Assembly (NCBI GenBank): GCA_963832165.1
Contig: CAWHTE010000002.1
Span: 288,001-352,000, forward strand
Reading direction: 5' to 3'
Source of the DNA: an uncultured delta proteobacterium
Lineage (GTDB): Bacteria; Myxococcota_A; UBA9160; SMWR01
Length of the DNA: 64,000 bases
The notes below the pieces were generated by a model. That model was given only the letters and a program-made list of their open reading frames with translations. It was not told the origin of the DNA and searched no databases. This document shows, one piece after another, positions 1 through 64,000 of the stretch. Both the position numbers and the translations under genes were made by a program. The stretch's first letter is position 1. Each line of letters opens with the position of its first letter.

Positions 1-569
1 CGCCGTGCTCCGCCCGGGAATGCACCGCCGACGTGGATCGGCGGGTGCGGCTTCTGGACGGGCTTGGGCCACATGAAGATCGGATCGAAGTCGACGTACT
101 TGCCGTGGTACTCGGCCTCGTCGTGCGTCCAGATCGCGACCATCGCCTCGACGCGTTCGCGCAGCAGCGCAAAGCGGCCCTCGAACGCGGTGCCGTGGTT
201 GTTCATCTCCTCTTCGTTCCAGCCCCCGCCGACGCCGAACAGGAAGCGCCCGTTCGAGATCCGGTCGATCGATGCGACCTGCTTCGCGGTGTGGATCGGA
301 TCGCGCTGCACGACTAGGCAGATCCCTGTCGCGAGCTTGATCTTCGACGTGACGGCGGCGGCTGCGGACAGCGCCACGAACGGGTCGAGCGTGTCGTAGT
401 ACATCTTCGGCAGCTCGGCGCCGCCCGGCCACGGCGATTTGCGCGACGTGGGAATGTGCGAGTGCTCGGCGACCCAGAGCGACTCGAAGCCGCGCTGCTC
501 GGCTTCGAGCGCGAGCTCGGGGAGCGGGATCGAGTAATCGGTCGGAAAGATCGTGAGTCCGAGGTGCAT
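1..569 (-). CDS. LLM-class F420-dependent oxidoreductase (runs off window start)
   Basis: Manual translation of the minus strand from ATG at 569: MHLGLTIFPTDYSIP...AEQRGFESLWVAEHSHIP...DPFVALSAAAAVT...RDPIHTAKQVASID...GRFLFGVGGGWN, typical of the luciferase-like family. Confidence 0.88.
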   Translation of the reverse strand, partial: MHLGLTIFPTDYSIPLPELALEAEQRGFESLWVAEHSHIPTSRKSPWPGGAELPKMYYDTLDPFVALSAAAAVTSKIKLATGICLVVQRDPIHTAKQVASIDRISNGRFLFGVGGGWNEEEMNNHGTAFEGRFALLRERVEAMVAIWTHDEAEYHGKYVDFDPIFMWPKPVQKPHPPIHVGGAFPGGAR

Positions 570-663
570 GCGGTCCTCTCGTGCGAGCGCCTTGCGATTG
601 TACGTCTCGGTGGCGGGCGTGGGGGAGCGACTTGTAGAGTGGGCGATCCGAGGAGGAGCCCCC

Positions 664-1833
664 CTGGCCCCGCGCGACCCCGTGATCGTCGGCATCGGTC
701 TATCCGACTACCCGAAGGCGCCGCATCTCTCGGCGGTGCAGCACCACGCGCAGGCGCTGCAGCGCGCGCTCGCCGATTCGGGCCTCGAGAAGTCGGCGAT
801 CGATGGCTACTGCACCGCGGGCGGAATGGCCGCGGGCGACGACCCCGTGACGATGGCCGAGTACCTCGGGATCCGGCACCGCTACATCGACGGCACGATG
901 ACGGGCGGATCGTCGTTCGAATTCCACGTGCAGCACGCGGCCGAGGCGATCCGCAACGGGCTCTGCGACACCGTGCTGATCAGCTACGGCTCCGACTATC
1001 TCTCGCGCATGGGCCGATCGCTCGGCACGGGCGGCATGTTCCGCGGGCGCACCGTGGCGGGGCCGATGCAGTTCGAGGCGCCCTACGGCAACTCGCTCGT
1101 GGGCAGCTATGCGCTCGTGGCGCGCCGCCACATGCACGAGTTCGGCACCACGTCGGAACAGCTCGCGGAGATCGCCGTAGGCGTCCGGGAATACGCGGGC
1201 CTGAACCCAGACGCGCTCTACCGCGATCCGATCACCGTCGACGACGTGCTCGCGTCGCGCCTGGTCGCCGATCCGCTGCACAAGCTCGACTGCTGCGTGA
1301 TCTCGGACGGCGGTGGCGCAGTCCTCATGACGACGGCCGAGCGCGCGCGCGATCTGCGCCAGCCCGGGGTCGCGGTGCTCGGCGCGGCGGGCGGCATGAC
1401 GCATTGGAACATCAGCCAGATGGGCGACTACACGACCTCCGCGGCTGCCGTGTGTGCGCCCGAGGCGTTCGCACGCGCGGGGCTGCGACCGAGCGACGTC
1501 GACACGGTCCAGTTCTACGACAGCTTCACGATCACGGTGCTCGTGCTGCTCGAGGACGCGGGGTTCTGCAAGAAGGGCGAAGGCGGTGCGTTCGTCGCCG
1601 AGGGACACCTGCGGCGCGGCGGTCGCATGCCGCTCAACACCGACGGAGGCGGACTCTCGAGCTGCCATCCCGGCATGCGCGGGATCTTCCTGCTGATCGA
1701 ATCCGTGCGGCAGCTGCGCGGCCAGGCCGGGGCGGCGCAGGTGCCCGATTGCGAGGTGGCGCTCGCGATCGGCTCCGGCGGCTGGCTCTCGTGCATCGGC
1801 GCCGTATTGCTCGGTAGAACGGGGAATGCGTGA
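664..1833 (+). CDS. Thiolase-family protein (SCP-x / lipid-transfer type)
   Basis: ORF 553..1833; motifs GGSSFEFHV, LDCCVISDGGGA, YDSFT, NTDGGGLSSCHPG. Start placed at CTG after the AGGAGG RBS (uncertain). Confidence 0.88.
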   Translation: MAPRDPVIVGIGLSDYPKAPHLSAVQHHAQALQRALADSGLEKSAIDGYCTAGGMAAGDDPVTMAEYLGIRHRYIDGTMTGGSSFEFHVQHAAEAIRNGLCDTVLISYGSDYLSRMGRSLGTGGMFRGRTVAGPMQFEAPYGNSLVGSYALVARRHMHEFGTTSEQLAEIAVGVREYAGLNPDALYRDPITVDDVLASRLVADPLHKLDCCVISDGGGAVLMTTAERARDLRQPGVAVLGAAGGMTHWNISQMGDYTTSAAAVCAPEAFARAGLRPSDVDTVQFYDSFTITVLVLLEDAGFCKKGEGGAFVAEGHLRRGGRMPLNTDGGGLSSCHPGMRGIFLLIESVRQLRGQAGAAQVPDCEVALAIGSGGWLSCIGAVLLGRTGNA

Positions 1834-2262
1834 TGGAGGTCGTGCGCGGGAAGGAGCTGGACCAAGCCGCTGCCCGAGCGCGACCCGGTATTCGCGCCGT
1901 TCTGGGAGGCCGCCGCGGACGGCCGGTTGCTCTACCAGGAGTGCCCCGTGTGCGGCCACCGCCAGTTCTATCCGCGACCGCTGTGCACCGCATGCGGCGC
2001 CGATCCGGCATGGGCCGAGGCGTCGGGCCGCGGAATCGTCCATACCTACACGATCGTGCGTCAGTACGGCGCACCGCCGTTCAAGGACGAGCTGCCCTAC
2101 GTCGTCGCGGTGATCGAGCTCGACGAAGGCGTGAAGATGATCGGCAACGTGACCGACTGCGCGGTCGACGCGGTGCGCGTCGGGATGGCGGTCGAGGCAT
2201 ACGCAGTGGAAGCGGCGGAGCGCATCGGCGTTCCCTACTGGCGACCGCGCGCGGACACCTAG
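1826..2262 (+). CDS. Zn-ribbon/OB-fold (DUF35) thiolase partner; apparent frameshift near 1857
   Basis: KPLPERDPVFAPFWEAAADGRLLYQECPVCG...YPRPLCTACG. No in-frame start between the thiolase stop and W at 1858, so the ATG at 1826 needs a 1-nt shift. Confidence 0.8.
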
Positions 2263-2275
2263 CAGGAGGCTACTC

Positions 2276-2740
2276 ATGGACACAGTCGAACAGCTGCGCG
2301 AGATCGAGGCGATCAAACGCCTCAAGTACCGCTACATGCGCGGAATCGACGAGAAGAACTGGGAGCAGATCGAGGCGTGCTTCGTGCCCGACGCGACCTG
2401 CGCCTACAGCGGCGGCAAGTATGCGTTCTCGGGGCGCGACGCGATCATGAAGTTCCTCACCGAGTCGATGGCGCGGCCGACGTTCCTGTCGAGCCATCGC
2501 GTGAGCCAGCCCGAGATCGATCTCACGAGCGACACGACCGCCACGGGCATCTGGGCGCTCGAGGACTATGTGATCGACGAGCAGTACGGGCTCACGATCC
2601 ACGGCGCCGCGTTCTACCGCGACAAGTACGTGAAGGTCGGCGGCGAGTGGAAGATCCAGCACACCGGCTACTCGCGCACGTTCGAGCAGATGCAGCCGCG
2701 CAAGGACCAGGGCTGGAACATCACGCAGCGGGGCTTCTAG
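2276..2740 (+). CDS. SnoaL-like / NTF2-family protein (BaiE-like)
   Basis: EAIKRLKYRYMRGID..W, SSHRVSQPEI, ATGIWALED, AFYRDKY; RBS AGGAGG. Confidence 0.85.
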   Translation: MDTVEQLREIEAIKRLKYRYMRGIDEKNWEQIEACFVPDATCAYSGGKYAFSGRDAIMKFLTESMARPTFLSSHRVSQPEIDLTSDTTATGIWALEDYVIDEQYGLTIHGAAFYRDKYVKVGGEWKIQHTGYSRTFEQMQPRKDQGWNITQRGF

Positions 2741-2775
2741 CTCATACGCCACGCGCACGGAGCGCATCGACGCGT

Positions 2776-3795
2776 ATGGACGCACGGGACCTCCAGAAGC
2801 CCTCGGTGCCGGTGGCCTACGCGCTGCTGACGATCGAGCTCGCCGGCGAGCGGGGTGTGAGCAGCGAGCGACTGCTGCGCGGGCTCGACATCCCGCGCGG
2901 GCTGCTCGATCCGCCCGATGCCCGGCTGTCGATGGATCAGTACAGCCGCCTGATCGATCGCTCGATCCGGCTCACGAGCGAGCCCGGCCTCGGTTACGAG
3001 TTCGGACTGCGCAGCACCCTCACGGCTCACGGCTTCATGGGCCTGGGCCTGATGAGCCAGGCGACGCTGCGGGATGCGGTCGAGTTTGCGATCCGCTTCG
3101 TCCGGCTGCGCACTCCGATCTACACGATCCGCCTCGTCGACGAAGACGGCTGGGCTGCAATCGACGTGCAGGAGGCCGTTCCGTTCGGGCGCCTGCGCGC
3201 CTACGCGTTCGACATGCTGCTCGTGGGCTCGGCGCGCATCGGGGCGGCTCTCCTGGGACCTGTGCAGCTCGACCTCGAAGTCTGGTTCGACTATCCCGAG
3301 CCCGACTACTACGCGCGCTATCGCGATCGACTGCCACCGGTCCGTTTCGGGATGGGGATGAACTGCCTGCGCTTCCCCGCCCGCCATCTCGATCTGCCGC
3401 TCGAGATGGCCAATCCGATTACCGCCAAGCTCGTGACCGACTCCTGTGCTCGCGAGCTCGAGCTGCTCGGTGGAGAGGACTTCCTGGCGCGCGCTCGCAA
3501 CGCGCTCGCGGCCGGGGGCGGCGACTATCCGGATGTACGCGCGCTCGCCGAACGTCTCTTCGTGTCGGAGCGGACGCTCAAGCGCAAGCTCCGGGCCGCT
3601 GGCTTCAGCTATCGCGAGTTGCTGGACGAGGCGCGCCAGCGCGACAGCATCCACCTGCTGCGCGAGACGAGTCTCAGCGTGGAGATCGTCTCGCACCGGG
3701 TCGGCTACGCCGATTCCGCGAACTTCACGCGGGCCTTCCGCAGGTGGACCGGCGTTTCGCCGGGTGCCTACCGCGCGAACCTCAGAGGGTCTTAA
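2776..3795 (+). CDS. AraC-family transcriptional regulator (OruR-like)
   Basis: C-terminal HTH SERTLKRKL...VGYADSANFTRAFRRWTGVSP; N-terminal EPGLGYEFG..HGFMGLGLMSQATL. Confidence 0.9.
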   Translation: MDARDLQKPSVPVAYALLTIELAGERGVSSERLLRGLDIPRGLLDPPDARLSMDQYSRLIDRSIRLTSEPGLGYEFGLRSTLTAHGFMGLGLMSQATLRDAVEFAIRFVRLRTPIYTIRLVDEDGWAAIDVQEAVPFGRLRAYAFDMLLVGSARIGAALLGPVQLDLEVWFDYPEPDYYARYRDRLPPVRFGMGMNCLRFPARHLDLPLEMANPITAKLVTDSCARELELLGGEDFLARARNALAAGGGDYPDVRALAERLFVSERTLKRKLRAAGFSYRELLDEARQRDSIHLLRETSLSVEIVSHRVGYADSANFTRAFRRWTGVSPGAYRANLRGS

Positions 3796-5951
3796 GATAC
3801 TCGATGAGCGCGCGCCGCTCGGCGTCGGATAGCACCTTCGTGAACTCGTGTCCGCGGTTGCTCTTGCTGTAGGCGCTGGTGTTGTAGATCGCGCGATCGT
3901 TTACCGCGTTGGGGCCCGGCGGCGACAGGTAGTCGAGCAGGGCCGTGATCGTTGACGGGAGCACACCTGCCGCGGCGCAGGTCAGCAGTGAAGCCAGGTC
4001 GGTGCGCGCAAAGCAATCGAGCCGCTCGATCTTCCAGCCGAGCTTCTGATAGTCGTACGCCCGCTCGAGCACGGTGTCGAAGCCGCGGTCGCCGAGCTGC
4101 GGCGTCGCCTCGCTCTGGGGCACCTGCTGCCGACGCCAGACCGGGGCTCGATTCGCGGGATCGAGGACGTCCCACACGGTCGGGAGGCTGCCGTTGTGGA
4201 GGTAGGGGGCCGAGGCCCAGACGCCGTGGAGCGGCTGCGCGACATAGCCGCCCTTGGTGCCCAGCATGCACGCTCCGGCGGATCGGGGGAAGAAGTCGTC
4301 GATCGCCTCCTCGAAGAAGATCTTCTGCTCGGGCAGCCGATAGCCCGGTCGAGCGTCCGGGTAGGAGAACCAGGAGTTCGCGACGCCATAGGAGATCAGC
4401 TGCCGACCGATCTCGCCGTAGAGGACCTCGCCCAGCGCCGCGAGGTTCACCGAGAACAGGTTCGACTGCTCCGGATCGGTCCCGATGATCTCGAGCGGAA
4501 CGGTGTAGCCGCTCATCCCGGCGAGGCGTGAGTCGGGCAGGAATCCCGGCCGGTGGGAGTAGCGGGGCGAGTAGGCGCCGTGACAGCCCGCGCAGGAGCC
4601 GTTCGTCGGCGGCCTCGGGATGTCGGCGTTGCGCGCGTCCTTCCACAAATCCTTCTGGTGGAACACCACGGCACCCTGCTCGGCGAGGGCCTGGTCGATC
4701 GGCGGCCCGACGAACTTCGGCGCCTCGAGTGAGTTCAGCCAGATGTCGAGATCCTGGAAGTCGCCCTCGCGCTGCTTGCTCCAGTGTCCGTCGTTCGGAT
4801 TCGTCGAGGCCGGGAAGAAGTTGTTGCGCGAGCTGCCCGAGCTGCCGAAGCCGACCCACAGGTAACGCGACTTGTTATGCGTCCACCACCAGGTCGGCAT
4901 GTCCTGGTCGCCGCCGGTCAGCGGGATCGTCGGCACGAGCTTCCCGAGCATCCCGGGCTCGAGCGCCCAGCTGCGCCAGTCGAGCGTGTCGAGATCGCGC
5001 CCGAGCAGCACGTTCACGATCTCCTGATCGGCCGCGTTCGTGCCCCGCGTGCGATTCGCCAGGTGGGGCGGATTATTGAGCACGGCGTTGAAGGAGTCCT
5101 CGCCGTACTTGCCGTTGGCCTGCTCGGCGTCGTGGAGGGCGAGCCCGGTGTCCGTATTGCTGCCGTTCAGGCCCATGAAGAGGCCGTTCGCGGCTCCGCC
5201 ATAGATCTCGGAGTACCCCTCGCGCTCGGCGTTGGCGCCTACCACTTCACCGCGGCCGATCTGGCCGATGTGGCAGGCGAAGCAGGTGGTGCCGATGTTC
5301 CCCGTCCAGCGGCCCTGCTTCGTCCTTCACCTGCACGAGCGCGATCGGAAGCTGCCCGCTGCCGCCGTCGGTTGCGTTCGGGTCCTCGCCCGGGAACGGG
5401 AACGGGTTTCGATAGGGCGACTTCGGCCATCCGTACCGCTGCTGCACGACCTGCGCGAGCAGCTCGTTCGCTTCGTCGGGGTCGCTCGGGATCTGGTAGC
5501 CGAGATATTCCGCGATGCGCACCAGCGAATCGCTCGTGAGGACCTCGCCCGTGATGGCGTGGCGCAGCACGTATTCGCGCCCCCGATCGACCGCCTGACG
5601 CCACTCGCCGCAGGTCTGCGGCCGCGGCTTCGCCGTGTAGACCGTCTCGCCGAGGATCTCGTTCTGCTGCGCCTGCGTCGCGAACAGCGTGTCGGTCTCG
5701 CAGATCTCGAAGGGATCGTTGAAGTGGACTGCGTAGTTCGGGTTGTTCAGGTTCGCGCCGGCGATCAGCTCGCGCGGATCCATCGGCAGGGGGGTGGCGT
5801 CGGGTTGGTCCTCGCAGAAGACCGCGGCGTAATTGCGGCCGCCGTTCGCCTCGAGATCGCCGAGCAGGGGCCACGTCTGCGCTGTTGCACCCGAGGGGAC
5901 AGAGAGCAGCGCGGTGGCGAGGATCGCGCGCGAACGGGTGTTGTGTCGCAT
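3782..5951 (-). CDS. Secreted diheme c-type cytochrome, rubber oxygenase RoxA/RoxB-like; frameshift near 5312
   Basis: Joining ORFs 5247..5981 and 3782..5245 gives a signal peptide, RNPFPFPGEDPNATDGGSGQLP, W-T-G-N-I-G-T-T-CFACH, a second CAGCH, PLHGVWASAPYLHNGS and a C-terminal SNRGHEF..IEYLKTL. Confidence 0.8.
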
Positions 5952-6080
5952 GGCGCGACTCTGCTCGCTCCCGCGCCTCATGGGAAGGGTGAGAACGCGC
6001 CAATATCCCTGTCAATTCGGGCCACGCGGAACGCCGCGACGGGGTGGCGAACGCTGGCCGCGACGAGGGAGCCTTTGCGC

Positions 6081-7247
6081 ATGAGCAGCGTGCGGTTCGA
6101 CGAGCGGGAGCTGCTCGCCCAGGCGTGCACCGAGACCGGGCTCTCCGACTTCGGCTCGGGTCATCTCGAGGGCCTGCGCGTGCTGCTCGAGACCTATGAG
6201 CACAATCCGTTCCACGAGCACGGCCGCGTGCGCAACCGTCGCCAGATCGTGCGCCTGCTCGTGACGCGGCTGCGCGTGCTCGATGCGTTGAAGCGCCATC
6301 CCGAAATCCGCGCGCGGCCGATCCGCGCGCCGTGGTTCCTCACCGGCTTGCCGCGCTCGGGCACCTCCGCACTGTTCAACCTGCTCGCGGCCGACTCGTC
6401 GGCGCGCGCGCTGCTGAACTGGGAGGCGCGCATCCCGGAGCCGCTCGAGGGGCTCGCTCCCGGAGCGCCCGATCCGCGCCGCGCCGCGCTCGCGGCCTCC
6501 TACGAGCGCGGACGCGCGGAGAACCCCGAGTTCGCGGCGATGCACTACACCTCGGTCGACACGCCCGAGGAGTGCGTGCTGCTGCAGGGCTCCTCGTTCC
6601 ACGGCGTGCAGACCGGCGTGGAGGTGATGGTCGAGCCCTATGCGGGCTGGTACCGCGCGCAGCCGCTGGAGGGTCTCTACGCCTACTACGCCGACCTGTT
6701 GCGGCTGCTCGACTGGCAGCGGCCCGGAGAGCGATGGCTGCTGAAGTCTCCCGCTCATCTGTGGGGGATCCGTGAGCTGTTCGCGACGTTTCCCGACGCG
6801 CGAGTGGTCTGGACGCATCGCGATCCGGTCGTGAGCATCGCGTCGCTCTGTTCGCTCACGCACCTGCTCATGCGCGCATGGATGGAGGTGGACGCGCGAG
6901 CCCTCGGCGCGCGCGTACTCGACTTCTACGCCGCTTCGCTCGAGCGCGGCATCGCCGCGCGCGATGCGTGCGATCCGGCGCGCTTCGCCGACGTGGGCCA
7001 CGACGAGATCGAGGCCGATCCCGTCGCGGTGGCGGAGCGGATCTACCGGTGCTTCGGCCGCCGCTTCGACGGCGCGGTGCGCGCGGCGATCGAGGGCCAT
7101 GCGCGCACCCACCCGAAGGGCCAGCACGGCGAGCACGCGTACCGGCTCGCGGACTACGGTCTCACTGCGGAGGCGGTTCACCGCCGCTTCGAGACCTACT
7201 CCGCGCGGTTCGGCGAATGGACCGAGAGCCGGGGAGGTGCGCGATGA
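6081..7247 (+). CDS. Sulfotransferase family protein
   Basis: PAPS-binding GLPRSGTS, WLLKSPAHL, WTHRDP. Confidence 0.88.
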   Translation: MSSVRFDERELLAQACTETGLSDFGSGHLEGLRVLLETYEHNPFHEHGRVRNRRQIVRLLVTRLRVLDALKRHPEIRARPIRAPWFLTGLPRSGTSALFNLLAADSSARALLNWEARIPEPLEGLAPGAPDPRRAALAASYERGRAENPEFAAMHYTSVDTPEECVLLQGSSFHGVQTGVEVMVEPYAGWYRAQPLEGLYAYYADLLRLLDWQRPGERWLLKSPAHLWGIRELFATFPDARVVWTHRDPVVSIASLCSLTHLLMRAWMEVDARALGARVLDFYAASLERGIAARDACDPARFADVGHDEIEADPVAVAERIYRCFGRRFDGAVRAAIEGHARTHPKGQHGEHAYRLADYGLTAEAVHRRFETYSARFGEWTESRGGAR

Positions 7248-8392
7248 GCGACGATGCGGTGGCGAAGGTGGTGGACGCGCGCGCGTGGCAGGAATTCTGC
7301 GAGCTGCTCCAGAAAGCGGCCGACGTGATCCGGCGCGAAGACCTCGGCACCACGCCGTTCGATCGCGCCGAGGGGTTGCGCTACCTGACGCGCCTGCTCC
7401 AGGCCGGACTGTCTTCGTTCGTCGAGGCCACCGGGCCGGCACATCCAGTGTTCCGTCCGCTGCCCGACGCCGTGAAGATGGGCCTCGACAATCCCGACAA
7501 CTACTACGTGAGCGCTTCGATCGACGCGCGCCGCGACTATCGGATCCGCGGGCGGCGCGGGACGATCCACTACCTGAGCTTCGCGGCGCAGAACCAGAAC
7601 TTCGCCGCGCGCGACCGCATCACGGGCGGCGCGGGCCATCTCAACGCGAGCGAGATCGCGTTCGCACCCGACGGCGGCTTCGAGATCGTCGCGAGCCAGC
7701 ACGAGCAGCCGGGCGCAAGTTTCGCGCAGCGAGCCGAAGGCGAGCGAAGACCATCGAACTGGCTCCGGCTCGCGTCCGACACCAAGCAGATCCTCGTGCG
7801 CCAGACGTTCCTCGAGCGCGCGCGCGAACGGCCGGTCGAGATCGCGATCGAGGCGCTCGGCGATCCCGCGCCGCCGCCCGTGCTCGACCCGGCGCGCGTG
7901 CCGGGACAGCTGCTCGGCGCGGCGATGTACGCGATCGGCTGCGCGCAGTGGTTCGCCGACTGGGTGATCGCCTTCCGCGACAAGGCGCCCGTGAATGCGT
8001 TCCACCTGCCCGGGCCCGACGCTCACCGCATGCTCGGCGGCGACCCGAACGTGCGTCTGTGGCTCGGCGCGTGGCGGCTCGCTCCGGGCGAGGCGCTCGT
8101 GATCGAGGCAACGCCGCCCAAGTGCCACTACTGGAACTTCCAGCTCGGCAACATCTGGGCGGAGTCGCTCGACCACCGCTTTCAGCGCGTCCACATCAAT
8201 GGCAGCCAGGCGGTCTACCGCGAGGACGGCTCGTTCCAGCTCGTCGTCGCGCACGAGGACCCCGGGCTGCCGAACTGGATCTCCACGGCGGCGCACGAGC
8301 ACGGGACGATGGGCCTGCGCTGGGTGCTCGCCGAATCGCATCCCGAGCCGCGCGCGCGCGTCGTGGAGCTCGCGGAGCTTCGCGCGCGTTAG
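7244..8392 (+). CDS. DUF1214-domain protein (usual sulfotransferase partner)
   Basis: AEGLRYLTRLL, KMGLDNPDNYY, YWNFQLGNIWAESLD, VAHEDPGLPNWI; ATGA overlap with the upstream gene. Confidence 0.8.
   Translation: MSDDAVAKVVDARAWQEFCELLQKAADVIRREDLGTTPFDRAEGLRYLTRLLQAGLSSFVEATGPAHPVFRPLPDAVKMGLDNPDNYYVSASIDARRDYRIRGRRGTIHYLSFAAQNQNFAARDRITGGAGHLNASEIAFAPDGGFEIVASQHEQPGASFAQRAEGERRPSNWLRLASDTKQILVRQTFLERARERPVEIAIEALGDPAPPPVLDPARVPGQLLGAAMYAIGCAQWFADWVIAFRDKAPVNAFHLPGPDAHRMLGGDPNVRLWLGAWRLAPGEALVIEATPPKCHYWNFQLGNIWAESLDHRFQRVHINGSQAVYREDGSFQLVVAHEDPGLPNWISTAAHEHGTMGLRWVLAESHPEPRARVVELAELRAR
7713..7756 (+). repeat. Dispersed ~44-bp intragenic repeat, copy 1
   Basis: GCGCAAGTTTCGCGCAGCGAGCCGAAGGCGAGCGAAGACCATCG; 42/44 identical to the reverse complement of 58466..58509. 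Confidence 0.85.
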
Positions 8393-8404
8393 TCGGATCC
8401 CGCG

Positions 8405-8603
8405 TTCACTCCCGGTTCATCAACCGGAGAAGCTCTTGCAGCAGCTCCGTCTGGCGCGCGACCCCCTCCGCCGAGAACGGATCGATGCCGAGCAGCTCGC
8501 GGTGCAGCGGCGCCATCGTCGCATAGCCCAGGATCAGGCTGTGGAACGCGCAGATCACCCAGGGCAGGAGCGCCGGGTTCTTCTGCACGATCGCGTTCTT
8601 CTC
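8405..8603 (-). repeat. 199-bp direct repeat: orphan duplicate of the tetR 3' end
   Basis: About 9 mismatches versus 10354..10552; encodes ...KNPALLPWVICAFHSLILGYATMAPLHRELLGIDPFSAEGVARQTE...NRE*. Confidence 0.95.
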
Positions 8604-8621
8604 ACGGAGCTTCTACGCGCG

Positions 8622-10307
8622 TCACTCCGCGGAGGTGTCCCTGCGCACCGCAGCGAGCTGCGCGATCAGTTTCGTCGCCTGGACCTCCTGGTCGGGATCG
8701 AGCGCGACCACCCGAGCCAAGTCGTCTTGCGCGCGCTCGAGTCTCGGTCCGGGGTCATCGCCCGACTCCGCCAGAGCGAGCTCGAGCCGCGCGCACCAGA
8801 GCCACACGCTTGCCGGCGCCCCCCGCACCGCGGTCGCCTCGCGGTAGGCCGCCAGCGCCGGTGCGAAGTCCTGCCGTCGGAAATAAAGCCGTCCTAGCGC
8901 ACTCGTGGCCGCAACAGTCGGACGCAGCTCGATGCTGCGCCGGTAGTGGGCGATGGCGTCGTCGACGACAAGGTCGTGCTCGCTGGTGCGGCCGGCGGAG
9001 AACTCGGACAGCCACGTCGGCTCGCGCCCGACCCAGCGCAGCCGCCGCGCCGCGAGGTCGATCCGCTCGGCGCTCGGAGACTCGCGGATCACGGCCATCT
9101 CGTGGATGGCCACGAGCGGAACGACCAGCGCGAGCATCGCTGTGCCCCAGACGAGCCGCCCGAGGCCGGATCGCCGCTGGCGCTCCATTGCAGCGGGTGC
9201 GTCGCTCGGCGTGGCGGCGCGGCGCAGCAGCACCCGGGCGATCGATTGATCGCGCAGCTTCCAGATCGCGCCGTCCAGGATGAAGTGGTGGATGTTGACC
9301 ACCGAGAAGGTCAGCAGGGCGAGGCCGCCATCCCACGAGAACCCACCGAGCAGTCCTGGCGCAAACAACAGTCCTGGCAGAACCGTGACGCCAATGCCCG
9401 CGATCAGGGATTTGAGCAGGAACGGACCGGCGTGCGCGTGCGCCGCCGAGCGCTTCGCGTAATAGGCGGTGATCCACAAATATTGCGCCGAGTGCGCCGT
9501 GGAGACCCACACCGCCGCGAACGGGAGCAGCTGGTCCGCGTTTTTCAGCGCCAGAACGGGGATGACGTACCAGAGCGCCTGCGTCGCTACCAGCATCCAC
9601 GCCGGCAGCCGATCCGCGAAGGAGCCCGTGCGGCGCAGTCGCCACGCGGCTCCCGCCAGACAGATGACGTAGGCGACCGCGGTGATCAAGACCAGCGCCA
9701 GCAGCACGGAGCGGGGAATGTCGAGCGCTAGCAGTCTCGGCGCATCAGCTGTATCGAGCGTCGGCGGCGCCACGCTGTACTGGCCCGCGCGTGCGTGGAT
9801 CGCGAGCATCGCGAGCACCGACGACAGCGTGAAGGAGATCGACAGCAGCCGTTTCGCCGCGGCGTCCACCTCGACGCCGCGCCGGCGCAGGAACATCAGC
9901 GCGATGCCGTAGTTCTGGCCGGCAAAATGATACGGGCTCCATGTGAGGTAGAACGTGATCAGGATCGAGGCCACCCACCAGCTATGGGAGCCGACGGCGA
10001 GCGCGAGGACCAGGGCGAGCGTCGCATGGAGCGTGAACCAGCGGTACTTCGCGCGATCGGTGCGGTCGGCGTAGACGCGCAGAACGGTCGCGCCGTAGTG
10101 CGGGGCGTTGATCAGCAAGCCCAGCGCGATGACCGCGCCGAGCGGCCAGGCTCGAACGTCGTTCGCGAGTCCATAGATCAGGAGCACGGGAACGAGCGTG
10201 ATGTATCCGAGACCGCAGCCGACCCACAGGTCCGGCCCGCGCCCAAACAACCAGCGATCAGAGCCAGCAGCACCAGGATTCGCGCTGACAGAGGAAGCAG
10301 GTTGCAT
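8622..10307 (-). CDS. Multi-pass membrane protein with conserved His motifs and C-terminal TPR-like repeats
   Basis: Many hydrophobic segments; PHYGAT, PYHFAGQNYG, AHSAQY, NIHHFILDGAIW; C-terminal AIAHYRRSIELRP, ALAAYREA. Confidence 0.75.
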   Translation of the reverse strand: MQPASSVSANPGAAGSDRWLFGRGPDLWVGCGLGYITLVPVLLIYGLANDVRAWPLGAVIALGLLINAPHYGATVLRVYADRTDRAKYRWFTLHATLALVLALAVGSHSWWVASILITFYLTWSPYHFAGQNYGIALMFLRRRGVEVDAAAKRLLSISFTLSSVLAMLAIHARAGQYSVAPPTLDTADAPRLLALDIPRSVLLALVLITAVAYVICLAGAAWRLRRTGSFADRLPAWMLVATQALWYVIPVLALKNADQLLPFAAVWVSTAHSAQYLWITAYYAKRSAAHAHAGPFLLKSLIAGIGVTVLPGLLFAPGLLGGFSWDGGLALLTFSVVNIHHFILDGAIWKLRDQSIARVLLRRAATPSDAPAAMERQRRSGLGRLVWGTAMLALVVPLVAIHEMAVIRESPSAERIDLAARRLRWVGREPTWLSEFSAGRTSEHDLVVDDAIAHYRRSIELRPTVAATSALGRLYFRRQDFAPALAAYREATAVRGAPASVWLWCARLELALAESGDDPGPRLERAQDDLARVVALDPDQEVQATKLIAQLAAVRRDTSAE

Positions 10308-10353
10308 GGCGCTTCTATTCTATAGGATCGCGGCCCCCGGGCTGATCCGGCGC

Positions 10354-10552
10354 TTCACTCCCGGTTCAGCAGCCGGATGAGCTCTTGCAACATCTCCGTC
10401 TGGCGCGCGACCCCCTCCGCCGAAAACGGATCGATGCCGAGCAGCTCGCGGTGCAGCGGCGCCATCGTCGCATAGCCCAGGATCAGGCTGTGGAACGCAC
10501 AGATCACCCAGGGAAGGAGCGCCGGGTTCTTCTGCACGATCGCGTTCTTCTC
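10354..10552 (-). repeat. 199-bp direct repeat copy forming the current tetR 3' end
   Basis: Matches 8405..8603. Confidence 0.95.
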
Positions 10553-10945
10553 GGGAGCGAGCAGCAGCGCGCGCTCGAAGAACGGGCGATACCAGCGCCG
10601 CTGGAGCAGCTCGAGCGGCTCGCCGCCGCCGAGCGTCGCGTATTGCAGGATCCGCGCGAGGTGGGGATTGCGCGCGTGGAACGCGATGTCGCGCGTGAGC
10701 GCCAGGGCGCTGTGGCCGACGTCGGGAGCGCTCGCCGCGTCGTCGAGCAATGTGAGAAACGGGCAGAGCAGGCGCTCGAGCACCGCGGCGTAGAGCTCGC
10801 GCTTGCCCGAGAAGTGGTTGTAGATCGCCTGCGGCCGGATCCCGACCCGGTCGGCCACGTCGCCGAGCGACGCGGCGTCGTAGCCGCGCTCCGCAAACAC
10901 CTCTTCGGCCGCGTCGAGGATCCGCTCGGCCGTGTGCTTGGGCAT
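10355..10945 (-). CDS. TetR/AcrR-family regulator
   Basis: TAERILDAAEEVFAERGYDAASLGDVADRVGIRPQAIYNHFSGKRELY HTH. Confidence 0.92.
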   Translation of the reverse strand: MPKHTAERILDAAEEVFAERGYDAASLGDVADRVGIRPQAIYNHFSGKRELYAAVLERLLCPFLTLLDDAASAPDVGHSALALTRDIAFHARNPHLARILQYATLGGGEPLELLQRRWYRPFFERALLLAPEKNAIVQKNPALLPWVICAFHSLILGYATMAPLHRELLGIDPFSAEGVARQTEMLQELIRLLNRE

Positions 10946-10983
10946 GCGTTGCGAGGATACGGGAGCACCCTCTAGATTACTAG

Positions 10984-11015
10984 TTGACAACCATTCACTG
11001 AATCCCGTATCTATT
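10984..11015 (+). promoter_or_regulatory. Probable sigma70 promoter with overlapping inverted repeat (candidate TetR operator)
   Basis: Perfect TTGACA at 10984 in an AT-rich spacer; ATTCA-C-TGAAT at 10993..11003 between divergent tetR and oxidoreductase genes. The -10 element is imperfect. Confidence 0.55.
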
Positions 11016-11047
11016 GGCCCCTTAACATCTTTCTGGAGCACCACCCC

Positions 11048-12541
11048 GTGCCGACCCGCACGATCGGACCGACCACGCCGCTCGCCGCGAGCGAGATCAC
11101 AGGCTGGGACGCCGAGGCCGACGTCGTGGTGGTCGGGCTCGGGGCCGCGGGTGCGTGCGCGGCGATCGAGGCCGCACGCGCGGGCGCGCGCGTGCGCGTG
11201 CTCGAGCGCGCGGGGGGCGGCGGCGGAACCACCGCGGCTTCGGACGGGATGATGTACTTCGGCGGCGGCACCGCGCTGCAGCGCGCCTGTGGCTTCGAAG
11301 ACTCCGTCGACGAGATGATCAAGTACCTGATGGCGTCGTGCGGGCCCGAGCCCGACGAGGCGCGCATCCGCGTGTACTGCGAAAGCGCCGCGTCCCACTA
11401 CGACTGGCTCGTCGAGATCGGCGTGCCGTTCAAGGCCGAGTTCTATCCGGGGCGGATGCTCGCGCCGGGCGAGGAAGGGCTCACCTACTCGGGCAACGAG
11501 CTGGTGCACCCGTTTCGCGACCAGGCCGTTCCCGCGCCGCGCGCGCACATGCCGCAGAAGGAGGGCCAGGCCGGCGCGTTCCTGATGCAGAAGCTGATCG
11601 CCGAGGTGGAGCGCTCCGGCGCAGCGATCAGCACGAGCGTGCTATGCGAGCGCCTGATCGTCGACGAACAGGGCCGCGTCGTGGGCGTCCACGCCACCGA
11701 GGCCGGCTCGACGCGCAACTACCGCGCGCTGCGCGGCGTGGTGCTCTGCGCGGGCGGCTTCGTGAACAACCGCGAGATGATCCGCCAATACGCGCCCACG
11801 TTGCGCAAGGCGCGCTTCCGCGCGAGCACCGAGGGCGACGACGGACGCGGCATCCGCATGGGCATGGGTGCGGGTGGCGCGGCGATCCGCATGGGCATGG
11901 GCTCGGTGACGCTGCCGTTCTACCCGCCCAAGAAGCTGATGCGCGGCATCTTCGTGAACCAGTACGGCCAGCGCTTCATGCCCGAAGACGTCTATCAGGG
12001 CCGCGCGGGCGAGATCGCGCTCTTGCAACAGGATGGTCGCGTGTGGCTCGTGCTCGACGACGAGAGCTTCGAGCGCCCCGTGTTCGCGGGCGGCGAGGTG
12101 CACGCTGCGGAGACGATCGAGGAGCTCGAACGCGAGCTCGGCTTCGCCGCGGGAAGCCTGCAGGCGACGGTCGCGCTCTACAACGCAGGTGCCGAGCGCG
12201 GCGAGGACCCGCTGTTCCACAAGGCGGCCGAGCACATAGCACCGCTGCGCACTCCGCCGTTCGGGGCGATCGATCTCTCGTGGGACAAAGCGATCTACGC
12301 CGTCTTCACGCTCGGCGGGCTCGCGACCGACACCGATGCGCGTGTGCTCGACGCCGACGGCGCGCCCGTACCCGGGCTCTGGGCAGCCGGCCGCACAGCC
12401 GCCTCGATCTCGTCGCCGGGCTACAGCAGCGGGACTTCGATCGGCGAGGCCCAGATCTTCGGGCGGATTGCCGGAGCAAGCGCCGCAGGCGCGCGCAGCG
12501 AGGCGAAGCCGAGCGAAGTTCGGAAAGGTGGAGTGAACTAA
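11048..12541 (+). CDS. FAD-dependent oxidoreductase, 3-ketosteroid dehydrogenase-like (FAD_binding_2)
   Basis: WDAEADVVVVGLGAAG, GVVLCAGGF, FTLGGL, PGLWAAGR, YSSGTSIG. Confidence 0.85.
   Translation: MPTRTIGPTTPLAASEITGWDAEADVVVVGLGAAGACAAIEAARAGARVRVLERAGGGGGTTAASDGMMYFGGGTALQRACGFEDSVDEMIKYLMASCGPEPDEARIRVYCESAASHYDWLVEIGVPFKAEFYPGRMLAPGEEGLTYSGNELVHPFRDQAVPAPRAHMPQKEGQAGAFLMQKLIAEVERSGAAISTSVLCERLIVDEQGRVVGVHATEAGSTRNYRALRGVVLCAGGFVNNREMIRQYAPTLRKARFRASTEGDDGRGIRMGMGAGGAAIRMGMGSVTLPFYPPKKLMRGIFVNQYGQRFMPEDVYQGRAGEIALLQQDGRVWLVLDDESFERPVFAGGEVHAAETIEELERELGFAAGSLQATVALYNAGAERGEDPLFHKAAEHIAPLRTPPFGAIDLSWDKAIYAVFTLGGLATDTDARVLDADGAPVPGLWAAGRTAASISSPGYSSGTSIGEAQIFGRIAGASAAGARSEAKPSEVRKGGVN
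12492..12519 (+). repeat. Dispersed intragenic repeat, partial copy 2
   Basis: CGCGCAGCGAGGCGAAGCCGAGCGAAGT; 25/28 versus 7723..7750, with two of the differences compensatory in the stem. Confidence 0.7.
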
Positions 12542-13732
12542 ATGGCAGTCCATTACAACCCGTTCATGGACGACGTCCTCTATGGCGATCCGTATCCCGT
12601 CTATGCCCGCATGCGTCGGGAGGATCCCGTCTACTACGTCGAGGAGTACGACACCTGGTTCCTGTCGCGCTTCGCCGACATCTGGCGCGCGGGTCCCGAC
12701 TTCGAGCACTTCACTGCGACCGAGGGCACCACGCCGCCCCACCTGCTCACCAAGGACACGCCGCTCAACCTCTCGTTCGCGAGCATGGACCCGCCCCAGC
12801 ACTCGCGGTACCGCGCGCAGATCGCGGGGCTGTTCAAGCCCGGCGCGGTGGCGAAGCTCGAGCCGAAGATGCGCGAGGTGGTGAAGGGCCTCGTCGACGG
12901 CTTCATCGAGCGCGGCGAGTGCGACCTCGTGCAGGACCTCGCGGCCCAGGTGTCGGTGCGCGGTGCGCTCTCGATGGTCGGCCTGCCGCTCGAGCTCGCG
13001 GAGCGCGGGTCGGGCTGGGTCAACGGGATCTTCGCGCGCCGCGACGGCCACCGCGGCGCCACCGAGAAGAGCATGGAAGGCGCCAAGGACATGTTCTTCA
13101 CGATCCTCGATCATGTGAAGGAGGCGCGGAAGAACCCCGAGAAGGCGACCGGCGTGCTGCGCGTGGTGATGGACACCGACGTCGACGGCGACAAGATGGA
13201 CGACTTCCGGCTCGCGTCGCTGTGCTGTGTCGTGCTGATCGGCGGCACCGACACGTTGCCCAAGGCGCTCGCCGCGACGTTGTACCGTCTGTGGCAGAAC
13301 CCCGATCAGCGCCGCGAGCTCGCGCGCGACCTGTCGCTCGTGCCCGACGCGTTCCTCGAGGGCCTGCGTCTCGACACGCCGACTCAACACCTGGGCCGCA
13401 CCGTGACCAAGGAGGTCGAGTTCGGCGACAAGCTCCTCTCGCCCGGGCAGAAGTGCATGTTCATGTGGGCGTCGGCGAACCGCGACGAGACCGAGTTCGA
13501 CGCGCCCGACGAGTACCGGATGAAGCGCCGCCCGCAGCGCATGCTCGCGTTCGGACACGGCGTGCACGCGTGTCTGGGCAAGCACGTCGCTCTCCTGGAG
13601 GCGCGCATCGCGCTGGAAGAGGTGATGCGCCGGCTGCCCGAGTACGAGATCGACGAGGCGAAGGCAGTGCGCAACCGCACCGAGTTCGTGCGCGGCTGGC
13701 TCTCGTTGCCCGCGAAGTTCACGCCGGCCTAG
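12542..13732 (+). CDS. Cytochrome P450
   Basis: MDPPQH, GGTDT I-helix, EGLR (ExxR), ASANRD, heme motif FGHGVHACLG. Confidence 0.95.
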   Translation: MAVHYNPFMDDVLYGDPYPVYARMRREDPVYYVEEYDTWFLSRFADIWRAGPDFEHFTATEGTTPPHLLTKDTPLNLSFASMDPPQHSRYRAQIAGLFKPGAVAKLEPKMREVVKGLVDGFIERGECDLVQDLAAQVSVRGALSMVGLPLELAERGSGWVNGIFARRDGHRGATEKSMEGAKDMFFTILDHVKEARKNPEKATGVLRVVMDTDVDGDKMDDFRLASLCCVVLIGGTDTLPKALAATLYRLWQNPDQRRELARDLSLVPDAFLEGLRLDTPTQHLGRTVTKEVEFGDKLLSPGQKCMFMWASANRDETEFDAPDEYRMKRRPQRMLAFGHGVHACLGKHVALLEARIALEEVMRRLPEYEIDEAKAVRNRTEFVRGWLSLPAKFTPA

Positions 13733-13761
13733 AGTACTGGGATCGCCGCGGAGGACCCCCG

Positions 13762-14457
13762 ATGGAAAAGATCGCGTGCGTGTTGTGGAAGCCGGCCGGA
13801 GAGCCGGACGACGTGTTCGGCAAGAGTCTGCGCGCCGCGGCTCCCGATCTCGCGCGGCGGGGCGCCATGAACGTGCGCGTGAATGTCGTCGATGAACACG
13901 TCGCGGCGGGCAGCGCAGTGCGCGTCGGTCGGATGGATCCGCCCAAGGCCGCGTTCGTGACGTTCTGGCTCCACGAAGCAGATGACGTGCAGGGCACGCT
14001 GCTGGATCTGCTCTGCGCGCATGCCTCGCGCGTTGCGGCCTATCTCGTGGTCGAATCGACGCCGCTCCGCAACGCGACGCAGCTCGCGAAGCCCGGCGAG
14101 CGCACGCCCGGGTTCAACGCGGTCACGGGCATCGTGCCGAAGGACGGCCTCTCGTACGACGAGTTCATCCACCGCTGGCACACCGAGCACCGCGTGGTCG
14201 CGCTCGAGACGCAGAGCACCTTTGCCTACGTGCGGAACGAGATCGTGCGCGCGCTGACTCCCGACGCGCCGAGCTGGGCGGCGATCGTGGAGGAGAGCTT
14301 TCCGATCGAGGCGCTCACCGATCAAGCGGTCTGGTACGACGCCGTCGGCTCGCCCGAGCGGCTCGAGCAGAACCGCCGCCGCATGGTGGAGAGCTGCCTC
14401 GCGTTTCTCGCACTCGACCGCGTCGATTCGCACCCGATGAGCGAGTACGTATTCTGA
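13762..14457 (+). CDS. EthD-domain protein
   Basis: GERTPG..., EFIHRWHTEH..ALETQSTFAYVRNEIVR, AIVEESFP; RBS GGAGGA. Confidence 0.7.
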   Translation: MEKIACVLWKPAGEPDDVFGKSLRAAAPDLARRGAMNVRVNVVDEHVAAGSAVRVGRMDPPKAAFVTFWLHEADDVQGTLLDLLCAHASRVAAYLVVESTPLRNATQLAKPGERTPGFNAVTGIVPKDGLSYDEFIHRWHTEHRVVALETQSTFAYVRNEIVRALTPDAPSWAAIVEESFPIEALTDQAVWYDAVGSPERLEQNRRRMVESCLAFLALDRVDSHPMSEYVF

Positions 14458-14535
14458 GCCCATCACCTTGGCGGAGGGCAGGGGTTTCGTGTACCCACTC
14501 CACCCGGGTCCCCTCGCGCGGCGGTCCAGTTTCCC

Positions 14536-16053
14536 TTGCGACACAGCCAGCTCTGGCTCCTGAGCTTCGCGTTCGCACTCGCGGGCCTCGGCTTGTTCTA
14601 CTACAAGGCCGCAGTGCTCGGCCTGCCGCTCCAGCCGCGCGAGCGGACTTCGGTGTGGACCGTCGAGGCGCGGGTTCGCTTCAAGGCAGAAGGCGGGCCC
14701 GCGCGCATATCGCTGCGCGTGCCCGATGCGCCGCCGGGCTACCAGGTGATCGACGAGAGCTTCATCTCGTCGGGCTATGGCCTCACGAGCGAGGGTGGCG
14801 AGGGAAGGCGCTCCGCGCTGTGGGCCAAGCGGCGAGCCTCCGGGCCGCAGACGCTCTACTACCGCGCCGTGCTCAGCGCTGGGGGCGTGTCGGAGCTCCC
14901 GGACGCGCCCCTCTTCCCCGACCCGCCCAAGGACGACGAGCGCTTCGAGAGCGCGGCGGAGGCGCTGCGCGAGGTGGTGCGGCGGCAATCGGCCGACATT
15001 CCCACGTTCGCCTCGCTGCTCGTTAGGCGTCTCGCCGATCCCCACCCCGACGAAAACGTGCGCGCGATTCTGGCCGGCGCGAAGAGCCGTGAGCAGCTCG
15101 CGATCCACATCCTCGCGGGTGCGCGCATTCCCGCACGCGAGATCCGCGGCATCCGGTTGCGCGACCGCGCGCGAGAGATCCCGCTCGTGTCGTGGCTCGC
15201 GGTCCACGACGAGAACGAATGGGTGTTCCTGAATCCGAATACGGGCGCGATCGGTTTGCCCGCGGACTTCTTCGTGTGGTCGTGGGGCGAAGGGAAGCTC
15301 GTCGAAGCCGAGGGGGGCAGCAAAGCGCGCGTCGACTTCTCCGTGCTGCGCAACCGCTACGGCTCGATCGAGGTGGCGCGTGCGCGCGCAGCGGCGTTCG
15401 GCAGTCCGCTGCCGTGGGTTTCGTTCCTCGACCTCCCGGTCACCACCCAGGCCGTCTATCAGGTGCTGGTGCTGATCCCGATCGGCGCACTGCTCGTCGT
15501 GGTGCTGCGCAATGTCGTCGGTGTCGCGACGTTCGGCACCTTCATGCCGATCCTCGTGGCGCTGGCGTTCCGCGAGACCCAGCTCTTGTGGGGCATCGTG
15601 CTGTTCAGCTTCATCGTCGCGACGGGCCTGATCGTTCGGCGGTTGCTCGAGCGGATGAAGCTGCTGCTCGTGCCGCGCATCGCCGTGATGCTCACGGTGG
15701 TCGTGTTCATCCTGGCCATCTCGAGCCTCGCGGCGTATGGCTCCGGCCTCGAGCGGGCGCTCTCGGTTGCGCTGTTCCCGATCGTGATCATGACGATGAT
15801 GATCGAGCGCATGTCGGTGGTCTGGGAGGAGAGCGGGGCTCGAACCGCGCTGCAGCAGGCGCTGGGAAGCCTCGCCGTCGCGACGGCCGCGTATCTGATC
15901 TTCCGCGTGGAGCTCGTGCAGCACCTCGCGTTCGTATTCCCCGAGCTCCTGCTCCCGGTGCTCGCGGTGATGTTGCTGCTCGGGCGCTACACGGGCTACC
16001 GGCTGTCGGAGTTCTACCGCTTCCGCTCGTTCATGGGATCGGAGCCCGCGTGA
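14536..16053 (+). CDS. Inactive transglutaminase family protein with 7TM domain
   Basis: DESFISSGYG, LRNVVGVATFGTFMPIL, LLVPRIA, ALFPIVIMTMMIER, GRYTGYRLSE. Confidence 0.88.
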   Translation: MRHSQLWLLSFAFALAGLGLFYYKAAVLGLPLQPRERTSVWTVEARVRFKAEGGPARISLRVPDAPPGYQVIDESFISSGYGLTSEGGEGRRSALWAKRRASGPQTLYYRAVLSAGGVSELPDAPLFPDPPKDDERFESAAEALREVVRRQSADIPTFASLLVRRLADPHPDENVRAILAGAKSREQLAIHILAGARIPAREIRGIRLRDRAREIPLVSWLAVHDENEWVFLNPNTGAIGLPADFFVWSWGEGKLVEAEGGSKARVDFSVLRNRYGSIEVARARAAAFGSPLPWVSFLDLPVTTQAVYQVLVLIPIGALLVVVLRNVVGVATFGTFMPILVALAFRETQLLWGIVLFSFIVATGLIVRRLLERMKLLLVPRIAVMLTVVVFILAISSLAAYGSGLERALSVALFPIVIMTMMIERMSVVWEESGARTALQQALGSLAVATAAYLIFRVELVQHLAFVFPELLLPVLAVMLLLGRYTGYRLSEFYRFRSFMGSEPA

Positions 16054-16997
16054 AGTGGCGCGGCATGCACGCGAAGGGTGTCCTCGGTATGAACGCGAGG
16101 AATGGCCACTACATCAGTCGGCTGAACCCGCGCAGCAACTACCCGCTCGTGGACGACAAGCTGCGCACCAAGCGACTCGCCGAGACCGCGGGGATCGCGG
16201 TGCCGCCGCTCTACGGGGTGATCCGCGAGAACCACGAGCTGCGGGGACTGCGCTCGCGGCTCGCGGGTTATGCGGACTTCGTGGTGAAGCCCGCGCACGG
16301 CAGCGGCGGAAACGGGATCCTCGTGGTCGGCGAACGGTCCGGGGAGCGCCTGGTCAAATCGAGCGGCCAGGAGATCACGTTCGAAGACCTCGAGTTTCAC
16401 ATCACGAACATCCTCTCCGGGATGTACAGCCTCGGCGGGCACCAGGACGCCGCGATGATCGAATACCGCGTCGCATTCGATCCGCTGTTCGAAGACATCG
16501 CCTATCGCGGAGTGCCCGACATCCGCACGCTCGTGTTCCGCGGGGTTCCCGTGATGGCGATGGTTCGCCTGCCGACCCGGGCGTCGGACGGCCGCGCGAA
16601 TCTGCACCAGGGCGCGGTCGGAGCGGGAATCGACGTCGCGAGCGGAAGGACGACCAGCGCCGTGTATCGAAACCGGGTCGTCACCACCCACCCCGACACC
16701 GAGCACGCGCTCGCGGGTCTGCAGATTCCGAACTGGACCCGGCTGCTCGATCTGGCGGCGCGCTGTCACGACCTCACGTCCCTGGGCTATCTGGGCGTCG
16801 ACGTGGTGCTCGATGCGCACTACGGTCCGCTGATGCTCGAGCTCAACGCGCGCCCGGGGATCAGCATCCAGATCGCCAATCGAGCCGGCCTACGGCATCG
16901 CCTAGCGGCAGCCGAACGCTGGTTGGATTCCCAGTCCGAGTTCCCGAAGGTCGAAGAGCGGGTCGCGTTCGCTCGGGATCACTTAGCGACTGCTTGA
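16050..16997 (+). CDS. Alpha-L-glutamate ligase-like ATP-grasp protein (RimK-related)
   Basis: GVLGMNARN..YI...NPR..YPLVDDK, KPAHGSGGNGI, GVPDIR, ANLHQG, ELNARPG. Confidence 0.9.
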   Translation: MKWRGMHAKGVLGMNARNGHYISRLNPRSNYPLVDDKLRTKRLAETAGIAVPPLYGVIRENHELRGLRSRLAGYADFVVKPAHGSGGNGILVVGERSGERLVKSSGQEITFEDLEFHITNILSGMYSLGGHQDAAMIEYRVAFDPLFEDIAYRGVPDIRTLVFRGVPVMAMVRLPTRASDGRANLHQGAVGAGIDVASGRTTSAVYRNRVVTTHPDTEHALAGLQIPNWTRLLDLAARCHDLTSLGYLGVDVVLDAHYGPLMLELNARPGISIQIANRAGLRHRLAAAERWLDSQSEFPKVEERVAFARDHLATA

Positions 16998-17024
16998 TTG
17001 CAGCCGCCCACCAGGAGGAATGCC

Positions 17025-17261
17025 ATGCATCGGAGCCGAATCACCGCCATCGCCGGGCTCGTCGCCGCGCTCTCGTTCGCGGGCGCCGGTTGCAGCGAGG
17101 AGGGACCCGCAGAGCAGGCGGGCAAAGCGATCGACGACGCCGCGGAGGCGGTCCAGGAAGGTATGGAGGATCTGAGGGACGGCCCGCTCGAGGAGGCGGG
17201 TGAGGAAGTGGACGAGGCGGTCGACGAGGCGAAGGACGAGGCGCGCGACGCTCTGGAGTGA
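17025..17261 (+). CDS. Small acidic lipoprotein
   Basis: RBS AGGAGG; signal peptide ending GAGC; repeated GPAEQAGKAIDDA / GPLEEAGEEVDEA helices. Confidence 0.75.
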   Translation: MHRSRITAIAGLVAALSFAGAGCSEEGPAEQAGKAIDDAAEAVQEGMEDLRDGPLEEAGEEVDEAVDEAKDEARDALE

Positions 17262-17328
17262 GCTGATGGGAGCGGGCCGCCCGCGCAGAGCGGGCGGCCC
17301 TCCCGCTCTGCCTCGTCCGCTCCGCTGC

Positions 17329-19560
17329 TCATGAACGCGGCGCGTCCAGGAACAGCGGTGAAGACCACGCGCGCTCGGAGACGGGCGCCAGGCAATCGTC
17401 ACTATGAGGTGTCGGCCAGCCGCCGAAACACGGCTCCACGCCGATCGCGTTGCCCTCGGTGTCGAAGCGCGTCCGCAGGTTCGCTCCGTTGATCGCGGGC
17501 GTGGGCGCCTGGAGCGCGCGCGCGTAGTACACGAGATCGCTCGACCCGAAGTCGGGGTCCTCGAAGCGGATCACGCAGCCCGCGGGATCGGGGGGACAAG
17601 GCACGCGCAGCCACGGGTCCTCGATCCGCGCGTCGAGGTCCGTCGGATCGGCGCCGGGCCGGATCCGCACGATCTCGATCGCCTCGATCCGCTCGCGCTG
17701 ATCCGTCGGGTAATAACACTCCCCGAGACACAGCCGATCGAGGCGCTCCGGCGACAGCGCATCGCGCGCGTGCTCGGGGCAGCCGGGCTGCTGAACGAAG
17801 CTGCCGACCGCACGCACCTCGAAGCGCGGCGTCTCCCGCTGCACCACGGCCGAGCCCATCGGCGAGAGCCCATCCGGGCCGTTGAGAAGGTCGAACCAGA
17901 GCAGGATGCGCGGCCCGCTGGTCGCATACACCTCGCGCCGCATCAGCGCGTCCCAGATGCTGCGGCGGTCGCGACCCGCCGAGTGCACGGCGACGAGACC
18001 GCCCGGATAGAGGAAGCTCGCACCGCGCTCCACGTCGAGCAGTCCGCGGAAGCCGGCCTCGCTGCGTGGAGCCGCCACGGCGCGGGCCGGATCCGGAGCG
18101 CTGCCGCCGCCCACCGCGCGCATCCAGCGCTCCGCGCGCTCGGACGCAAAGCCGCGCGCGTCGGTCATCCCCTTGCGCCCCACCTGCTTGTAGCCACTGC
18201 CCGCGCGCGCGCTATGCGTGTCGCTCGACCCGATCAGACCGAATCGGAAGCGCAGCGGATTCCCGTCAGCGTCGCGTTCACTCTCGCTCTGGAGCGCGAG
18301 CGCCGCCTGGGCGGTCTCGTACGGGCGCGGCGAGAGCGCCGACTTGAACTCGCCGCGCACCTGGTCGCAATCGAGCCACTCCGCCACCTTGGCGTCCGGC
18401 AGCACCCATTGCGGGTCGCGGCCCGCTTCGACCGCGAGATCGCGCGCCTGTTCCACGAGCTCGCGACACTGATCGGAGTCGGGATCCGCGCAGCGCGCCT
18501 TAACGATCTCGCCGGCCTGCCAGCAGCACGGAAGGAAGTCTTTGGTGGGCGGGGTGCACTCGCCGCGCTGCGCCGCATCGTCGGCGCTTGCGGCGGTGGC
18601 GTCGAAGCGCTCGGCCGCTCCGTGACCGGAATAGACCTCGAGGAGGCGCTGGCGGTCGGGATCGTGCCGCGCGCGCGTGAGCTGCAGCGCGATCGTCGCA
18701 CCCGGCGGCGCGTGGATGCCCCAAGTGAGCCCGTGCGGGATCACGAGCGATTCGAGGCGCCACTGCGCGAGCTTCTCGAACAGCACGGCGGGCTCGGGGG
18801 CGCCCTCCATGCAGTCGCGCGGCAGGTCGTGCACGTCGACACCCGGCTCGCAGTGCGGACCCGCGGCGATCTGCCGGATCCACCACAGGAAGTCGGCGTA
18901 TGGTCTGGCGCCGACCGTGAGCGCGGCCTCGACGCCGCGCGCGAGCCACAGGAAACGCGCGCGCTCCATCACGTTGTCGGGGAGCGCCGAGATCGGGCGC
19001 GCCGGCAGCTCGTCGTCGGCGAGGCCCGGGAAGATCACATTCTTGTGTCCGAAATGGCGTTCGGGGGTGATGCCGCTCTGCGTCCATTCCCAGCCCACAT
19101 AGGCCACGAGATCCGGATTGGCCGGGTCGCCCGCGCGCGCGTTGCACTCGCGCACACTCTCGATCGAATTTTGCCAGCGAGACGCGGTCAATCCCTCGGC
19201 GTGATCGTTCAGGGAGAAGAAATCGAGCTCGGAGCAGTAGCGCGCGAAGTCGCACGCATCGGCGGGCGGATGCGTGCCCTCGCCGCCGAAGATCGAGAGG
19301 CCGTAGAGGAACGCGTCGATCGAATAGGTGGTGTGGACGTGGAGGTCGCCGAACAGGATCTCCTTGTCGGACTCCGCGGCCACGGTGCCCAGTGCGGCGA
19401 GCGCGCTCCGCGCCTCGCGCTGAGCCGACGCCTGCGCCGCGGCGACCGGCTCGGGCCGCCGCTCTCCCGCGATCTCGCCGACCGGCTGATCCGAGCCCTC
19501 GCAGCCGACCCATGCGAGCAGCAGCACGGCACTCGCCCGACTCCGTCTCGACACGTTCAC
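17329..19560 (-). CDS. DUF3604 family exported protein (PHP-like metallohydrolase)
   Basis: FGDLHVHTTYSIDA, DFFSLNDHAE, EVYSGHG, GSSDTHSAR, REVYATSGPRI, ERAWSSP. Confidence 0.85.
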   Translation of the reverse strand: MNVSRRSRASAVLLLAWVGCEGSDQPVGEIAGERRPEPVAAAQASAQREARSALAALGTVAAESDKEILFGDLHVHTTYSIDAFLYGLSIFGGEGTHPPADACDFARYCSELDFFSLNDHAEGLTASRWQNSIESVRECNARAGDPANPDLVAYVGWEWTQSGITPERHFGHKNVIFPGLADDELPARPISALPDNVMERARFLWLARGVEAALTVGARPYADFLWWIRQIAAGPHCEPGVDVHDLPRDCMEGAPEPAVLFEKLAQWRLESLVIPHGLTWGIHAPPGATIALQLTRARHDPDRQRLLEVYSGHGAAERFDATAASADDAAQRGECTPPTKDFLPCCWQAGEIVKARCADPDSDQCRELVEQARDLAVEAGRDPQWVLPDAKVAEWLDCDQVRGEFKSALSPRPYETAQAALALQSESERDADGNPLRFRFGLIGSSDTHSARAGSGYKQVGRKGMTDARGFASERAERWMRAVGGGSAPDPARAVAAPRSEAGFRGLLDVERGASFLYPGGLVAVHSAGRDRRSIWDALMRREVYATSGPRILLWFDLLNGPDGLSPMGSAVVQRETPRFEVRAVGSFVQQPGCPEHARDALSPERLDRLCLGECYYPTDQRERIEAIEIVRIRPGADPTDLDARIEDPWLRVPCPPDPAGCVIRFEDPDFGSSDLVYYARALQAPTPAINGANLRTRFDTEGNAIGVEPCFGGWPTPHSDDCLAPVSERAWSSPLFLDAPRS

Positions 19561-19626
19561 CTCCGCACTCGAGTACCGGGATATAATGGGCCTCCTTTCC
19601 CATGGCGAGTCTTCGCTGGAGGAACC

Positions 19627-20529
19627 ATGCGCATCGGGACCATGTTGAGCGTTTCGGATGGCTCGCTCGCCGGCGCCGTGGCCCAGGCGCGACACGCCGA
19701 GCAGAGCGGCTTCTCGACCTTCTGGCTGCCGAACATCTTCGGCCTCGACGCGATCACGGCCGCCGCGCTGATCGGCCGCGACGTCGGACGGATCGAGCTG
19801 GGGACGGCCGTGGTGCCCACCTATCCGCGCCATCCGGTCGCGCTCGCGCAGCAGGTGCTCACCGCCTCCGCCGCGACCGACGGGCGCTTCGCGCTCGGCA
19901 TCGGACTGTCCCACAAGATCGTGATCGAAGACATGTTCGGTCTCGACTACTCGAAGCCCGCGCGACACATGCGTGAGTATCTCGAGGTGCTCGCGCCGCT
20001 CTTGCGCGGCGAGCCGGTCGAGCATCGCGGCGACGAATTTCGCGTGAAGGCCTCGCTCGCCGTGCCCGGGGCAGGCCCGGTTCCGCTGCTGGTGGCCGCG
20101 CTCGGGCCCGTGATGCTCGGCCTGGCCGGGCGACTCGCCGACGGCACGATCACGTGGATGACCGGCCCGCGCACGCTCGCGGACCACGTTGCTCCCGCGA
20201 TCGGCAAGGCCGCGCGCGCGGCGGGACGCCCTGAGCCGCGCATCGTCGCGGGGCTGCCGATCGCGTTGTGCCGCGATCCGGCGGCCGCGCGCGAGGTGAT
20301 GGCGAAGGTGTTCGAGATCTACGGCATGCTGCCGTCGTACCGGGCGATGCTCGACCGCGAGGGAGCCGCCAGCCCCGCGGATGTCGGCCTCGTCGGAGAC
20401 GAGGCCGCGCTGCGCGCTCAGATCGGGCGCCTGCGCGACGCGGGTGTGACGGATTTCGATGCGGTCGTGACGCCCGTGGAAGAGGGCAGCGAGGCCCGCA
20501 CGTTCGAGTTTCTCGCGAGCCTGCGCTAG
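19627..20529 (+). CDS. LLM-class F420-dependent oxidoreductase
   Basis: ELGTAVVPTYPRHPVALAQQ, GRFALGIGLSH, VAALGPVML..AG..ADGTITWM. Confidence 0.88.
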   Translation: MRIGTMLSVSDGSLAGAVAQARHAEQSGFSTFWLPNIFGLDAITAAALIGRDVGRIELGTAVVPTYPRHPVALAQQVLTASAATDGRFALGIGLSHKIVIEDMFGLDYSKPARHMREYLEVLAPLLRGEPVEHRGDEFRVKASLAVPGAGPVPLLVAALGPVMLGLAGRLADGTITWMTGPRTLADHVAPAIGKAARAAGRPEPRIVAGLPIALCRDPAAAREVMAKVFEIYGMLPSYRAMLDREGAASPADVGLVGDEAALRAQIGRLRDAGVTDFDAVVTPVEEGSEARTFEFLASLR

Positions 20530-20538
20530 GCGAGGCGG

Positions 20539-21663
20539 GTGCCGTCCTCCGCGATGGACTTCCTGCGCGTCACCTATCGACTCGAGGGGGATCCCGCCGA
20601 GGCCGAGGCGCGCGCGGAGGCGATCGCGTTCGAGCAGACGGTCGAAGTGCCGCGCGCGGTCGCGATGCGCGAGCCATTCATCGCCCGGGAGATCGTCGGA
20701 CGGGTCGAGTCGATCGAGCCGGCGCCCGACGGCAGTCGGCTCGCCACGATCGCCTACCCCGTCGCGACGACCGCGTTCGATCCGGCCCAGCTGCTCGGGG
20801 TCCTGTTCGGAAACACTTCGCTCCGCGCCGACGTGCAGTGCGCCGACTTCGACCCTCCGGCGTCGCTGTGCGACGCGCTGCGCGGCCCGCGAATGGGGAT
20901 CGGCGGCCTGCGCGAGCTCACGGGCGTGCGCGCGCGGGCGCTGACCTGCACGGCCGTGAAGCCGATGGGCCGCTCGCCCGCGGAGCTCGCGGATCTGCTG
21001 CGCGCGTTCGCGCGCGCGGGGATCGACGTGATCAAGGACGACCAGGGCCTCGCCGACCACGAGTTCTGCCGCTTCGAGCCGCGCGTGGAGGCCTGTCTCG
21101 CCGCGGCCGAAGAGGTGGCCGCCGAGACCGGTCACCGCGCACTCTACGTTCCGAACCTGATCGGCACGCCCGAGCGCGTGTTCGCGGAGCTCGAGTTTGC
21201 ACAGAAGCGCGGCGCGCGCGCGGTAATGGTGTCGCCGATGTTGCTGGGTCTGCCGACCTTCTGGGAATTGTGTCAGCGCCGCGCGTCCGTGGCGGTGCTC
21301 GCGCACCCCTCGCACGCGGGCGCGTTGCGCTACGCGCCGGAGCTCCTGTTCGGGAAGCTCTTGCGGCTCTACGGCGCCGACGCGGTCATCTTCGTCGGCT
21401 ATGCGGGCCGCTTCGGGATCCCGCGTGCGACCTGCACCGCGATCGCCGCACACCTGCGCAATGCGTGGCACGGACTCGAGCCAAGCCTGCCGGTGCCGGG
21501 CGGCGGGATCGAGCTTTCCGACGTGCCCGAGGTAGTCCGCTTCTACGGACGCGATGCGATGCTGCTCGTAGGCGGCAGCCTCCAGCTCGAGCCGGGGCAG
21601 CTGCTCGAGCGCAGCCGCGCGTTCGCCGACGCGGTGCGCGAGGCGTCGTCAGCTCTCCGATGA
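20539..21663 (+). CDS. RuBisCO-like protein (form IV RLP)
   Basis: IAFEQTVE, FGNTSL, TAVKPMG, GIDVIKDDQGL, LAHPS, GRF, PVPGGG, LVGGSL. Confidence 0.9.
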   Translation: MPSSAMDFLRVTYRLEGDPAEAEARAEAIAFEQTVEVPRAVAMREPFIAREIVGRVESIEPAPDGSRLATIAYPVATTAFDPAQLLGVLFGNTSLRADVQCADFDPPASLCDALRGPRMGIGGLRELTGVRARALTCTAVKPMGRSPAELADLLRAFARAGIDVIKDDQGLADHEFCRFEPRVEACLAAAEEVAAETGHRALYVPNLIGTPERVFAELEFAQKRGARAVMVSPMLLGLPTFWELCQRRASVAVLAHPSHAGALRYAPELLFGKLLRLYGADAVIFVGYAGRFGIPRATCTAIAAHLRNAWHGLEPSLPVPGGGIELSDVPEVVRFYGRDAMLLVGGSLQLEPGQLLERSRAFADAVREASSALR

Positions 21664-22943
21664 GTACCGCGACAGCCACAAGAGTCGTTCCGCTCCGGCC
21701 GCAGCGGACGGCTCTGATCGCGCTCTGCTTTGCGGCCGTGTTCATCTGTTACATCGACCGCGTGAACATCTCGCTCGCGATCGTCGCGATGACGCGCGAG
21801 TTCGGTTGGAGCAAGACGACGAGCGGATTCGTGATGTCGTCGTTCTTCATCGGATATCTGCTCACGCAGGTGCCCGGCGGCGCGCTCGCGGGGCGGTTCG
21901 GCGGCAAGCACGTGCTCGCGGGCGGCGTGATCCTGTGGTCGCTGTTCACGGCGCTGACGCCGCCCGCGGCCTACCTCGGCTTCGGTGCGCTCGTCGCCGC
22001 GCGCATCCTCATGGGAATGGGCGAGGGCGTCACGTTCCCGTCCATCTATGCGCTGTTCGCGCGCTGGGTGCCCGCGCGGCGTCGCTCGCGTGCTGTCGCA
22101 CTCGTGTTCAGCGCGATCCCGCTCGGCATCGTGTGCGCGCAGCTCGCGACGCCCGTGCTCGTGACGAGCTTCGGCTGGCCGTGGGCGTTCTACGGGTTCG
22201 CAGCGCTCGGGCTCGTCTGGTGGGCGGCGTGGCAGCCGCTCACGGCCTCGAGCCCCGCCGCACATCCGCGCGTGGGCGAGGCGGAGCTCGCAGAGCTCGC
22301 GGAAGATTCCGCACCGGTGGCTCCCGGAACCGGGCCGCCGGCGCGCGCGTTGCTCGGCAGCGCCGCGGTGTGGGCGATCGTGGTCGGGCACTTCTGCAAC
22401 AACTGGGCCGGCTACGTGATGCTGTCGTGGGGGCCGTTCTACCTGCTCGAGCGCTTCGGCGTCGACTTTCACGCAATCGGTCTCTACGTGATGGTGCCCT
22501 CGCTCGTGTCGTTCCTGTGCCTGAACGGCGCCGGCGCGATCGGCGACGCGCTGATCGCGCGCGGTCTGCGCGTGGTCACCGTGCGCAAGCTCATGCAGAC
22601 GATCGGCGCCGGCGGCACGTCTGCGGCGCTGCTGGTGCTGACGCAGGTGCAGACCGCGGAGGGCGCCGTCGTCTTGATGTGCATCAGCAGCCTGTTCGGC
22701 GCCGCCGTTGCCGCGGGCTTCGCGTGCAATCACCTCGACATCGCGCCGCGGCACGCGGGCGCGCTCATGGGGCTCTCGAACACCGCTGGGACGATTCCCG
22801 GGGTGATCGGCGTGACGGTCAGCGGCTGGCTCGTCGACGTCACGGGATCGTGGTCGATCGTGTTCGTCGTCGCCGCCGCGATCAAGCTGCTGGGGCTCGC
22901 CTTCTTCCTGGTGTTCGCGAAGGGCGAGAAGCAGTTCGACTAG
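21660..22943 (+). CDS. MFS transporter, anion:cation symporter (SLC17-like) family
   Basis: ICYIDRVNIS, SSFFIGYLLTQVPGG, GEGVTFP, NHLDIAPRHAGALMGLSNTAGTIPG. Confidence 0.9.
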   Translation: MSTATATRVVPLRPQRTALIALCFAAVFICYIDRVNISLAIVAMTREFGWSKTTSGFVMSSFFIGYLLTQVPGGALAGRFGGKHVLAGGVILWSLFTALTPPAAYLGFGALVAARILMGMGEGVTFPSIYALFARWVPARRRSRAVALVFSAIPLGIVCAQLATPVLVTSFGWPWAFYGFAALGLVWWAAWQPLTASSPAAHPRVGEAELAELAEDSAPVAPGTGPPARALLGSAAVWAIVVGHFCNNWAGYVMLSWGPFYLLERFGVDFHAIGLYVMVPSLVSFLCLNGAGAIGDALIARGLRVVTVRKLMQTIGAGGTSAALLVLTQVQTAEGAVVLMCISSLFGAAVAAGFACNHLDIAPRHAGALMGLSNTAGTIPGVIGVTVSGWLVDVTGSWSIVFVVAAAIKLLGLAFFLVFAKGEKQFD

Positions 22944-23422
22944 CGCTCGATCTCGATCAGCACCACGGGCCGCGGCGTCACCCACTGCTTCAGCCACGCA
23001 ACCACGGGACCCCGCAGCGCGCCGCGCGCGAGTGACTGCGCGAAGCCGACGGGTGCCAGGGGTACGAAGGGCATCTCGCTGGCGAGCGCGTGCTTGCGCT
23101 CGACGTCGTCCACGATCTCGGCGCGGCCGGCCACCTTCTCGCCGCGCGACGTGAGCTCGACGTCGGGGCACGCCTCGAGGTTGCGGATCCACGCCGAGCG
23201 GCGCGCGTAGGTGGAGACCACGAGCACGCGGTTGCCGTCGCGCGCACACGGCAGCAACACCTCGCGCGGCAGGCCCGTCTTGCGCCCGCGCGTCGTCAGC
23301 AGCACCCAGTGGGGTGACCGCTCGACGTCGCTGCGGAACATCGAGACGATCGCTTCCTGAGGCGGGCGGATCGCGCGCGCGATGAAGTGCAGGTGTGCGG
23401 CCCAGGGCTCTTCGGCTTGCAT
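22940..23422 (-). CDS. Deazaflavin (F420)-dependent nitroreductase family protein
   Basis: LLTTRGRKTGLPR, AWIRNLEACPDV; RBS GGAGGAG. Confidence 0.8.
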   Translation of the reverse strand: MQAEEPWAAHLHFIARAIRPPQEAIVSMFRSDVERSPHWVLLTTRGRKTGLPREVLLPCARDGNRVLVVSTYARRSAWIRNLEACPDVELTSRGEKVAGRAEIVDDVERKHALASEMPFVPLAPVGFAQSLARGALRGPVVAWLKQWVTPRPVVLIEIER

Positions 23423-23439
23423 TTGATCTCCTCCCATCG

Positions 23440-24081
23440 CTACTCGGCGGCGCGGTCCACCATGCTCATCACGTCGTTCGACGCGCTCCCCGGCGCGGCC
23501 ACTTCCTGCACCGGGTCGTCCGTGTCGTCGTACTCGAGGCGCAGCGCGCGGCTCATCGTCGCGTGCATGTCGTAGGTGCAGGTGATGTACGTGAGCTCGA
23601 GGATCTCGACGTCGCTGAGCTCGGCCTTGAGCGCGTCGAAGACGCCGTCGGGCACGCGACCGCTCTCCAGGACGAGGCAATCGGTGTAGGCGAGAACGGC
23701 GCGCTCGACGGGCGAAAAGCAGGTAGCGACCGACCACGACTTGATCGCCTCGACCTGCTCTTCACTCAAGCCGACCGAGCGTGCAGCCTTGCAATGCTGC
23801 GAGAAGACGAACTTGCTGCCGCGCGCGTACCCGGCGCGCAGCTGTCCGAGCTCGCGAAGCCTGGGCGAGAGCTTCCGCCGGCTGCTCCGGTAGAACGCGA
23901 AGCCCTGCACGGCGTGGTCGAAGCAGTCGGGGACGTTCGCGAACACGGTCCACCAGTTGCCGGGTGTCCCCGTCGCGGTGCCGGGCGACGCGACCGGGTC
24001 GCGGTCGCCGAAGATCAGCTCGTAGAGCTTCTTGCCGTTCGGGTGCACCTCGTGGAGCGGGATCTGTCGGAGGCGGGGCAC
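23440..24081 (-). CDS. Carboxymuconolactone decarboxylase / AhpD-family protein
   Basis: LSPRLRELGQLRAG...FVFSQH, FSPVERAVLAYTD. Confidence 0.8.
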   Translation of the reverse strand: MPRLRQIPLHEVHPNGKKLYELIFGDRDPVASPGTATGTPGNWWTVFANVPDCFDHAVQGFAFYRSSRRKLSPRLRELGQLRAGYARGSKFVFSQHCKAARSVGLSEEQVEAIKSWSVATCFSPVERAVLAYTDCLVLESGRVPDGVFDALKAELSDVEILELTYITCTYDMHATMSRALRLEYDDTDDPVQEVAAPGSASNDVMSMVDRAAE

Positions 24082-24091
24082 GGGTTCTCCT

Positions 24092-25306
24092 TCAGCGGTG
24101 GAGGGGAGCGTCGGCTTCGAGCAGCGCGCGCCCGGACTGCTCGGCGGCGAGATCGACGTCGAAGATCGTGTGTGCGCTGATCATCTGCACGTCGCGCAGG
24201 ATGCGCTGCAGCTCGTGGTCGAGGAAGTGCACGCTGGCACCGCTGCCATCGACGACGTCGCGCACCACGCTGCGGGCGTCGCGGACGACGTGCGCGAGCG
24301 TGAGGCGGAGCTGGAGCTGATCGAGCGGAGATAGCTCGCGGCCGCCGCGCGCGTGATCCGTCACGTCGCGAGCGACCGAGCGCAGCACGATCTCGGCCGC
24401 GCGTGCCTTCGCAAGCGCGTTGGCCAGGCGCATCTGGCCCGCCGCTCGCTGGCTCTGCAGCTTGTTCGTGCCGAACGGCACGCGCTCGCGGAGCAGGCGG
24501 CCGAACAGCTCGACGGATCGACGCGCCGCGCCCAGCGCGGGAATCGCCGCAGTGAGGGCGAGCATCGGCAGGACGGGGATGCGCACGAGGTAGGGCGCGT
24601 CGCGGCCCGCGCGCAGTGCCGGCGGCTCGCGCAGCGAGACGTGCGACTCCGGGACGAGCACGGCACGGGCGATGATGTCGTGGCTCCCGGTCGCGACCAT
24701 GCCGTCGACGTGCCAGGTGTCCTTCACCTCGATGGCGCCGGGACGCACCAGGAACATGCGCGGCGGCGCGTCCGGCTCCGTCGTCACGCGCGCGGAGAGC
24801 AACACCCAGTCCGCGTGCACGATCCCGGTGCCGAACTTCCAGTTCCCGCTGAGCTCGTAGCCGTCGCCCTTCGGCGTCGCGGTGCCTTCCTTCGGATTCA
24901 CGAGGCCGGGCGCGAGAACGTATGGCTGCCGCGAGAACACCTCCTCCTGCAGTGCGGGGGAGAATGTCTGGAGCAGCCAGTTGTGCTCCATGTAGAAGGT
25001 GGTGATCCAGCCCGTGGACGGACAGGCCTCGCTCACGGCGAGACCGACGTCGACGAACAGGTCGAGGTCGATCTCGTAGCCGCCGAAGCGCCGCGGCACG
25101 AAGGAGCGGAACACGCCCGTGGCCTCGAGCGCCTCGATCACGTCGTCGTCGGGCTTGCGCTGCTGCTCGGCGTCGAAGGCGCGCTCGGCGATGAGCGGCA
25201 CGATCGCGCGGACGCGGTCGAGCAGACCCTCGATGGGAAGTGTGGCTTCGGGGCTCTGGTGAAGCACGTTCGCGGCGTCATACAACGTGTGGGACCTGTC
25301 GGTCAA
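24092..25306 (-). CDS. Acyl-CoA-dehydrogenase-fold flavin monooxygenase (HsaA-like)
   Basis: PRRFGG, CPSTGW, SGNWKFGTGIVHADW, DTWHVDGMVATGSHD, LQRILRD. Confidence 0.85.
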   Translation of the reverse strand: MTDRSHTLYDAANVLHQSPEATLPIEGLLDRVRAIVPLIAERAFDAEQQRKPDDDVIEALEATGVFRSFVPRRFGGYEIDLDLFVDVGLAVSEACPSTGWITTFYMEHNWLLQTFSPALQEEVFSRQPYVLAPGLVNPKEGTATPKGDGYELSGNWKFGTGIVHADWVLLSARVTTEPDAPPRMFLVRPGAIEVKDTWHVDGMVATGSHDIIARAVLVPESHVSLREPPALRAGRDAPYLVRIPVLPMLALTAAIPALGAARRSVELFGRLLRERVPFGTNKLQSQRAAGQMRLANALAKARAAEIVLRSVARDVTDHARGGRELSPLDQLQLRLTLAHVVRDARSVVRDVVDGSGASVHFLDHELQRILRDVQMISAHTIFDVDLAAEQSGRALLEADAPLHR

Positions 25307-25313
25307 CTGATTC

Positions 25314-27602
25314 CTAGAGCAACCCGAGCTGGCGCGGCTCGCCGAGCGCGTCCTCGCTGTGGAGCCCGAGCGGTTCGAGGATCGCCTCGGCGATCGGGCG
25401 CAGCACGCGCTCGACGTAGTGCGCGCGATCGATGCCGGGCGGCAAGGTTTGGCCGTGGAACACGGGCTCGGGACCGCTCGCGGTGATCACGTAGCGCACG
25501 AGCGGCCCCGCGCGCGCGCCCGCCTTGCGCGCAGCCTGGACGTGCGGCGGCGTTGCGCTCGTGTAGCGGTCGAGCGATCCCTTTCGCACCCGCTTGGCGT
25601 ACACGAGTTCGCTGTCGAGCTCTCCGCGGCGCACGGCCTCCACGACCTCGCGGAAGAACGGCAGCAGCGGGGCATCCGTGAACGCGCGCTCGAGCATGCC
25701 GCGCTGCAGTCGCCGCGCGGCGGCGGGCCAGTCGCGGCGCACCGACTCGAGCCCCACCACGTCGAGCTGTCCGTCGCGCCACCCCGCATAGCGCTTCTTG
25801 CTGCCCGAGCGGCCGCTGCGCACGCGAGGCATGAAGAAGCGCTCGTAGATGCCCTCGAGCTCGAGCTCCAGATGGGACTCGACGCGGTAGGCACTGCGCA
25901 CGTGCCCGGCGATCTCTTCCTGCACGTGATCGCGCAGCCGCTGTGCCTGCGCGCCTGGATCGCCACCTCGCGCGTCGAGCCGCACGAACACCGAGTCCGT
26001 GTCGCCGTAGATCACGGGCACGCCCGCGGCCTCGAATGCGTCGCGCGTGCGGTGCAGGATCTCCTGGCCGAACCCGGTGATTGCGTTCGCGATCGCCGGG
26101 TCGAAGAACCGGCACGAGGCGGCGCCGAGCACGCCGAACAGCGCGTTCATCATGATCTTGATCGCCTGATCGGCGTGGCGATCGCCGCGCGCCTTCGCAG
26201 CCGCGCGGCTCGCCATGAAGCGCTCGATCACGCCGGGCAGGATCGCGCCCTCGCGCGCGAAGCGCGCGCCGCCGGGCGCCTCGATCGCGTCTTTGCCTGC
26301 GAGTGCGTGCGCGAGGGGATCGAGCTGGAACGTGCGGATCAGGCTCGGATACAGGCTCTTGAAGTCGAACACCGCGACGTCCGGGAACATGCCCGGAACC
26401 GAGTCGAGCACGGCGCCGCCCTGAACGAGCGCCGCCTTGCGCTCCGGATCCACGCTCGGCGCGGCGAAGCCGCGCTTGCGCAGCTCCGGCAGATAGAGCC
26501 GATCGAACGAGGCGATGCTCGCGCCCACGCGGTCGAGCGGCATGCCCGAGAGCAGGCTGCGCTCCACGGCGAGCGAGACCAGGTCTTCGTGCGCGAGGAT
26601 GTCGAGCACGAGACGCGCGTCCTCGCGGTTGTAGGCGACGAGCGCCGCGGGGTCCTCGCGGTACATGCGCTCGATCTCGGCCGCGGGATCGGCGACCTCC
26701 GCGATCTTCTTGCCGCGGCCGACCAGCTCCTTCCCGACGGCGCCGAGCCGATAGTCGTCGAGGCGCAGCGCATCGCGCACGAGCGCGAGTCCATCGATCA
26801 CCACGCGTCCCGGCACGAGAGCGCGCGCCTCGCGCGTGAATCCGAGCTCCTGCTGGAACAGGATGTCGCCCGCGACGCGGCCGAGCGCGAGCGGCTTGCG
26901 GAGCGCCTCGCAGCGCTGCGCCCACACGCGCAGATCGAAGTCGACGACGTTCCAGCCCGTGATCACGTCGGGATCGATCTCGCGGATCCGCTGCGCAGCG
27001 GCCGCGACCAGCGCGCGCTCGTCGCGGTGCGCGATCGCGCCGGCCACCTCGCCGCGACCCGAGAGGTGCACCTCGTCTACGCCGTCACCGACGAGCGCGA
27101 TGGACCAGATCTCGCGCGCATGGGGCTCGGTCTCGAGGTCGATCGACAGGACGCGCAGGGTCGGGTGCACGTCGGCGGGCGCGAGGTCGGGGTTGGCGAA
27201 GCGGATCAGCCCGCCGCACTGTGCGCCCGGTCCTTCGATCGCTATTCCCGCGCGCAGTCCCGCGTCGATCAGGTAGCGGTAGGGGAAGCGCACGTCCGCC
27301 TCGAACGTGGGCCGACCCGCGCGTGCCACCTGATCGCGCAGGGCCGGTACCGCACCGGGCACGGGCACCTCCACGCGCGCGAGCGCGTTGCCGGCCCAGT
27401 CGCGCAGCTCGCTCGCGTGCAGCGTTGCGCGCTCGTCGCCGCGCAGCAGATCGGCATCCGCGGCGCGGATGAAGAAGTATGGGCGGAAGCGGTCGTCCTC
27501 GATCTGGAACGGGCGTCCGTCATCGAGCCGCCCGTAGAGCTGCACCACCGGAACCCCCTCGCGCACGCGATAGGTCGGCTGGAGCAGGAATCCGGTGGGC
27601 AA
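25314..27602 (-). CDS. polB: DNA polymerase II (family B)
   Basis: ExoI SIDLET, ExoII GWNVVDFD, ExoIII YNREDA, DFKSLYPS, KIMMNALFG, YGDTDS, KKRY. Start placed at TTG 27602. Confidence 0.92.
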   Translation of the reverse strand: MPTGFLLQPTYRVREGVPVVQLYGRLDDGRPFQIEDDRFRPYFFIRAADADLLRGDERATLHASELRDWAGNALARVEVPVPGAVPALRDQVARAGRPTFEADVRFPYRYLIDAGLRAGIAIEGPGAQCGGLIRFANPDLAPADVHPTLRVLSIDLETEPHAREIWSIALVGDGVDEVHLSGRGEVAGAIAHRDERALVAAAAQRIREIDPDVITGWNVVDFDLRVWAQRCEALRKPLALGRVAGDILFQQELGFTREARALVPGRVVIDGLALVRDALRLDDYRLGAVGKELVGRGKKIAEVADPAAEIERMYREDPAALVAYNREDARLVLDILAHEDLVSLAVERSLLSGMPLDRVGASIASFDRLYLPELRKRGFAAPSVDPERKAALVQGGAVLDSVPGMFPDVAVFDFKSLYPSLIRTFQLDPLAHALAGKDAIEAPGGARFAREGAILPGVIERFMASRAAAKARGDRHADQAIKIMMNALFGVLGAASCRFFDPAIANAITGFGQEILHRTRDAFEAAGVPVIYGDTDSVFVRLDARGGDPGAQAQRLRDHVQEEIAGHVRSAYRVESHLELELEGIYERFFMPRVRSGRSGSKKRYAGWRDGQLDVVGLESVRRDWPAAARRLQRGMLERAFTDAPLLPFFREVVEAVRRGELDSELVYAKRVRKGSLDRYTSATPPHVQAARKAGARAGPLVRYVITASGPEPVFHGQTLPPGIDRAHYVERVLRPIAEAILEPLGLHSEDALGEPRQLGLL

Positions 27603-27623
27603 GCGCGCAGTCTCCCGGGAAGC

Positions 27624-27661
27624 AGGAGTGGAACGTGGCGATTTGGTGACGGTTTCGGGAC
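27624..27661 (-). promoter_or_regulatory. Pho-box-like 11-bp periodic array between polB and phoB
   Basis: Minus strand reads GTCCC-N6-GTCAC-N6-GCCAC-N6-CTCCT. Confidence 0.5.
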
Positions 27662-27727
27662 TCTTCTCGGAACTCGTGCACGCCCGGGTTCTCCGGGGGG
27701 TGCCGACCACGATAGCCTCTGCCGCCA

Positions 27728-28411
27728 ATGGGACAGCACATCCTCGTCGTCGATGACGAGCCGGATCTCCTCGAGCTCGTCCGCGTCAACCTCTCGCAGG
27801 CCGGCTTCGAAGTGGAGACGGCCGAGACGGGCCGCCAGGCACTCGAGCGCGTGCGGCGTTCGGCGCCGGATCTCCTGATCCTGGACCTGATGCTGCCCGA
27901 CCTTTCCGGCACCGAGGTGTGTCGCCATCTGCGGGCCGATTCCAGCCTCGGCGAGATCCCGATCATCATGCTCACCGCGCGCGCCGACGAGGTCGATCGC
28001 GTGGTGGGCCTCGAGATCGGTGCGGACGACTACGTGACCAAGCCGTTCAGCCCGCGCGAGCTCACGCTGCGCGTGCGCGCCGTGTTGCGCCGCCGTCAGC
28101 CCGCGGGCGCGGGCGGTGTGCAGGTGCTCGAGCGCGCGGAGCTGCGACTCGACCCGGAGCGGCACCGCTGCTTCGTGGAGCAGACGGAGATCGAGCTCAC
28201 CGCGAAGGAATTCGCGCTGCTGCACGGTCTGATGATGCGGCCGGGCCGCGTGATGACGCGCGAGCAGCTGCTCGACGACGTCTGGGGCACCGACATCGCC
28301 GTGACCACGCGCACGATCGACACCCACCTCAAGCGCCTGCGCGAGAAGCTCGGAGCGGCGAGCCACCTGATCGAAACCGTGCGCGGCGTGGGATATCGCT
28401 TCTCGGAGTAG
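27728..28411 (+). CDS. phoB: OmpR/PhoB-family response regulator, probable PhoB
   Basis: VVDDE, LILDLMLP, KPFS, RTIDTHLKRLREKLG..IETVRGVGY; paired with a PhoR-like kinase near the pst cluster. Confidence 0.8.
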   Translation: MGQHILVVDDEPDLLELVRVNLSQAGFEVETAETGRQALERVRRSAPDLLILDLMLPDLSGTEVCRHLRADSSLGEIPIIMLTARADEVDRVVGLEIGADDYVTKPFSPRELTLRVRAVLRRRQPAGAGGVQVLERAELRLDPERHRCFVEQTEIELTAKEFALLHGLMMRPGRVMTREQLLDDVWGTDIAVTTRTIDTHLKRLREKLGAASHLIETVRGVGYRFSE

Positions 28412-28468
28412 CGACCCGCCGCGCGGTCGCGCAAGCTGTCCGCGCATTCGCCATTTCCGGGGTGCCCG

Positions 28469-30253
28469 ATGCTAGGGAGCCCGCTCGCTCGAACTGCCGC
28501 GTTCGCCGCGTTGCTCACGTTGCTGCTCGTGGGCTGGGAGCAGTGTGCGTCGCGCGACGCCCGCGAGCGCGCGATCGCGGAGACCGACCCCGCGCTCGAG
28601 GAGACTGCGCGTGCGGTCGCGGAGGCGCTCGAAGGGCGCGCGATCGCCGCGATCCCGCCTGCAGAGCTCGCGGACCTCGCTGCCCGCGCGGCGCGTTTCG
28701 CGGGTGTGCGCGTCACGTTGATCGACGCGGACGGATTCCTGCGCGCCGATTCGGAGGTCGTGGACGCGAACCTCCCCGTGATCGAGAATCACGCGCACCG
28801 CGAAGAGGTGATGGCGGCTACGGCGGGCGGCGTGGGAAGGGCGACGCGCTTCAGCCACACGGTCGGGCGTATGCTCCGCTATGTCGCGGTGCCGGCGCCG
28901 GGTGGCGGCGTCGTGCGCGTCTCGGACGACCTCGCCGACGCCGAGCGCGAAGTCGCGCTCGCACGCAGCCACGCGCTCGGTCTGATCGCGATCGCAGCCG
29001 TGGCAGCGCTCGCGATGCTGTTCGCCTTCACGAGTGTCTTCCATCGCCGACCCCTCGCCGAGCTCCGCCGCATGGCCACTCGCGTGGCCGACGGCCAGCT
29101 CGACGCGCGCGCGCCGCGCACGGGCGATCCCGATCTCGCGCGGATTGCGCGCTCGATCGAGCGCGTCGCGGGCCAGCTGCGCTCGCGGCTGCGCGAGGTG
29201 ACGGAAGACGAGGCGCAGCTCGGTGCGGTGCTCGAGGCGATGGTCGAAGGCGTGCTCGTGGTGGACGCGCGCGGAGTGATCCTGCTCGCGAACTCGCGCC
29301 TGCGCGAGCTGTTCGACATCCACGGCGAGATCACCGGTCGGCCACTGCTCGAAGGGGTGCGCAACGCCGATCTCGACGCGATTCTCGCCGAGTCGGCGAA
29401 GACCGACGAGACGGTGGCGCGCAGCATCGCGCTCCCCGGGCCGAACCACCGCACGCTCGAAGTGCTCGCGGCGCGCTTCCCGAGCGAGGGCGAGCGCACG
29501 GGCACGGTCACCGTCTTCCACGACACCACCGAGCTGATGCGCCTCGAGGAGGTGCGCCGCGACTTCGTCGCGAACGCGTCGCACGAGCTGCGCACGCCGC
29601 TCGCGGCGATCCGCGGCTTCGCGGAGACGCTGCTCGAGAGCGCCTCGCTCTCACCGGAAGACCAGAAGGCCTATCTCGAGGTGATCCACCGCCACGCGCA
29701 GCGGCTGTCGAGTCTGGTCGAGGACCTGCTCGAGCTGTCGACGATCGAGAGCCGCACGCTGCGGCTCGAGATCGCGCCGATCGACGTCGCGGGCATGGTG
29801 GAGAACCTGATCGCCGACCACCGACTCCGTTTCGAGGAGCGCCGGATCATCGCGACGCTGCGCAGCGACGCGCGCCCGTCCGCGCTCGCCGACGCGCGCG
29901 CGCTCGATCAAGTGCTCGGGAACCTGCTCGACAATGCCGTGAAGTACACCGAGCCCGGTGGGTCGATCGAGGTGGCCGTCGAGACTCGCCTGGGACGCGT
30001 GCGTGTTTCCGTGGCGGATTCCGGAATCGGGATCCCGGCCGAGGACACCGCGCGCATCTTCGAACGCTTCTACCGCGTCGACCGCGCCCGCTCGCGCGCG
30101 CTCGGCGGCACCGGGCTCGGCCTCTCGATCGTGAAACACCTCGTGCAGGCGATGGGCGGCGAGATCTCGGTGAAGAGCCAGCTAGGCCGCGGCTCGACGT
30201 TCACGTTCGTGCTGCCGAGTGCGGGTGCTACCGAGGGCGAGGTCGTCGCCTAG
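28469..30253 (+). CDS. phoR: Sensor histidine kinase, PhoR-like (HAMP-PAS-HisKA-HATPase)
   Basis: [59 protein letters not shown]. Confidence 0.82.
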
Positions 30254-30315
30254 AGATCCATCGCCCGGCCCGATTTGGCACCCCCCCGGAGGCCCGCGTA
30301 TGGTTTCGGGCGTCC

Positions 30316-31857
30316 ATGGCGACGCAGCACTTCGACGTTCTCATCGTCGGCGCCGGCCTCTCGGGCATCGGCACCGCCGTTCACCTCCAGCGCAGCTGCC
30401 CGGGGAAGAGCTACGTCATACTCGAAGGTCGGCCGTCGATCGGCGGAACCTGGGACCTGTTTCGCTATCCGGGCATCCGCTCCGACAGCGACATGCACAC
30501 GCTGGGGTACAGCTTCAAGCCCTGGCGCGACGCGAAGGCAATCGCCGACGGTCCCGCGATCCTGCGCTACGTGAAGGACACCGCGGCCGAGCACGGGGTC
30601 GACCGTCACATCCGCTACGGCCACCGCGCCACGCGCGCCGCGTGGTCGAGCGAGGACGGCGCCTGGAAGATCGATGCCGAGCGCACGGACACCGGCGAGA
30701 TCGTTCGCTTCACCGCGAACTTCGTCCTCATGTGCGCCGGGTACTACAGCTACCAGCAGGGCTACGCGCCCGAGTTCGAGGACCAGCAGCGCTTCGGGGG
30801 CACCATCGTGCATCCGCAGCAGTGGCCGGAGGACCTCGACTACCGCGGCAAGAGAGTCGTGGTGATCGGCTCGGGCGCGACCGCGATGACGCTCGTTCCC
30901 GCGATGGCGAAGGACGCCGGTCACATCGTGATGCTGCAACGGTCGCCGACCTACGTCGTCTCACTGCCGGACGAGGACGTCATCGCGAACTTTCTGCGTC
31001 GGGTGCTCCCCGCGCGCTGGGCGTACGCGATCACGCGCTGGAAGAACGTGACGCTCCAGCAGTTCCTGTATCGCCGCACGCGCACGCATCCGGAGCAGGT
31101 GAAGCGGAAGCTGCTCGACCGGGTGCGAAAGGAGCTCGGTCCGACGTACGACGTCGAGACTCACTTCACGCCGAGCTACAACCCGTGGGACCAGCGCATG
31201 TGCCTGGTCCCGAACAGCGACCTGTTCGAGTCGATCCGTTCGGGAAAGGCCGAGGTCGTCACCGATCGCATCGAGCGCTTCACCGAGACGGGGATCGTGC
31301 TCGAATCGGGCAAGCAGCTGGACGCGGACATCATCGTGACCGCGACCGGGCTGAATCTCGTGGTGCTGGGCGAGATGCGGTTCACCGTGGATGGCGCGCC
31401 CGTCGATTTCGCGCAGACGTGGACCTACAAGGGCATGATGTACTCGGGAGTGCCCAACCTGATCACGGCCTTCGGGTACATCAACGCGTCCTGGACGCTG
31501 CGCGCGGACCTCACCGCGGAGTACGCCTGCCGGCTGCTGAACCACATGGAGGAGCGCGGCGCGCACCAGGCGACACCCCGGCTGCGCGACGCGGACCAGG
31601 GCATGCCGGCTCTCCCGTGGATCATCGGATTCTCGTCCGGCTACATGCAGCGGGTGATGCATCGCTTCCCGAAGCAGGGCGACCGGGAGCCTTGGATCAA
31701 CCCGCAGAACTACGGGCGCGACAAGAAGATGATCCGCACCGCTCCCATCGACGACGGCGCGCTCGTGTTCACCAACGGAAAGCGTGCCGAGGCACCCGAG
31801 CGCGTGCTGCCCCTGAGGCTGCGTCCGGAGCCGCACGCCGGAGCCGCCGAGAACTAG
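30316..31857 (+). CDS. Flavin-containing monooxygenase (EthA-like Baeyer-Villiger type)
   Basis: GAGLSG, GGTWDLFRYPGIRSDSDM, HPQQWPEDLDY, GSGATA, TATG. Confidence 0.92.
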   Translation: MATQHFDVLIVGAGLSGIGTAVHLQRSCPGKSYVILEGRPSIGGTWDLFRYPGIRSDSDMHTLGYSFKPWRDAKAIADGPAILRYVKDTAAEHGVDRHIRYGHRATRAAWSSEDGAWKIDAERTDTGEIVRFTANFVLMCAGYYSYQQGYAPEFEDQQRFGGTIVHPQQWPEDLDYRGKRVVVIGSGATAMTLVPAMAKDAGHIVMLQRSPTYVVSLPDEDVIANFLRRVLPARWAYAITRWKNVTLQQFLYRRTRTHPEQVKRKLLDRVRKELGPTYDVETHFTPSYNPWDQRMCLVPNSDLFESIRSGKAEVVTDRIERFTETGIVLESGKQLDADIIVTATGLNLVVLGEMRFTVDGAPVDFAQTWTYKGMMYSGVPNLITAFGYINASWTLRADLTAEYACRLLNHMEERGAHQATPRLRDADQGMPALPWIIGFSSGYMQRVMHRFPKQGDREPWINPQNYGRDKKMIRTAPIDDGALVFTNGKRAEAPERVLPLRLRPEPHAGAAEN

Positions 31858-31895
31858 CCGGCCGGCGGACTGCTGGCGGCGCGGAACGAGAGGGA

Positions 31896-33253
31896 TCAGG
31901 CCTCGAACCCGTTCTCCGCGGCCACGCGCCCGTACCAGCGCGCCGATTCCTTCAGCGTGCGCTCGCCGGTCGCGAAGTCGACCCAGACCAGACCGAAGCG
32001 CTGCTCGTAGCCTTCGGCCCACTCGAAATTGTCGAGCAGCGACCACGCGTGATAACCGCGCACGTCGGCGCCGTCCTCGATCGCGCGCGCCACCGCCTCG
32101 AGGTAGCCGCGGTAGAAATCGATCCGGCGCCGGTCGTGGATTGCGCCGCGCGCGTCGGGACCATCGAGATACGAGCAGCCGTTCTCGGTGATCTCGATGA
32201 CCGGGCGATCGTAGTCGCGCGTGATCCGGACCAGCACGTCGTAGAGCGCGTCGGGCCACACCTCCCAGCCGAAGTCGGTCTTCGGCCCCTGCTTCCCGGC
32301 GACGGGCCCGAACAGCGCGCGCGCTCCCATCCCGAGCGGATCCGAGTCCTGGTGCTCGATCATGGTGCGCGTGTAGAGGTTGATGCCGATGAAGTCGAGC
32401 GGCGCGCGCACGAGCTCGAGGTCGTCGTCGCGGATTCCCATGCGGTCGAACGGGGCGACGGCGAACGCCTCGGGGTAGCGCCCGCGCAGGGCGGGCTCGA
32501 GAAACCAGAGATTGGCGAGACGGTGCCAGCGCTCGGCGGCGGCCTGATCCTCTTCGGTGTCACGGGCCGGTTGGCAAGCCGTCATGCTGTACGCGGAGCC
32601 GATCACGGCGTCCGCGCGCACCGCGCGCATCGCGCGGAACGCTTCGCCCTGCGCGAGATTCACGACGTGGCTCGCGCGCAGATACGCGGCGAGGTCGCGG
32701 CGACCCGGCGCGTGGATCCCCACGTAGATATCCGAACAGCGTGAAGACTCCGGGCTCGTTGAAGATCATCCAGTGCTTCACGCGGTCGCCGAGCGCGCGC
32801 ACCACGATCTCGGCGTAGTCGGCGAAGCGCCCCGCGGTGTCGCGCTCGGGCCAGCCGCCGCGGTCTTCGAGCGCCTGCGGCAGATCCCAGTGGTAGAGCG
32901 TCGGGAACGGCCGGATGCCCGCGTCGAGCAGCGCGTCGACGAGGCGGCGGTAGTGATCGAGCCCCTTCTCGTTCGGCACTGCCCGACCCGTTCGGCTGGA
33001 TGCGCGGCCACGCGATCGAGAAGCGGAAGCTCGTCTGGTTCATCGCGCGCATCAGCGCGATGTCTTCCTCGAAGCGGTGATAGGAATCGCACGCCACGTC
33101 GCCGGTGTCGCCGTTGCGGACCTTGCCCGGCGTGTGCGAGAAGCGGTCCCAGATCGACTCGCCCTTGCCGTCCTCCTGCCAGGCGCCTTCGATCTGATAC
33201 GACGCGGTGGCGGTGCCCCAGTGAAATCCGGCCGGAAAATGCAGACGCCCCAT
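31896..33253 (-). CDS. GH1 beta-glucosidase; two apparent frameshifts (near 32980 and 32725)
   Basis: Three consecutive ORFs give [31 protein letters not shown] and [12 protein letters not shown]. Confidence 0.88.
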
Positions 33254-33295
33254 CTCACCATTCAACCACAGGATCGCAGCGTCGGCAGCGGTGGA

Positions 33296-35386
33296 TCAGT
33301 CCGCTTCCGGCGTTCCGCGCGCGACCGCGCGGCGCACGAGCTCTTCCTGGGCGGCGAGGCTGCGGCGCCGCGGAACGCGGTGCCACACGCCCTCGGCGTC
33401 GAGCTGCCACGCGAGCACGTCGTCGGCGAGACAGAGCTCGAGGAACTCGTCGATGCGCGCTGCGAGCGGAGCGGACTCCACCGGAACGACCACTTCGACG
33501 CGGCCCTCGAGATTTCGCGGCATCAAGTCGGCCGATCCGATGTAGTGGCGTGCTTCACCGTCGCAGCCGAAGCGGTAGACGCGCGAGTGCTCGAGGAAGG
33601 GCCCCACGATCGAGCGCACGCGGATCGTCTCGGAGAGGCCCGGGACGCCCGGGCGCAGGCAACAGACGCCGCGCACCACGAGATCGATCTCGACGCCGGC
33701 CTGCGAAGCCTCGTACAGCGCATCGATCAGCGGTCCGTCCGCGAGTCCGTTCACCTTGATCGCGATCCGCCCGCGATGCGCGCGCTCTCTCTCCCGCTCG
33801 ATCTCTTCGAGCAGCCGCGTGCGCAGTGATCGCGGCGCGACGAGCAACTTGCGATAGGCCCCCTGATTGCTGCAGCCGGTGAGATAGTTGAAGAGCTCGG
33901 CGGCGTCCGCCGCGAGCGCGTCGGAACAGCTGAACAGTCCGAGGTCGTCGTAGGTGCGCGCGGTCTGCGGGTGGTAGTTGCCGGTGCCGACGTGAACGTA
34001 GCGCCGAATGCCATCGGACTCGGCGCGCACCACGAGCGTGACCTTGCAATGGGACTTGAGCCCGACCACGCCGTACACGACGTGCACGCCGGCCTCTTCG
34101 AGCACGCGCGCGAGCTTGATGTTGGCCTGCTCGTCGAAGCGCGCCGTGAGCTCGACGAGCGTCACCACCTGCTTCCCGGCCTCGGCGGCCTCGATCAGGT
34201 TGCGCACCAGCGTGTTCTCGACTCCCGAAGTGCGATAGAGCGTGTGCTTGATCGCGAGCACCGCGGGGTCTTCGGCGGCCTGTGCGAGGAACGCCTCCGT
34301 GGAGTCGCCGAACGACTCGTAGGGGTGGTGCACGAGCACGTCGCGCTCGCGGATCGCCGCGAACAGATCCACGGTCCCGTCGACTCCGGGGACGAACGCG
34401 GGCGGCGTCACGGGCGTGTGGGCGGGCAGCTTCGCCTCGGGCCGATCGAGCGCGTGGATCTCCCAGAGCGAGCCGAGGTCGATCAGCTCGCGCGTCACGT
34501 AGAGGTCGTCGCTCGTGAGCTCGAGCTCCGCGAGCAGGAGATTGCGCACGCGCTCCGACATGCGATCGGTCACTTCGAGTCGCACGGCGGCGTTCATGCG
34601 CAGGCGGCGCTTGAGCCCGAACTCCACTGCCTGCAGCAGGTCTTCGGCATCCGTCTCGTCGAGTGCGAGGTCGGCGTCGCGCGTCACGCGGAACGGATTG
34701 CACGACACGATCTCCATTCCCGGAAACAGCGTCGGGGCTTGCGCCGCGATCAGCTCCTCGACGGGCAGGAATCCGCTGCCGCCCGGCAGCGCGATCCAGC
34801 GCGCGAACAGCGGCGGCACCTTGATCCGCGCGAAGCGGTGCGCCTGGGTCTCGAGATCGCGCACCACGACCGCGAGGTTCAGCGACAGGTTCGAGATGTA
34901 CGGGAAGGGATGCGAGGGATCGACCGAGAGCGGCGTCAGAACCGGGAAGATCCGCGTCTCGAACATGCGCGAGAGCTCGCGCTGCATCGCGGGCTCGAGC
35001 TCGTCCCAGCTGCAGAGATGGATCCCGAGATCGCGCAGCCGCGGGCCCAGATCCTTGTCGAGGATCTCGTCGCATCGCGCGACCTGCAGGGTCACGATCG
35101 GGCGGATCGCCGCGAGCTGTTCGGCAGGCGAACGCCCGTCGATCGAGCGCGCGCCGACCTCCGCGGCGATCTGGGTCTTGAGACCCGCGACGCGCACCTG
35201 GAAGAAGTGGTCGAGGTTGCGGCTCGCGATCGCGAGGAACTTCACGCGCTCGAGCACCGGCAGCGATTCGTCCGCCGCGAGCGCGATCACACGCGCGTTG
35301 AAATCGAGCCAGGTCAGCTCGCGATTGAAATAGAGCGGCAGATCGGGACGCGCAGCGTCGGCGTCGATCGGGGGAAGGCGCTCCAT
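33296..35386 (-). CDS. ppk1: Polyphosphate kinase 1
   Basis: YFNRELTWLDFN, HPFPYISNLS, HHPYESF, ARFDE, HVGTGNY, FLEHSR, GSADLM.RNL. Confidence 0.95.
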   Translation of the reverse strand: MERLPPIDADAARPDLPLYFNRELTWLDFNARVIALAADESLPVLERVKFLAIASRNLDHFFQVRVAGLKTQIAAEVGARSIDGRSPAEQLAAIRPIVTLQVARCDEILDKDLGPRLRDLGIHLCSWDELEPAMQRELSRMFETRIFPVLTPLSVDPSHPFPYISNLSLNLAVVVRDLETQAHRFARIKVPPLFARWIALPGGSGFLPVEELIAAQAPTLFPGMEIVSCNPFRVTRDADLALDETDAEDLLQAVEFGLKRRLRMNAAVRLEVTDRMSERVRNLLLAELELTSDDLYVTRELIDLGSLWEIHALDRPEAKLPAHTPVTPPAFVPGVDGTVDLFAAIRERDVLVHHPYESFGDSTEAFLAQAAEDPAVLAIKHTLYRTSGVENTLVRNLIEAAEAGKQVVTLVELTARFDEQANIKLARVLEEAGVHVVYGVVGLKSHCKVTLVVRAESDGIRRYVHVGTGNYHPQTARTYDDLGLFSCSDALAADAAELFNYLTGCSNQGAYRKLLVAPRSLRTRLLEEIERERERAHRGRIAIKVNGLADGPLIDALYEASQAGVEIDLVVRGVCCLRPGVPGLSETIRVRSIVGPFLEHSRVYRFGCDGEARHYIGSADLMPRNLEGRVEVVVPVESAPLAARIDEFLELCLADDVLAWQLDAEGVWHRVPRRRSLAAQEELVRRAVARGTPEAD

Positions 35387-35463
35387 CGGGGTCGGGCCTG
35401 CGGGTGCTGGGAGGGGAGGACCCAGTCTACCACTTCCCCCGGGGAACAAGCGAGCCGTGGTCG

Positions 35464-36189
35464 TTACGTTTCCGTGAACGCGGTCCCGCCGCGCGGCTCG
35501 ATCGCGTTCTCGGCGAGCCGATATCCAACCCCGCGAACCGTTTCCAGGTAGCTCCTCGCGGGTCCGAGCTTGCGCCGGATGCTCTTGATGTGCGCATCGA
35601 TTGCGCGCTCACTGCGGGGTTCGCGACCCGCCTGGAGACGGTCGATGAGCTGACTTCGGCGCACGACGCGCCCGGCCTGCGCGATCAGTGCGGAGAGCAG
35701 CTCGCGCTCGCGCGGTGTCAGCTCGACGCGCCGTCCGTCGGCGATCACGCGCCCGGTCCGCGGGTCGAGCTGGATCGCGCTGCTCCCGGGGGTGCGCGCC
35801 GTGGGCTCCTCCGCGCGCGGAACGAAGCCGCGGAGCACCGCCGAGACGCGCGCCCCGAGCTCGGGCGGGTAGAACGGCTTCGCGAGGAAGTCGTCGACGC
35901 CGGACTCGAACGCGAGCACGCGGTCGATCTCGCTCGCGCGGCTCGTCAGCACGATGATCGGAGTGGCCGCGATCGACGGAGACTCGCGCACGGTGCGGCA
36001 CAGGCCGAGCCCCGACTGGTCGGGCAGCACGAGCTCGACCAGGATCAGGTCGGGCGGGTCGTCGAGCGCCGAACGCAGCGCTTCTCGAGCGGTCGCAGCC
36101 TCGCGACACGACAGGTGTCGATTCGCGAGACACTCGCGGATCTCGGCACGGACGTCTTCGTCTTCGTCGACAACCAGGACCACTGCCAC
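35464..36189 (-). CDS. Atypical OmpR/PhoB-family regulator (Glu at the phosphoacceptor position)
   Basis: PDLILVELVLPD versus PDLLILDLMLPD in the local PhoB; winged-helix RAIDAHIKSIRRKLG..LETVRGVGY. Confidence 0.85.
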   Translation of the reverse strand: MAVVLVVDEDEDVRAEIRECLANRHLSCREAATAREALRSALDDPPDLILVELVLPDQSGLGLCRTVRESPSIAATPIIVLTSRASEIDRVLAFESGVDDFLAKPFYPPELGARVSAVLRGFVPRAEEPTARTPGSSAIQLDPRTGRVIADGRRVELTPRERELLSALIAQAGRVVRRSQLIDRLQAGREPRSERAIDAHIKSIRRKLGPARSYLETVRGVGYRLAENAIEPRGGTAFTET

Positions 36190-36238
36190 GCCGCTTCACA
36201 CTCGGGGAATTCCCAGTTCCTCACACAATCAAAACGCG

Positions 36239-36254
36239 ATGACGATGGCGTGAA
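36239..36254 (-). promoter_or_regulatory. Pho-box-like pair upstream of atypical regulator-ppk1
   Basis: Minus strand TTCAC-N6-GTCAT. Confidence 0.55.
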
Positions 36255-36420
36255 GGCCTTGGGACGTTTTCGCGCACAATCGGTATAGCGGGGGCAGGAA
36301 CAGTCCGATCGCGATCGGGTTGGACCGGGTGGATCGCCCCGAGCTCGCCGATCGGGCGCGTTTCGGGCCGGCTTCGGCGCGCGCGCAGCCTCCGCTGCCG
36401 GGCCCGCTGCCGTACGCCCC

Positions 36421-36621
36421 TCAGAGGACCGCCCGGAGCAGACGGCCCGCGAAGCCCCGATTCGCCGAGAGCACCTGCGCCTTGCGGTACTGCAATACGA
36501 GGCCGCGGGTCTCGCTGCGCCAGTCGCATTTTTCTGCGCGCGCCCGCGCGCGACGCGCAAGGCGCGCGGAGATCCCGTCGATCTTGGGCGCGAACACTTC
36601 GGTGAACAGAGCGATTCGCAT
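36421..36621 (-). pseudogene. Internally deleted GT4 glycosyltransferase (SqdX/PimB-like N- and C-termini fused)
   Basis: 66-aa frame: MRIALFTEVFAPKIDGISARL (GT4 start) joined directly to ARARAEKCDWRSETRGLVLQY (GT4 terminal helix). Confidence 0.7.
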
Positions 36622-36771
36622 GCCCGGAACATCGGCGCCCCATGCGTCGGTGGCGTGGGAGAGCGGTGAACTCGCGGGCAAGAGCGCGCGGCAGCCCGGC
36701 GGAGCCGATGTCACCGTTCGGTGACAAAGCGCAATCGCACCGGATCGCGACTCCTCGCGCAGTGCGTGGGG

Positions 36772-36799
36772 AGCGGGGGCTGCGGCCGCAGCCCCCGCT
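36772..36799. repeat. Perfect 28-bp palindrome
   Basis: AGCGGGGGCTGCGGCCGCAGCCCCCGCT equals its own reverse complement. Confidence 0.9.
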
Positions 36800-36999
36800 G
36801 ACCTCGCGCCCCGCTGGACGACGGCGGGGGGCGCCTGTCGTCCGTTCGGGTTCGCACTTCGCAGTCCGGCGTCTCGTCGGTTGGGATGGGGAGAGAAGGA
36901 AGAGACGCTAGGCCTACGCGAGATGTAACTTACGCATTGGACGTGTCGTTCGAGTGAAGAACACGGCGAGCTATCGTGACACGGTTCGGAGGGCACCCC

Positions 37000-37518
37000 G
37001 TGAAGACGCTCTGGCTGCTGCGACACGCAAAGGCGATCACGGGTGAAGGCATGCCCGACCGCGAGCGGTCGCTCAGCGCGCGCGGTCGCGAAGCGGCCGA
37101 GCGGATGGGCCGTTGTCTCGCAGAGCGCGGAGCGCGGCCCGACCTCGTGCTCTGCTCTCCGTCGGTCCGCACGCGCGAGACGCTGGAGCTCGCAGCCAAG
37201 GCGCTCGGCACCTCGCTCTCGGTCGAATTCGAGGAAGAGCTCTATCTCGCGAGCGCGGACGACCTGCTCGAGCGCATCGAGCTGGTGCCCGACGATGCGG
37301 CATCGGTTCTCCTGGTGGGGCACAACCCCGGCATCGAGGAGCTCGGGCTCGAGCTCGCCGGGCGCGGCGACTCCGGCGGGATCGAACGGATGCGCCACAA
37401 GTTTCCGACGGGGGCGCTGGCCGAATTCCGCGTCCATGCTGAGGAATGGCGCCGTTTCGCGCGCAAATGCGAGCTGATCGCGTTCGTGACGCCGAAGACT
37501 TTGTCCTCCGAGCGGTGA
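37000..37518 (+). CDS. sixA: Phosphohistidine phosphatase SixA family
   Basis: LLRHAKA, DRERSLSARG, CSPSVRTRET, LVGHNPG, FPTGALA. Confidence 0.88.
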   Translation: MKTLWLLRHAKAITGEGMPDRERSLSARGREAAERMGRCLAERGARPDLVLCSPSVRTRETLELAAKALGTSLSVEFEEELYLASADDLLERIELVPDDAASVLLVGHNPGIEELGLELAGRGDSGGIERMRHKFPTGALAEFRVHAEEWRRFARKCELIAFVTPKTLSSER

Positions 37519-37530
37519 TATCCTGCCGAG

Positions 37531-39079
37531 GTGGACACCCCCCGCGAGATCGAGCTCAAGCTCGACGCGTCGATCGAGGTCCTGCGGCGTCTTCAGCGCC
37601 ATCCGCTCGTTCGCAGCCACGCGCAGGGTCGCGCGCGATCCCAGTCGCTCGAATCGGTCTACTTCGACACGGAAGACCACGACCTCGCCGAGGCGAACCT
37701 GGGTCTGCGCGTGCGGCACACGGGCAAGCGGCGAGTCCAGACGCTCAAGGGCGAGCGCTCGTCGTCGGGTGGGTTGTTCGAACGCATCGAGGTCGAGGTC
37801 CCGATCGACGGGGACGAGCCCGACCTCGCGCTGATCTCCGATCCCGAGCTGCGAGCTCGGGTCGACGAAGCGGTGAATGGAAAACCGCTCGTCGAGGTGT
37901 TCCGGACCGAGTTCCGCCGCACGCGCCGCGTGCTGCGCAAGGGCGAGAGCGAGTGGACGATCGACCTCGACGCCGGCAGCATCGTCGCAGGCGAAGAGCG
38001 CGCTCCGATTCACGAGGTCGAGCTGGAGCTTCTCGCGGGTGAGCCCGCAAAGCTGTTCGAGTTCGCGCTGCTCTTGCAGGAGCGGCTCGATCTGCGGCCC
38101 GCGACGGTCAGCAAGGCGGAGCGCGGCTATGCGCTGGCGCGCGGAGAGCGCGCGAGCTCGTACTACGCGCCGCGCGTGCGACTCGACGCGCAGACGACGC
38201 TCGAGGACGGGCTCAGAGCGATCCTCTCGCACTGCCTCTCCCAATTTCACGAGGAACGCCGATTGCGCACGCAACGGGGTCGAGCCCGAAGGTGTGCACC
38301 AGATGCGCGTGGGCGTGCGCCGCATGCGAGCGGCATTCGCGCTGTTCGAGTCGCGTCTTCCGGCAGACCGCGTCCGCTACTTCCGCTCCGAGCTGCGCTG
38401 GCTCGGCCGAGAGCTCGGCGCGGCGCGCGATCTCGACGTGTTCACGCGCGGGCTGCTCGCGGACATCGAATCCCATCGGCCCGACGACGTCGCGCTCGAG
38501 CGCCTGCGCGTCGAGGCGCTGGCTCTGCGCGCCGAATGCTACGAGGGAGTTCGCACCTGCATCGACTCGCGGCGCTATGCGCGCCTCGTGCTGGAGCTCG
38601 GCGGGTGGCTCGCCGCGCGCGGGTGGCAGGAGAACGCGTCGCGCGACGACTCGATGCGCTGGCTCGAGCCCGCGCATACCTTCGCGGAGACCGAGCTCGA
38701 GCGCAGGCACCGCAAGATCGCCCGCCTCGCCGAGCGGATCGACGAATCCGTCGACGCGCGCCACGCACTGCGCATCGAGCTGAAGAAGCTCCGCTATGCC
38801 GGGGAGTTCTTTCGCGATCTCTACCCGCGCCACGGCGCCAAGCGCTTCCTGCGCCGGATCGCGCGCGTGCAGAACGCGCTCGGGCACATGAACGACGTCG
38901 CCACCGCAGAGCGGATCCTCGCTCTGCTCCTGGCGCGGCTCGGCCCGGATCGCATGCGCCACCACGACCGCGCCGCGGGCTTCGTCGAGGGGTGGGCCGC
39001 GGAGCTCGCGGCGAACGCGCTGCGCGAGACCGAGGATGCCTGGCAGCGCCTCGAGCGCGCGCAACCGTTCTGGCTCTAG
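37531..39079 (+). CDS. CYTH + CHAD domain protein (polyphosphate-binding / triphosphatase); frameshift near 38246
   Basis: REIELKL, YFDT, QTLK, EVELEL (CYTH); HQMRVGVRRMR, ARDLDVF, HALRIELKKLRY, QNALGHMND (CHAD). Confidence 0.88.
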
Positions 39080-39082
39080 GAA

Positions 39083-39120
39083 TTCGCACGATCGTCACGA
39101 AATCGCCGTGGCTTTCTCAC
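39083..39120 (+). promoter_or_regulatory. Pho-box-like array upstream of the small ORF
   Basis: TTCGC(39083)-GTCAC(39094)-GCCGT-CTCAC(39116), 11-bp period. Confidence 0.55.
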
Positions 39121-39168
39121 CCGATCGCCCCACGCGAAAACCGATGTTTTTGTAGGTTCGGGGCCATC

Positions 39169-39423
39169 ATGAAGCGTCTGGGTTCGCCTATCACGACGCG
39201 CTCCGCCTTTGCGGGGCTCGCAGGAGTGCTCGCGCTCGGGATCGCGTTCTACAGCCGCTCGGCCGTGGGGCGGATCGGCTCGCCCGATCCCGGCCCGTCG
39301 CCCGACCCGCTCGTCGACACCCTCGATGAGGACGAGCTCGTGAAGTTCGCCGTGATCGACATGGTCGATGCGCTCGATCGCGTCGTCGATGCGAACGCGG
39401 CCGCGAGCGACGTCCAGGAGTAG
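39169..39423 (+). CDS. 84-aa membrane or exported microprotein with a TonB-receptor plug-like segment
   Basis: Hydrophobic AFAGLAGVLALGIAFY, Pro-rich linker, then LVDTLDEDELVKFAVIDMVDALDRV, 15/25 identical to the receptor segment at 40056..40130. Confidence 0.7.
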   Translation: MKRLGSPITTRSAFAGLAGVLALGIAFYSRSAVGRIGSPDPGPSPDPLVDTLDEDELVKFAVIDMVDALDRVVDANAAASDVQE

Positions 39424-39452
39424 ATAGGGCTTCTCGAGATCGCGGCGCAGAC

Positions 39453-39490
39453 TTCGCGCCCGTGTCATGCGATCGCCCCGGACTCCTCAC
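39453..39490 (+). promoter_or_regulatory. Pho-box-like array upstream of the TonB receptor
   Basis: TTCGC(39453)-GTCAT(39464)-GCCCC-CTCAC(39486), same architecture as the 39083 array. Confidence 0.55.
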
Positions 39491-39539
39491 GTGAACGCCC
39501 CACCTGGCGCAGAACCTCGCACTAGGGTTTCGCGACTTC

Positions 39540-42500
39540 ATGCGCCCCCATGTGTCGATAGTGTGGCGACGGTGCGGAGACGTCCGCGCGCGGGTCGCGC
39601 TTCGAAGCGCGGTGGTCGCCGCGATCGCGTGGCTCGTGGTGAGCGCGAGCCCACCCGCGATCGCGCAGACGAGCGCAGCGGAAGGGCGCATCGCGGGACG
39701 CGTTACCGATGCCGCGTCGGGCGCGGCCCTCTCCGGAGCGACGATCGTGCTGAGTGCTCCGGGAGCGGGCCAGCTCTTGCGCACGAGCGGCGCGGACGGC
39801 GGCTTCTTGTTCGAGTCCGTGGGTGCGGGCACCTATCGGCTCGACCTCACACTCTGGGGGTACCAGGCTGCGAGCATCGCGCAGCTCACCGTGCAGGCGG
39901 GCCAGGAGATCCGCGCAGACCAGAAGATGTCGGCGCGCCCCGCCGAGGAGTCCGATCGGGTTTCGTCGACCGCTGGCGTCGAGGAGATCGTCGTCCACGG
40001 CGATCCGACCAAGGATCTGCTCAGCTCGATCGAGACGCGTTCGCAGTCCGATCAGCTCGTCAACGTGCTAGGCGCCGAAGACCTCTCGAAGTTCGCGGTC
40101 GTCGACATGGCCGACGCGCTCAAACGCGTCGCGGGCGTGAACGTCGTGGAGGGTCAGTTCGCGATCGTGCGCGGGCTCGAGGACCGCTACAGCAGCACGC
40201 TCTACAACAGCGCTCCGGTGCCGAGCCCCGACCCCGACCGCCAGTCGCCCCAGCTCGATCTGTTTCCGTCCGAGATCGTGAACAGCCTCGTGGTCTCGAA
40301 GACCTTCGGTCAGGAGCTGCCCAGCAACTCGTCGGGTGGCTCGATCGACATCCTCACGCCCGACCGCCACGAAGACGAGCTCGAGGTCTCGATCTCTGCG
40401 AAGACCGGCATCAACGAGAATGCCTACGATCGCTTCATCGAGCTCCGGCCCGGCTCGTCGATCGGAAAAGAGACGGATGGCGTCGACCTGCTCGAGCAGG
40501 AGTTCGGAGGCTACGTCAACGGGCGCACCAGCCTGCGCGGCCGCGAGATCCACTACAAAGCGGTCGCGAACTGGGGCACCGACTACGTCACCGAGGAGGG
40601 GTTCCAGGAGGGGCGACAGCCCGCGGTGCCGGGCAACTCGATCTTCTTCCCCGCCGGCGACCTCTCGTTCGGGCAGCTCGGCCTCAGTGACGGCCGCTTC
40701 GACCTCACCACGAGCGAGGGCGAAGAGCAGATGACCCTGTTCGGGACGTTCGGCTTCGACGTCGACGAGTTCAGCGATCACACGATCGACTTCTCGGCGT
40801 TCTACACGCGCAAGGACATCGACACGGTTCAGCTGCGCGAGTACGGCCATCTGCCCGGGTTCGATTACCCCGCCGTGAAGGCCGCAGTGCAGGCGGACCC
40901 CTTCGAATTCCCCAATTTCTCCCAGTTCCAGTCGAGGGCAACGTTCGACGCGTGGATCGTGAAGAAGGTCGGCCCGCTCGGCGAAACCCCGACGCGGACG
41001 ATCCCCTACTACGCGGCCTTCTTCGACAGCCGCTCCTTCGAATCGCGCCGCGACCTCCAGATCTACCAGATCAACGGCGACCACATCCTCGACCTGCTGA
41101 TCGACGGCCTCCATCTGAGCTGGGTGGGGAACTACGCGACGACGGCGCAGAACGAGAACTCGCTGGGCTCGCGCTTCTCGTTCGAGCCGTGCCGCAACGA
41201 CACCGTCGCTTCGCTGCGCTGCCCCACTGGCGTGACGCCCATCAACCAGAATTTCGACCTGATCCCGGCCTCGTTGCCGGTTCGCGAAGCCGCGCTCGCG
41301 CCCGGCCAGTATCTGGCGCGCAACGGCCTGTTCGGGAACCACAACGACATCGAGGAGGAGCAGTACTTCGGCCGCTTCGACGGCGACTACGAGCTCCTCC
41401 CGGCCCACTGGCTCACCGCGAACCTGAGCTCGGGGCTCTGGTTCGAGCACGCCGAGCGCGATGTGGATTCGAGCTTCCTTTCGGGCGACGGGCTCACGAT
41501 CAACTGCCCCGAGTCGTCTGGGTGCATCGGCACGGGCAGTACGCAGTACGTGATCTTCGCCGATACACCCGAGCAGCTCGGGGCCAGGATCTTCGGCACG
41601 GGTCTCCCGCGCACTACCGACGGCTCCTACGCCAATCAGCGGTCCACGACCAACGAGTCGACGCGGGAGATCCAGGCGATGCACGCCGGCGCCAAGGCGA
41701 CGTTCTGGGGGGACTTCGACCTCCTGGGCGGCGCGCGATTCGAGAACATCTTCATCGAGTCGAAGAACGATCCGTTCGTGCCGGGAGGCTTCTCACCCGA
41801 TCAATCGCCGCTGATCTTCCCGTCGAAGTACTTGTTCTTCGATCGCTTCGACAACCTCGATCGCGAGGGATTCATCCGCAATCCCCCGTTCAACAACGAG
41901 ATCCTGGGCATCGACGTTCCGGCCGGTCCGTGTCGCGACACGGCGGGCAATCCGATCCCCGGCGGCGGCGAGTGCGTCGACCTGATCGACGCCGCGGAGA
42001 TCGGGAGGCTCGTGAACGGCGACATCGACGAGAACAAGGTGCTGCCATCGGCAGGCCTCGCCTATCGCGCGTTCGACTGGCTGACGTTGCGCGGCGCCTA
42101 TTCCCAGACGGTGGCGCGCCCCTCGTTTCGCGAGCTCGGCTACTACGTCTCGGCCGAGCCCGGCACCGACGATCTCTCGATCGGCAATCCCCAGCTCGGA
42201 CTCTCGGACGTGGAGAGCTGGGACGCGCGCGCCGAGTTCGTGTGGGGCAACTACTCGGATCTCTTCGCGGTCAGCGTATTCCAGAAGGACATCGAGGATC
42301 CGATCGAGCAGATCGTGATGCGCGACCCCGGTGTGTTCGAGGACACCGCGACCGACACGTTTCGGACCTTCTTCAACAACCCGAACGAGGCGACGATCCG
42401 CGGCATCGAACTCGAGGCGCGCAAGAATCTCGGCTTCCTGACCTTCGATTGGCTCGAGACCGAGGTGCCGGGCCGCGAGTTCCTGGGTGTACTCGAGTAC

Positions 42501-43004
42501 TTCTCGATCGGAGGCAACTACTCCTTCTTCGACGCCGAGGTGCGCCGCACCGAGGCCGAGCTGGCGCGCTCCGTAGGGTTCTTCGGAAACCCGCTGGGTG
42601 GGGTCCCTTTTCCGGGCCTCGAGCGCAAGCGTCGGCTCTACGCCCAGCCCGAGTGGATCGCCAACGCGGACATCTCGTTCGACCATCTCGGCTGGGGCAC
42701 CAAGGTGACGCTGGCGTATTTCGCGATCAGCGATCTGCTCGACGCCGCTGGTGTGGCCGCGCCGAGCGCGAGCAGCGCAATCGACACGTTCGTGCTCGAC
42801 CGCTACGTGGACTCGTTCGAGCAGCTCGACCTGATCGTGTCCCAGGAGCTCTGGAGAGGCTTGACCGTCAAGCTCACCGTCAAGAACCTCACCGACAGCA
42901 AGCGCGGGATCATCTACGACCCCGAGCAGACGCTGCACCGGGTTGCCGAGCGCGAGTACCGCAGAGGGCGCGACTACGGGCTCTCGCTCCGCTGGACGTT
43001 CTAG
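39540..43004 (+). CDS. TonB-dependent receptor with N-terminal carboxypeptidase-regulatory-like domain
   Basis: GRIAGRVTDAASG, TonB-box-like VEEIVVHG, plug DALKRVAGV..VRGLEDRY..PSPDP..LDLFPS, YSQTVARPSFREL, C-terminal Phe. Start uncertain. Confidence 0.92.
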   Translation: MRPHVSIVWRRCGDVRARVALRSAVVAAIAWLVVSASPPAIAQTSAAEGRIAGRVTDAASGAALSGATIVLSAPGAGQLLRTSGADGGFLFESVGAGTYRLDLTLWGYQAASIAQLTVQAGQEIRADQKMSARPAEESDRVSSTAGVEEIVVHGDPTKDLLSSIETRSQSDQLVNVLGAEDLSKFAVVDMADALKRVAGVNVVEGQFAIVRGLEDRYSSTLYNSAPVPSPDPDRQSPQLDLFPSEIVNSLVVSKTFGQELPSNSSGGSIDILTPDRHEDELEVSISAKTGINENAYDRFIELRPGSSIGKETDGVDLLEQEFGGYVNGRTSLRGREIHYKAVANWGTDYVTEEGFQEGRQPAVPGNSIFFPAGDLSFGQLGLSDGRFDLTTSEGEEQMTLFGTFGFDVDEFSDHTIDFSAFYTRKDIDTVQLREYGHLPGFDYPAVKAAVQADPFEFPNFSQFQSRATFDAWIVKKVGPLGETPTRTIPYYAAFFDSRSFESRRDLQIYQINGDHILDLLIDGLHLSWVGNYATTAQNENSLGSRFSFEPCRNDTVASLRCPTGVTPINQNFDLIPASLPVREAALAPGQYLARNGLFGNHNDIEEEQYFGRFDGDYELLPAHWLTANLSSGLWFEHAERDVDSSFLSGDGLTINCPESSGCIGTGSTQYVIFADTPEQLGARIFGTGLPRTTDGSYANQRSTTNESTREIQAMHAGAKATFWGDFDLLGGARFENIFIESKNDPFVPGGFSPDQSPLIFPSKYLFFDRFDNLDREGFIRNPPFNNEILGIDVPAGPCRDTAGNPIPGGGECVDLIDAAEIGRLVNGDIDENKVLPSAGLAYRAFDWLTLRGAYSQTVARPSFRELGYYVSAEPGTDDLSIGNPQLGLSDVESWDARAEFVWGNYSDLFAVSVFQKDIEDPIEQIVMRDPGVFEDTATDTFRTFFNNPNEATIRGIELEARKNLGFLTFDWLETEVPGREFLGVLEYFSIGGNYSFFDAEVRRTEAELARSVGFFGNPLGGVPFPGLERKRRLYAQPEWIANADISFDHLGWGTKVTLAYFAISDLLDAAGVAAPSASSAIDTFVLDRYVDSFEQLDLIVSQELWRGLTVKLTVKNLTDSKRGIIYDPEQTLHRVAEREYRRGRDYGLSLRWTF

Positions 43005-43035
43005 CGCTCCTCGACGGAGCCGGCCCCCACAGGGC

Positions 43036-43095
43036 GGCACCAACAGTCCACGCGTCCTGCACGAGAACGTCACGGTTTTGCGGCCGACCAGTCAT
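43036..43095 (+). promoter_or_regulatory. Pho-box-like array upstream of the secreted beta-helix protein
   Basis: GGCAC(43036)-TCCAC-TGCAC-GTCAC(43069)-x-GTCAT(43091), 11-bp period. Confidence 0.6.
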
Positions 43096-43211
43096 TTCGG
43101 GCTGCGAACTTGCCGCCGCCGCAACCGGGTTCTTTGGCCCGCGCTGGCTCCCGTTCCTGTAGCAACGCAATCACCAGGGATCGAAACCACACAATGATGG
43201 GGCAGTTAGTC

Positions 43212-44981
43212 ATGCGAAGAGTTCTCCCCTTCCTGTCCGCTCTCGCGCTGGCCTGGGTCGGCGTCGCCGGCAGCGCGAACGCGCAGACGTGCACCACGAC
43301 GGTCGGCGTCGACGACGCGAACGCCGCCAATGACATCATCAACACCAGCACCACCTGGAGCGGTACGGTCTGCCTCGAGGCGCCGATCTTCGTGAACGTG
43401 GGCGCCGTGCTGACGATCCAGCCGGGCACGATCGTGCGCGGCCAGCCGCGACAGGCCGTTGCGGGAGCCCTTCCGGGATCACCGGGCGCGCTCGTCGTGA
43501 CCCAGGGCGCCAAGATCATCGCCGACGGCAGCCCGCAGGCCCCGATCGTCATGACGACCGGCGCCATGGACAACGACAGCGACGGTGTCTGCGACAACTT
43601 CGACGCCGACGCGTTCCTCGACGACTACCCCGGCTACGATCCGGCGTCCCTGCCGGCGCTCGTCGCCGATGCGACGCCGACGTTCTGCGACGACACTCCG
43701 ACCACGGCGCCGATGCCGCCGCTCAACGCGAACGGCGTTCAGAACGTCTCGATGTGGGGCGGGTTCGTGTTGCTGGGCCGCGCTCCGACCAACCTCGCCA
43801 ACGAGCAGGCCACGCCGAGTGGTCACGGCACCGGATTCCTCGAGGGCGTCACGCTTCCGGGCGTAACCCCGAACGACGCGGTCTGCGGTGGCGTGGAGCC
43901 GCACGACTCGTCCGGCATCGTCCGCTACGTCTCCGTGCGCCACGCAGGGGACGAGCTCGGCGCCGGAAACGAGCTGAACGGCGTGACGCTGTGCGGCGTC
44001 GGCGACAATACGATCTTCGAGTTCAACGAGGTCTACGCGAACTTCGACGACGGCTTCGAGTGGTTCGGCGGCACCGTGCACGCCAACCACCTCGTGGTGA
44101 CCTACGTGGGCGACGACCTGCTCGACATCGACTGGGGCTACACGGGCTCGATCCAGTTCGCGTTCACGCTGGCGACGTTCTTCAACCAGGACGGCGGCGC
44201 TGTGTTCGGATCGCTCGGTGGCGACAAGCAGGGCGAGCTCGACGGCGATGACTACCTCAACAACGACAACACGAACATCGACAGGAACGTCAACGTGCGC
44301 ACGGCCTACTCGGCCGCGGTATTCGCGGGCGATGCACTCGCGCAGGCGGTGGACTCGCGCGAGAAGACGCCGTGGCCGCTCTCGGGCGCGTACATCGCCA
44401 ACTGGACCGGCATCGGTGCCGTACCGGACGGGGGAAACCCGGCCGTCGCGCCCTCCACGGGCCCGCGGCTCGGCGTGCAGATGCGCCAGGGCTTCGCAGG
44501 CCAGGTGGTGAACAGCGTGTTCGTGAACACCTCGAACCCGTGCCACGTGGTGAGCACGAGCACGGGACAGGCACCGGCCGGGCACGACGCGACCACGCAC
44601 GTCACGCTGGGCCTCGCGCGCTGGATCACCAACTCGTGTGACGGCTCGTCCGCGCTCGCGGCGGGCGTCGGTGCCGCTACGGGTTCGGCCGACCAGGGCG
44701 ACACGTTCTCGCAGTTCGACACGGGCGCAACGGCCTGCGCGCTGAACATCCGCGCCACGGGCGGCGGCTTCGCGGGCCTCGTCGACGAGAACCCGAACTT
44801 CAATGCGAAGACGCTCACGGGCGGTGGCTACGACCCGCGTCCGGCCGGAGCGGGTGCGGATTGCGGCGTGACGCCGCGGCTTCCGGGGCTCGACCGCGTG
44901 AACTACCGCGGCGCGTTCGTCGCGGGGGCGCCGCTGTGGACCGACGGCTGGACGGTGCTCGACCAGGCGGGCGCGCTCTGA
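43212..44981 (+). CDS. Secreted probable beta-helix protein of the family found beside TonB receptors
   Basis: Signal peptide (SANA|Q); LTIQPGT, GSPQAPIVMT, WGGFVLLGRAP, DSSGIVRYV, NELNGVTL, DDGFEWFGGTV, YRGAF..WTDGWT. Confidence 0.78.
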   Translation: MRRVLPFLSALALAWVGVAGSANAQTCTTTVGVDDANAANDIINTSTTWSGTVCLEAPIFVNVGAVLTIQPGTIVRGQPRQAVAGALPGSPGALVVTQGAKIIADGSPQAPIVMTTGAMDNDSDGVCDNFDADAFLDDYPGYDPASLPALVADATPTFCDDTPTTAPMPPLNANGVQNVSMWGGFVLLGRAPTNLANEQATPSGHGTGFLEGVTLPGVTPNDAVCGGVEPHDSSGIVRYVSVRHAGDELGAGNELNGVTLCGVGDNTIFEFNEVYANFDDGFEWFGGTVHANHLVVTYVGDDLLDIDWGYTGSIQFAFTLATFFNQDGGAVFGSLGGDKQGELDGDDYLNNDNTNIDRNVNVRTAYSAAVFAGDALAQAVDSREKTPWPLSGAYIANWTGIGAVPDGGNPAVAPSTGPRLGVQMRQGFAGQVVNSVFVNTSNPCHVVSTSTGQAPAGHDATTHVTLGLARWITNSCDGSSALAAGVGAATGSADQGDTFSQFDTGATACALNIRATGGGFAGLVDENPNFNAKTLTGGGYDPRPAGAGADCGVTPRLPGLDRVNYRGAFVAGAPLWTDGWTVLDQAGAL

Positions 44982-45028
44982 GAGCTGCGCAGCCATCGCG
45001 TCACAACCCCAATTCAAGGTGAAACGAC

Positions 45029-45919
45029 ATGAACAGAAAACTGCGCGTGATCGCTCCGCTCGTCGCCGTCGCGGTGCTCGCGGCCGTCTCGGCGAGCGCG
45101 GCGGAGGTCGCCGCGGGTTGGGACTTCTCCCAGTACCGCGGCAACAACAGTCTGGCTCCGCTCGGGAGCACCCTCCCCGCGAACTACTCGGATTCCGATC
45201 CGACGTTCAACGCGGGTAGCGGTTCGGCGACATTCGGGACGCTCTACTTCGATGGAACGAACGGGTCGAGCTCCACGAGCACGGCCTTCCTGCCGACGGC
45301 GGGCACGATGAACTGCCAGCGCCTTCCGGTCGGTGGACCGCTCAAGCCTTCGGGCTGCGCGACCCCGAACGTCGACGGTCCGATCCGGTCGAACAAGCAC
45401 GAGGCCTGGTCGGATCCCGGTGAGGTCTCGTTCGACGCTCACTCCGTCTTGCGGTCCGAGGGGCAGCAGTATCAGAACCTGCTCGCGATGACCGCAAACG
45501 ACAACGTGAGCGTGGTGTTCAAGGCCGACCTCGGCGCCGGCAACACGGGAAGCGGCTGGGGCGTGAGCTTCGGCGGCAAGACGTTCACGGGGACGGGCGA
45601 CAGCGGCGGACCGCTCTCGTGCGATCCCGCAGGCGCGAGCCAGTGCAGCACGAGCATCGGCATCGAGCACTCGACGGATGGCGTGAGCTACGCGAGCGCC
45701 GGCTCCGTGCAGCTCACGTCTGCGGATGCCCGCTATCAGGTCGCGGTGGGGGCGGGGTCCAGCCAGGCCAAGTACGTCCGCCTGAACCTCGCGCCGGGCG
45801 GCGGCGGAGCCCAGCCGATGATCGACAACGTGGCGATCACGCTTCCCGAAGCGGGATCGACGGTGATGTTGCTCTCCGGAACGCTGATGATCCTGTTCCT
45901 GCGGCGACGCAGCTGCTGA
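45029..45919 (+). CDS. Surface protein with PEP-CTERM-like sorting signal
   Basis: Signal peptide; C-terminal TLPEAG + hydrophobic helix + RRR. Confidence 0.75.
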   Translation: MNRKLRVIAPLVAVAVLAAVSASAAEVAAGWDFSQYRGNNSLAPLGSTLPANYSDSDPTFNAGSGSATFGTLYFDGTNGSSSTSTAFLPTAGTMNCQRLPVGGPLKPSGCATPNVDGPIRSNKHEAWSDPGEVSFDAHSVLRSEGQQYQNLLAMTANDNVSVVFKADLGAGNTGSGWGVSFGGKTFTGTGDSGGPLSCDPAGASQCSTSIGIEHSTDGVSYASAGSVQLTSADARYQVAVGAGSSQAKYVRLNLAPGGGGAQPMIDNVAITLPEAGSTVMLLSGTLMILFLRRRSC

Positions 45920-45943
45920 GCGGAATGGAACCGGAGTGATTGC

Positions 45944-45982
45944 GGAGCCGCCACCTCCTCGGAGGTGGCGGCTCCCTTTCTT
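45944..45982 (+). terminator. Rho-independent terminator
   Basis: Inverted repeat GGAGCCGCCACCTCC / GGAGGTGGCGGCTCC followed by CTTTCTT. Confidence 0.8.
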
Positions 45983-46006
45983 CTCACCGACCTTCTCGCG
46001 CCACCA

Positions 46007-46780
46007 ATGCGCCCCTCCCTGTTTGCCCTCCTGCCGCTGCTCCTGATCCTCGGAGCTACCGCGGGTGACGGTTCGCCCGTCACCGCCGCGAACCTGCTCG
46101 AGCGCGAGCGCTTCTGGCCGTACCGCATCGTGTTGACCGAGGCCTGGCGACCGCCAGGGCGTGAGGCACCGCTGACCGCCGGAACGCTAGGTGTGCTGAT
46201 CCGCGTCGAGCGAGGCGGCGCTGCGCGGATCGACTTCTCAGCCGATGGGAAGTACGAGGTCCCCGTCGAGAAGACCGATCTCGTCGAGAATGCCAATCGC
46301 ATCCGGCGCGGTGAGCTCGCCAAGAGCGAGCCCAATTTCATCCACGCGATCGCGACGAGACTCGTCGACTCTGCTGCCGATTCGCTCGCGGGCCTGCCCC
46401 CGGAGCGTGTCGCCGGGCGCCCGGGATTTCTCTGTGTGTTCGCGGATCCGAGTGCGAAGGAGTTCGGCGATCTCGTTGCGGCGCTGCGGCCGCTCAATGA
46501 CCGACACCGGGTGATGACGATTCTCTTCGCGCAAGGCGCCCACCCGGACGAGGAGCTGCGCGAACGCCTGCGCTCGCTCGGATGGACCGTGCCCTTCGTC
46601 TACGACTTTCTCGCGGAGCCATACACGCGCACGCTGCTCGCGGAGAACACTGCGTTCCCGGCCCTGCTGCTCCAGACGGACGAAGGGCGCGTGATCGACC
46701 AGCAAGCGGGGGGGCCAGACGCAGAGCCGAAGCTCCGCGCGGCGCTCGACGCAGCGTTTGGAGGGAGTTCGAAACCATGA
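46007..46780 (+). CDS. Exported hypothetical protein
   Basis: Signal-like MRPSLFALLPLLLILGATAG; GC3-biased ORF; overlaps the next start codon. Confidence 0.65.
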   Translation: MRPSLFALLPLLLILGATAGDGSPVTAANLLERERFWPYRIVLTEAWRPPGREAPLTAGTLGVLIRVERGGAARIDFSADGKYEVPVEKTDLVENANRIRRGELAKSEPNFIHAIATRLVDSAADSLAGLPPERVAGRPGFLCVFADPSAKEFGDLVAALRPLNDRHRVMTILFAQGAHPDEELRERLRSLGWTVPFVYDFLAEPYTRTLLAENTAFPALLLQTDEGRVIDQQAGGPDAEPKLRAALDAAFGGSSKP

Positions 46781-47298
46781 AGGCTCATGTCGCGGGCTCG
46801 CTGCTCGCGCTTCTGGTCGCGGTGCTCGGATGTGCGGCATCCACTCCATGCACCGAGGTAGTGCGCAATCCGGCCCAGCTGCTCGAGGCCGCGAACGCGG
46901 CGATCGCGGAAAACGACCTCGAGCTCGCCTATCGCTATGTCGCGTTGATCCATGTCCTGCACCCCGAGAGCACGCAGAACCGCGACACGTTCCCGCTCGC
47001 GGCGCGGCTGTTCCACAAGAACTACGCGCGGCATCGCTACGAGGTCGACTCGACCTGGGTGAGGTCGGAGCCGCGCTTCATGATCTCGTGGCTCGCGGGC
47101 TTCTTCGAGGACGACAAGGAATTCCCGCAGGAGTCGGTGGATGGGCTGTTGCTGGGCGCGAACTACGGCCTGTTTCGCGAGTTCGTGGCGTATGCGCAGA
47201 GCCACCCTCGGCTCTCGCAGTGGGTCGTGACCGCCAGCGACGACAACGGGATCGTCCAGGAGATTCGCGCGGTTCCCGCGGCTCGACCGGGTCCCTGA
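46777..47298 (+). CDS. Hypothetical lipoprotein
   Basis: MKAHVAGSLLALLVAVLGC lipobox; ATGA overlap. Confidence 0.65.
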   Translation: MKAHVAGSLLALLVAVLGCAASTPCTEVVRNPAQLLEAANAAIAENDLELAYRYVALIHVLHPESTQNRDTFPLAARLFHKNYARHRYEVDSTWVRSEPRFMISWLAGFFEDDKEFPQESVDGLLLGANYGLFREFVAYAQSHPRLSQWVVTASDDNGIVQEIRAVPAARPGP

Positions 47299-47332
47299 CC
47301 CCTCATCGAATCGACTCGATCGCGCCTTTTTC

Positions 47333-47348
47333 TTCACACATTCGTCAC
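47333..47348 (+). promoter_or_regulatory. Pho-box-like pair upstream of the porin
   Basis: TTCAC(47333)-N6-GTCAC(47344). Confidence 0.6.
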
Positions 47349-47441
47349 AGAGACGACCCGAATCCTTGCGCGCGCGTAGATAGCGTTCGGCGACTTCGGA
47401 CCCCCGAAGCGCTCCACACGAACATCCGAAGGAGGCCATTC

Positions 47442-48788
47442 GTGAAGGCGATCGTGTGCTCGTTCCGGACCGTGGCTCTCGTGATCCTGGTCGTTGCGGC
47501 GATCCCCGCACCAGCTCTGGCGGAGGACAAGGACCCGACGCTGTCCGAGATCGTGAACATCCTGCACGAGAAGGGTCTGATCGACGACGAAGAGCACGAG
47601 GCGCTCGCGGCCAAGGCGTCCAAAGAGCATGCAAAGGACAGCTGGGCTGATCGGATCAACGTGTTCGGCGACCTGCGCGGGCGCATGGAGATGTACGACT
47701 ACGAGAAGGACATCTACACCCAATCGACGGGTGCGAGTCTCAACGACCGCTATCGCGCCCGCTACCGCGCGCGTCTAGGCGTGAACGCGAAGGTGGTGAG
47801 CCGAGCGTCGGTGACGCTCGGTCTCGCGAGCGGCGGCGCCGACCCGCGCAGCGCGAACCAGACGCTCGGCAGCGGAACCGACTTCGACAAGGACGAGATC
47901 CGGCTCGACCTCGCGTACGCCACGATCTCGCCGTTCGCCGACGGCGTGCTGCCGGGAATCGAGGGCGGCTATCTCGGCATCGACATCGGCAAGGTGAAGA
48001 ATCCGTTCATCTGGAAGCAGCTCGGCCTCGACAACCTGCTCGTCGACAACGACCTCAATCCCGAGGGTGCGAACCTGCGCATCACGGGCGGTGCCGGTCC
48101 GGTGATGATGTTCGCCAACGGTGGCGTCTACGTGATCGACGAGAACTCCGTGTCGAAGGATCCGATGTACGCGGGGGGCCAGCTCGGCGGATCTGCGAAG
48201 CTCGCCGACTGGGCCTCCCTCGGCGCGCGCGGGACGCTCTACCACTTCTTCTCGCTCGACGACGACTTCTTCGCGCGCGGGGCGACGAACCTCGCGAATC
48301 CCGGCGGAACCGGCGGCAACATCATCGACGGCCTGTCGCGGCGGAATGGCTCGATCCAGGTCGCCGAGACGTCCGCGTTCGTCACACTCGTGCCGCACGC
48401 GCTGGTCCCAGTGACCTTCTACGGAACGTTTGCCACCAACCTCTCCGCGCGCAATTCGCTGATCGCCACCACCGTCGGTCGCGAGGCGGACGCCTGGACG
48501 TTGGGCTTGTTCGTGGGCGACAAGGTGACACTGCTCCGCGTCGGAGGTGCGATCTACTACGTCGAGGCGAACGCGATGCCTTCGATGTTCCTCGACAGCG
48601 ACACCCTCGACGGATTCTCGAACCGCAAGGGCTACGCGGCGACCATCGAGCGCCAGCTGTTCGAGGGTGTCGACCTCCGGCTGGCGGGCTTCTTGTCGGA
48701 TCGGATCGAGGGCGGAACCGCGTTCGCCAACTCGGGACCCTCGTCCGAGCGCTTCCGCGGCCAGGCCGACCTGATTTTCAAGTTCTGA
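47442..48788 (+). CDS. Putative outer-membrane porin (probably phosphate-related)
   Basis: RBS AAGGAGG; ILHEKGLI, WADRINVFGDLRGR, RYRARLG, DPRSANQTLG, DLNPEG, C-terminal QADLIFKF. Confidence 0.8.
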   Translation: MKAIVCSFRTVALVILVVAAIPAPALAEDKDPTLSEIVNILHEKGLIDDEEHEALAAKASKEHAKDSWADRINVFGDLRGRMEMYDYEKDIYTQSTGASLNDRYRARYRARLGVNAKVVSRASVTLGLASGGADPRSANQTLGSGTDFDKDEIRLDLAYATISPFADGVLPGIEGGYLGIDIGKVKNPFIWKQLGLDNLLVDNDLNPEGANLRITGGAGPVMMFANGGVYVIDENSVSKDPMYAGGQLGGSAKLADWASLGARGTLYHFFSLDDDFFARGATNLANPGGTGGNIIDGLSRRNGSIQVAETSAFVTLVPHALVPVTFYGTFATNLSARNSLIATTVGREADAWTLGLFVGDKVTLLRVGGAIYYVEANAMPSMFLDSDTLDGFSNRKGYAATIERQLFEGVDLRLAGFLSDRIEGGTAFANSGPSSERFRGQADLIFKF

Positions 48789-48809
48789 GTCTGGCGGAGC
48801 GCGCGGTCG

Positions 48810-48847
48810 TTCACCGTCACGTCACGTGATCGTGCGATATCGGTCAT
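48810..48847 (+). promoter_or_regulatory. Pho box array of pstS
   Basis: TTCAC(48810)-GTCAC(48821)-x-GTCAT(48843), 11-bp period. Confidence 0.7.
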
Positions 48848-48906
48848 GTGCCCTGCCTAGAGTCGACTCGCTTCTCGTCCACCATCGACCAACAGGGAGG
48901 GGGAAA

Positions 48907-49959
48907 ATGTCCCTCACGACTCTCACCAGGAGTGCCGTGTTCGCGGCGGCCGCCATTCTCGTGGCGGTGCCCGCGGGTGCTCGCGACCAGATCCGGATCG
49001 TCGGCTCCTCGACCGTGTACCCGTTTGCGACCGCGGTCGCCGAGGAGTTCGGCCGCAACAGCAAATTCAAGACGCCGATCATCGAGAGCACCGGCACCGG
49101 CGGCGGAATGAAGCTGTTCTGCGCCGGCGTAGGCGTGCAGCACCCCGACGTCACCAACGCCTCGCGCCGGATCAAGCAGACCGAGGTCGATCAGTGCACC
49201 GCCAACGGCGTCAAGGCGATCACTGAAGTGAAGATCGGCTACGACGGGATCGTGATCGCGAACGCGAAGAAGTCGACGCGCTACAAGGTCACGCTGCAGC
49301 AGCTCTTCCTCGCGCTCGCGAAGCAGATCCCCGCGCCGGGTGGCGGACTGGTCCCGAACCCGAACAAGACCTGGAAGGACGTCGACCCCGCGCTGCCGAA
49401 CGTGAAGATCGAGGTGCTCGGTCCGCCGCCCACGTCGGGCACGCGCGACGCGTTCAACGAGCTCGTGATCGAAGGCGGCTGCAACGCGTATCCCGAGCTC
49501 AAGGCGCTCAAGGACAAGGACGAGGCCAAGTACAAGTCGATCTGCCTCGCCGTGCGCGAGGACGGCGCCTACGTCGAGGCGGGCGAGAACGACAACCTGA
49601 TCGTGCAGAAGCTCGTCGCGAATCCCAACGCACTCGGCGTGTTCGGCTTCAGCTTCCTCGACCAGAACACCGACCGGCTCCAGGGCAGCGTCGTCGGCGG
49701 CACGGAGCCCACGTTCGAGAACATCGCGAGCGGAAAGTACCCGGTGTCGCGCCCGCTGTTCATCTACGTGAAGAACGCACACGTCAAGTCGATCCCGGGC
49801 ATCCGCGAGTACGTGACCGAGTTCACGAGCGAGAAGGCGATCGGAGAGGAGGGCTACCTCTCCGAGCGAGGCCTGATCCCGGCGCCGAAGGCGGAGCGGG
49901 AGAAGTACCGCACCGACGCCACGAGCCTCACTGAACTGAAGATGACAGCGGGCAAATAG
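48907..49959 (+). CDS. pstS: Phosphate ABC transporter substrate-binding protein
   Basis: RDQIRIVGSSTVYPF, ESTGTGGG, GPPPTSGTRDAF, YPVSRPLFIYVK. Confidence 0.95.
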   Translation: MSLTTLTRSAVFAAAAILVAVPAGARDQIRIVGSSTVYPFATAVAEEFGRNSKFKTPIIESTGTGGGMKLFCAGVGVQHPDVTNASRRIKQTEVDQCTANGVKAITEVKIGYDGIVIANAKKSTRYKVTLQQLFLALAKQIPAPGGGLVPNPNKTWKDVDPALPNVKIEVLGPPPTSGTRDAFNELVIEGGCNAYPELKALKDKDEAKYKSICLAVREDGAYVEAGENDNLIVQKLVANPNALGVFGFSFLDQNTDRLQGSVVGGTEPTFENIASGKYPVSRPLFIYVKNAHVKSIPGIREYVTEFTSEKAIGEEGYLSERGLIPAPKAEREKYRTDATSLTELKMTAGK

Positions 49960-49965
49960 CGCCGG

Positions 49966-49996
49966 GCGCGGCGGGTCTGATACGGACCCGCCGCGC
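49966..49996 (+). other. Intergenic hairpin after pstS (mRNA stabiliser or attenuator)
   Basis: GCGCGGCGGGTC / GACCCGCCGCGC 12-bp stem, no U-tract. Confidence 0.6.
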
Positions 49997-50022
49997 GGCG
50001 CGAGCGCCCGGGAGCCCCCCCG

Positions 50023-51399
50023 ATGAGTGTGCTGGTCCTGCTCGCCGCGATCGCTGCACTCGCCGCGGGCGGGTTCGCGCTTGCGCGCGGCCGCGCACTC
50101 GCGGTGGTGGCGAACGGCGGCGCCCGCCTGCACTCGCTGCCCGGCTACTACGGGTGGTACGGCGCGCTCTGGAGCGCGATCCCCGGGCTCGTGGTGACCA
50201 CGCTCTGGCTCGGGGCCGCTCCCTCGGTTCTCCCCTCGCTCGCGTTGGCGCCCGGTGTGGCCGTGCCCGACGACCCCGCGCAGCTCGAGCTGTTCTGGAA
50301 CGACGTCCAGAACCTCGTGCGCGGCTACATTGCGCCCGAGAACGCGAGCGATGAGGTGCGCAGCACGGCTGCGCGCTACGTCGCCCTGCGCAAACGCGCG
50401 CTCACGGGTGCGCTCGCGCTCACGGTTCTGCTCGGGGTTGCGGGCGGGGCGATCGCGCTGCGTCGGACCCGCCCTGCGTTCGCCGCCCGCGTTCGCGTCG
50501 AGCGCTTCTTGCGCGGCGTGCTGCTCGCGAGCTCGACGCTCGCGATCCTCGTCACGATCGGCATCGTGTTGTCGCTCCTGTTCGAGACGGTCCGGTTCTT
50601 CGATGAGGTCGCTCCGAGCGAGTTCCTGTTCGGCACCCAGTGGAGCCCGCAGACGGCGATGCGCTCCGACCAGGTCGCGAGCTCGGGGTCGTTCGGTGCC
50701 GTTCCCGTGTTCGTGGGCACGCTCCTGATCACGGCGATCGCGATGGTGGTGGCGCTGCCGATCGGTCTGCTCTCGGCGATCCACATGACCTTCTACGCGT
50801 CGGCGCGCGCGCGCGACGTGCTCAAGCCCCTGCTCGAGATCCTCGCGGGCGTTCCCACCGTCGTCTACGGGTTCTTCGCCGCGCTCGTGGTGGCGCCTGC
50901 GGTGCGCGGCCTCGGCGCGTCCGTGGGGTTGTCGGTGGCATCCGAGAGCGCGCTCGCGGCGGGACTCGTGATGGGAATCATGATCGTTCCGTTCATCTCG
51001 TCGCTCTCCGACGATGCGATCACGGCCGTGCCGATCTCGCTGCGCGACGGCTCGTACGCTCTCGGGGCGACGCGCTCCGAGACGATCCGGCTCGTGATGA
51101 TTCCGGCCGCGCTGCCCGGCATCATGGGCGGGTTCCTGCTCGCGGTGTCGCGCGCGATCGGCGAGACGATGATCGTGGTGATGGCCGCGGGGCTCGCGGC
51201 CAACCTGTCGTTCAATCCGCTCGACGCCGTCACGACGGTGACCGTGCAGATCGTGACGCTGCTGACCGGCGACCAGGAATTCGACAGCGCGAAGACGCTC
51301 GCGGCGTTCGCACTCGGCCTCACGCTGTTCGTGGTCACGCTGTTTCTCAACATTGCGGCTCTGCGGATCGTGAAGCGCTATCGGGAAAAATATGACTGA
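50023..51399 (+). CDS. pstC: Phosphate ABC transporter permease
   Basis: LHSLPGYYG, KPLLEILAGVPTVVYGFF, SRAIGETMIV. Confidence 0.95.
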   Translation: MSVLVLLAAIAALAAGGFALARGRALAVVANGGARLHSLPGYYGWYGALWSAIPGLVVTTLWLGAAPSVLPSLALAPGVAVPDDPAQLELFWNDVQNLVRGYIAPENASDEVRSTAARYVALRKRALTGALALTVLLGVAGGAIALRRTRPAFAARVRVERFLRGVLLASSTLAILVTIGIVLSLLFETVRFFDEVAPSEFLFGTQWSPQTAMRSDQVASSGSFGAVPVFVGTLLITAIAMVVALPIGLLSAIHMTFYASARARDVLKPLLEILAGVPTVVYGFFAALVVAPAVRGLGASVGLSVASESALAAGLVMGIMIVPFISSLSDDAITAVPISLRDGSYALGATRSETIRLVMIPAALPGIMGGFLLAVSRAIGETMIVVMAAGLAANLSFNPLDAVTTVTVQIVTLLTGDQEFDSAKTLAAFALGLTLFVVTLFLNIAALRIVKRYREKYD

Positions 51400-52702
51400 C
51401 CAATCGCACGGAGCGCGCTGGTCCTCACCCGGGATGCAGGCGCACCTGCGCCGGCGCCACCGCGCCGAGCGCCGCTTCCGCCGCGCCGGCGCGATCGCGA
51501 TCGGGCTCGCGCTGCTCGGGCTCGCGACGCTGCTCACCAGTATCACGGCGAACGGCTGGACGGCGTTCCGGGCCACCGAGATCCAGTTGGACGTCGCTTT
51601 CGACCCGGCGGTGTTCGCGGGCGTGGCGGAGGCGTCGCCGGACGAGCGCCTGGCGCTGATCGCAGGCGCCGACTACGCGTTGCTCGTGCGCGACGCGCTG
51701 CGCGCGCAGTTTCCGGACGTGGAGGAGCGACTGGCGCTGCGCGAGCTGTCGAGCCTCTTGAGCTCGGGCGCGCGCAAGGAGTTGCGCGCGGCCGTGATGG
51801 CCGAGCCGGCGCTGATCGGCACCACGCGCTCGTTCTGGCTCCAGGCCGACGACGAAGTCGATCTCTACCGAAAGGGGCACGGCGCGGGCGACGTGCTCGA
51901 GGCCGATCGCAACCTCAGCGACGCGCAGCTCGCGTGGATCGATCAGCTTTCGGAGCGCGGGCGCGTTCGATCGGTGTTCGCCACCGGATTCCTGACCTCG
52001 GGCGATTCGCGTGATCCCGAGCTGGCCGGAATCTGGGGCGCGGTCGTCGGGTCGTTCCTCACGCTGGTCGTCACGCTCACTCTCGTGTTCCCGCTGGGCG
52101 TGTCGGCGGCGGTCTACCTGGAGGAGTTCGCGCCGCGCAATCGCTTCACCGATCTGATCGAGGTGAACATCAACAACCTCGCCGCCGTGCCTTCGATCGT
52201 GTTCGGTCTGCTCGGCCTCGCGGTGTTCCTGGGCTTTTTCGAGCTTCCGCGCTCGGCGCCGCTCGTGGGCGGGCTCACGCTCGCACTCATGACGCTGCCC
52301 ACCGTGATCATCACCGGGCGCGTGGCGATCGGTGCCGTTCCACCCTCGATCCGGGAGGCGGCGCGCGGGCTCGGAGCGTCCCCGCTCCAGGTGGTGCTGC
52401 ATCACGTACTGCCGCTGGCGATGCCGGGCATCCTCACGGGCACTATCATCGGGATGGCGCGCGCGCTCGGCGAGACGGCGCCCCTTCTCATGATCGGCAT
52501 GGTGGCGTTCGTAGTCGACATTCCCCACGGCATCGGCGACGCGGCGACGGCGTTGCCGGTGCAGATCTTCCTGTGGGCCGACAGTCCGGAACGGGAGTTC
52601 GTGGAGAAGACCTCGGGAGCGATCCTGGTCCTGCTAGGCTTCCTCATCGCTATGAATGGGACGGCGATCTGGCTGCGCCGCCGATTCGAAAAACGCTGGT
52701 AG
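51392..52702 (+). CDS. pstA: Phosphate ABC transporter permease
   Basis: [36 protein letters not shown]. Confidence 0.95.
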
Positions 52703-52706
52703 CGTC

Positions 52707-53540
52707 ATGGCGGAGCCCCGCGTGGTTCGAGAGATCCGGATCGAGCAGCCGCAACCGCAGAGCCGCGTTGCACAGAACGGGTCCGCGGTGAAGATGCGGG
52801 CGCGCGGCGTCCACGTGTTCTACGGCGACAACCACGCGGTCCAGGACGTGGACCTCGACATCACGCGCGACGACGTCACCGCGCTGATCGGACCGTCCGG
52901 CTGCGGAAAATCGACGCTGCTGCGCTGTTTCAATCGCATGAACGACACGATCCCGGACTGCCGTGTCACGGGCGACCTCTATCTCGACGATCAGCCGATC
53001 TACGGCGCCGCGATGGACGTCGAACAGCTGCGCGCTCGCGTGGGCATGGTGTTCCAGAAGCCGAATCCGTTCCCGAAGTCGATCTTCGACAACGTCGCCT
53101 ACGGCCCGCTGATCCACGGTCTCGCGCGGAAGGGCTCCGAGCTCGAGGAGATCATCGAGCGCAGCCTCACGCGCGCGGGGCTCTGGGACGAAGTGAAGGA
53201 CCGTCTCGACGAGCCCGGCACGGCGCTCTCGGGCGGGCAGCAGCAGCGTCTGTGCATCGCGCGCGCGATCGCCGTCGATCCCGAGGTGATCTTGATGGAC
53301 GAGCCGTGCTCGGCGCTCGACCCGATCGCCACGGCGCGCATCGAGGAGCTGATCTACGAGCTGCGCGGCCGCTATGCGATCGCGATCGTCACGCACAACA
53401 TGCAGCAGGCCGCGCGCGTATCGCAGCGCACCGCGTTCTTCCACCTCGGCGTGTTGATCGAGCAGGGCCCGACCGACGAGATCTTCACCAATCCGCGCGA
53501 GCAGCGGACAAGCGACTACATCACGGGGCGCTACGGATGA
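52707..53540 (+). CDS. pstB: Phosphate ABC transporter ATPase
   Basis: [40 protein letters not shown]. Confidence 0.96.
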
Positions 53541-54208
53541 GCCGTGCCTTCGACAGCGTCATCGAGGGATTGCGCGGAAACCTGCTGCGCATGGGCGGAC
53601 GCGCGGAAGCGATCCTGGACAAGGCGCTGCGCGCGCTCTGGGAGCGCGACGCCCGGCTCGCCCAGGAGGTGGCGCAGGACGACGTCGAGATCGATCGCCT
53701 CGAAGTGGCGATCGACGAGGGCGTGCTCAAGGCGCTCGCGCTCCAGGCGCCCGTGGCCGAGGACCTGCGCGAAGTGCTCGCGGTGAAGATGATCGCGACG
53801 GATCTCGAGCGCGTCGGCGACCTCGCGCGCAACATCGCCAAGAGCGCTGCGCGCAGCGCGACCAATCCCGCGCTGCCGTTTCCCGCGGCGTTGACCAGCC
53901 TCGCGCGCTCGGCGCAGCGCGTACTGCGGCGCTCGCTCGACGCATTCAGCCGCACGGACGCAGAGCTCGCGCGCGCGGTGCTCGGCGAGGACGACGCGAT
54001 CGATCGCGCACAGGACGAGGTGGTGCAGACGATGCTGCGCGCGCTCGAGCGCCAGCCCGGCGCGGCCTCCCAGGAGGTCGACCTGATCATGGTGGCCAAG
54101 CACCTCGAGCGCGTCGGCGATCACGCCACCAACATCGCCGAGGACGTGATCCTGGTGGCCGAGGCGCGCAACGTGAAGCACGCCGCGAAGCTGGCGCGCA
54201 ACAACTGA
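53537..54208 (+). CDS. phoU: Phosphate signalling protein PhoU
   Basis: [34 protein letters not shown]. Confidence 0.94.
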
Positions 54209-54267
54209 CGGCGACGGACTCGCGCGAGAGCTTCGACGCGGCACTCGATGCCGCGCTGCGCCGCGCG

Positions 54268-55215
54268 ATGGGCCGCGGGCTCGCGAACGCCACGCGCCTG
54301 TCGGGAGGCGCGAGCCAGGAGACCTGGGCGGTCGATGCGGGCAGCGGTGGGGAGACCGAGCCGCTGATCCTGCGCCGGCGGCCCGGCGGAGCGAGCGTCG
54401 CGGGCAGTGCGATGGCGCTCGAGCTCGCCACCGAGGCGCGCCTGATCGGGCTCGCCGCGCAGGCGGGCGTTCCGGTGCCCGAGGTGCGCTACGTGCTGAC
54501 ACCCGAGGACGGACTCGGCTCCGGATACCTGATGCAGCGCCTCGCGGGCGAGACGATTCCACGCAAGATCTTGCGAGATGCGGCCCTTGCGGACATCCGC
54601 CCGCACCTCGCGCGTCAGTGCGGCGAGATCCTCGCGCGCATCCACTCGGTGCCTCGAGCCTCACTGCCGGCGTTGCGGGTCGCGCCTGCGTCGACTCAGT
54701 GGCGCGAGTACCGCGACCTCTACGACGGCTTCGACTGGCCGCATCCCGTGTTCGAGCTCGCGTTCCGCTGGATCGAGGAGCGCATGCCCCTTGCCGAGCG
54801 CGCGCGCGACACGCTCGTCCACGGCGATTTCCGGCACGGGAATCTCATGATCGGACCCGACGGCGTGCGCGGCGTGCTCGACTGGGAGCTCGCCCATCGC
54901 GGCGATCCGCTCGAGGACCTGGGCTGGCTGTGCGTGAACTCGTGGCGTTTCGGAAACATCGACCTGCCCGTGGGCGGATTCGGCGAGCGAGCGGATCTGT
55001 TCGCGGGCTACGAAGCGGCCGGCGGCCAGCGTGTCGACCCGGAGCGCGTGCGTTTCTGGGAGGTCATGGGATCGCTCAAGTGGGGCATCATGTGCATGGT
55101 GATGCTCTCGGTATTCGAGCGCGGGATCGACCGCTCGGTGGAGCGCGCGGCGATCGGTCGCCGTTCGTCCGAAGCCGAGATCGATCTGCTCGCATTGATC
55201 GCAGGCGAGAGATAG
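54268..55215 (+). CDS. Phosphotransferase (APH-like) family protein
   Basis: LSGGASQETW, VHGDFRHGN, VLDWEL, DPLEDLGW. The start may be an in-frame CTG at 54205. Confidence 0.85.
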   Translation: MGRGLANATRLSGGASQETWAVDAGSGGETEPLILRRRPGGASVAGSAMALELATEARLIGLAAQAGVPVPEVRYVLTPEDGLGSGYLMQRLAGETIPRKILRDAALADIRPHLARQCGEILARIHSVPRASLPALRVAPASTQWREYRDLYDGFDWPHPVFELAFRWIEERMPLAERARDTLVHGDFRHGNLMIGPDGVRGVLDWELAHRGDPLEDLGWLCVNSWRFGNIDLPVGGFGERADLFAGYEAAGGQRVDPERVRFWEVMGSLKWGIMCMVMLSVFERGIDRSVERAAIGRRSSEAEIDLLALIAGER

Positions 55216-55217
55216 CG

Positions 55218-55589
55218 ATGCAGGATCGTCCCAGCACGGCGCAGCTCGTCGCGGCGGTGCGCGACTTCCTCGAGCGGGTCGCGCAGCCGCAGCTCTCGGG
55301 TCACAGCGCGTTTCACGCGCGCGTGGCCGCGAACGCGCTCGCGATCGTCGAGCGCGAGCTCGCGCTCGGCCCCGCCCAGGACGCCGCGGAGCGCGATCGC
55401 CTGCGCGCGCTGCTCGGCAGCGAGGGGACGCTCGAGGAGCACAACCGCGAGCTGTGTCGCGCGATCCGCGCCGGGGACATCGGCGTCGACACGCCCGGCC
55501 TGCTCGACCACCTGCGCGCGACGACGCTCGCGAAGCTCGCGGTCGATCAGCCGAACTATTCCGGATACCGGCGCGCGATCGAGAAGTAG
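55218..55589 (+). CDS. DUF6285-like protein (usual APH partner)
   Basis: MQDRPS..LVAAVRDFL, FHARVAANAL..REL, KLAVDQPNY. Confidence 0.75.
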   Translation: MQDRPSTAQLVAAVRDFLERVAQPQLSGHSAFHARVAANALAIVERELALGPAQDAAERDRLRALLGSEGTLEEHNRELCRAIRAGDIGVDTPGLLDHLRATTLAKLAVDQPNYSGYRRAIEK

Positions 55590-56234
55590 CTACTCGCCCG
55601 TTCCGTCGTCGGGGCCGAAGATCTGGAAGCTCTGCCGCGGAAGGATCTCGTGTACCGCGATCCGCTTGTAGCCGGCCTCGCGCATCTCGCGTTCGATCGC
55701 GTCGGGCGGGGTGTAGTGGCCGAATGTGCGCACGAACCCGCCTCCGCGCTCGTCGTACTCGACGACCGCGACGCGCCCGCTCGGGGCCAGATCGACGAGC
55801 ACGCGCCGGAAGTAGGCGGGCCGATCGGCGATGTGGTGGTAGGTGTCGCAGACGAACACGAGATCGATCTCGCCGTCCGGCAGCTTCGGATCGCCGAGCT
55901 CGCCGCGCACGACCTCGACGTTCGCAGCCCCGAGCTCGCGCGCGCGCTCCGTGAGGAAGTCGGTCATGTCGTCGTCGACGTCCACCGCGTACACGCGCCC
56001 CGATCGGCCCACGGCTTCGGCGAGGCGGAACGTGAAGTAGCCGCCGCCCGCGCCGAGATCGGCGACGCGGTCGCCGGGCCCGATCCCGAGCAGCGCGATC
56101 ACGGCGTCGGGCCGCTGCCATTCGTCGCGGCCGGAGCCCTCGTAGGCGTAGCGCTTTCCGGCGCCGCATCCGGTGCCCGGCAGCGCGAGCACCAGTGCGA
56201 TGACGAATCCGAGACGACGGGCAAAACGCTTCAT
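55590..56234 (-). CDS. Class I SAM-dependent methyltransferase with N-terminal export signal
   Basis: RDEWQRPD, VADLGAGGGYF, VYAVD, DTYHH. Confidence 0.85.
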   Translation of the reverse strand: MKRFARRLGFVIALVLALPGTGCGAGKRYAYEGSGRDEWQRPDAVIALLGIGPGDRVADLGAGGGYFTFRLAEAVGRSGRVYAVDVDDDMTDFLTERARELGAANVEVVRGELGDPKLPDGEIDLVFVCDTYHHIADRPAYFRRVLVDLAPSGRVAVVEYDERGGGFVRTFGHYTPPDAIEREMREAGYKRIAVHEILPRQSFQIFGPDDGTGE

Positions 56235-56284
56235 CGCGAGCTCAGCTTGGCACGGAGTCGCGCGAGCTGCTTCTCTCCCGTGGA

Positions 56285-56945
56285 ATGCCGCGCTGCCGCT
56301 CCGCCTGGCTCTCGCTGTGGATCGCCTTGCGCCTGGGCGCCGGCCCTCGCGCACGCGGAGCAGACCCGCGCCGATCAGGTTCCGCTCGGCGATCTGGTCG
56401 AGATCGTCGTGATGGAGGACGAGATTCTCGGGATCGATGGCGAGAGCGGTGGCACTTCGGTGGTGCGGAGGCGCCTCACCGAGCAGGTGCTCTGGAAGGG
56501 CTCTCGCGGCCGCGTAGGCATCGTGATCACCGATCAACGCGTGCTCGCGATCGCTCCGAAGACGGGCGGCTGGCAGGAAGCCGCCTACGAGCGCGGCGAG
56601 CCGCCCGCGCGCAGCGCCGAGCTCGGCGATCGCGTGGCGCTCGTGATCCTTCCGAAGCGGGTACTGGGATTCCTCGGCACCGTCGGCCGTTTCGTGCAGG
56701 TTCGGCTCGGCCCGCAGGAAGACCTGCGCGCTGTGCGCGTCGGCGCAAACGTGGCCGTGATCGTGACCGATCGCGTGGCGCTCGGGCTGTCTCCGCACGC
56801 CGGTGGGTTCTTCCCGATCCGTCTCCAGCTCAAGGAGCGGATCCACGAAGTGGCGGCGCGCTCGAACATGGCCACGGTGCAAACCGATCAGCGCGTGCTC
56901 GTGTTCCGCTCGTCGACGGGCACCTGGGCGGAGCGACGACACTGA
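56285..56945 (+). CDS. Exported hypothetical protein with internal beta-strand repeats; probable frameshift near 56330
   Basis: Signal MPRCRSAWLSLWIA shifts into APALAHAEQ...; repeats IVITDQRVLAI / LVILPKRVLGF / VIVTDRVALGL / TVQTDQRVLVF. Confidence 0.6.
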
Positions 56946-56959
56946 GCCCGGTATGAGGC

Positions 56960-58602
56960 CTACCAGCCCAACGCTGCCACGAGCGCGTGGTAGACGTAGC
57001 TCTGCTCCTGCACGCCGTGGAAGAGAGCTGCGCCGGGGCCGCCCGCGTAGAGCGGCACGTCCTCGCCGCCGTGGGACTCCGATTCGAGCGGCACGGTGCT
57101 CTCCTGGAGATAGCGCGGGTCGGCGGTGTCGACGCGCGAGAGATCGGGGCGGCCCGCGGCGATGCCCTTCACGCTGCGCGGACGTGCGGAAACCGCTTGA
57201 CCCCCTCGCGCTGCGAATCCGAGGCGCCCGTGTAGCCGGGTCCGTTCGCATAACCCAGCGTGGTGTAGGGGCGTCCGGTTGCGTCGAGCATCGGCTCGCC
57301 GTTCGGCTCGCCGCGCGCGTCGTTTCCGCGCACGAGGCCCAAAATCGGATTGCCGCGCGCGGGATAGCCACCCAGCGTGAAGGTGTGGCTGTGATCGGCC
57401 GTGACCACGACGAGCGTCTCGCGCAGGTTCACGCGGGAGAGCGCCGCGTCGACGGCGGCCGACAGCGCGACCGCATCGTGCAGCGCGAGATACGCACTCG
57501 AGGCGTGGTGGCCGTGATCGATGCGACCCGCCTCGACGAGCAGGACGTAGCCCTTGCGTTCGCGCGCGAGGCGATCGATCGCGATACCGGTCATCTCGGC
57601 GAGCGACGGCTCGCCCGCGCGATCGCGCGCGCGGTCGGTCTCGTACTGCATGTGCGAGGGCTCGAACAGCCCGAGCACCTGCGGAGTCTTCGCGAGATCG
57701 AGTGCGAACAGCTGTGCGCGATTCCACACGTACGCCCGACCCGGTCGCGCAGACTGCCAGGCGCCCGCGAGATCGCGGCCGTCGGCGCGCCGCCCGCGCT
57801 GATCCGGATACTCCGGATCGCGCGCGGTCGCGGGCAGGAACTGCGCGCGCCCTCCGCCCAGCGCCACGTCGACGCCGTCGCCCACCGGGAGCTCGACGAA
57901 CTGGCGCGCGATGTCGCGCTCCCCGGCGGCCGACGCGCCCGCGGGCAGGTCGGCGTCGCTCTCCCAGTCGCGGTGCGGGCTGTGGGCATAGGCGGCCGCG
58001 GGTGTGGCGTGGGTCAGCCGCGCGGTCGTGACGACCCCGGTCGCGACGCCGCGCTCCTCGGCCCACTCGAACAGCGAGCGCACCCGCTGCTCGGGCCGGC
58101 TCGGCACGCCGAGCGGCGCCGACGCATCCAGATCGATCACGCCGGCACGCGTCTTCACGCCGGTGAGGATGGCGGTCGCGGTACCCGCGGAGTCGGGCAC
58201 CTGCTGATTCGTGTCGTAGGTCTTGATCAGCGCGACGTAGGGCAGGCGCTCGAACGCGAGCGCATTCTCCTCGCCGGATTCACCGCGCAGCTGGCCCGCG
58301 AGGATGCGCGCCGCCGTGACGGTACTGACGCCCATGCCGTCGCCGATGAACACGATCGCGTTGCGCGCGCGCTCGCGCTGAGGATGGAGCGCGCGGGCCG
58401 CGGCGACCGCGGCGCGCCCCTGCTCGCGCCACGCGGCCGCAGAGTTGGGATCGCGCGGCCCAGCCCGATGGACTTCGCTCGCCTTCGTCTCGCTGCGCGA
58501 AACTTGCGCTCCCTGGGCGAAACTTGCCTCAGCAGGCAACACGAACGGCCCCAGCACGAGCAACGCCGCGCAGATCGCGCGTCGCCGCGTCGACTCGGAC
58601 AT
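56960..58602 (-). CDS. phoA: Alkaline phosphatase (PhoA superfamily); frameshift near 57180
   Basis: FIGDGMG, VPDSAGTATA, THATPA, VEAGRIDHGHH, VTADHSH, ESHGGEDV; RBS GAGGAGG. Confidence 0.9.
58466..58509 (-). repeat. Dispersed ~44-bp intragenic repeat, copy 3
   Basis: Reverse complement GCGCAAGTTTCGCGCAGCGAGACGAAGGCGAGCGAAGTCCATCG; an extra GCAAGTTTCGC lies at about 58517..58527. Confidence 0.85.
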
Positions 58603-58613
58603 GCCGATCCTCC

Positions 58614-59345
58614 TCATCGCGCCTTGCACACGCCCTGTGCGATCAGCTCGCGGCGCGCCTTGCCCGCCCAGTCGCGCTGCGCGAGCGGGCTCGCCGGGCT
58701 CGGATGCAGCACGCGCGCCACGCGCACGCGCGATCCGAGCACTTCGCGCGCGCGCCCCTCGGCAAACGTCCCCACGCCGACGACCCAGGTGGGCTCGAGC
58801 ACCTCGACCACGCGCAGGAGGTGGCGATCGCACGCGCGATAGAGCGCCTCGCGCTCGGCAGCGGGGAGCTTGTCGGGCGTGCGATTGCGGCCGCTCGCCT
58901 CGAGGAACAGCAGCGGGCAGTAGTTCGCGACGAAGTGGTCGGCGAAGAAGCGCGCCGCGGTGCCGAAATGACTCGCGATCGCCCCCCACAGCCGCGCGCC
59001 GCTGACCTCGCTGCGCGCACACGCAAATCCGTGCACGGGCCGCTTCGGGTGCTCGAAGGCCGGGCGGCCGACCGGGGCCTCGATGGCGAGGAAGTCCCGC
59101 ACCGCGCCGATCTCGCCGAATGGAACGCCGGTCTGCGCCATTCCGAAGGGGCCCGGGTTCATCCCGAGGAATACGACCCGCTTGCGCGAGCTCGCGTACG
59201 CGTCGAGGTAGGCGGCGTGCGCGCGGCGCGCGTAGTCGAGCGGGTCGTAGACGTGGGACACCGGCGCGGCGAAACGCAGCGCGGCGACGTCGCGCGAGAG
59301 ACGCGAGGCGGCGGTGCGCAGTGCGCGGGCGCGGGTGGCAGGCAT
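58614..59345 (-). CDS. SMUG1-family uracil-DNA glycosylase
   Basis: YDPLDYA, GMNPGPFGMAQTGVPFG, SEVSGARLW, NYCPL, HPSPASP. Confidence 0.92.
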   Translation of the reverse strand: MPATRARALRTAASRLSRDVAALRFAAPVSHVYDPLDYARRAHAAYLDAYASSRKRVVFLGMNPGPFGMAQTGVPFGEIGAVRDFLAIEAPVGRPAFEHPKRPVHGFACARSEVSGARLWGAIASHFGTAARFFADHFVANYCPLLFLEASGRNRTPDKLPAAEREALYRACDRHLLRVVEVLEPTWVVGVGTFAEGRAREVLGSRVRVARVLHPSPASPLAQRDWAGKARRELIAQGVCKAR

Positions 59346-59475
59346 GCGGTTCCGGGTGGACGCCCGTGCGTACCGCAGCCGGCTCGGGATCGCGAGGGGC
59401 ACCGCGCAAGACCGAGGCTGCACCCCACCGACGTGCGCGCTTCTCCGGCTACAGTACGGCCCGGGGTGAAATGGG

Positions 59476-60255
59476 ATGAACGCAGTCGCCGACGGAAGCG
59501 CACGGGTTCGGCTCGAAGACGTGCACCTGTCGGTTCGCGGCCATGCGATCTTTCGCGGCCTCTCCTGCAGGTTTCCGCGCGGCAAGATCTCGGTGATCCT
59601 GGGTGGCAGCGGCGCGGGGAAAAGCACCCTGCTGCGCATGATCGGAGGACTCGCGCGGCCACAGCGCGGCGTCGTCACCGTCGCGGGAGTCGATGTGAAC
59701 CGGCTCCCCGAGCGCGAGCTGTACGACGTGCGCCAGCGCATCGGCATGCTGTTCCAACACGGCGCACTGCTCGATTCGATGAGCGTGTTCGACAACGTTG
59801 CGCTGCCGCTGCGCGAGCACACCGACCTCGCCGCGAGCGACGTTTCGGCGGAGGTCGAGCGGCGCCTCGCTGCGGTGGGGTTGCCCGGAACCGGGGCGAT
59901 GTATCCGCGCGAGCTGTCGGGCGGCATGCTGCGGCGCGCTGCGCTCGCGCGCGCGATCGTGACCGACCCGGAGATCGTGCTCTGCGACGAGCCGTTCTCG
60001 GGCCTCGATCCGATCAACGTGCGGCGCATCGAGAAGCTGTTCGCGACGCTCAATCAGCAGCTGGGTCTCACGCTCCTGATCACGTCACATCACATTCCCT
60101 CGTCGCTCCGAATGGCCGACCAGATCGTGTTCCTGCTCGACGGAACGGCGATCGCGGGCGCACCCAAGGAGATGCGTCACCACGCCGACGCGCGAGTCGC
60201 GGGCTTCTTCGCGGCCGAGCTCGATGCGGACGCTGCTCCGGAGGGCGACGCATGA
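59476..60255 (+). CDS. mlaF: MlaF-like ABC ATPase
   Basis: GGSGAGKST, GMLFQHGALLDSM, LSGGMLRR, DEPFSGLDP. Confidence 0.88.
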   Translation: MNAVADGSARVRLEDVHLSVRGHAIFRGLSCRFPRGKISVILGGSGAGKSTLLRMIGGLARPQRGVVTVAGVDVNRLPERELYDVRQRIGMLFQHGALLDSMSVFDNVALPLREHTDLAASDVSAEVERRLAAVGLPGTGAMYPRELSGGMLRRAALARAIVTDPEIVLCDEPFSGLDPINVRRIEKLFATLNQQLGLTLLITSHHIPSSLRMADQIVFLLDGTAIAGAPKEMRHHADARVAGFFAAELDADAAPEGDA

Positions 60256-61025
60256 ACGCGATCCAGGACCTCGGCCTGCGCACGATCACGCTGGTGTCAC
60301 ACCTCGGGCGCCTCGCGGCGTTCGTGATGCAGATCGGCCAGAACGCGGTCCGCCCGCCGTGGCGCGTGCAGCGCCTCGTCGACGAGATCTACGACGTGGG
60401 CGTGTTGTCGCTCGCGATCATCTGCCTCTCGGGCGCCACGGTCGGCGCGGTGCTCGGCCTGCAGGGCTATGTGACGCTTTCGCGCTTCGGCGCCGAGGGG
60501 TCGCTCGGCGCCGTGGTCGGGCTCTCGCTCGTGCGCGAGCTCGGCCCCGTGCTCACGGCGCTGCTCGTGACCGGGCGCGCGGGTTCGGCGATGGCGGCCG
60601 AGATCGCCTCGATGGTCACGACCGAGCAGCTCGATGGTCTGCGCATGATGTCGATCGATCCGGTCGACTTCGTGGTCAAGCCGAAGGCACTCGCGATGCT
60701 GATCGCGATGCCGATGCTGAACGCGCTGTTCATCGTGTTCGCGCTGTTCGGCGGCTATCTGGTCGGCGTGACGCTGCTGGGCGTCGACGGCGGAACCTAC
60801 GTATCGAGCATGGAGGGATCGATCAACTTCGAGGACGACATCGCCGGCACGCTGCTCAAGTCGGTCGTGTTTGGCGCGTTGGTCGGGATGATCGCGACCT
60901 ACCGCGGCTACACCAGCGCGCCCACCTCGGCAGGCGTCTCGAAGGCCACCACCGGAACGGTCGTGACGGGCTCGGTGGCGATTCTCTTGCTCGACTACGT
61001 GATCACCGCACTCTGGGGCGTCTAG
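60252..61025 (+). CDS. mlaE: MlaE-like permease
   Basis: LVRELGPVLTALLVTGRAGSA, EQLDGL, GVSKATTGTVV. Confidence 0.92.
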   Translation: MNAIQDLGLRTITLVSHLGRLAAFVMQIGQNAVRPPWRVQRLVDEIYDVGVLSLAIICLSGATVGAVLGLQGYVTLSRFGAEGSLGAVVGLSLVRELGPVLTALLVTGRAGSAMAAEIASMVTTEQLDGLRMMSIDPVDFVVKPKALAMLIAMPMLNALFIVFALFGGYLVGVTLLGVDGGTYVSSMEGSINFEDDIAGTLLKSVVFGALVGMIATYRGYTSAPTSAGVSKATTGTVVTGSVAILLLDYVITALWGV

Positions 61026-61064
61026 CCCGATCCCCGACATTTCCCCTTCGATCCGGAGACCCGC

Positions 61065-61544
61065 ATGCAGCCTTCACCCGTCCGCGACATGATCGTCGGT
61101 CTGTTCGTGGCGCTCGGCCTCGCCACCATCGCCTATCTGTCGATCCAGGTCGGCGGCGTCTCCTATTCCGGTCGCGGTGGGCTCGCGCTCCACGCGACGT
61201 TCGATCAGATCGGAGGGCTCAAGCCGCGCGCGCCCGTGTCGGTGGCGGGCGTGACGGTGGGCCAGGTGCGCGAGATCTCGCTCGACGAACGGCTGCGCGC
61301 GCGCGTGACGTTCGAGGTGGACGAGGACCTCGAGCTTCCGGTGGATACCTCCGCAGCGATCCACACCGCAGGACTGCTCGGCGACCAGTTCGTCGCGCTC
61401 GAGCCCGGCGGCGAGGACGAGCTGCTCACGAACGACGGCGAGATCGAGTTCACCGAGAGCGCGCTCTCGGTCGAGCGGCTGATCGGCAAGTTCGTGCACG
61501 ACTCGGGGATCGATTCGGGAGCGAAGGGGGCGGAATCGAAATGA
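61065..61544 (+). CDS. mlaD: MlaD MCE-domain protein
   Basis: FDQIGGLKPRAPVSVAGV.VG.V, TAGLLGDQFVALEPGG. Confidence 0.92.
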   Translation: MQPSPVRDMIVGLFVALGLATIAYLSIQVGGVSYSGRGGLALHATFDQIGGLKPRAPVSVAGVTVGQVREISLDERLRARVTFEVDEDLELPVDTSAAIHTAGLLGDQFVALEPGGEDELLTNDGEIEFTESALSVERLIGKFVHDSGIDSGAKGAESK

Positions 61545-62339
61545 ACACGGGCGCTCCCATGCGCGTCGCAGCCGGGATCGCGCTGCTCTCGGGCGCGCTC
61601 GCGGCGGCTGCGCGAGGCGCAGTCGGCTGCGGAGGTCGTCGGCGACAGCGCCGCGACCGAAGCGGAGCAGCGCGCCGTGCACGACCCGTGGGAGACGATG
61701 AATCGCGGGATCTTCGAGTTCAACGATCTATTGGACCGCTATCTGCTCGAGCCGGTCGCGACCGGCTGGAACGCCGTCGTTCCCGAGCCGGCGCAGCGCG
61801 GTATCGCCAATTTCTTCGCCAACCTCGCCACGCCGCGCCGGGTCGCGAACGATCTGTTCCAGGGCAAGCCGGAAAAGGCGGGCGACGACATCGGGCGCTT
61901 CCTGATCAACACCACGTTCGGCGTGCTCGGGCTGTTCGATCCGGCCAGTGCGGAGGGCATCGCTGCGGGCAACGAGGACTTCGGGCAGACGCTCGGGGTG
62001 TGGGGCTCGCCGGCGGGGCCCTATCTGGTGCTGCCGCTGTTCGGCCCCTCGAGCCCGCGCGACGCGGCCGGGCTCGCGGTCGACAGCTTCGCGCTATCGC
62101 CCGAGTTCTACGTCGTTCCGTGGTACGTGAGCGTGCCCACGTCGAGCACGCGCGTGATCAACGCGCGCTCGCTCGTGCTCGAGACCGTGCGCGCCGAGCG
62201 GGAGTCGGCGTTCGATTTCTACGCTGCGGTGCGGAGTGCATACGTTCAGTACCGCATCAACCAGGTTCGGGACCGCGCTGAAGAGCCGGAGGATCAGGAT
62301 GAAGACGAGGACTTCTATTACCTCGAGGACGAAGAGTGA
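61541..62339 (+). CDS. mlaA: MlaA/VacJ family protein; probable frameshift near 61610
   Basis: DPWETMNRGIF, RFLINTTFG, EDFGQTLG, GPYLVLPLFGPS..RD, DFYAAVRSAY.Q. Confidence 0.88.
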
Positions 62340-62946
62340 GATCGCGGCGCTGTGCGTCGCGCTCGTCGCGTTCCTCGGCGCTGCCGCGGCGAGTGCCGCC
62401 ACCGCGGCCACGCCGCCGGACAGCGCCAAGGCGCTGATCGAGAAGACGGTGGTGCAGGTGCTCGACGTGCTGCGCGACAAGTCGCGCAGCGCCGCGCAGC
62501 GCCGGCTCGAGCTCGAGAAGATCGCCCACGAGCGCTTCGACTTCCGCACGATGGCGCGGCTCGTGCTCGCGCGCGATTGGAAGCGGCTCGACGCCGCCAA
62601 ACGCGACGAGTTCGTCGATCACTTCACCACCTACCTCGCCAACGACTACGGCAGCCGAATCGACCGCTACCAGGAGCAGGACGTCAAAGTCATGGGCGAG
62701 CAGCCGAAGCCGCGCGGCGACGTGGAGGTGCGCACGAAGATCGTCGGCGGCGACAACAGCGGCGCGATCGTCGATTACCGCATGCGCAAGGGCAAGGACG
62801 GCTGGCGCATCATCGACGTCGTGATCGAGGGTATCAGCCTCGTGGCGAACTTCCGCGACCAGTTCCGCGAGGTCATCGCGCGCGGCGGACCCGAGGCGCT
62901 GCTGCAGAAGCTCAAGGAGAAGAACGCCGCGGCGGCCGAAGCGTGA
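62299..62946 (+). CDS. mlaC: MlaC phospholipid-binding protein
   Basis: FDFRTMARLVL, WRIIDVVIEGISLVANFRDQF. Confidence 0.9.
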   Translation: MKTRTSITSRTKSEIAALCVALVAFLGAAAASAATAATPPDSAKALIEKTVVQVLDVLRDKSRSAAQRRLELEKIAHERFDFRTMARLVLARDWKRLDAAKRDEFVDHFTTYLANDYGSRIDRYQEQDVKVMGEQPKPRGDVEVRTKIVGGDNSGAIVDYRMRKGKDGWRIIDVVIEGISLVANFRDQFREVIARGGPEALLQKLKEKNAAAAEA

Positions 62947-63768
62947 GCCCTTCGGCGGCGCGCGCGCTCGACGCGGCCGCGGTGCGCGCCCACCTCGAGC
63001 GGATCGCGCGGGACGGCTACACGATCGTCGAGGATGCGATCGAGCCCGAGCTGCTCGACGAGCTCTCCGGGGATCTCCTGCGCCTGGAGCGGGAGCTGCG
63101 GATCACCCCGGCGCAGAACGCGTTCGAGGGCACGAAGACCGTGCGCATCTACAACCTGCTCGTGCACGGCGCCTGCTACGAGCGGATCCCGGTCCACCCG
63201 AGTGTGCTGCCGATCGTCGAGGGCGTGCTCGACGCCGGATGCCTGATCTCTTCGCTCTCGTCGATCAGCATCGGGCCCGGACGAAACGCCACAGCCGATC
63301 CACGCCGACGACATGGTGATCCCGCTCGCGAAGCCGCACAACGCGATCATCTGCAACTCGATGTGGGCGCTCACGGACTTCACGGACGAGAACGGTGCGA
63401 CGCGGCTCGTGCCCGGCTCGCATCTGCGCGACTCGCCGACCTACGGCTCCGATGTCGAGAGCGTGCCTGCACAGATGCGCCGCGGCAGCGTGCTGATCTG
63501 GCACGGGAGCCTGTGGCACGGTGGCGGCGCGAACCGCACCCGCGAGCGCCGTGTCGGCATCGCCATGAACTACTGCGCGGGCTTCATCCGCCAGCAGGAG
63601 AATCAGCAGCTCGGGATTCCGCGCGAGATCGCGAGCCGATTCTCGCCGCGCCTGCGCGAGCTCGTCGGATACGGCGTCTACCGCGGCCTGATCGGACACA
63701 TCGACAAGCACAGCCCGGCCGAGCTGCTCTCGGCGCCGATCGGATCGAAGATGATCTGGGATCACTGA
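62943..63768 (+). CDS. Phytanoyl-CoA dioxygenase family (Fe/2OG); frameshift near 63274
   Basis: RDGYTIVEDAI, IYNLL; after the shift QPIHADD, WALTDFTDENGAT..PGSH, WHGGGAN, RQQENQ. Confidence 0.85.
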
Positions 63769-63787
63769 TCCCGCCACGCGGCTCTTG

Positions 63788-64000
63788 CTACGGCCGGCCG
63801 CGCGACTCGCCGCGCACGAGCGCGTGCGCGAACAGGTGGGCGAGGCGCAGCGGCTCGGGCAGATCCGACTTCGCGCGCGTGCGCGCGATCAGCTCCGCGG
63901 CGAGCTCGGGTGCGCCGCCCGCAATGCTCGCGCGCAGTCCGCCCGGCAGGGCGATCGACGGAGGCGCTGCCGCGAGCAGCGCGGCGCGGTCGGGGAAGCC
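63788..64000 (-). CDS. DUF99 (endonuclease dU-like) protein, 3' part only
   Basis: Manual translation ...SDLPEPLRLAHLFAHALVRGESRGRP*; PEPLRxAH is typical of the DUF99 C-terminus. Confidence 0.6.
   Translation of the reverse strand, partial: GFPDRAALLAAAPPSIALPGGLRASIAGGAPELAAELIARTRAKSDLPEPLRLAHLFAHALVRGESRGRP

What the first reader, a model, noticed from the sequence alone, without database searches (positions are those of the whole stretch)
39083..40130. Microprotein carrying a copy of the neighbouring TonB receptor's plug segment
Seen: the 84-aa ORF 39169..39423 has a hydrophobic helix, a Pro-rich linker containing PSPDP (also present in the receptor plug), and LVDTLDEDELVKFAVIDMVDALDRV (39310..39384). 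This aligns without gaps to the receptor's LVNVLGAEDLSKFAVVDMADALKRV (40056..40130), 15/25 identical. Several differences are synonymous or conservative, which fits selection on the protein better than decay. The ORF and the receptor each have a promoter array of the same design (TTCGC-GTCAy-GCC-CTCAC, 11-bp period). Known: this segment starts the plug domain just downstream of the TonB box and belongs to the subdomain remodelled by TonB pulling. Inference: a membrane-tethered plug mimic could act as a decoy, chaperone or regulator of a phosphate-starvation TonB receptor. I know of no described example. The alternative is a collapsed remnant of a duplicated receptor gene.
Basis: partly seen in the sequence, partly recalled or inferred. 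Interest (0 to 1): 0.82.

Follow-up and report, generated by a model that had tools for sequence, protein, structure and literature searches.

The report
Exported spare piece of transporter plug
An uncultured bacterium carries a small gene that is a trimmed copy of the start of its neighbouring outer-membrane nutrient transporter; it belongs to a conserved, apparently undescribed family of small proteins that may be exported to seal or tune that transporter's gate during phosphate starvation.

Summary
The 84-aa ORF (39169-39423) and its promoter are a copy of the 5' end of the adjacent TonB-dependent receptor gene. Codons 24-76 align without gaps to receptor residues 149-201 (TonB box, linker, first plug strand and helices). 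It is not a one-off remnant: 36 small proteins (63-96 aa, median pairwise identity 54%) share the design and form one clade that sits with this receptor's subgroup. They keep a hydrophobic export-type N-terminus and the plug helices, have lost the TonB box, and end 7-16 residues after the plug motif. A second genome has the gene on the receptor's contig, six locus tags away. The family was not found in 224 other species genomes of the class. The PSPDP match is coincidental, and a cleavable signal peptide is likelier than a membrane tether. Best mechanism (about 40%): a co-induced periplasmic 'spare plug segment without a handle' that occupies the site vacated when TonB pulls the receptor's own segment, sealing or damping the transporter. 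Expression, export and binding are not shown. The closest functional precedent is phage T5 Llp on FhuA, which is unrelated in origin.

The parts
39083..39131 (+). P1: 11-bp-period direct-repeat array (Pho-box-like; label recalled) upstream of the small ORF; a copy of the receptor promoter
   Evidence: second-best site in the genome for a matrix trained on relatives' receptor promoters
39132..39168 (+). Leader between P1 and the ATG, homologous to the receptor's leader
   Evidence: alignment score 20; 3 of 1000 shuffles reach it
39169..39423 (+). Small ORF, 84 aa; member of a family of 36 small proteins
39169..39246 (+). Codons 1-26: basic N-terminus, hydrophobic run and G-x-A; signal-peptide-like (inferred, no predictor run)
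   Evidence: 490 of 496 residues in columns 13-26 hydrophobic or small, none charged; G-x-A in 32 of 36
39238..39309 (+). Codons 24-47: degenerate copy of the receptor's TonB box and linker
   Evidence: 41/72 nt, 3/24 aa at the fixed offset
39310..39396 (+). Codons 48-76: copy of the first plug strand and two helices; the conserved core of the family
   Evidence: profile-profile probability 97%, E 9e-11
39453..39501 (+). P2: 11-bp-period array upstream of the receptor
   Evidence: best site in the genome
39540..43004 (+). TonB-dependent receptor, 1154 aa (CarboxypepD_reg 51-130, Plug 169-267, barrel)
   Evidence: Pfam; fold matches to solved TonB-dependent transporters
39984..40142 (+). Donor segment in the receptor: residues 149-201 (TonB box inferred from position, linker, plug start)
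43194..44981 (+). Secreted-type 595-aa protein that usually follows this receptor; has its own 11-bp array at 43035-43095
   Evidence: present near the receptor in 9 of 13 relatives' loci; array; no Pfam family above cut-off
47334..49959 (+). Putative porin and PstS-type binding protein, start of the pst genes (phosphate-uptake context)
   Evidence: Pfam Porin_5 and PBP_like_2; 11-bp array at 48809-48847
33296..39079 (.). Upstream phosphate-related genes: polyphosphate kinase (-), response regulator (-), histidine phosphatase (+), CYTH-CHAD (+, frameshifted in this assembly)
   Evidence: Pfam, ORF list

Best explanation
The gene arose once, by duplication of the promoter and 5' end of this phosphate-cluster TonB receptor, with loss of the CarboxypepD domain and of everything after the second plug helix; it has since been kept by selection (about 88% confidence in this part). 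Shown: homology, family, conservation pattern, promoter copy. Inferred: it is induced together with the receptor under phosphate starvation and exported by Sec, probably cleaved after G-x-A to a periplasmic peptide of about 40-60 aa. The peptide keeps the first strand and two helices of the force-labile plug subdomain but has no TonB box. When TonB pulls the receptor's own segment out, the spare segment can dock on the exposed plug remainder. Having no handle, it cannot be pulled out in turn, so it seals or jams the channel and damps transport or outer-membrane leak.
For: Family of 36 small proteins with one design, one clade at 100/98 support, grouped with receptors G000, L049, L050 and L051 at 100/97. 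Parsimony changes per column are 3.1 in core positions 57-72 against 8.7 in 34 other well-filled columns (columns are not independent). L57, F60, D67 and A68 are invariant in 36 of 36; V63, D64, M65, R71 and V72 are held in 33-35 of 36; these positions are also conserved in class in 20 receptors. The hydrophobic run has no charged residue in 496. The TonB box is degenerate (3/24 aa in box plus linker). The promoter copy is retained. In a second, named genome the small gene (TMA33708.1, tag _09270), the receptor's N-terminal piece (TMA33713.1, _09300) and the porin (TMA33714.1, _09305) share a 31,664-base contig length and near-consecutive accessions. About 50 residues after the TonB box unfold under TonB force and refold (PMC5413942 passages). 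A small periplasmic protein can trap a non-native plug state (Llp, PMC9586334 passages).
Against: No expression, export or binding data. The copy covers only about two thirds of the labile subdomain (estimate from the BtuB numbering), and the receptor's covalently attached segment should out-compete a free peptide. The core is more acidic than the receptor's (net charge -1 to -6 against 0 to -3; receptor K195 is D in 26 of 36), which may point to another partner. Adjacency is not conserved: no small-type gene in the DNA held around 32 metagenome receptor loci or 13 relatives' loci, including the three closest receptors. Context is known for only 2 of 36 clusters. In the second genome the receptor is annotated as a frameshifted 268-aa piece, although an in-frame allele exists in the same cluster. 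This window's copy is one of the more diverged members (branch 0.43), and its dN/dS against the receptor is 0.97 overall.
Confidence: 0.4

Rival explanations
1. Decoy or adaptor for a partner of this plug segment (TonB, the TPR protein of the ExbB-ExbD-TonB-TPR operon, a periplasmic chaperone or protease, or an incoming phage or bacteriocin protein) rather than a ligand of the receptor itself.
For: The segment is exposed in the periplasm when unfolded. The cognate ExbB/ExbD/TonB/TPR genes lie directly upstream of the receptor in most relatives and on contig C3 in this genome. Conserved positions 57, 60, 64, 67/68 and 71 fall on one helix face in the single-chain model (helix 54-82).
Against: The TonB box, the known TonB-binding element, is the part that was lost. 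The conserved residues mirror those that the receptors conserve. No partner was tested.
Confidence: 0.2
2. Neofunctionalised exported or inner-membrane-anchored peptide: the copied helix is used as an acidic amphipathic element for another phosphate-starvation task (metal binding, envelope interaction), no longer acting on the receptor.
For: Family-wide shift to acidic residues. The isolated chain is modelled as one long helix, not helix-turn-helix (pLDDT about 80-90 in 51-80). Position relative to the receptor differs between the two genomes with context.
Against: It stays in the receptor's gene cluster in both genomes, and the conservation ends where plug homology ends.
Confidence: 0.2
3. 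Non-functional scar of an old duplication or rearrangement of the receptor block, surviving as an open frame in one narrow lineage.
For: Narrow distribution: none of 224 other class genomes and none of 400 other genomes in a phylum sample. Overall dN/dS 0.97 against the receptor. Protein collections contain only intact frames, so broken copies would be invisible. G013 has CYTH-CHAD directly followed by the receptor with one array and no small gene.
Against: Members differ down to 34% identity yet keep an uncharged hydrophobic run, G-x-A, an invariant core and tails of 7-16 aa; linker indels of several lengths (10-24 residues) are all in frame. The promoter copy still scores near the receptor's.
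Confidence: 0.1
4. The function lies at DNA or RNA level: a second PhoB-type promoter that boosts or titrates receptor expression, or a transcript that sponges a regulator of the receptor mRNA, the reading frame being incidental.
For: P1 is well preserved and lies 370 bases upstream of P2 on the same strand. Twelve of 36 members have an N-terminal extension that resembles a translation of this leader.
Against: Conservation follows protein chemistry (hydrophobicity, helix face). In the second genome the gene is not directly upstream of the receptor.
Confidence: 0.08

Closest known systems
TonB-dependent receptor plug domain (Pfam PF07715), force-labile N-terminal subdomain (Hickman et al. 2017, PMC5413942; passages read)
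   Same: Direct homology to the first strand and two helices of the plug of the adjacent receptor.
   Different: A free-standing gene; about one third of the plug; no barrel, no CarboxypepD domain, degenerate TonB box; no member reaches the Pfam cut-off (best E 0.043 in 1 of 36).
Phage superinfection-exclusion lipoproteins Llp (T5) and Cor acting on FhuA (PMC9586334, passages read; 10.64898/2026.03.26.714494, abstract read)
   Same: Small periplasm-facing proteins that bind a remodelled plug and jam a TonB-dependent transporter: the working principle proposed here.
   Different: Llp and Cor are phage-encoded lipoproteins, not derived from the plug as far as the passages read and recall go. This family lies in a chromosomal phosphate cluster, has no lipobox cysteine (Cys in 1 of 36) and is a copy of its putative target.
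microProteins (truncated paralogues that regulate their parent proteins; concept recalled, mostly plant transcription factors)
   Same: Small protein made of one interaction segment of a larger parent gene, arising by duplication and truncation.
   Different: Bacterial and exported; the target would be an intramolecular gate interface of an outer-membrane transporter; a regulatory effect is not shown.

Membership tests
TonB-dependent receptor (for the small protein) | C-terminal beta-barrel | tested here: not met
   All 36 members end 7-16 residues after the plug motif; no longer form scored (weak evidence by the tool's own note).
TonB-dependent receptor (for the small protein) | Complete plug domain above the PF07715 cut-off | tested here: not met
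   0 of 36 at cut-off; best E 0.043.
TonB-dependent receptor (for the small protein) | TonB box upstream of the plug | tested here: not met
   The acidic start of the receptor's box is replaced by the end of the hydrophobic run; the box position is inferred from the plug alignment.
Fragment of this receptor's plug (homology) | Significant alignment to the plug N-terminus, with shared derived residues | tested here: met
   hhalign 97%, E 9e-11; D-M at 64-65 shared with the G000/L049-L051 receptors; tree grouping 100/97.
Llp/Cor superinfection-exclusion lipoproteins | Lipoprotein signal with cysteine | tested here: not met
   Cys in 1 of 36 members.
Llp/Cor superinfection-exclusion lipoproteins | Phage-encoded | tested here: not met
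   Lies in a chromosomal phosphate cluster; no relative confirmed among 595 candidate stretches in viral contigs.
Llp/Cor superinfection-exclusion lipoproteins | Binds the periplasmic face of the plug and blocks the transporter | not testable with these tools
   Needs binding and transport assays.
microProtein (truncated-paralogue regulator) | Small, single-segment paralogue of a larger protein in the same genome | tested here: met
   also linked in a second genome.
microProtein (truncated-paralogue regulator) | Regulates the parent by taking the place of its interaction segment | not testable with these tools
   No functional data.
Sec-exported peptide (signal peptidase I) | Basic n-region, hydrophobic h-region, small residues at -3/-1 | tested here: inconclusive
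   Pattern met by inspection (median uncharged run 16 aa; G-x-A in 32 of 36); no signal-peptide predictor was run, and an uncleaved anchor is not excluded.
Pho regulon member | 11-bp direct-repeat PhoB boxes in the promoter | tested here: inconclusive
   11-bp arrays at P1, P2, before the secreted protein and before pstS; that PhoB binds them rests on the recalled consensus and on context.

The most novel reading that the evidence does not exclude
A host-encoded family of exported 'handle-less plug' microproteins, born from their own target gene, that regulate a TonB-dependent transporter by swapping into the force-labile plug site opened by TonB: a gate controlled by a trans-acting copy of its own gate segment.
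Probability: 0.38. Interest if true: 0.86.

Novelty: new variant of a known kind. Interest (0 to 1): 0.68.

Why it matters
How the TonB-pulled plug opens, how long it stays open and how it re-closes are still argued over. A natural peptide that copies the labile segment but lacks the TonB box is a ready-made probe of that intermediate, and suggests a design rule (own segment minus handle) for locking any TonB-dependent transporter for structural study. It would also be a bacterial, envelope-located case of a microprotein born from its target, with origin, promoter and conservation pattern all traceable. If it proves unrelated to gating, it remains an undescribed small-protein family and a clear case of gene birth from a receptor fragment.

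Tried and rejected
Complex prediction of receptor residues 200-1154 with small-protein residues 36-78: no answer (score 0.00 in both runs, controls not folded); it counts neither way. The receptor model left the plug unresolved (pLDDT under 50 over most of the first 120 of 1006 residues), so the segment's contacts could not be read from it. Single-sequence word searches missed the family: 1 of 14 candidates, none confirmed in metagenome contigs (601 stretches) or genome contigs (599); my early 'singleton remnant' reading was dropped. P0002 (1809-aa repeat protein) was dropped as unrelated. The profile found no confirmed locus in genome contigs (29 stretches) or viral contigs (595). Sequencing runs: no RNA holder listed. 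Contigs of 4 DNA runs gave only short pieces, among them 39072-39221 with 7 differences and 39459-39684 with none; no piece spans the ORF. ESM Atlas gave leads only: 0.82 to small 'plug domain-containing' clusters for P0022, and 0.90 or less to unnamed clusters for the window's protein. The first promoter patterns had a wrong spacing and found nothing useful; redone. Rejected: chance similarity; an assembly duplicate (the copies differ at about a third of their bases); PSPDP homology; N-termini of receptors cut by contig ends (members leave the receptor sequence at the same point and end in their own tails). Literature searches (an open-licence library only) listed no stand-alone plug-segment protein; most subscription papers and the bioRxiv supplements could not be seen.
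Full report
Observation. The ORF at 39169-39423 encodes 84 aa, and 39310-39384 matches 40056-40130 at 15/25 aa and 55/75 nt without gaps. Against the other 1128 in-frame positions of the receptor the segment scores 25.3 +/- 4.3, maximum 37, so chance is excluded. Holding the offset fixed, the match runs further upstream: codons 24-47 agree with receptor residues 149-172 at 41/72 nt (background 23.0 +/- 4.0; 0 of 1129 offsets reach it) but at only 3/24 aa. Codons 1-23 show nothing at that offset (19/69), and similarity fades after codon 76. The small gene therefore copies the receptor's TonB box (position inferred), linker and plug start. High GC at third positions makes dS an underestimate, but these figures alone do not show selection.

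Promoters and context. Both genes are preceded by five units with 11-bp period in the same register, 370 bases apart, and the two regions align through to the ATG (score 70; shuffles 17 +/- 7). A matrix built only from 8 relatives' receptor promoters (8 of 16 upstream regions examined gave a site) ranks P2 (30.8) and P1 (25.7) first and second in the 5.5-Mb genome, the next site scoring 13.2. Arrays of the same period precede the downstream secreted protein and pstS. The neighbourhood holds polyphosphate kinase, a response regulator, a histidine phosphatase, CYTH-CHAD, a porin and a PstS-type protein. That PhoB binds these arrays is inferred from this context and from the recalled Pho-box period. 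The receptor is a TonB-dependent transporter by Pfam and fold, and is the only close copy among 9 plug-bearing genes of the genome. Its likely ExbB-ExbD-TonB-TPR operon is on contig C3 here, whereas most relatives carry it directly upstream of the receptor.

A family, not a singleton. Word-based searches found only the protein itself, and relatives' receptors have no such gene upstream: G013 has the same sixA, CYTH-CHAD, receptor order with a single array and no insert. A full phmmer scan of 1.84 billion representatives returned 9 hits: the query, 7 other proteins of 63-96 aa, and one unrelated repeat protein that I dropped. A profile of the 8 small ones found 36 proteins among 8000 candidates scored. 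Pairwise identity runs from 34% to 100%, median 54%. All have a hydrophobic run, a linker, the plug motif and a tail of 7-16 residues. Mean pairwise identity by region is 0.66 (hydrophobic run), 0.38 (box and linker, gaps counted as differences), 0.62 (strand and first helix), 0.78 (positions 60-72) and 0.21 (tail). Parsimony changes per column are 3.1 in positions 57-72 against 8.7 in 34 other well-filled columns. In columns 13-26, 490 of 496 residues are hydrophobic or small and none is charged. G-x-A closes the run in 32 of 36, and only 1 of 36 has a cysteine. On 54 aligned columns the 36 small proteins form one side of a branch against 46 receptor segments (100/98), and group with four receptors, G000, L049, L050 and L051 (100/97). 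Few columns and an unsettled bootstrap make the inner forks rough. The window's gene is about equally similar to all four receptors (core 55, 51, 50 and 50 of 75 nt), so the duplication is about as old as that subgroup. No member matches a Pfam family consistently. No longer form scored among 8000 candidates, which is weak evidence.

Distribution and linkage. Profile searches found the small gene only in G000 among 193 order, 225 class and 401 phylum-sample genomes; the other listed matches lay in long, receptor-type frames at 42 bits or less, against 94-108 bits for the small gene. Many of these genomes are incomplete. A scan of all 119 loci held, including 32 metagenome receptor loci with up to 3 kb upstream, found no small-type gene outside G000. 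In the three closest receptors the porin gene lies directly upstream, divergently. One other member has context through public accessions: TMA33708.1 (locus tag E6J87_09270, labelled Deltaproteobacteria bacterium) shares a contig length of 31,664 bases with the receptor's N-terminal piece TMA33713.1 (_09300) and the porin TMA33714.1 (_09305). By tag order the small gene is six tags from the receptor start, on the side away from the porin. I could not read that contig, so order and strand are inferred. There the receptor is annotated as a frameshifted 268-aa piece; an in-frame allele exists in the same cluster. So the gene stays in the receptor's cluster in 2 of 2 genomes with context, but not in a fixed position; 34 of 36 clusters have no context.

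Mechanism. Force spectroscopy shows that about 50 residues after the TonB box unfold when TonB pulls, opening a channel, and that the subdomain can refold (PMC5413942, passages; PMC11658791, passages and section 27). The small protein copies roughly the first two thirds of that stretch, keeps the residues that the receptors keep, and has turned the TonB box into the end of an export-type hydrophobic run. I propose that it is co-induced, exported and probably cleaved after G-x-A, and that it docks on the plug remainder when the receptor's own segment is out. Without a box it cannot be extracted, so it would seal or jam the channel. Steps shown: origin, conservation, promoter, linkage. Steps inferred: expression, export, cleavage, binding and sign of the effect. 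Against it: the attached segment should compete well, the family core is more acidic than the receptor's, the isolated chain is modelled as one helix, and the window's copy is among the more diverged. Rivals are a decoy for a partner of the segment (0.2), a neofunctionalised peptide (0.2), a scar (0.1) and a DNA- or RNA-level role (0.08).

Comparison with what is known. It is a homologue of a plug fragment but not a TonB-dependent receptor. It may work like phage T5 Llp, which binds a non-native FhuA plug from the periplasm and is proposed to jam it in a TonB-dependent intermediate (PMC9586334, passages; 10.64898/2026.03.26.714494, abstract), but it is neither a lipoprotein nor phage-borne. 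In design it fits the recalled microProtein concept. Six literature searches listed no stand-alone plug-segment protein; the library lacks most subscription papers, and bioRxiv supplements were closed. An earlier scan note (e1-3011171) describes a receptor-start copy as a recombination scar in another genome; that origin is plausible here too, but a scar does not explain the patterned conservation in 36 proteins.

Verdict. A real, apparently undescribed, lineage-restricted family of small proteins derived from the gate segment of a phosphate-cluster TonB receptor and very probably under selection. Function is unproven; the handle-less plug model is the best guess at about 0.4. Novelty: new variant of a known kind. 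Interest 0.68.

Noticed in passing
window 37531-39079 (+): The CYTH-CHAD gene is split by a frameshift near 38200-38250; it is one 519-aa frame in G013 (L047). The glycoside-hydrolase-like gene at about 31896-33265 (-) also appears in several frames. These may be indel errors of this assembly.
   Followed up: partly
L051 3279-3300: The receptor is frameshifted inside the plug in two protein records (P0059, P0060), while P0061 of the same cluster reads on in frame: a polymorphic or erroneous frameshift.
   Followed up: partly
G000:C3:104700-110100: TonB-TPR-periplasmic protein-ExbB-ExbB-ExbD-ExbD cluster resembling the one that precedes this receptor in relatives, here detached from the receptor (gene labels inferred from similarity and recall).
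   Followed up: partly
window 43194-47298 (+): The block of secreted 595-aa protein, PEP-CTERM-like protein (label recalled from its C-terminus; no Pfam hit), 271-aa protein and 173-aa protein travels with the receptor in many relatives and has no Pfam family above cut-off.
   Followed up: no
L042 (G053) receptor start: This receptor lacks the CarboxypepD domain and has tandem repeats after its signal peptide; its promoter resembles P1.
   Followed up: no
L049-L051 against window 39540-48788: In the closest relatives the receptor is divergent from the porin-pstS genes, whereas here it lies upstream on the same strand: the receptor block has been rearranged, which may be how the small gene arose or moved.
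   Followed up: partly
ESM Atlas clusters: Clusters of 73-99 aa named plug-domain-containing proteins, two mostly from Campylobacterota, scored 0.82; they may be fragments or independent small plug proteins.
   Followed up: no
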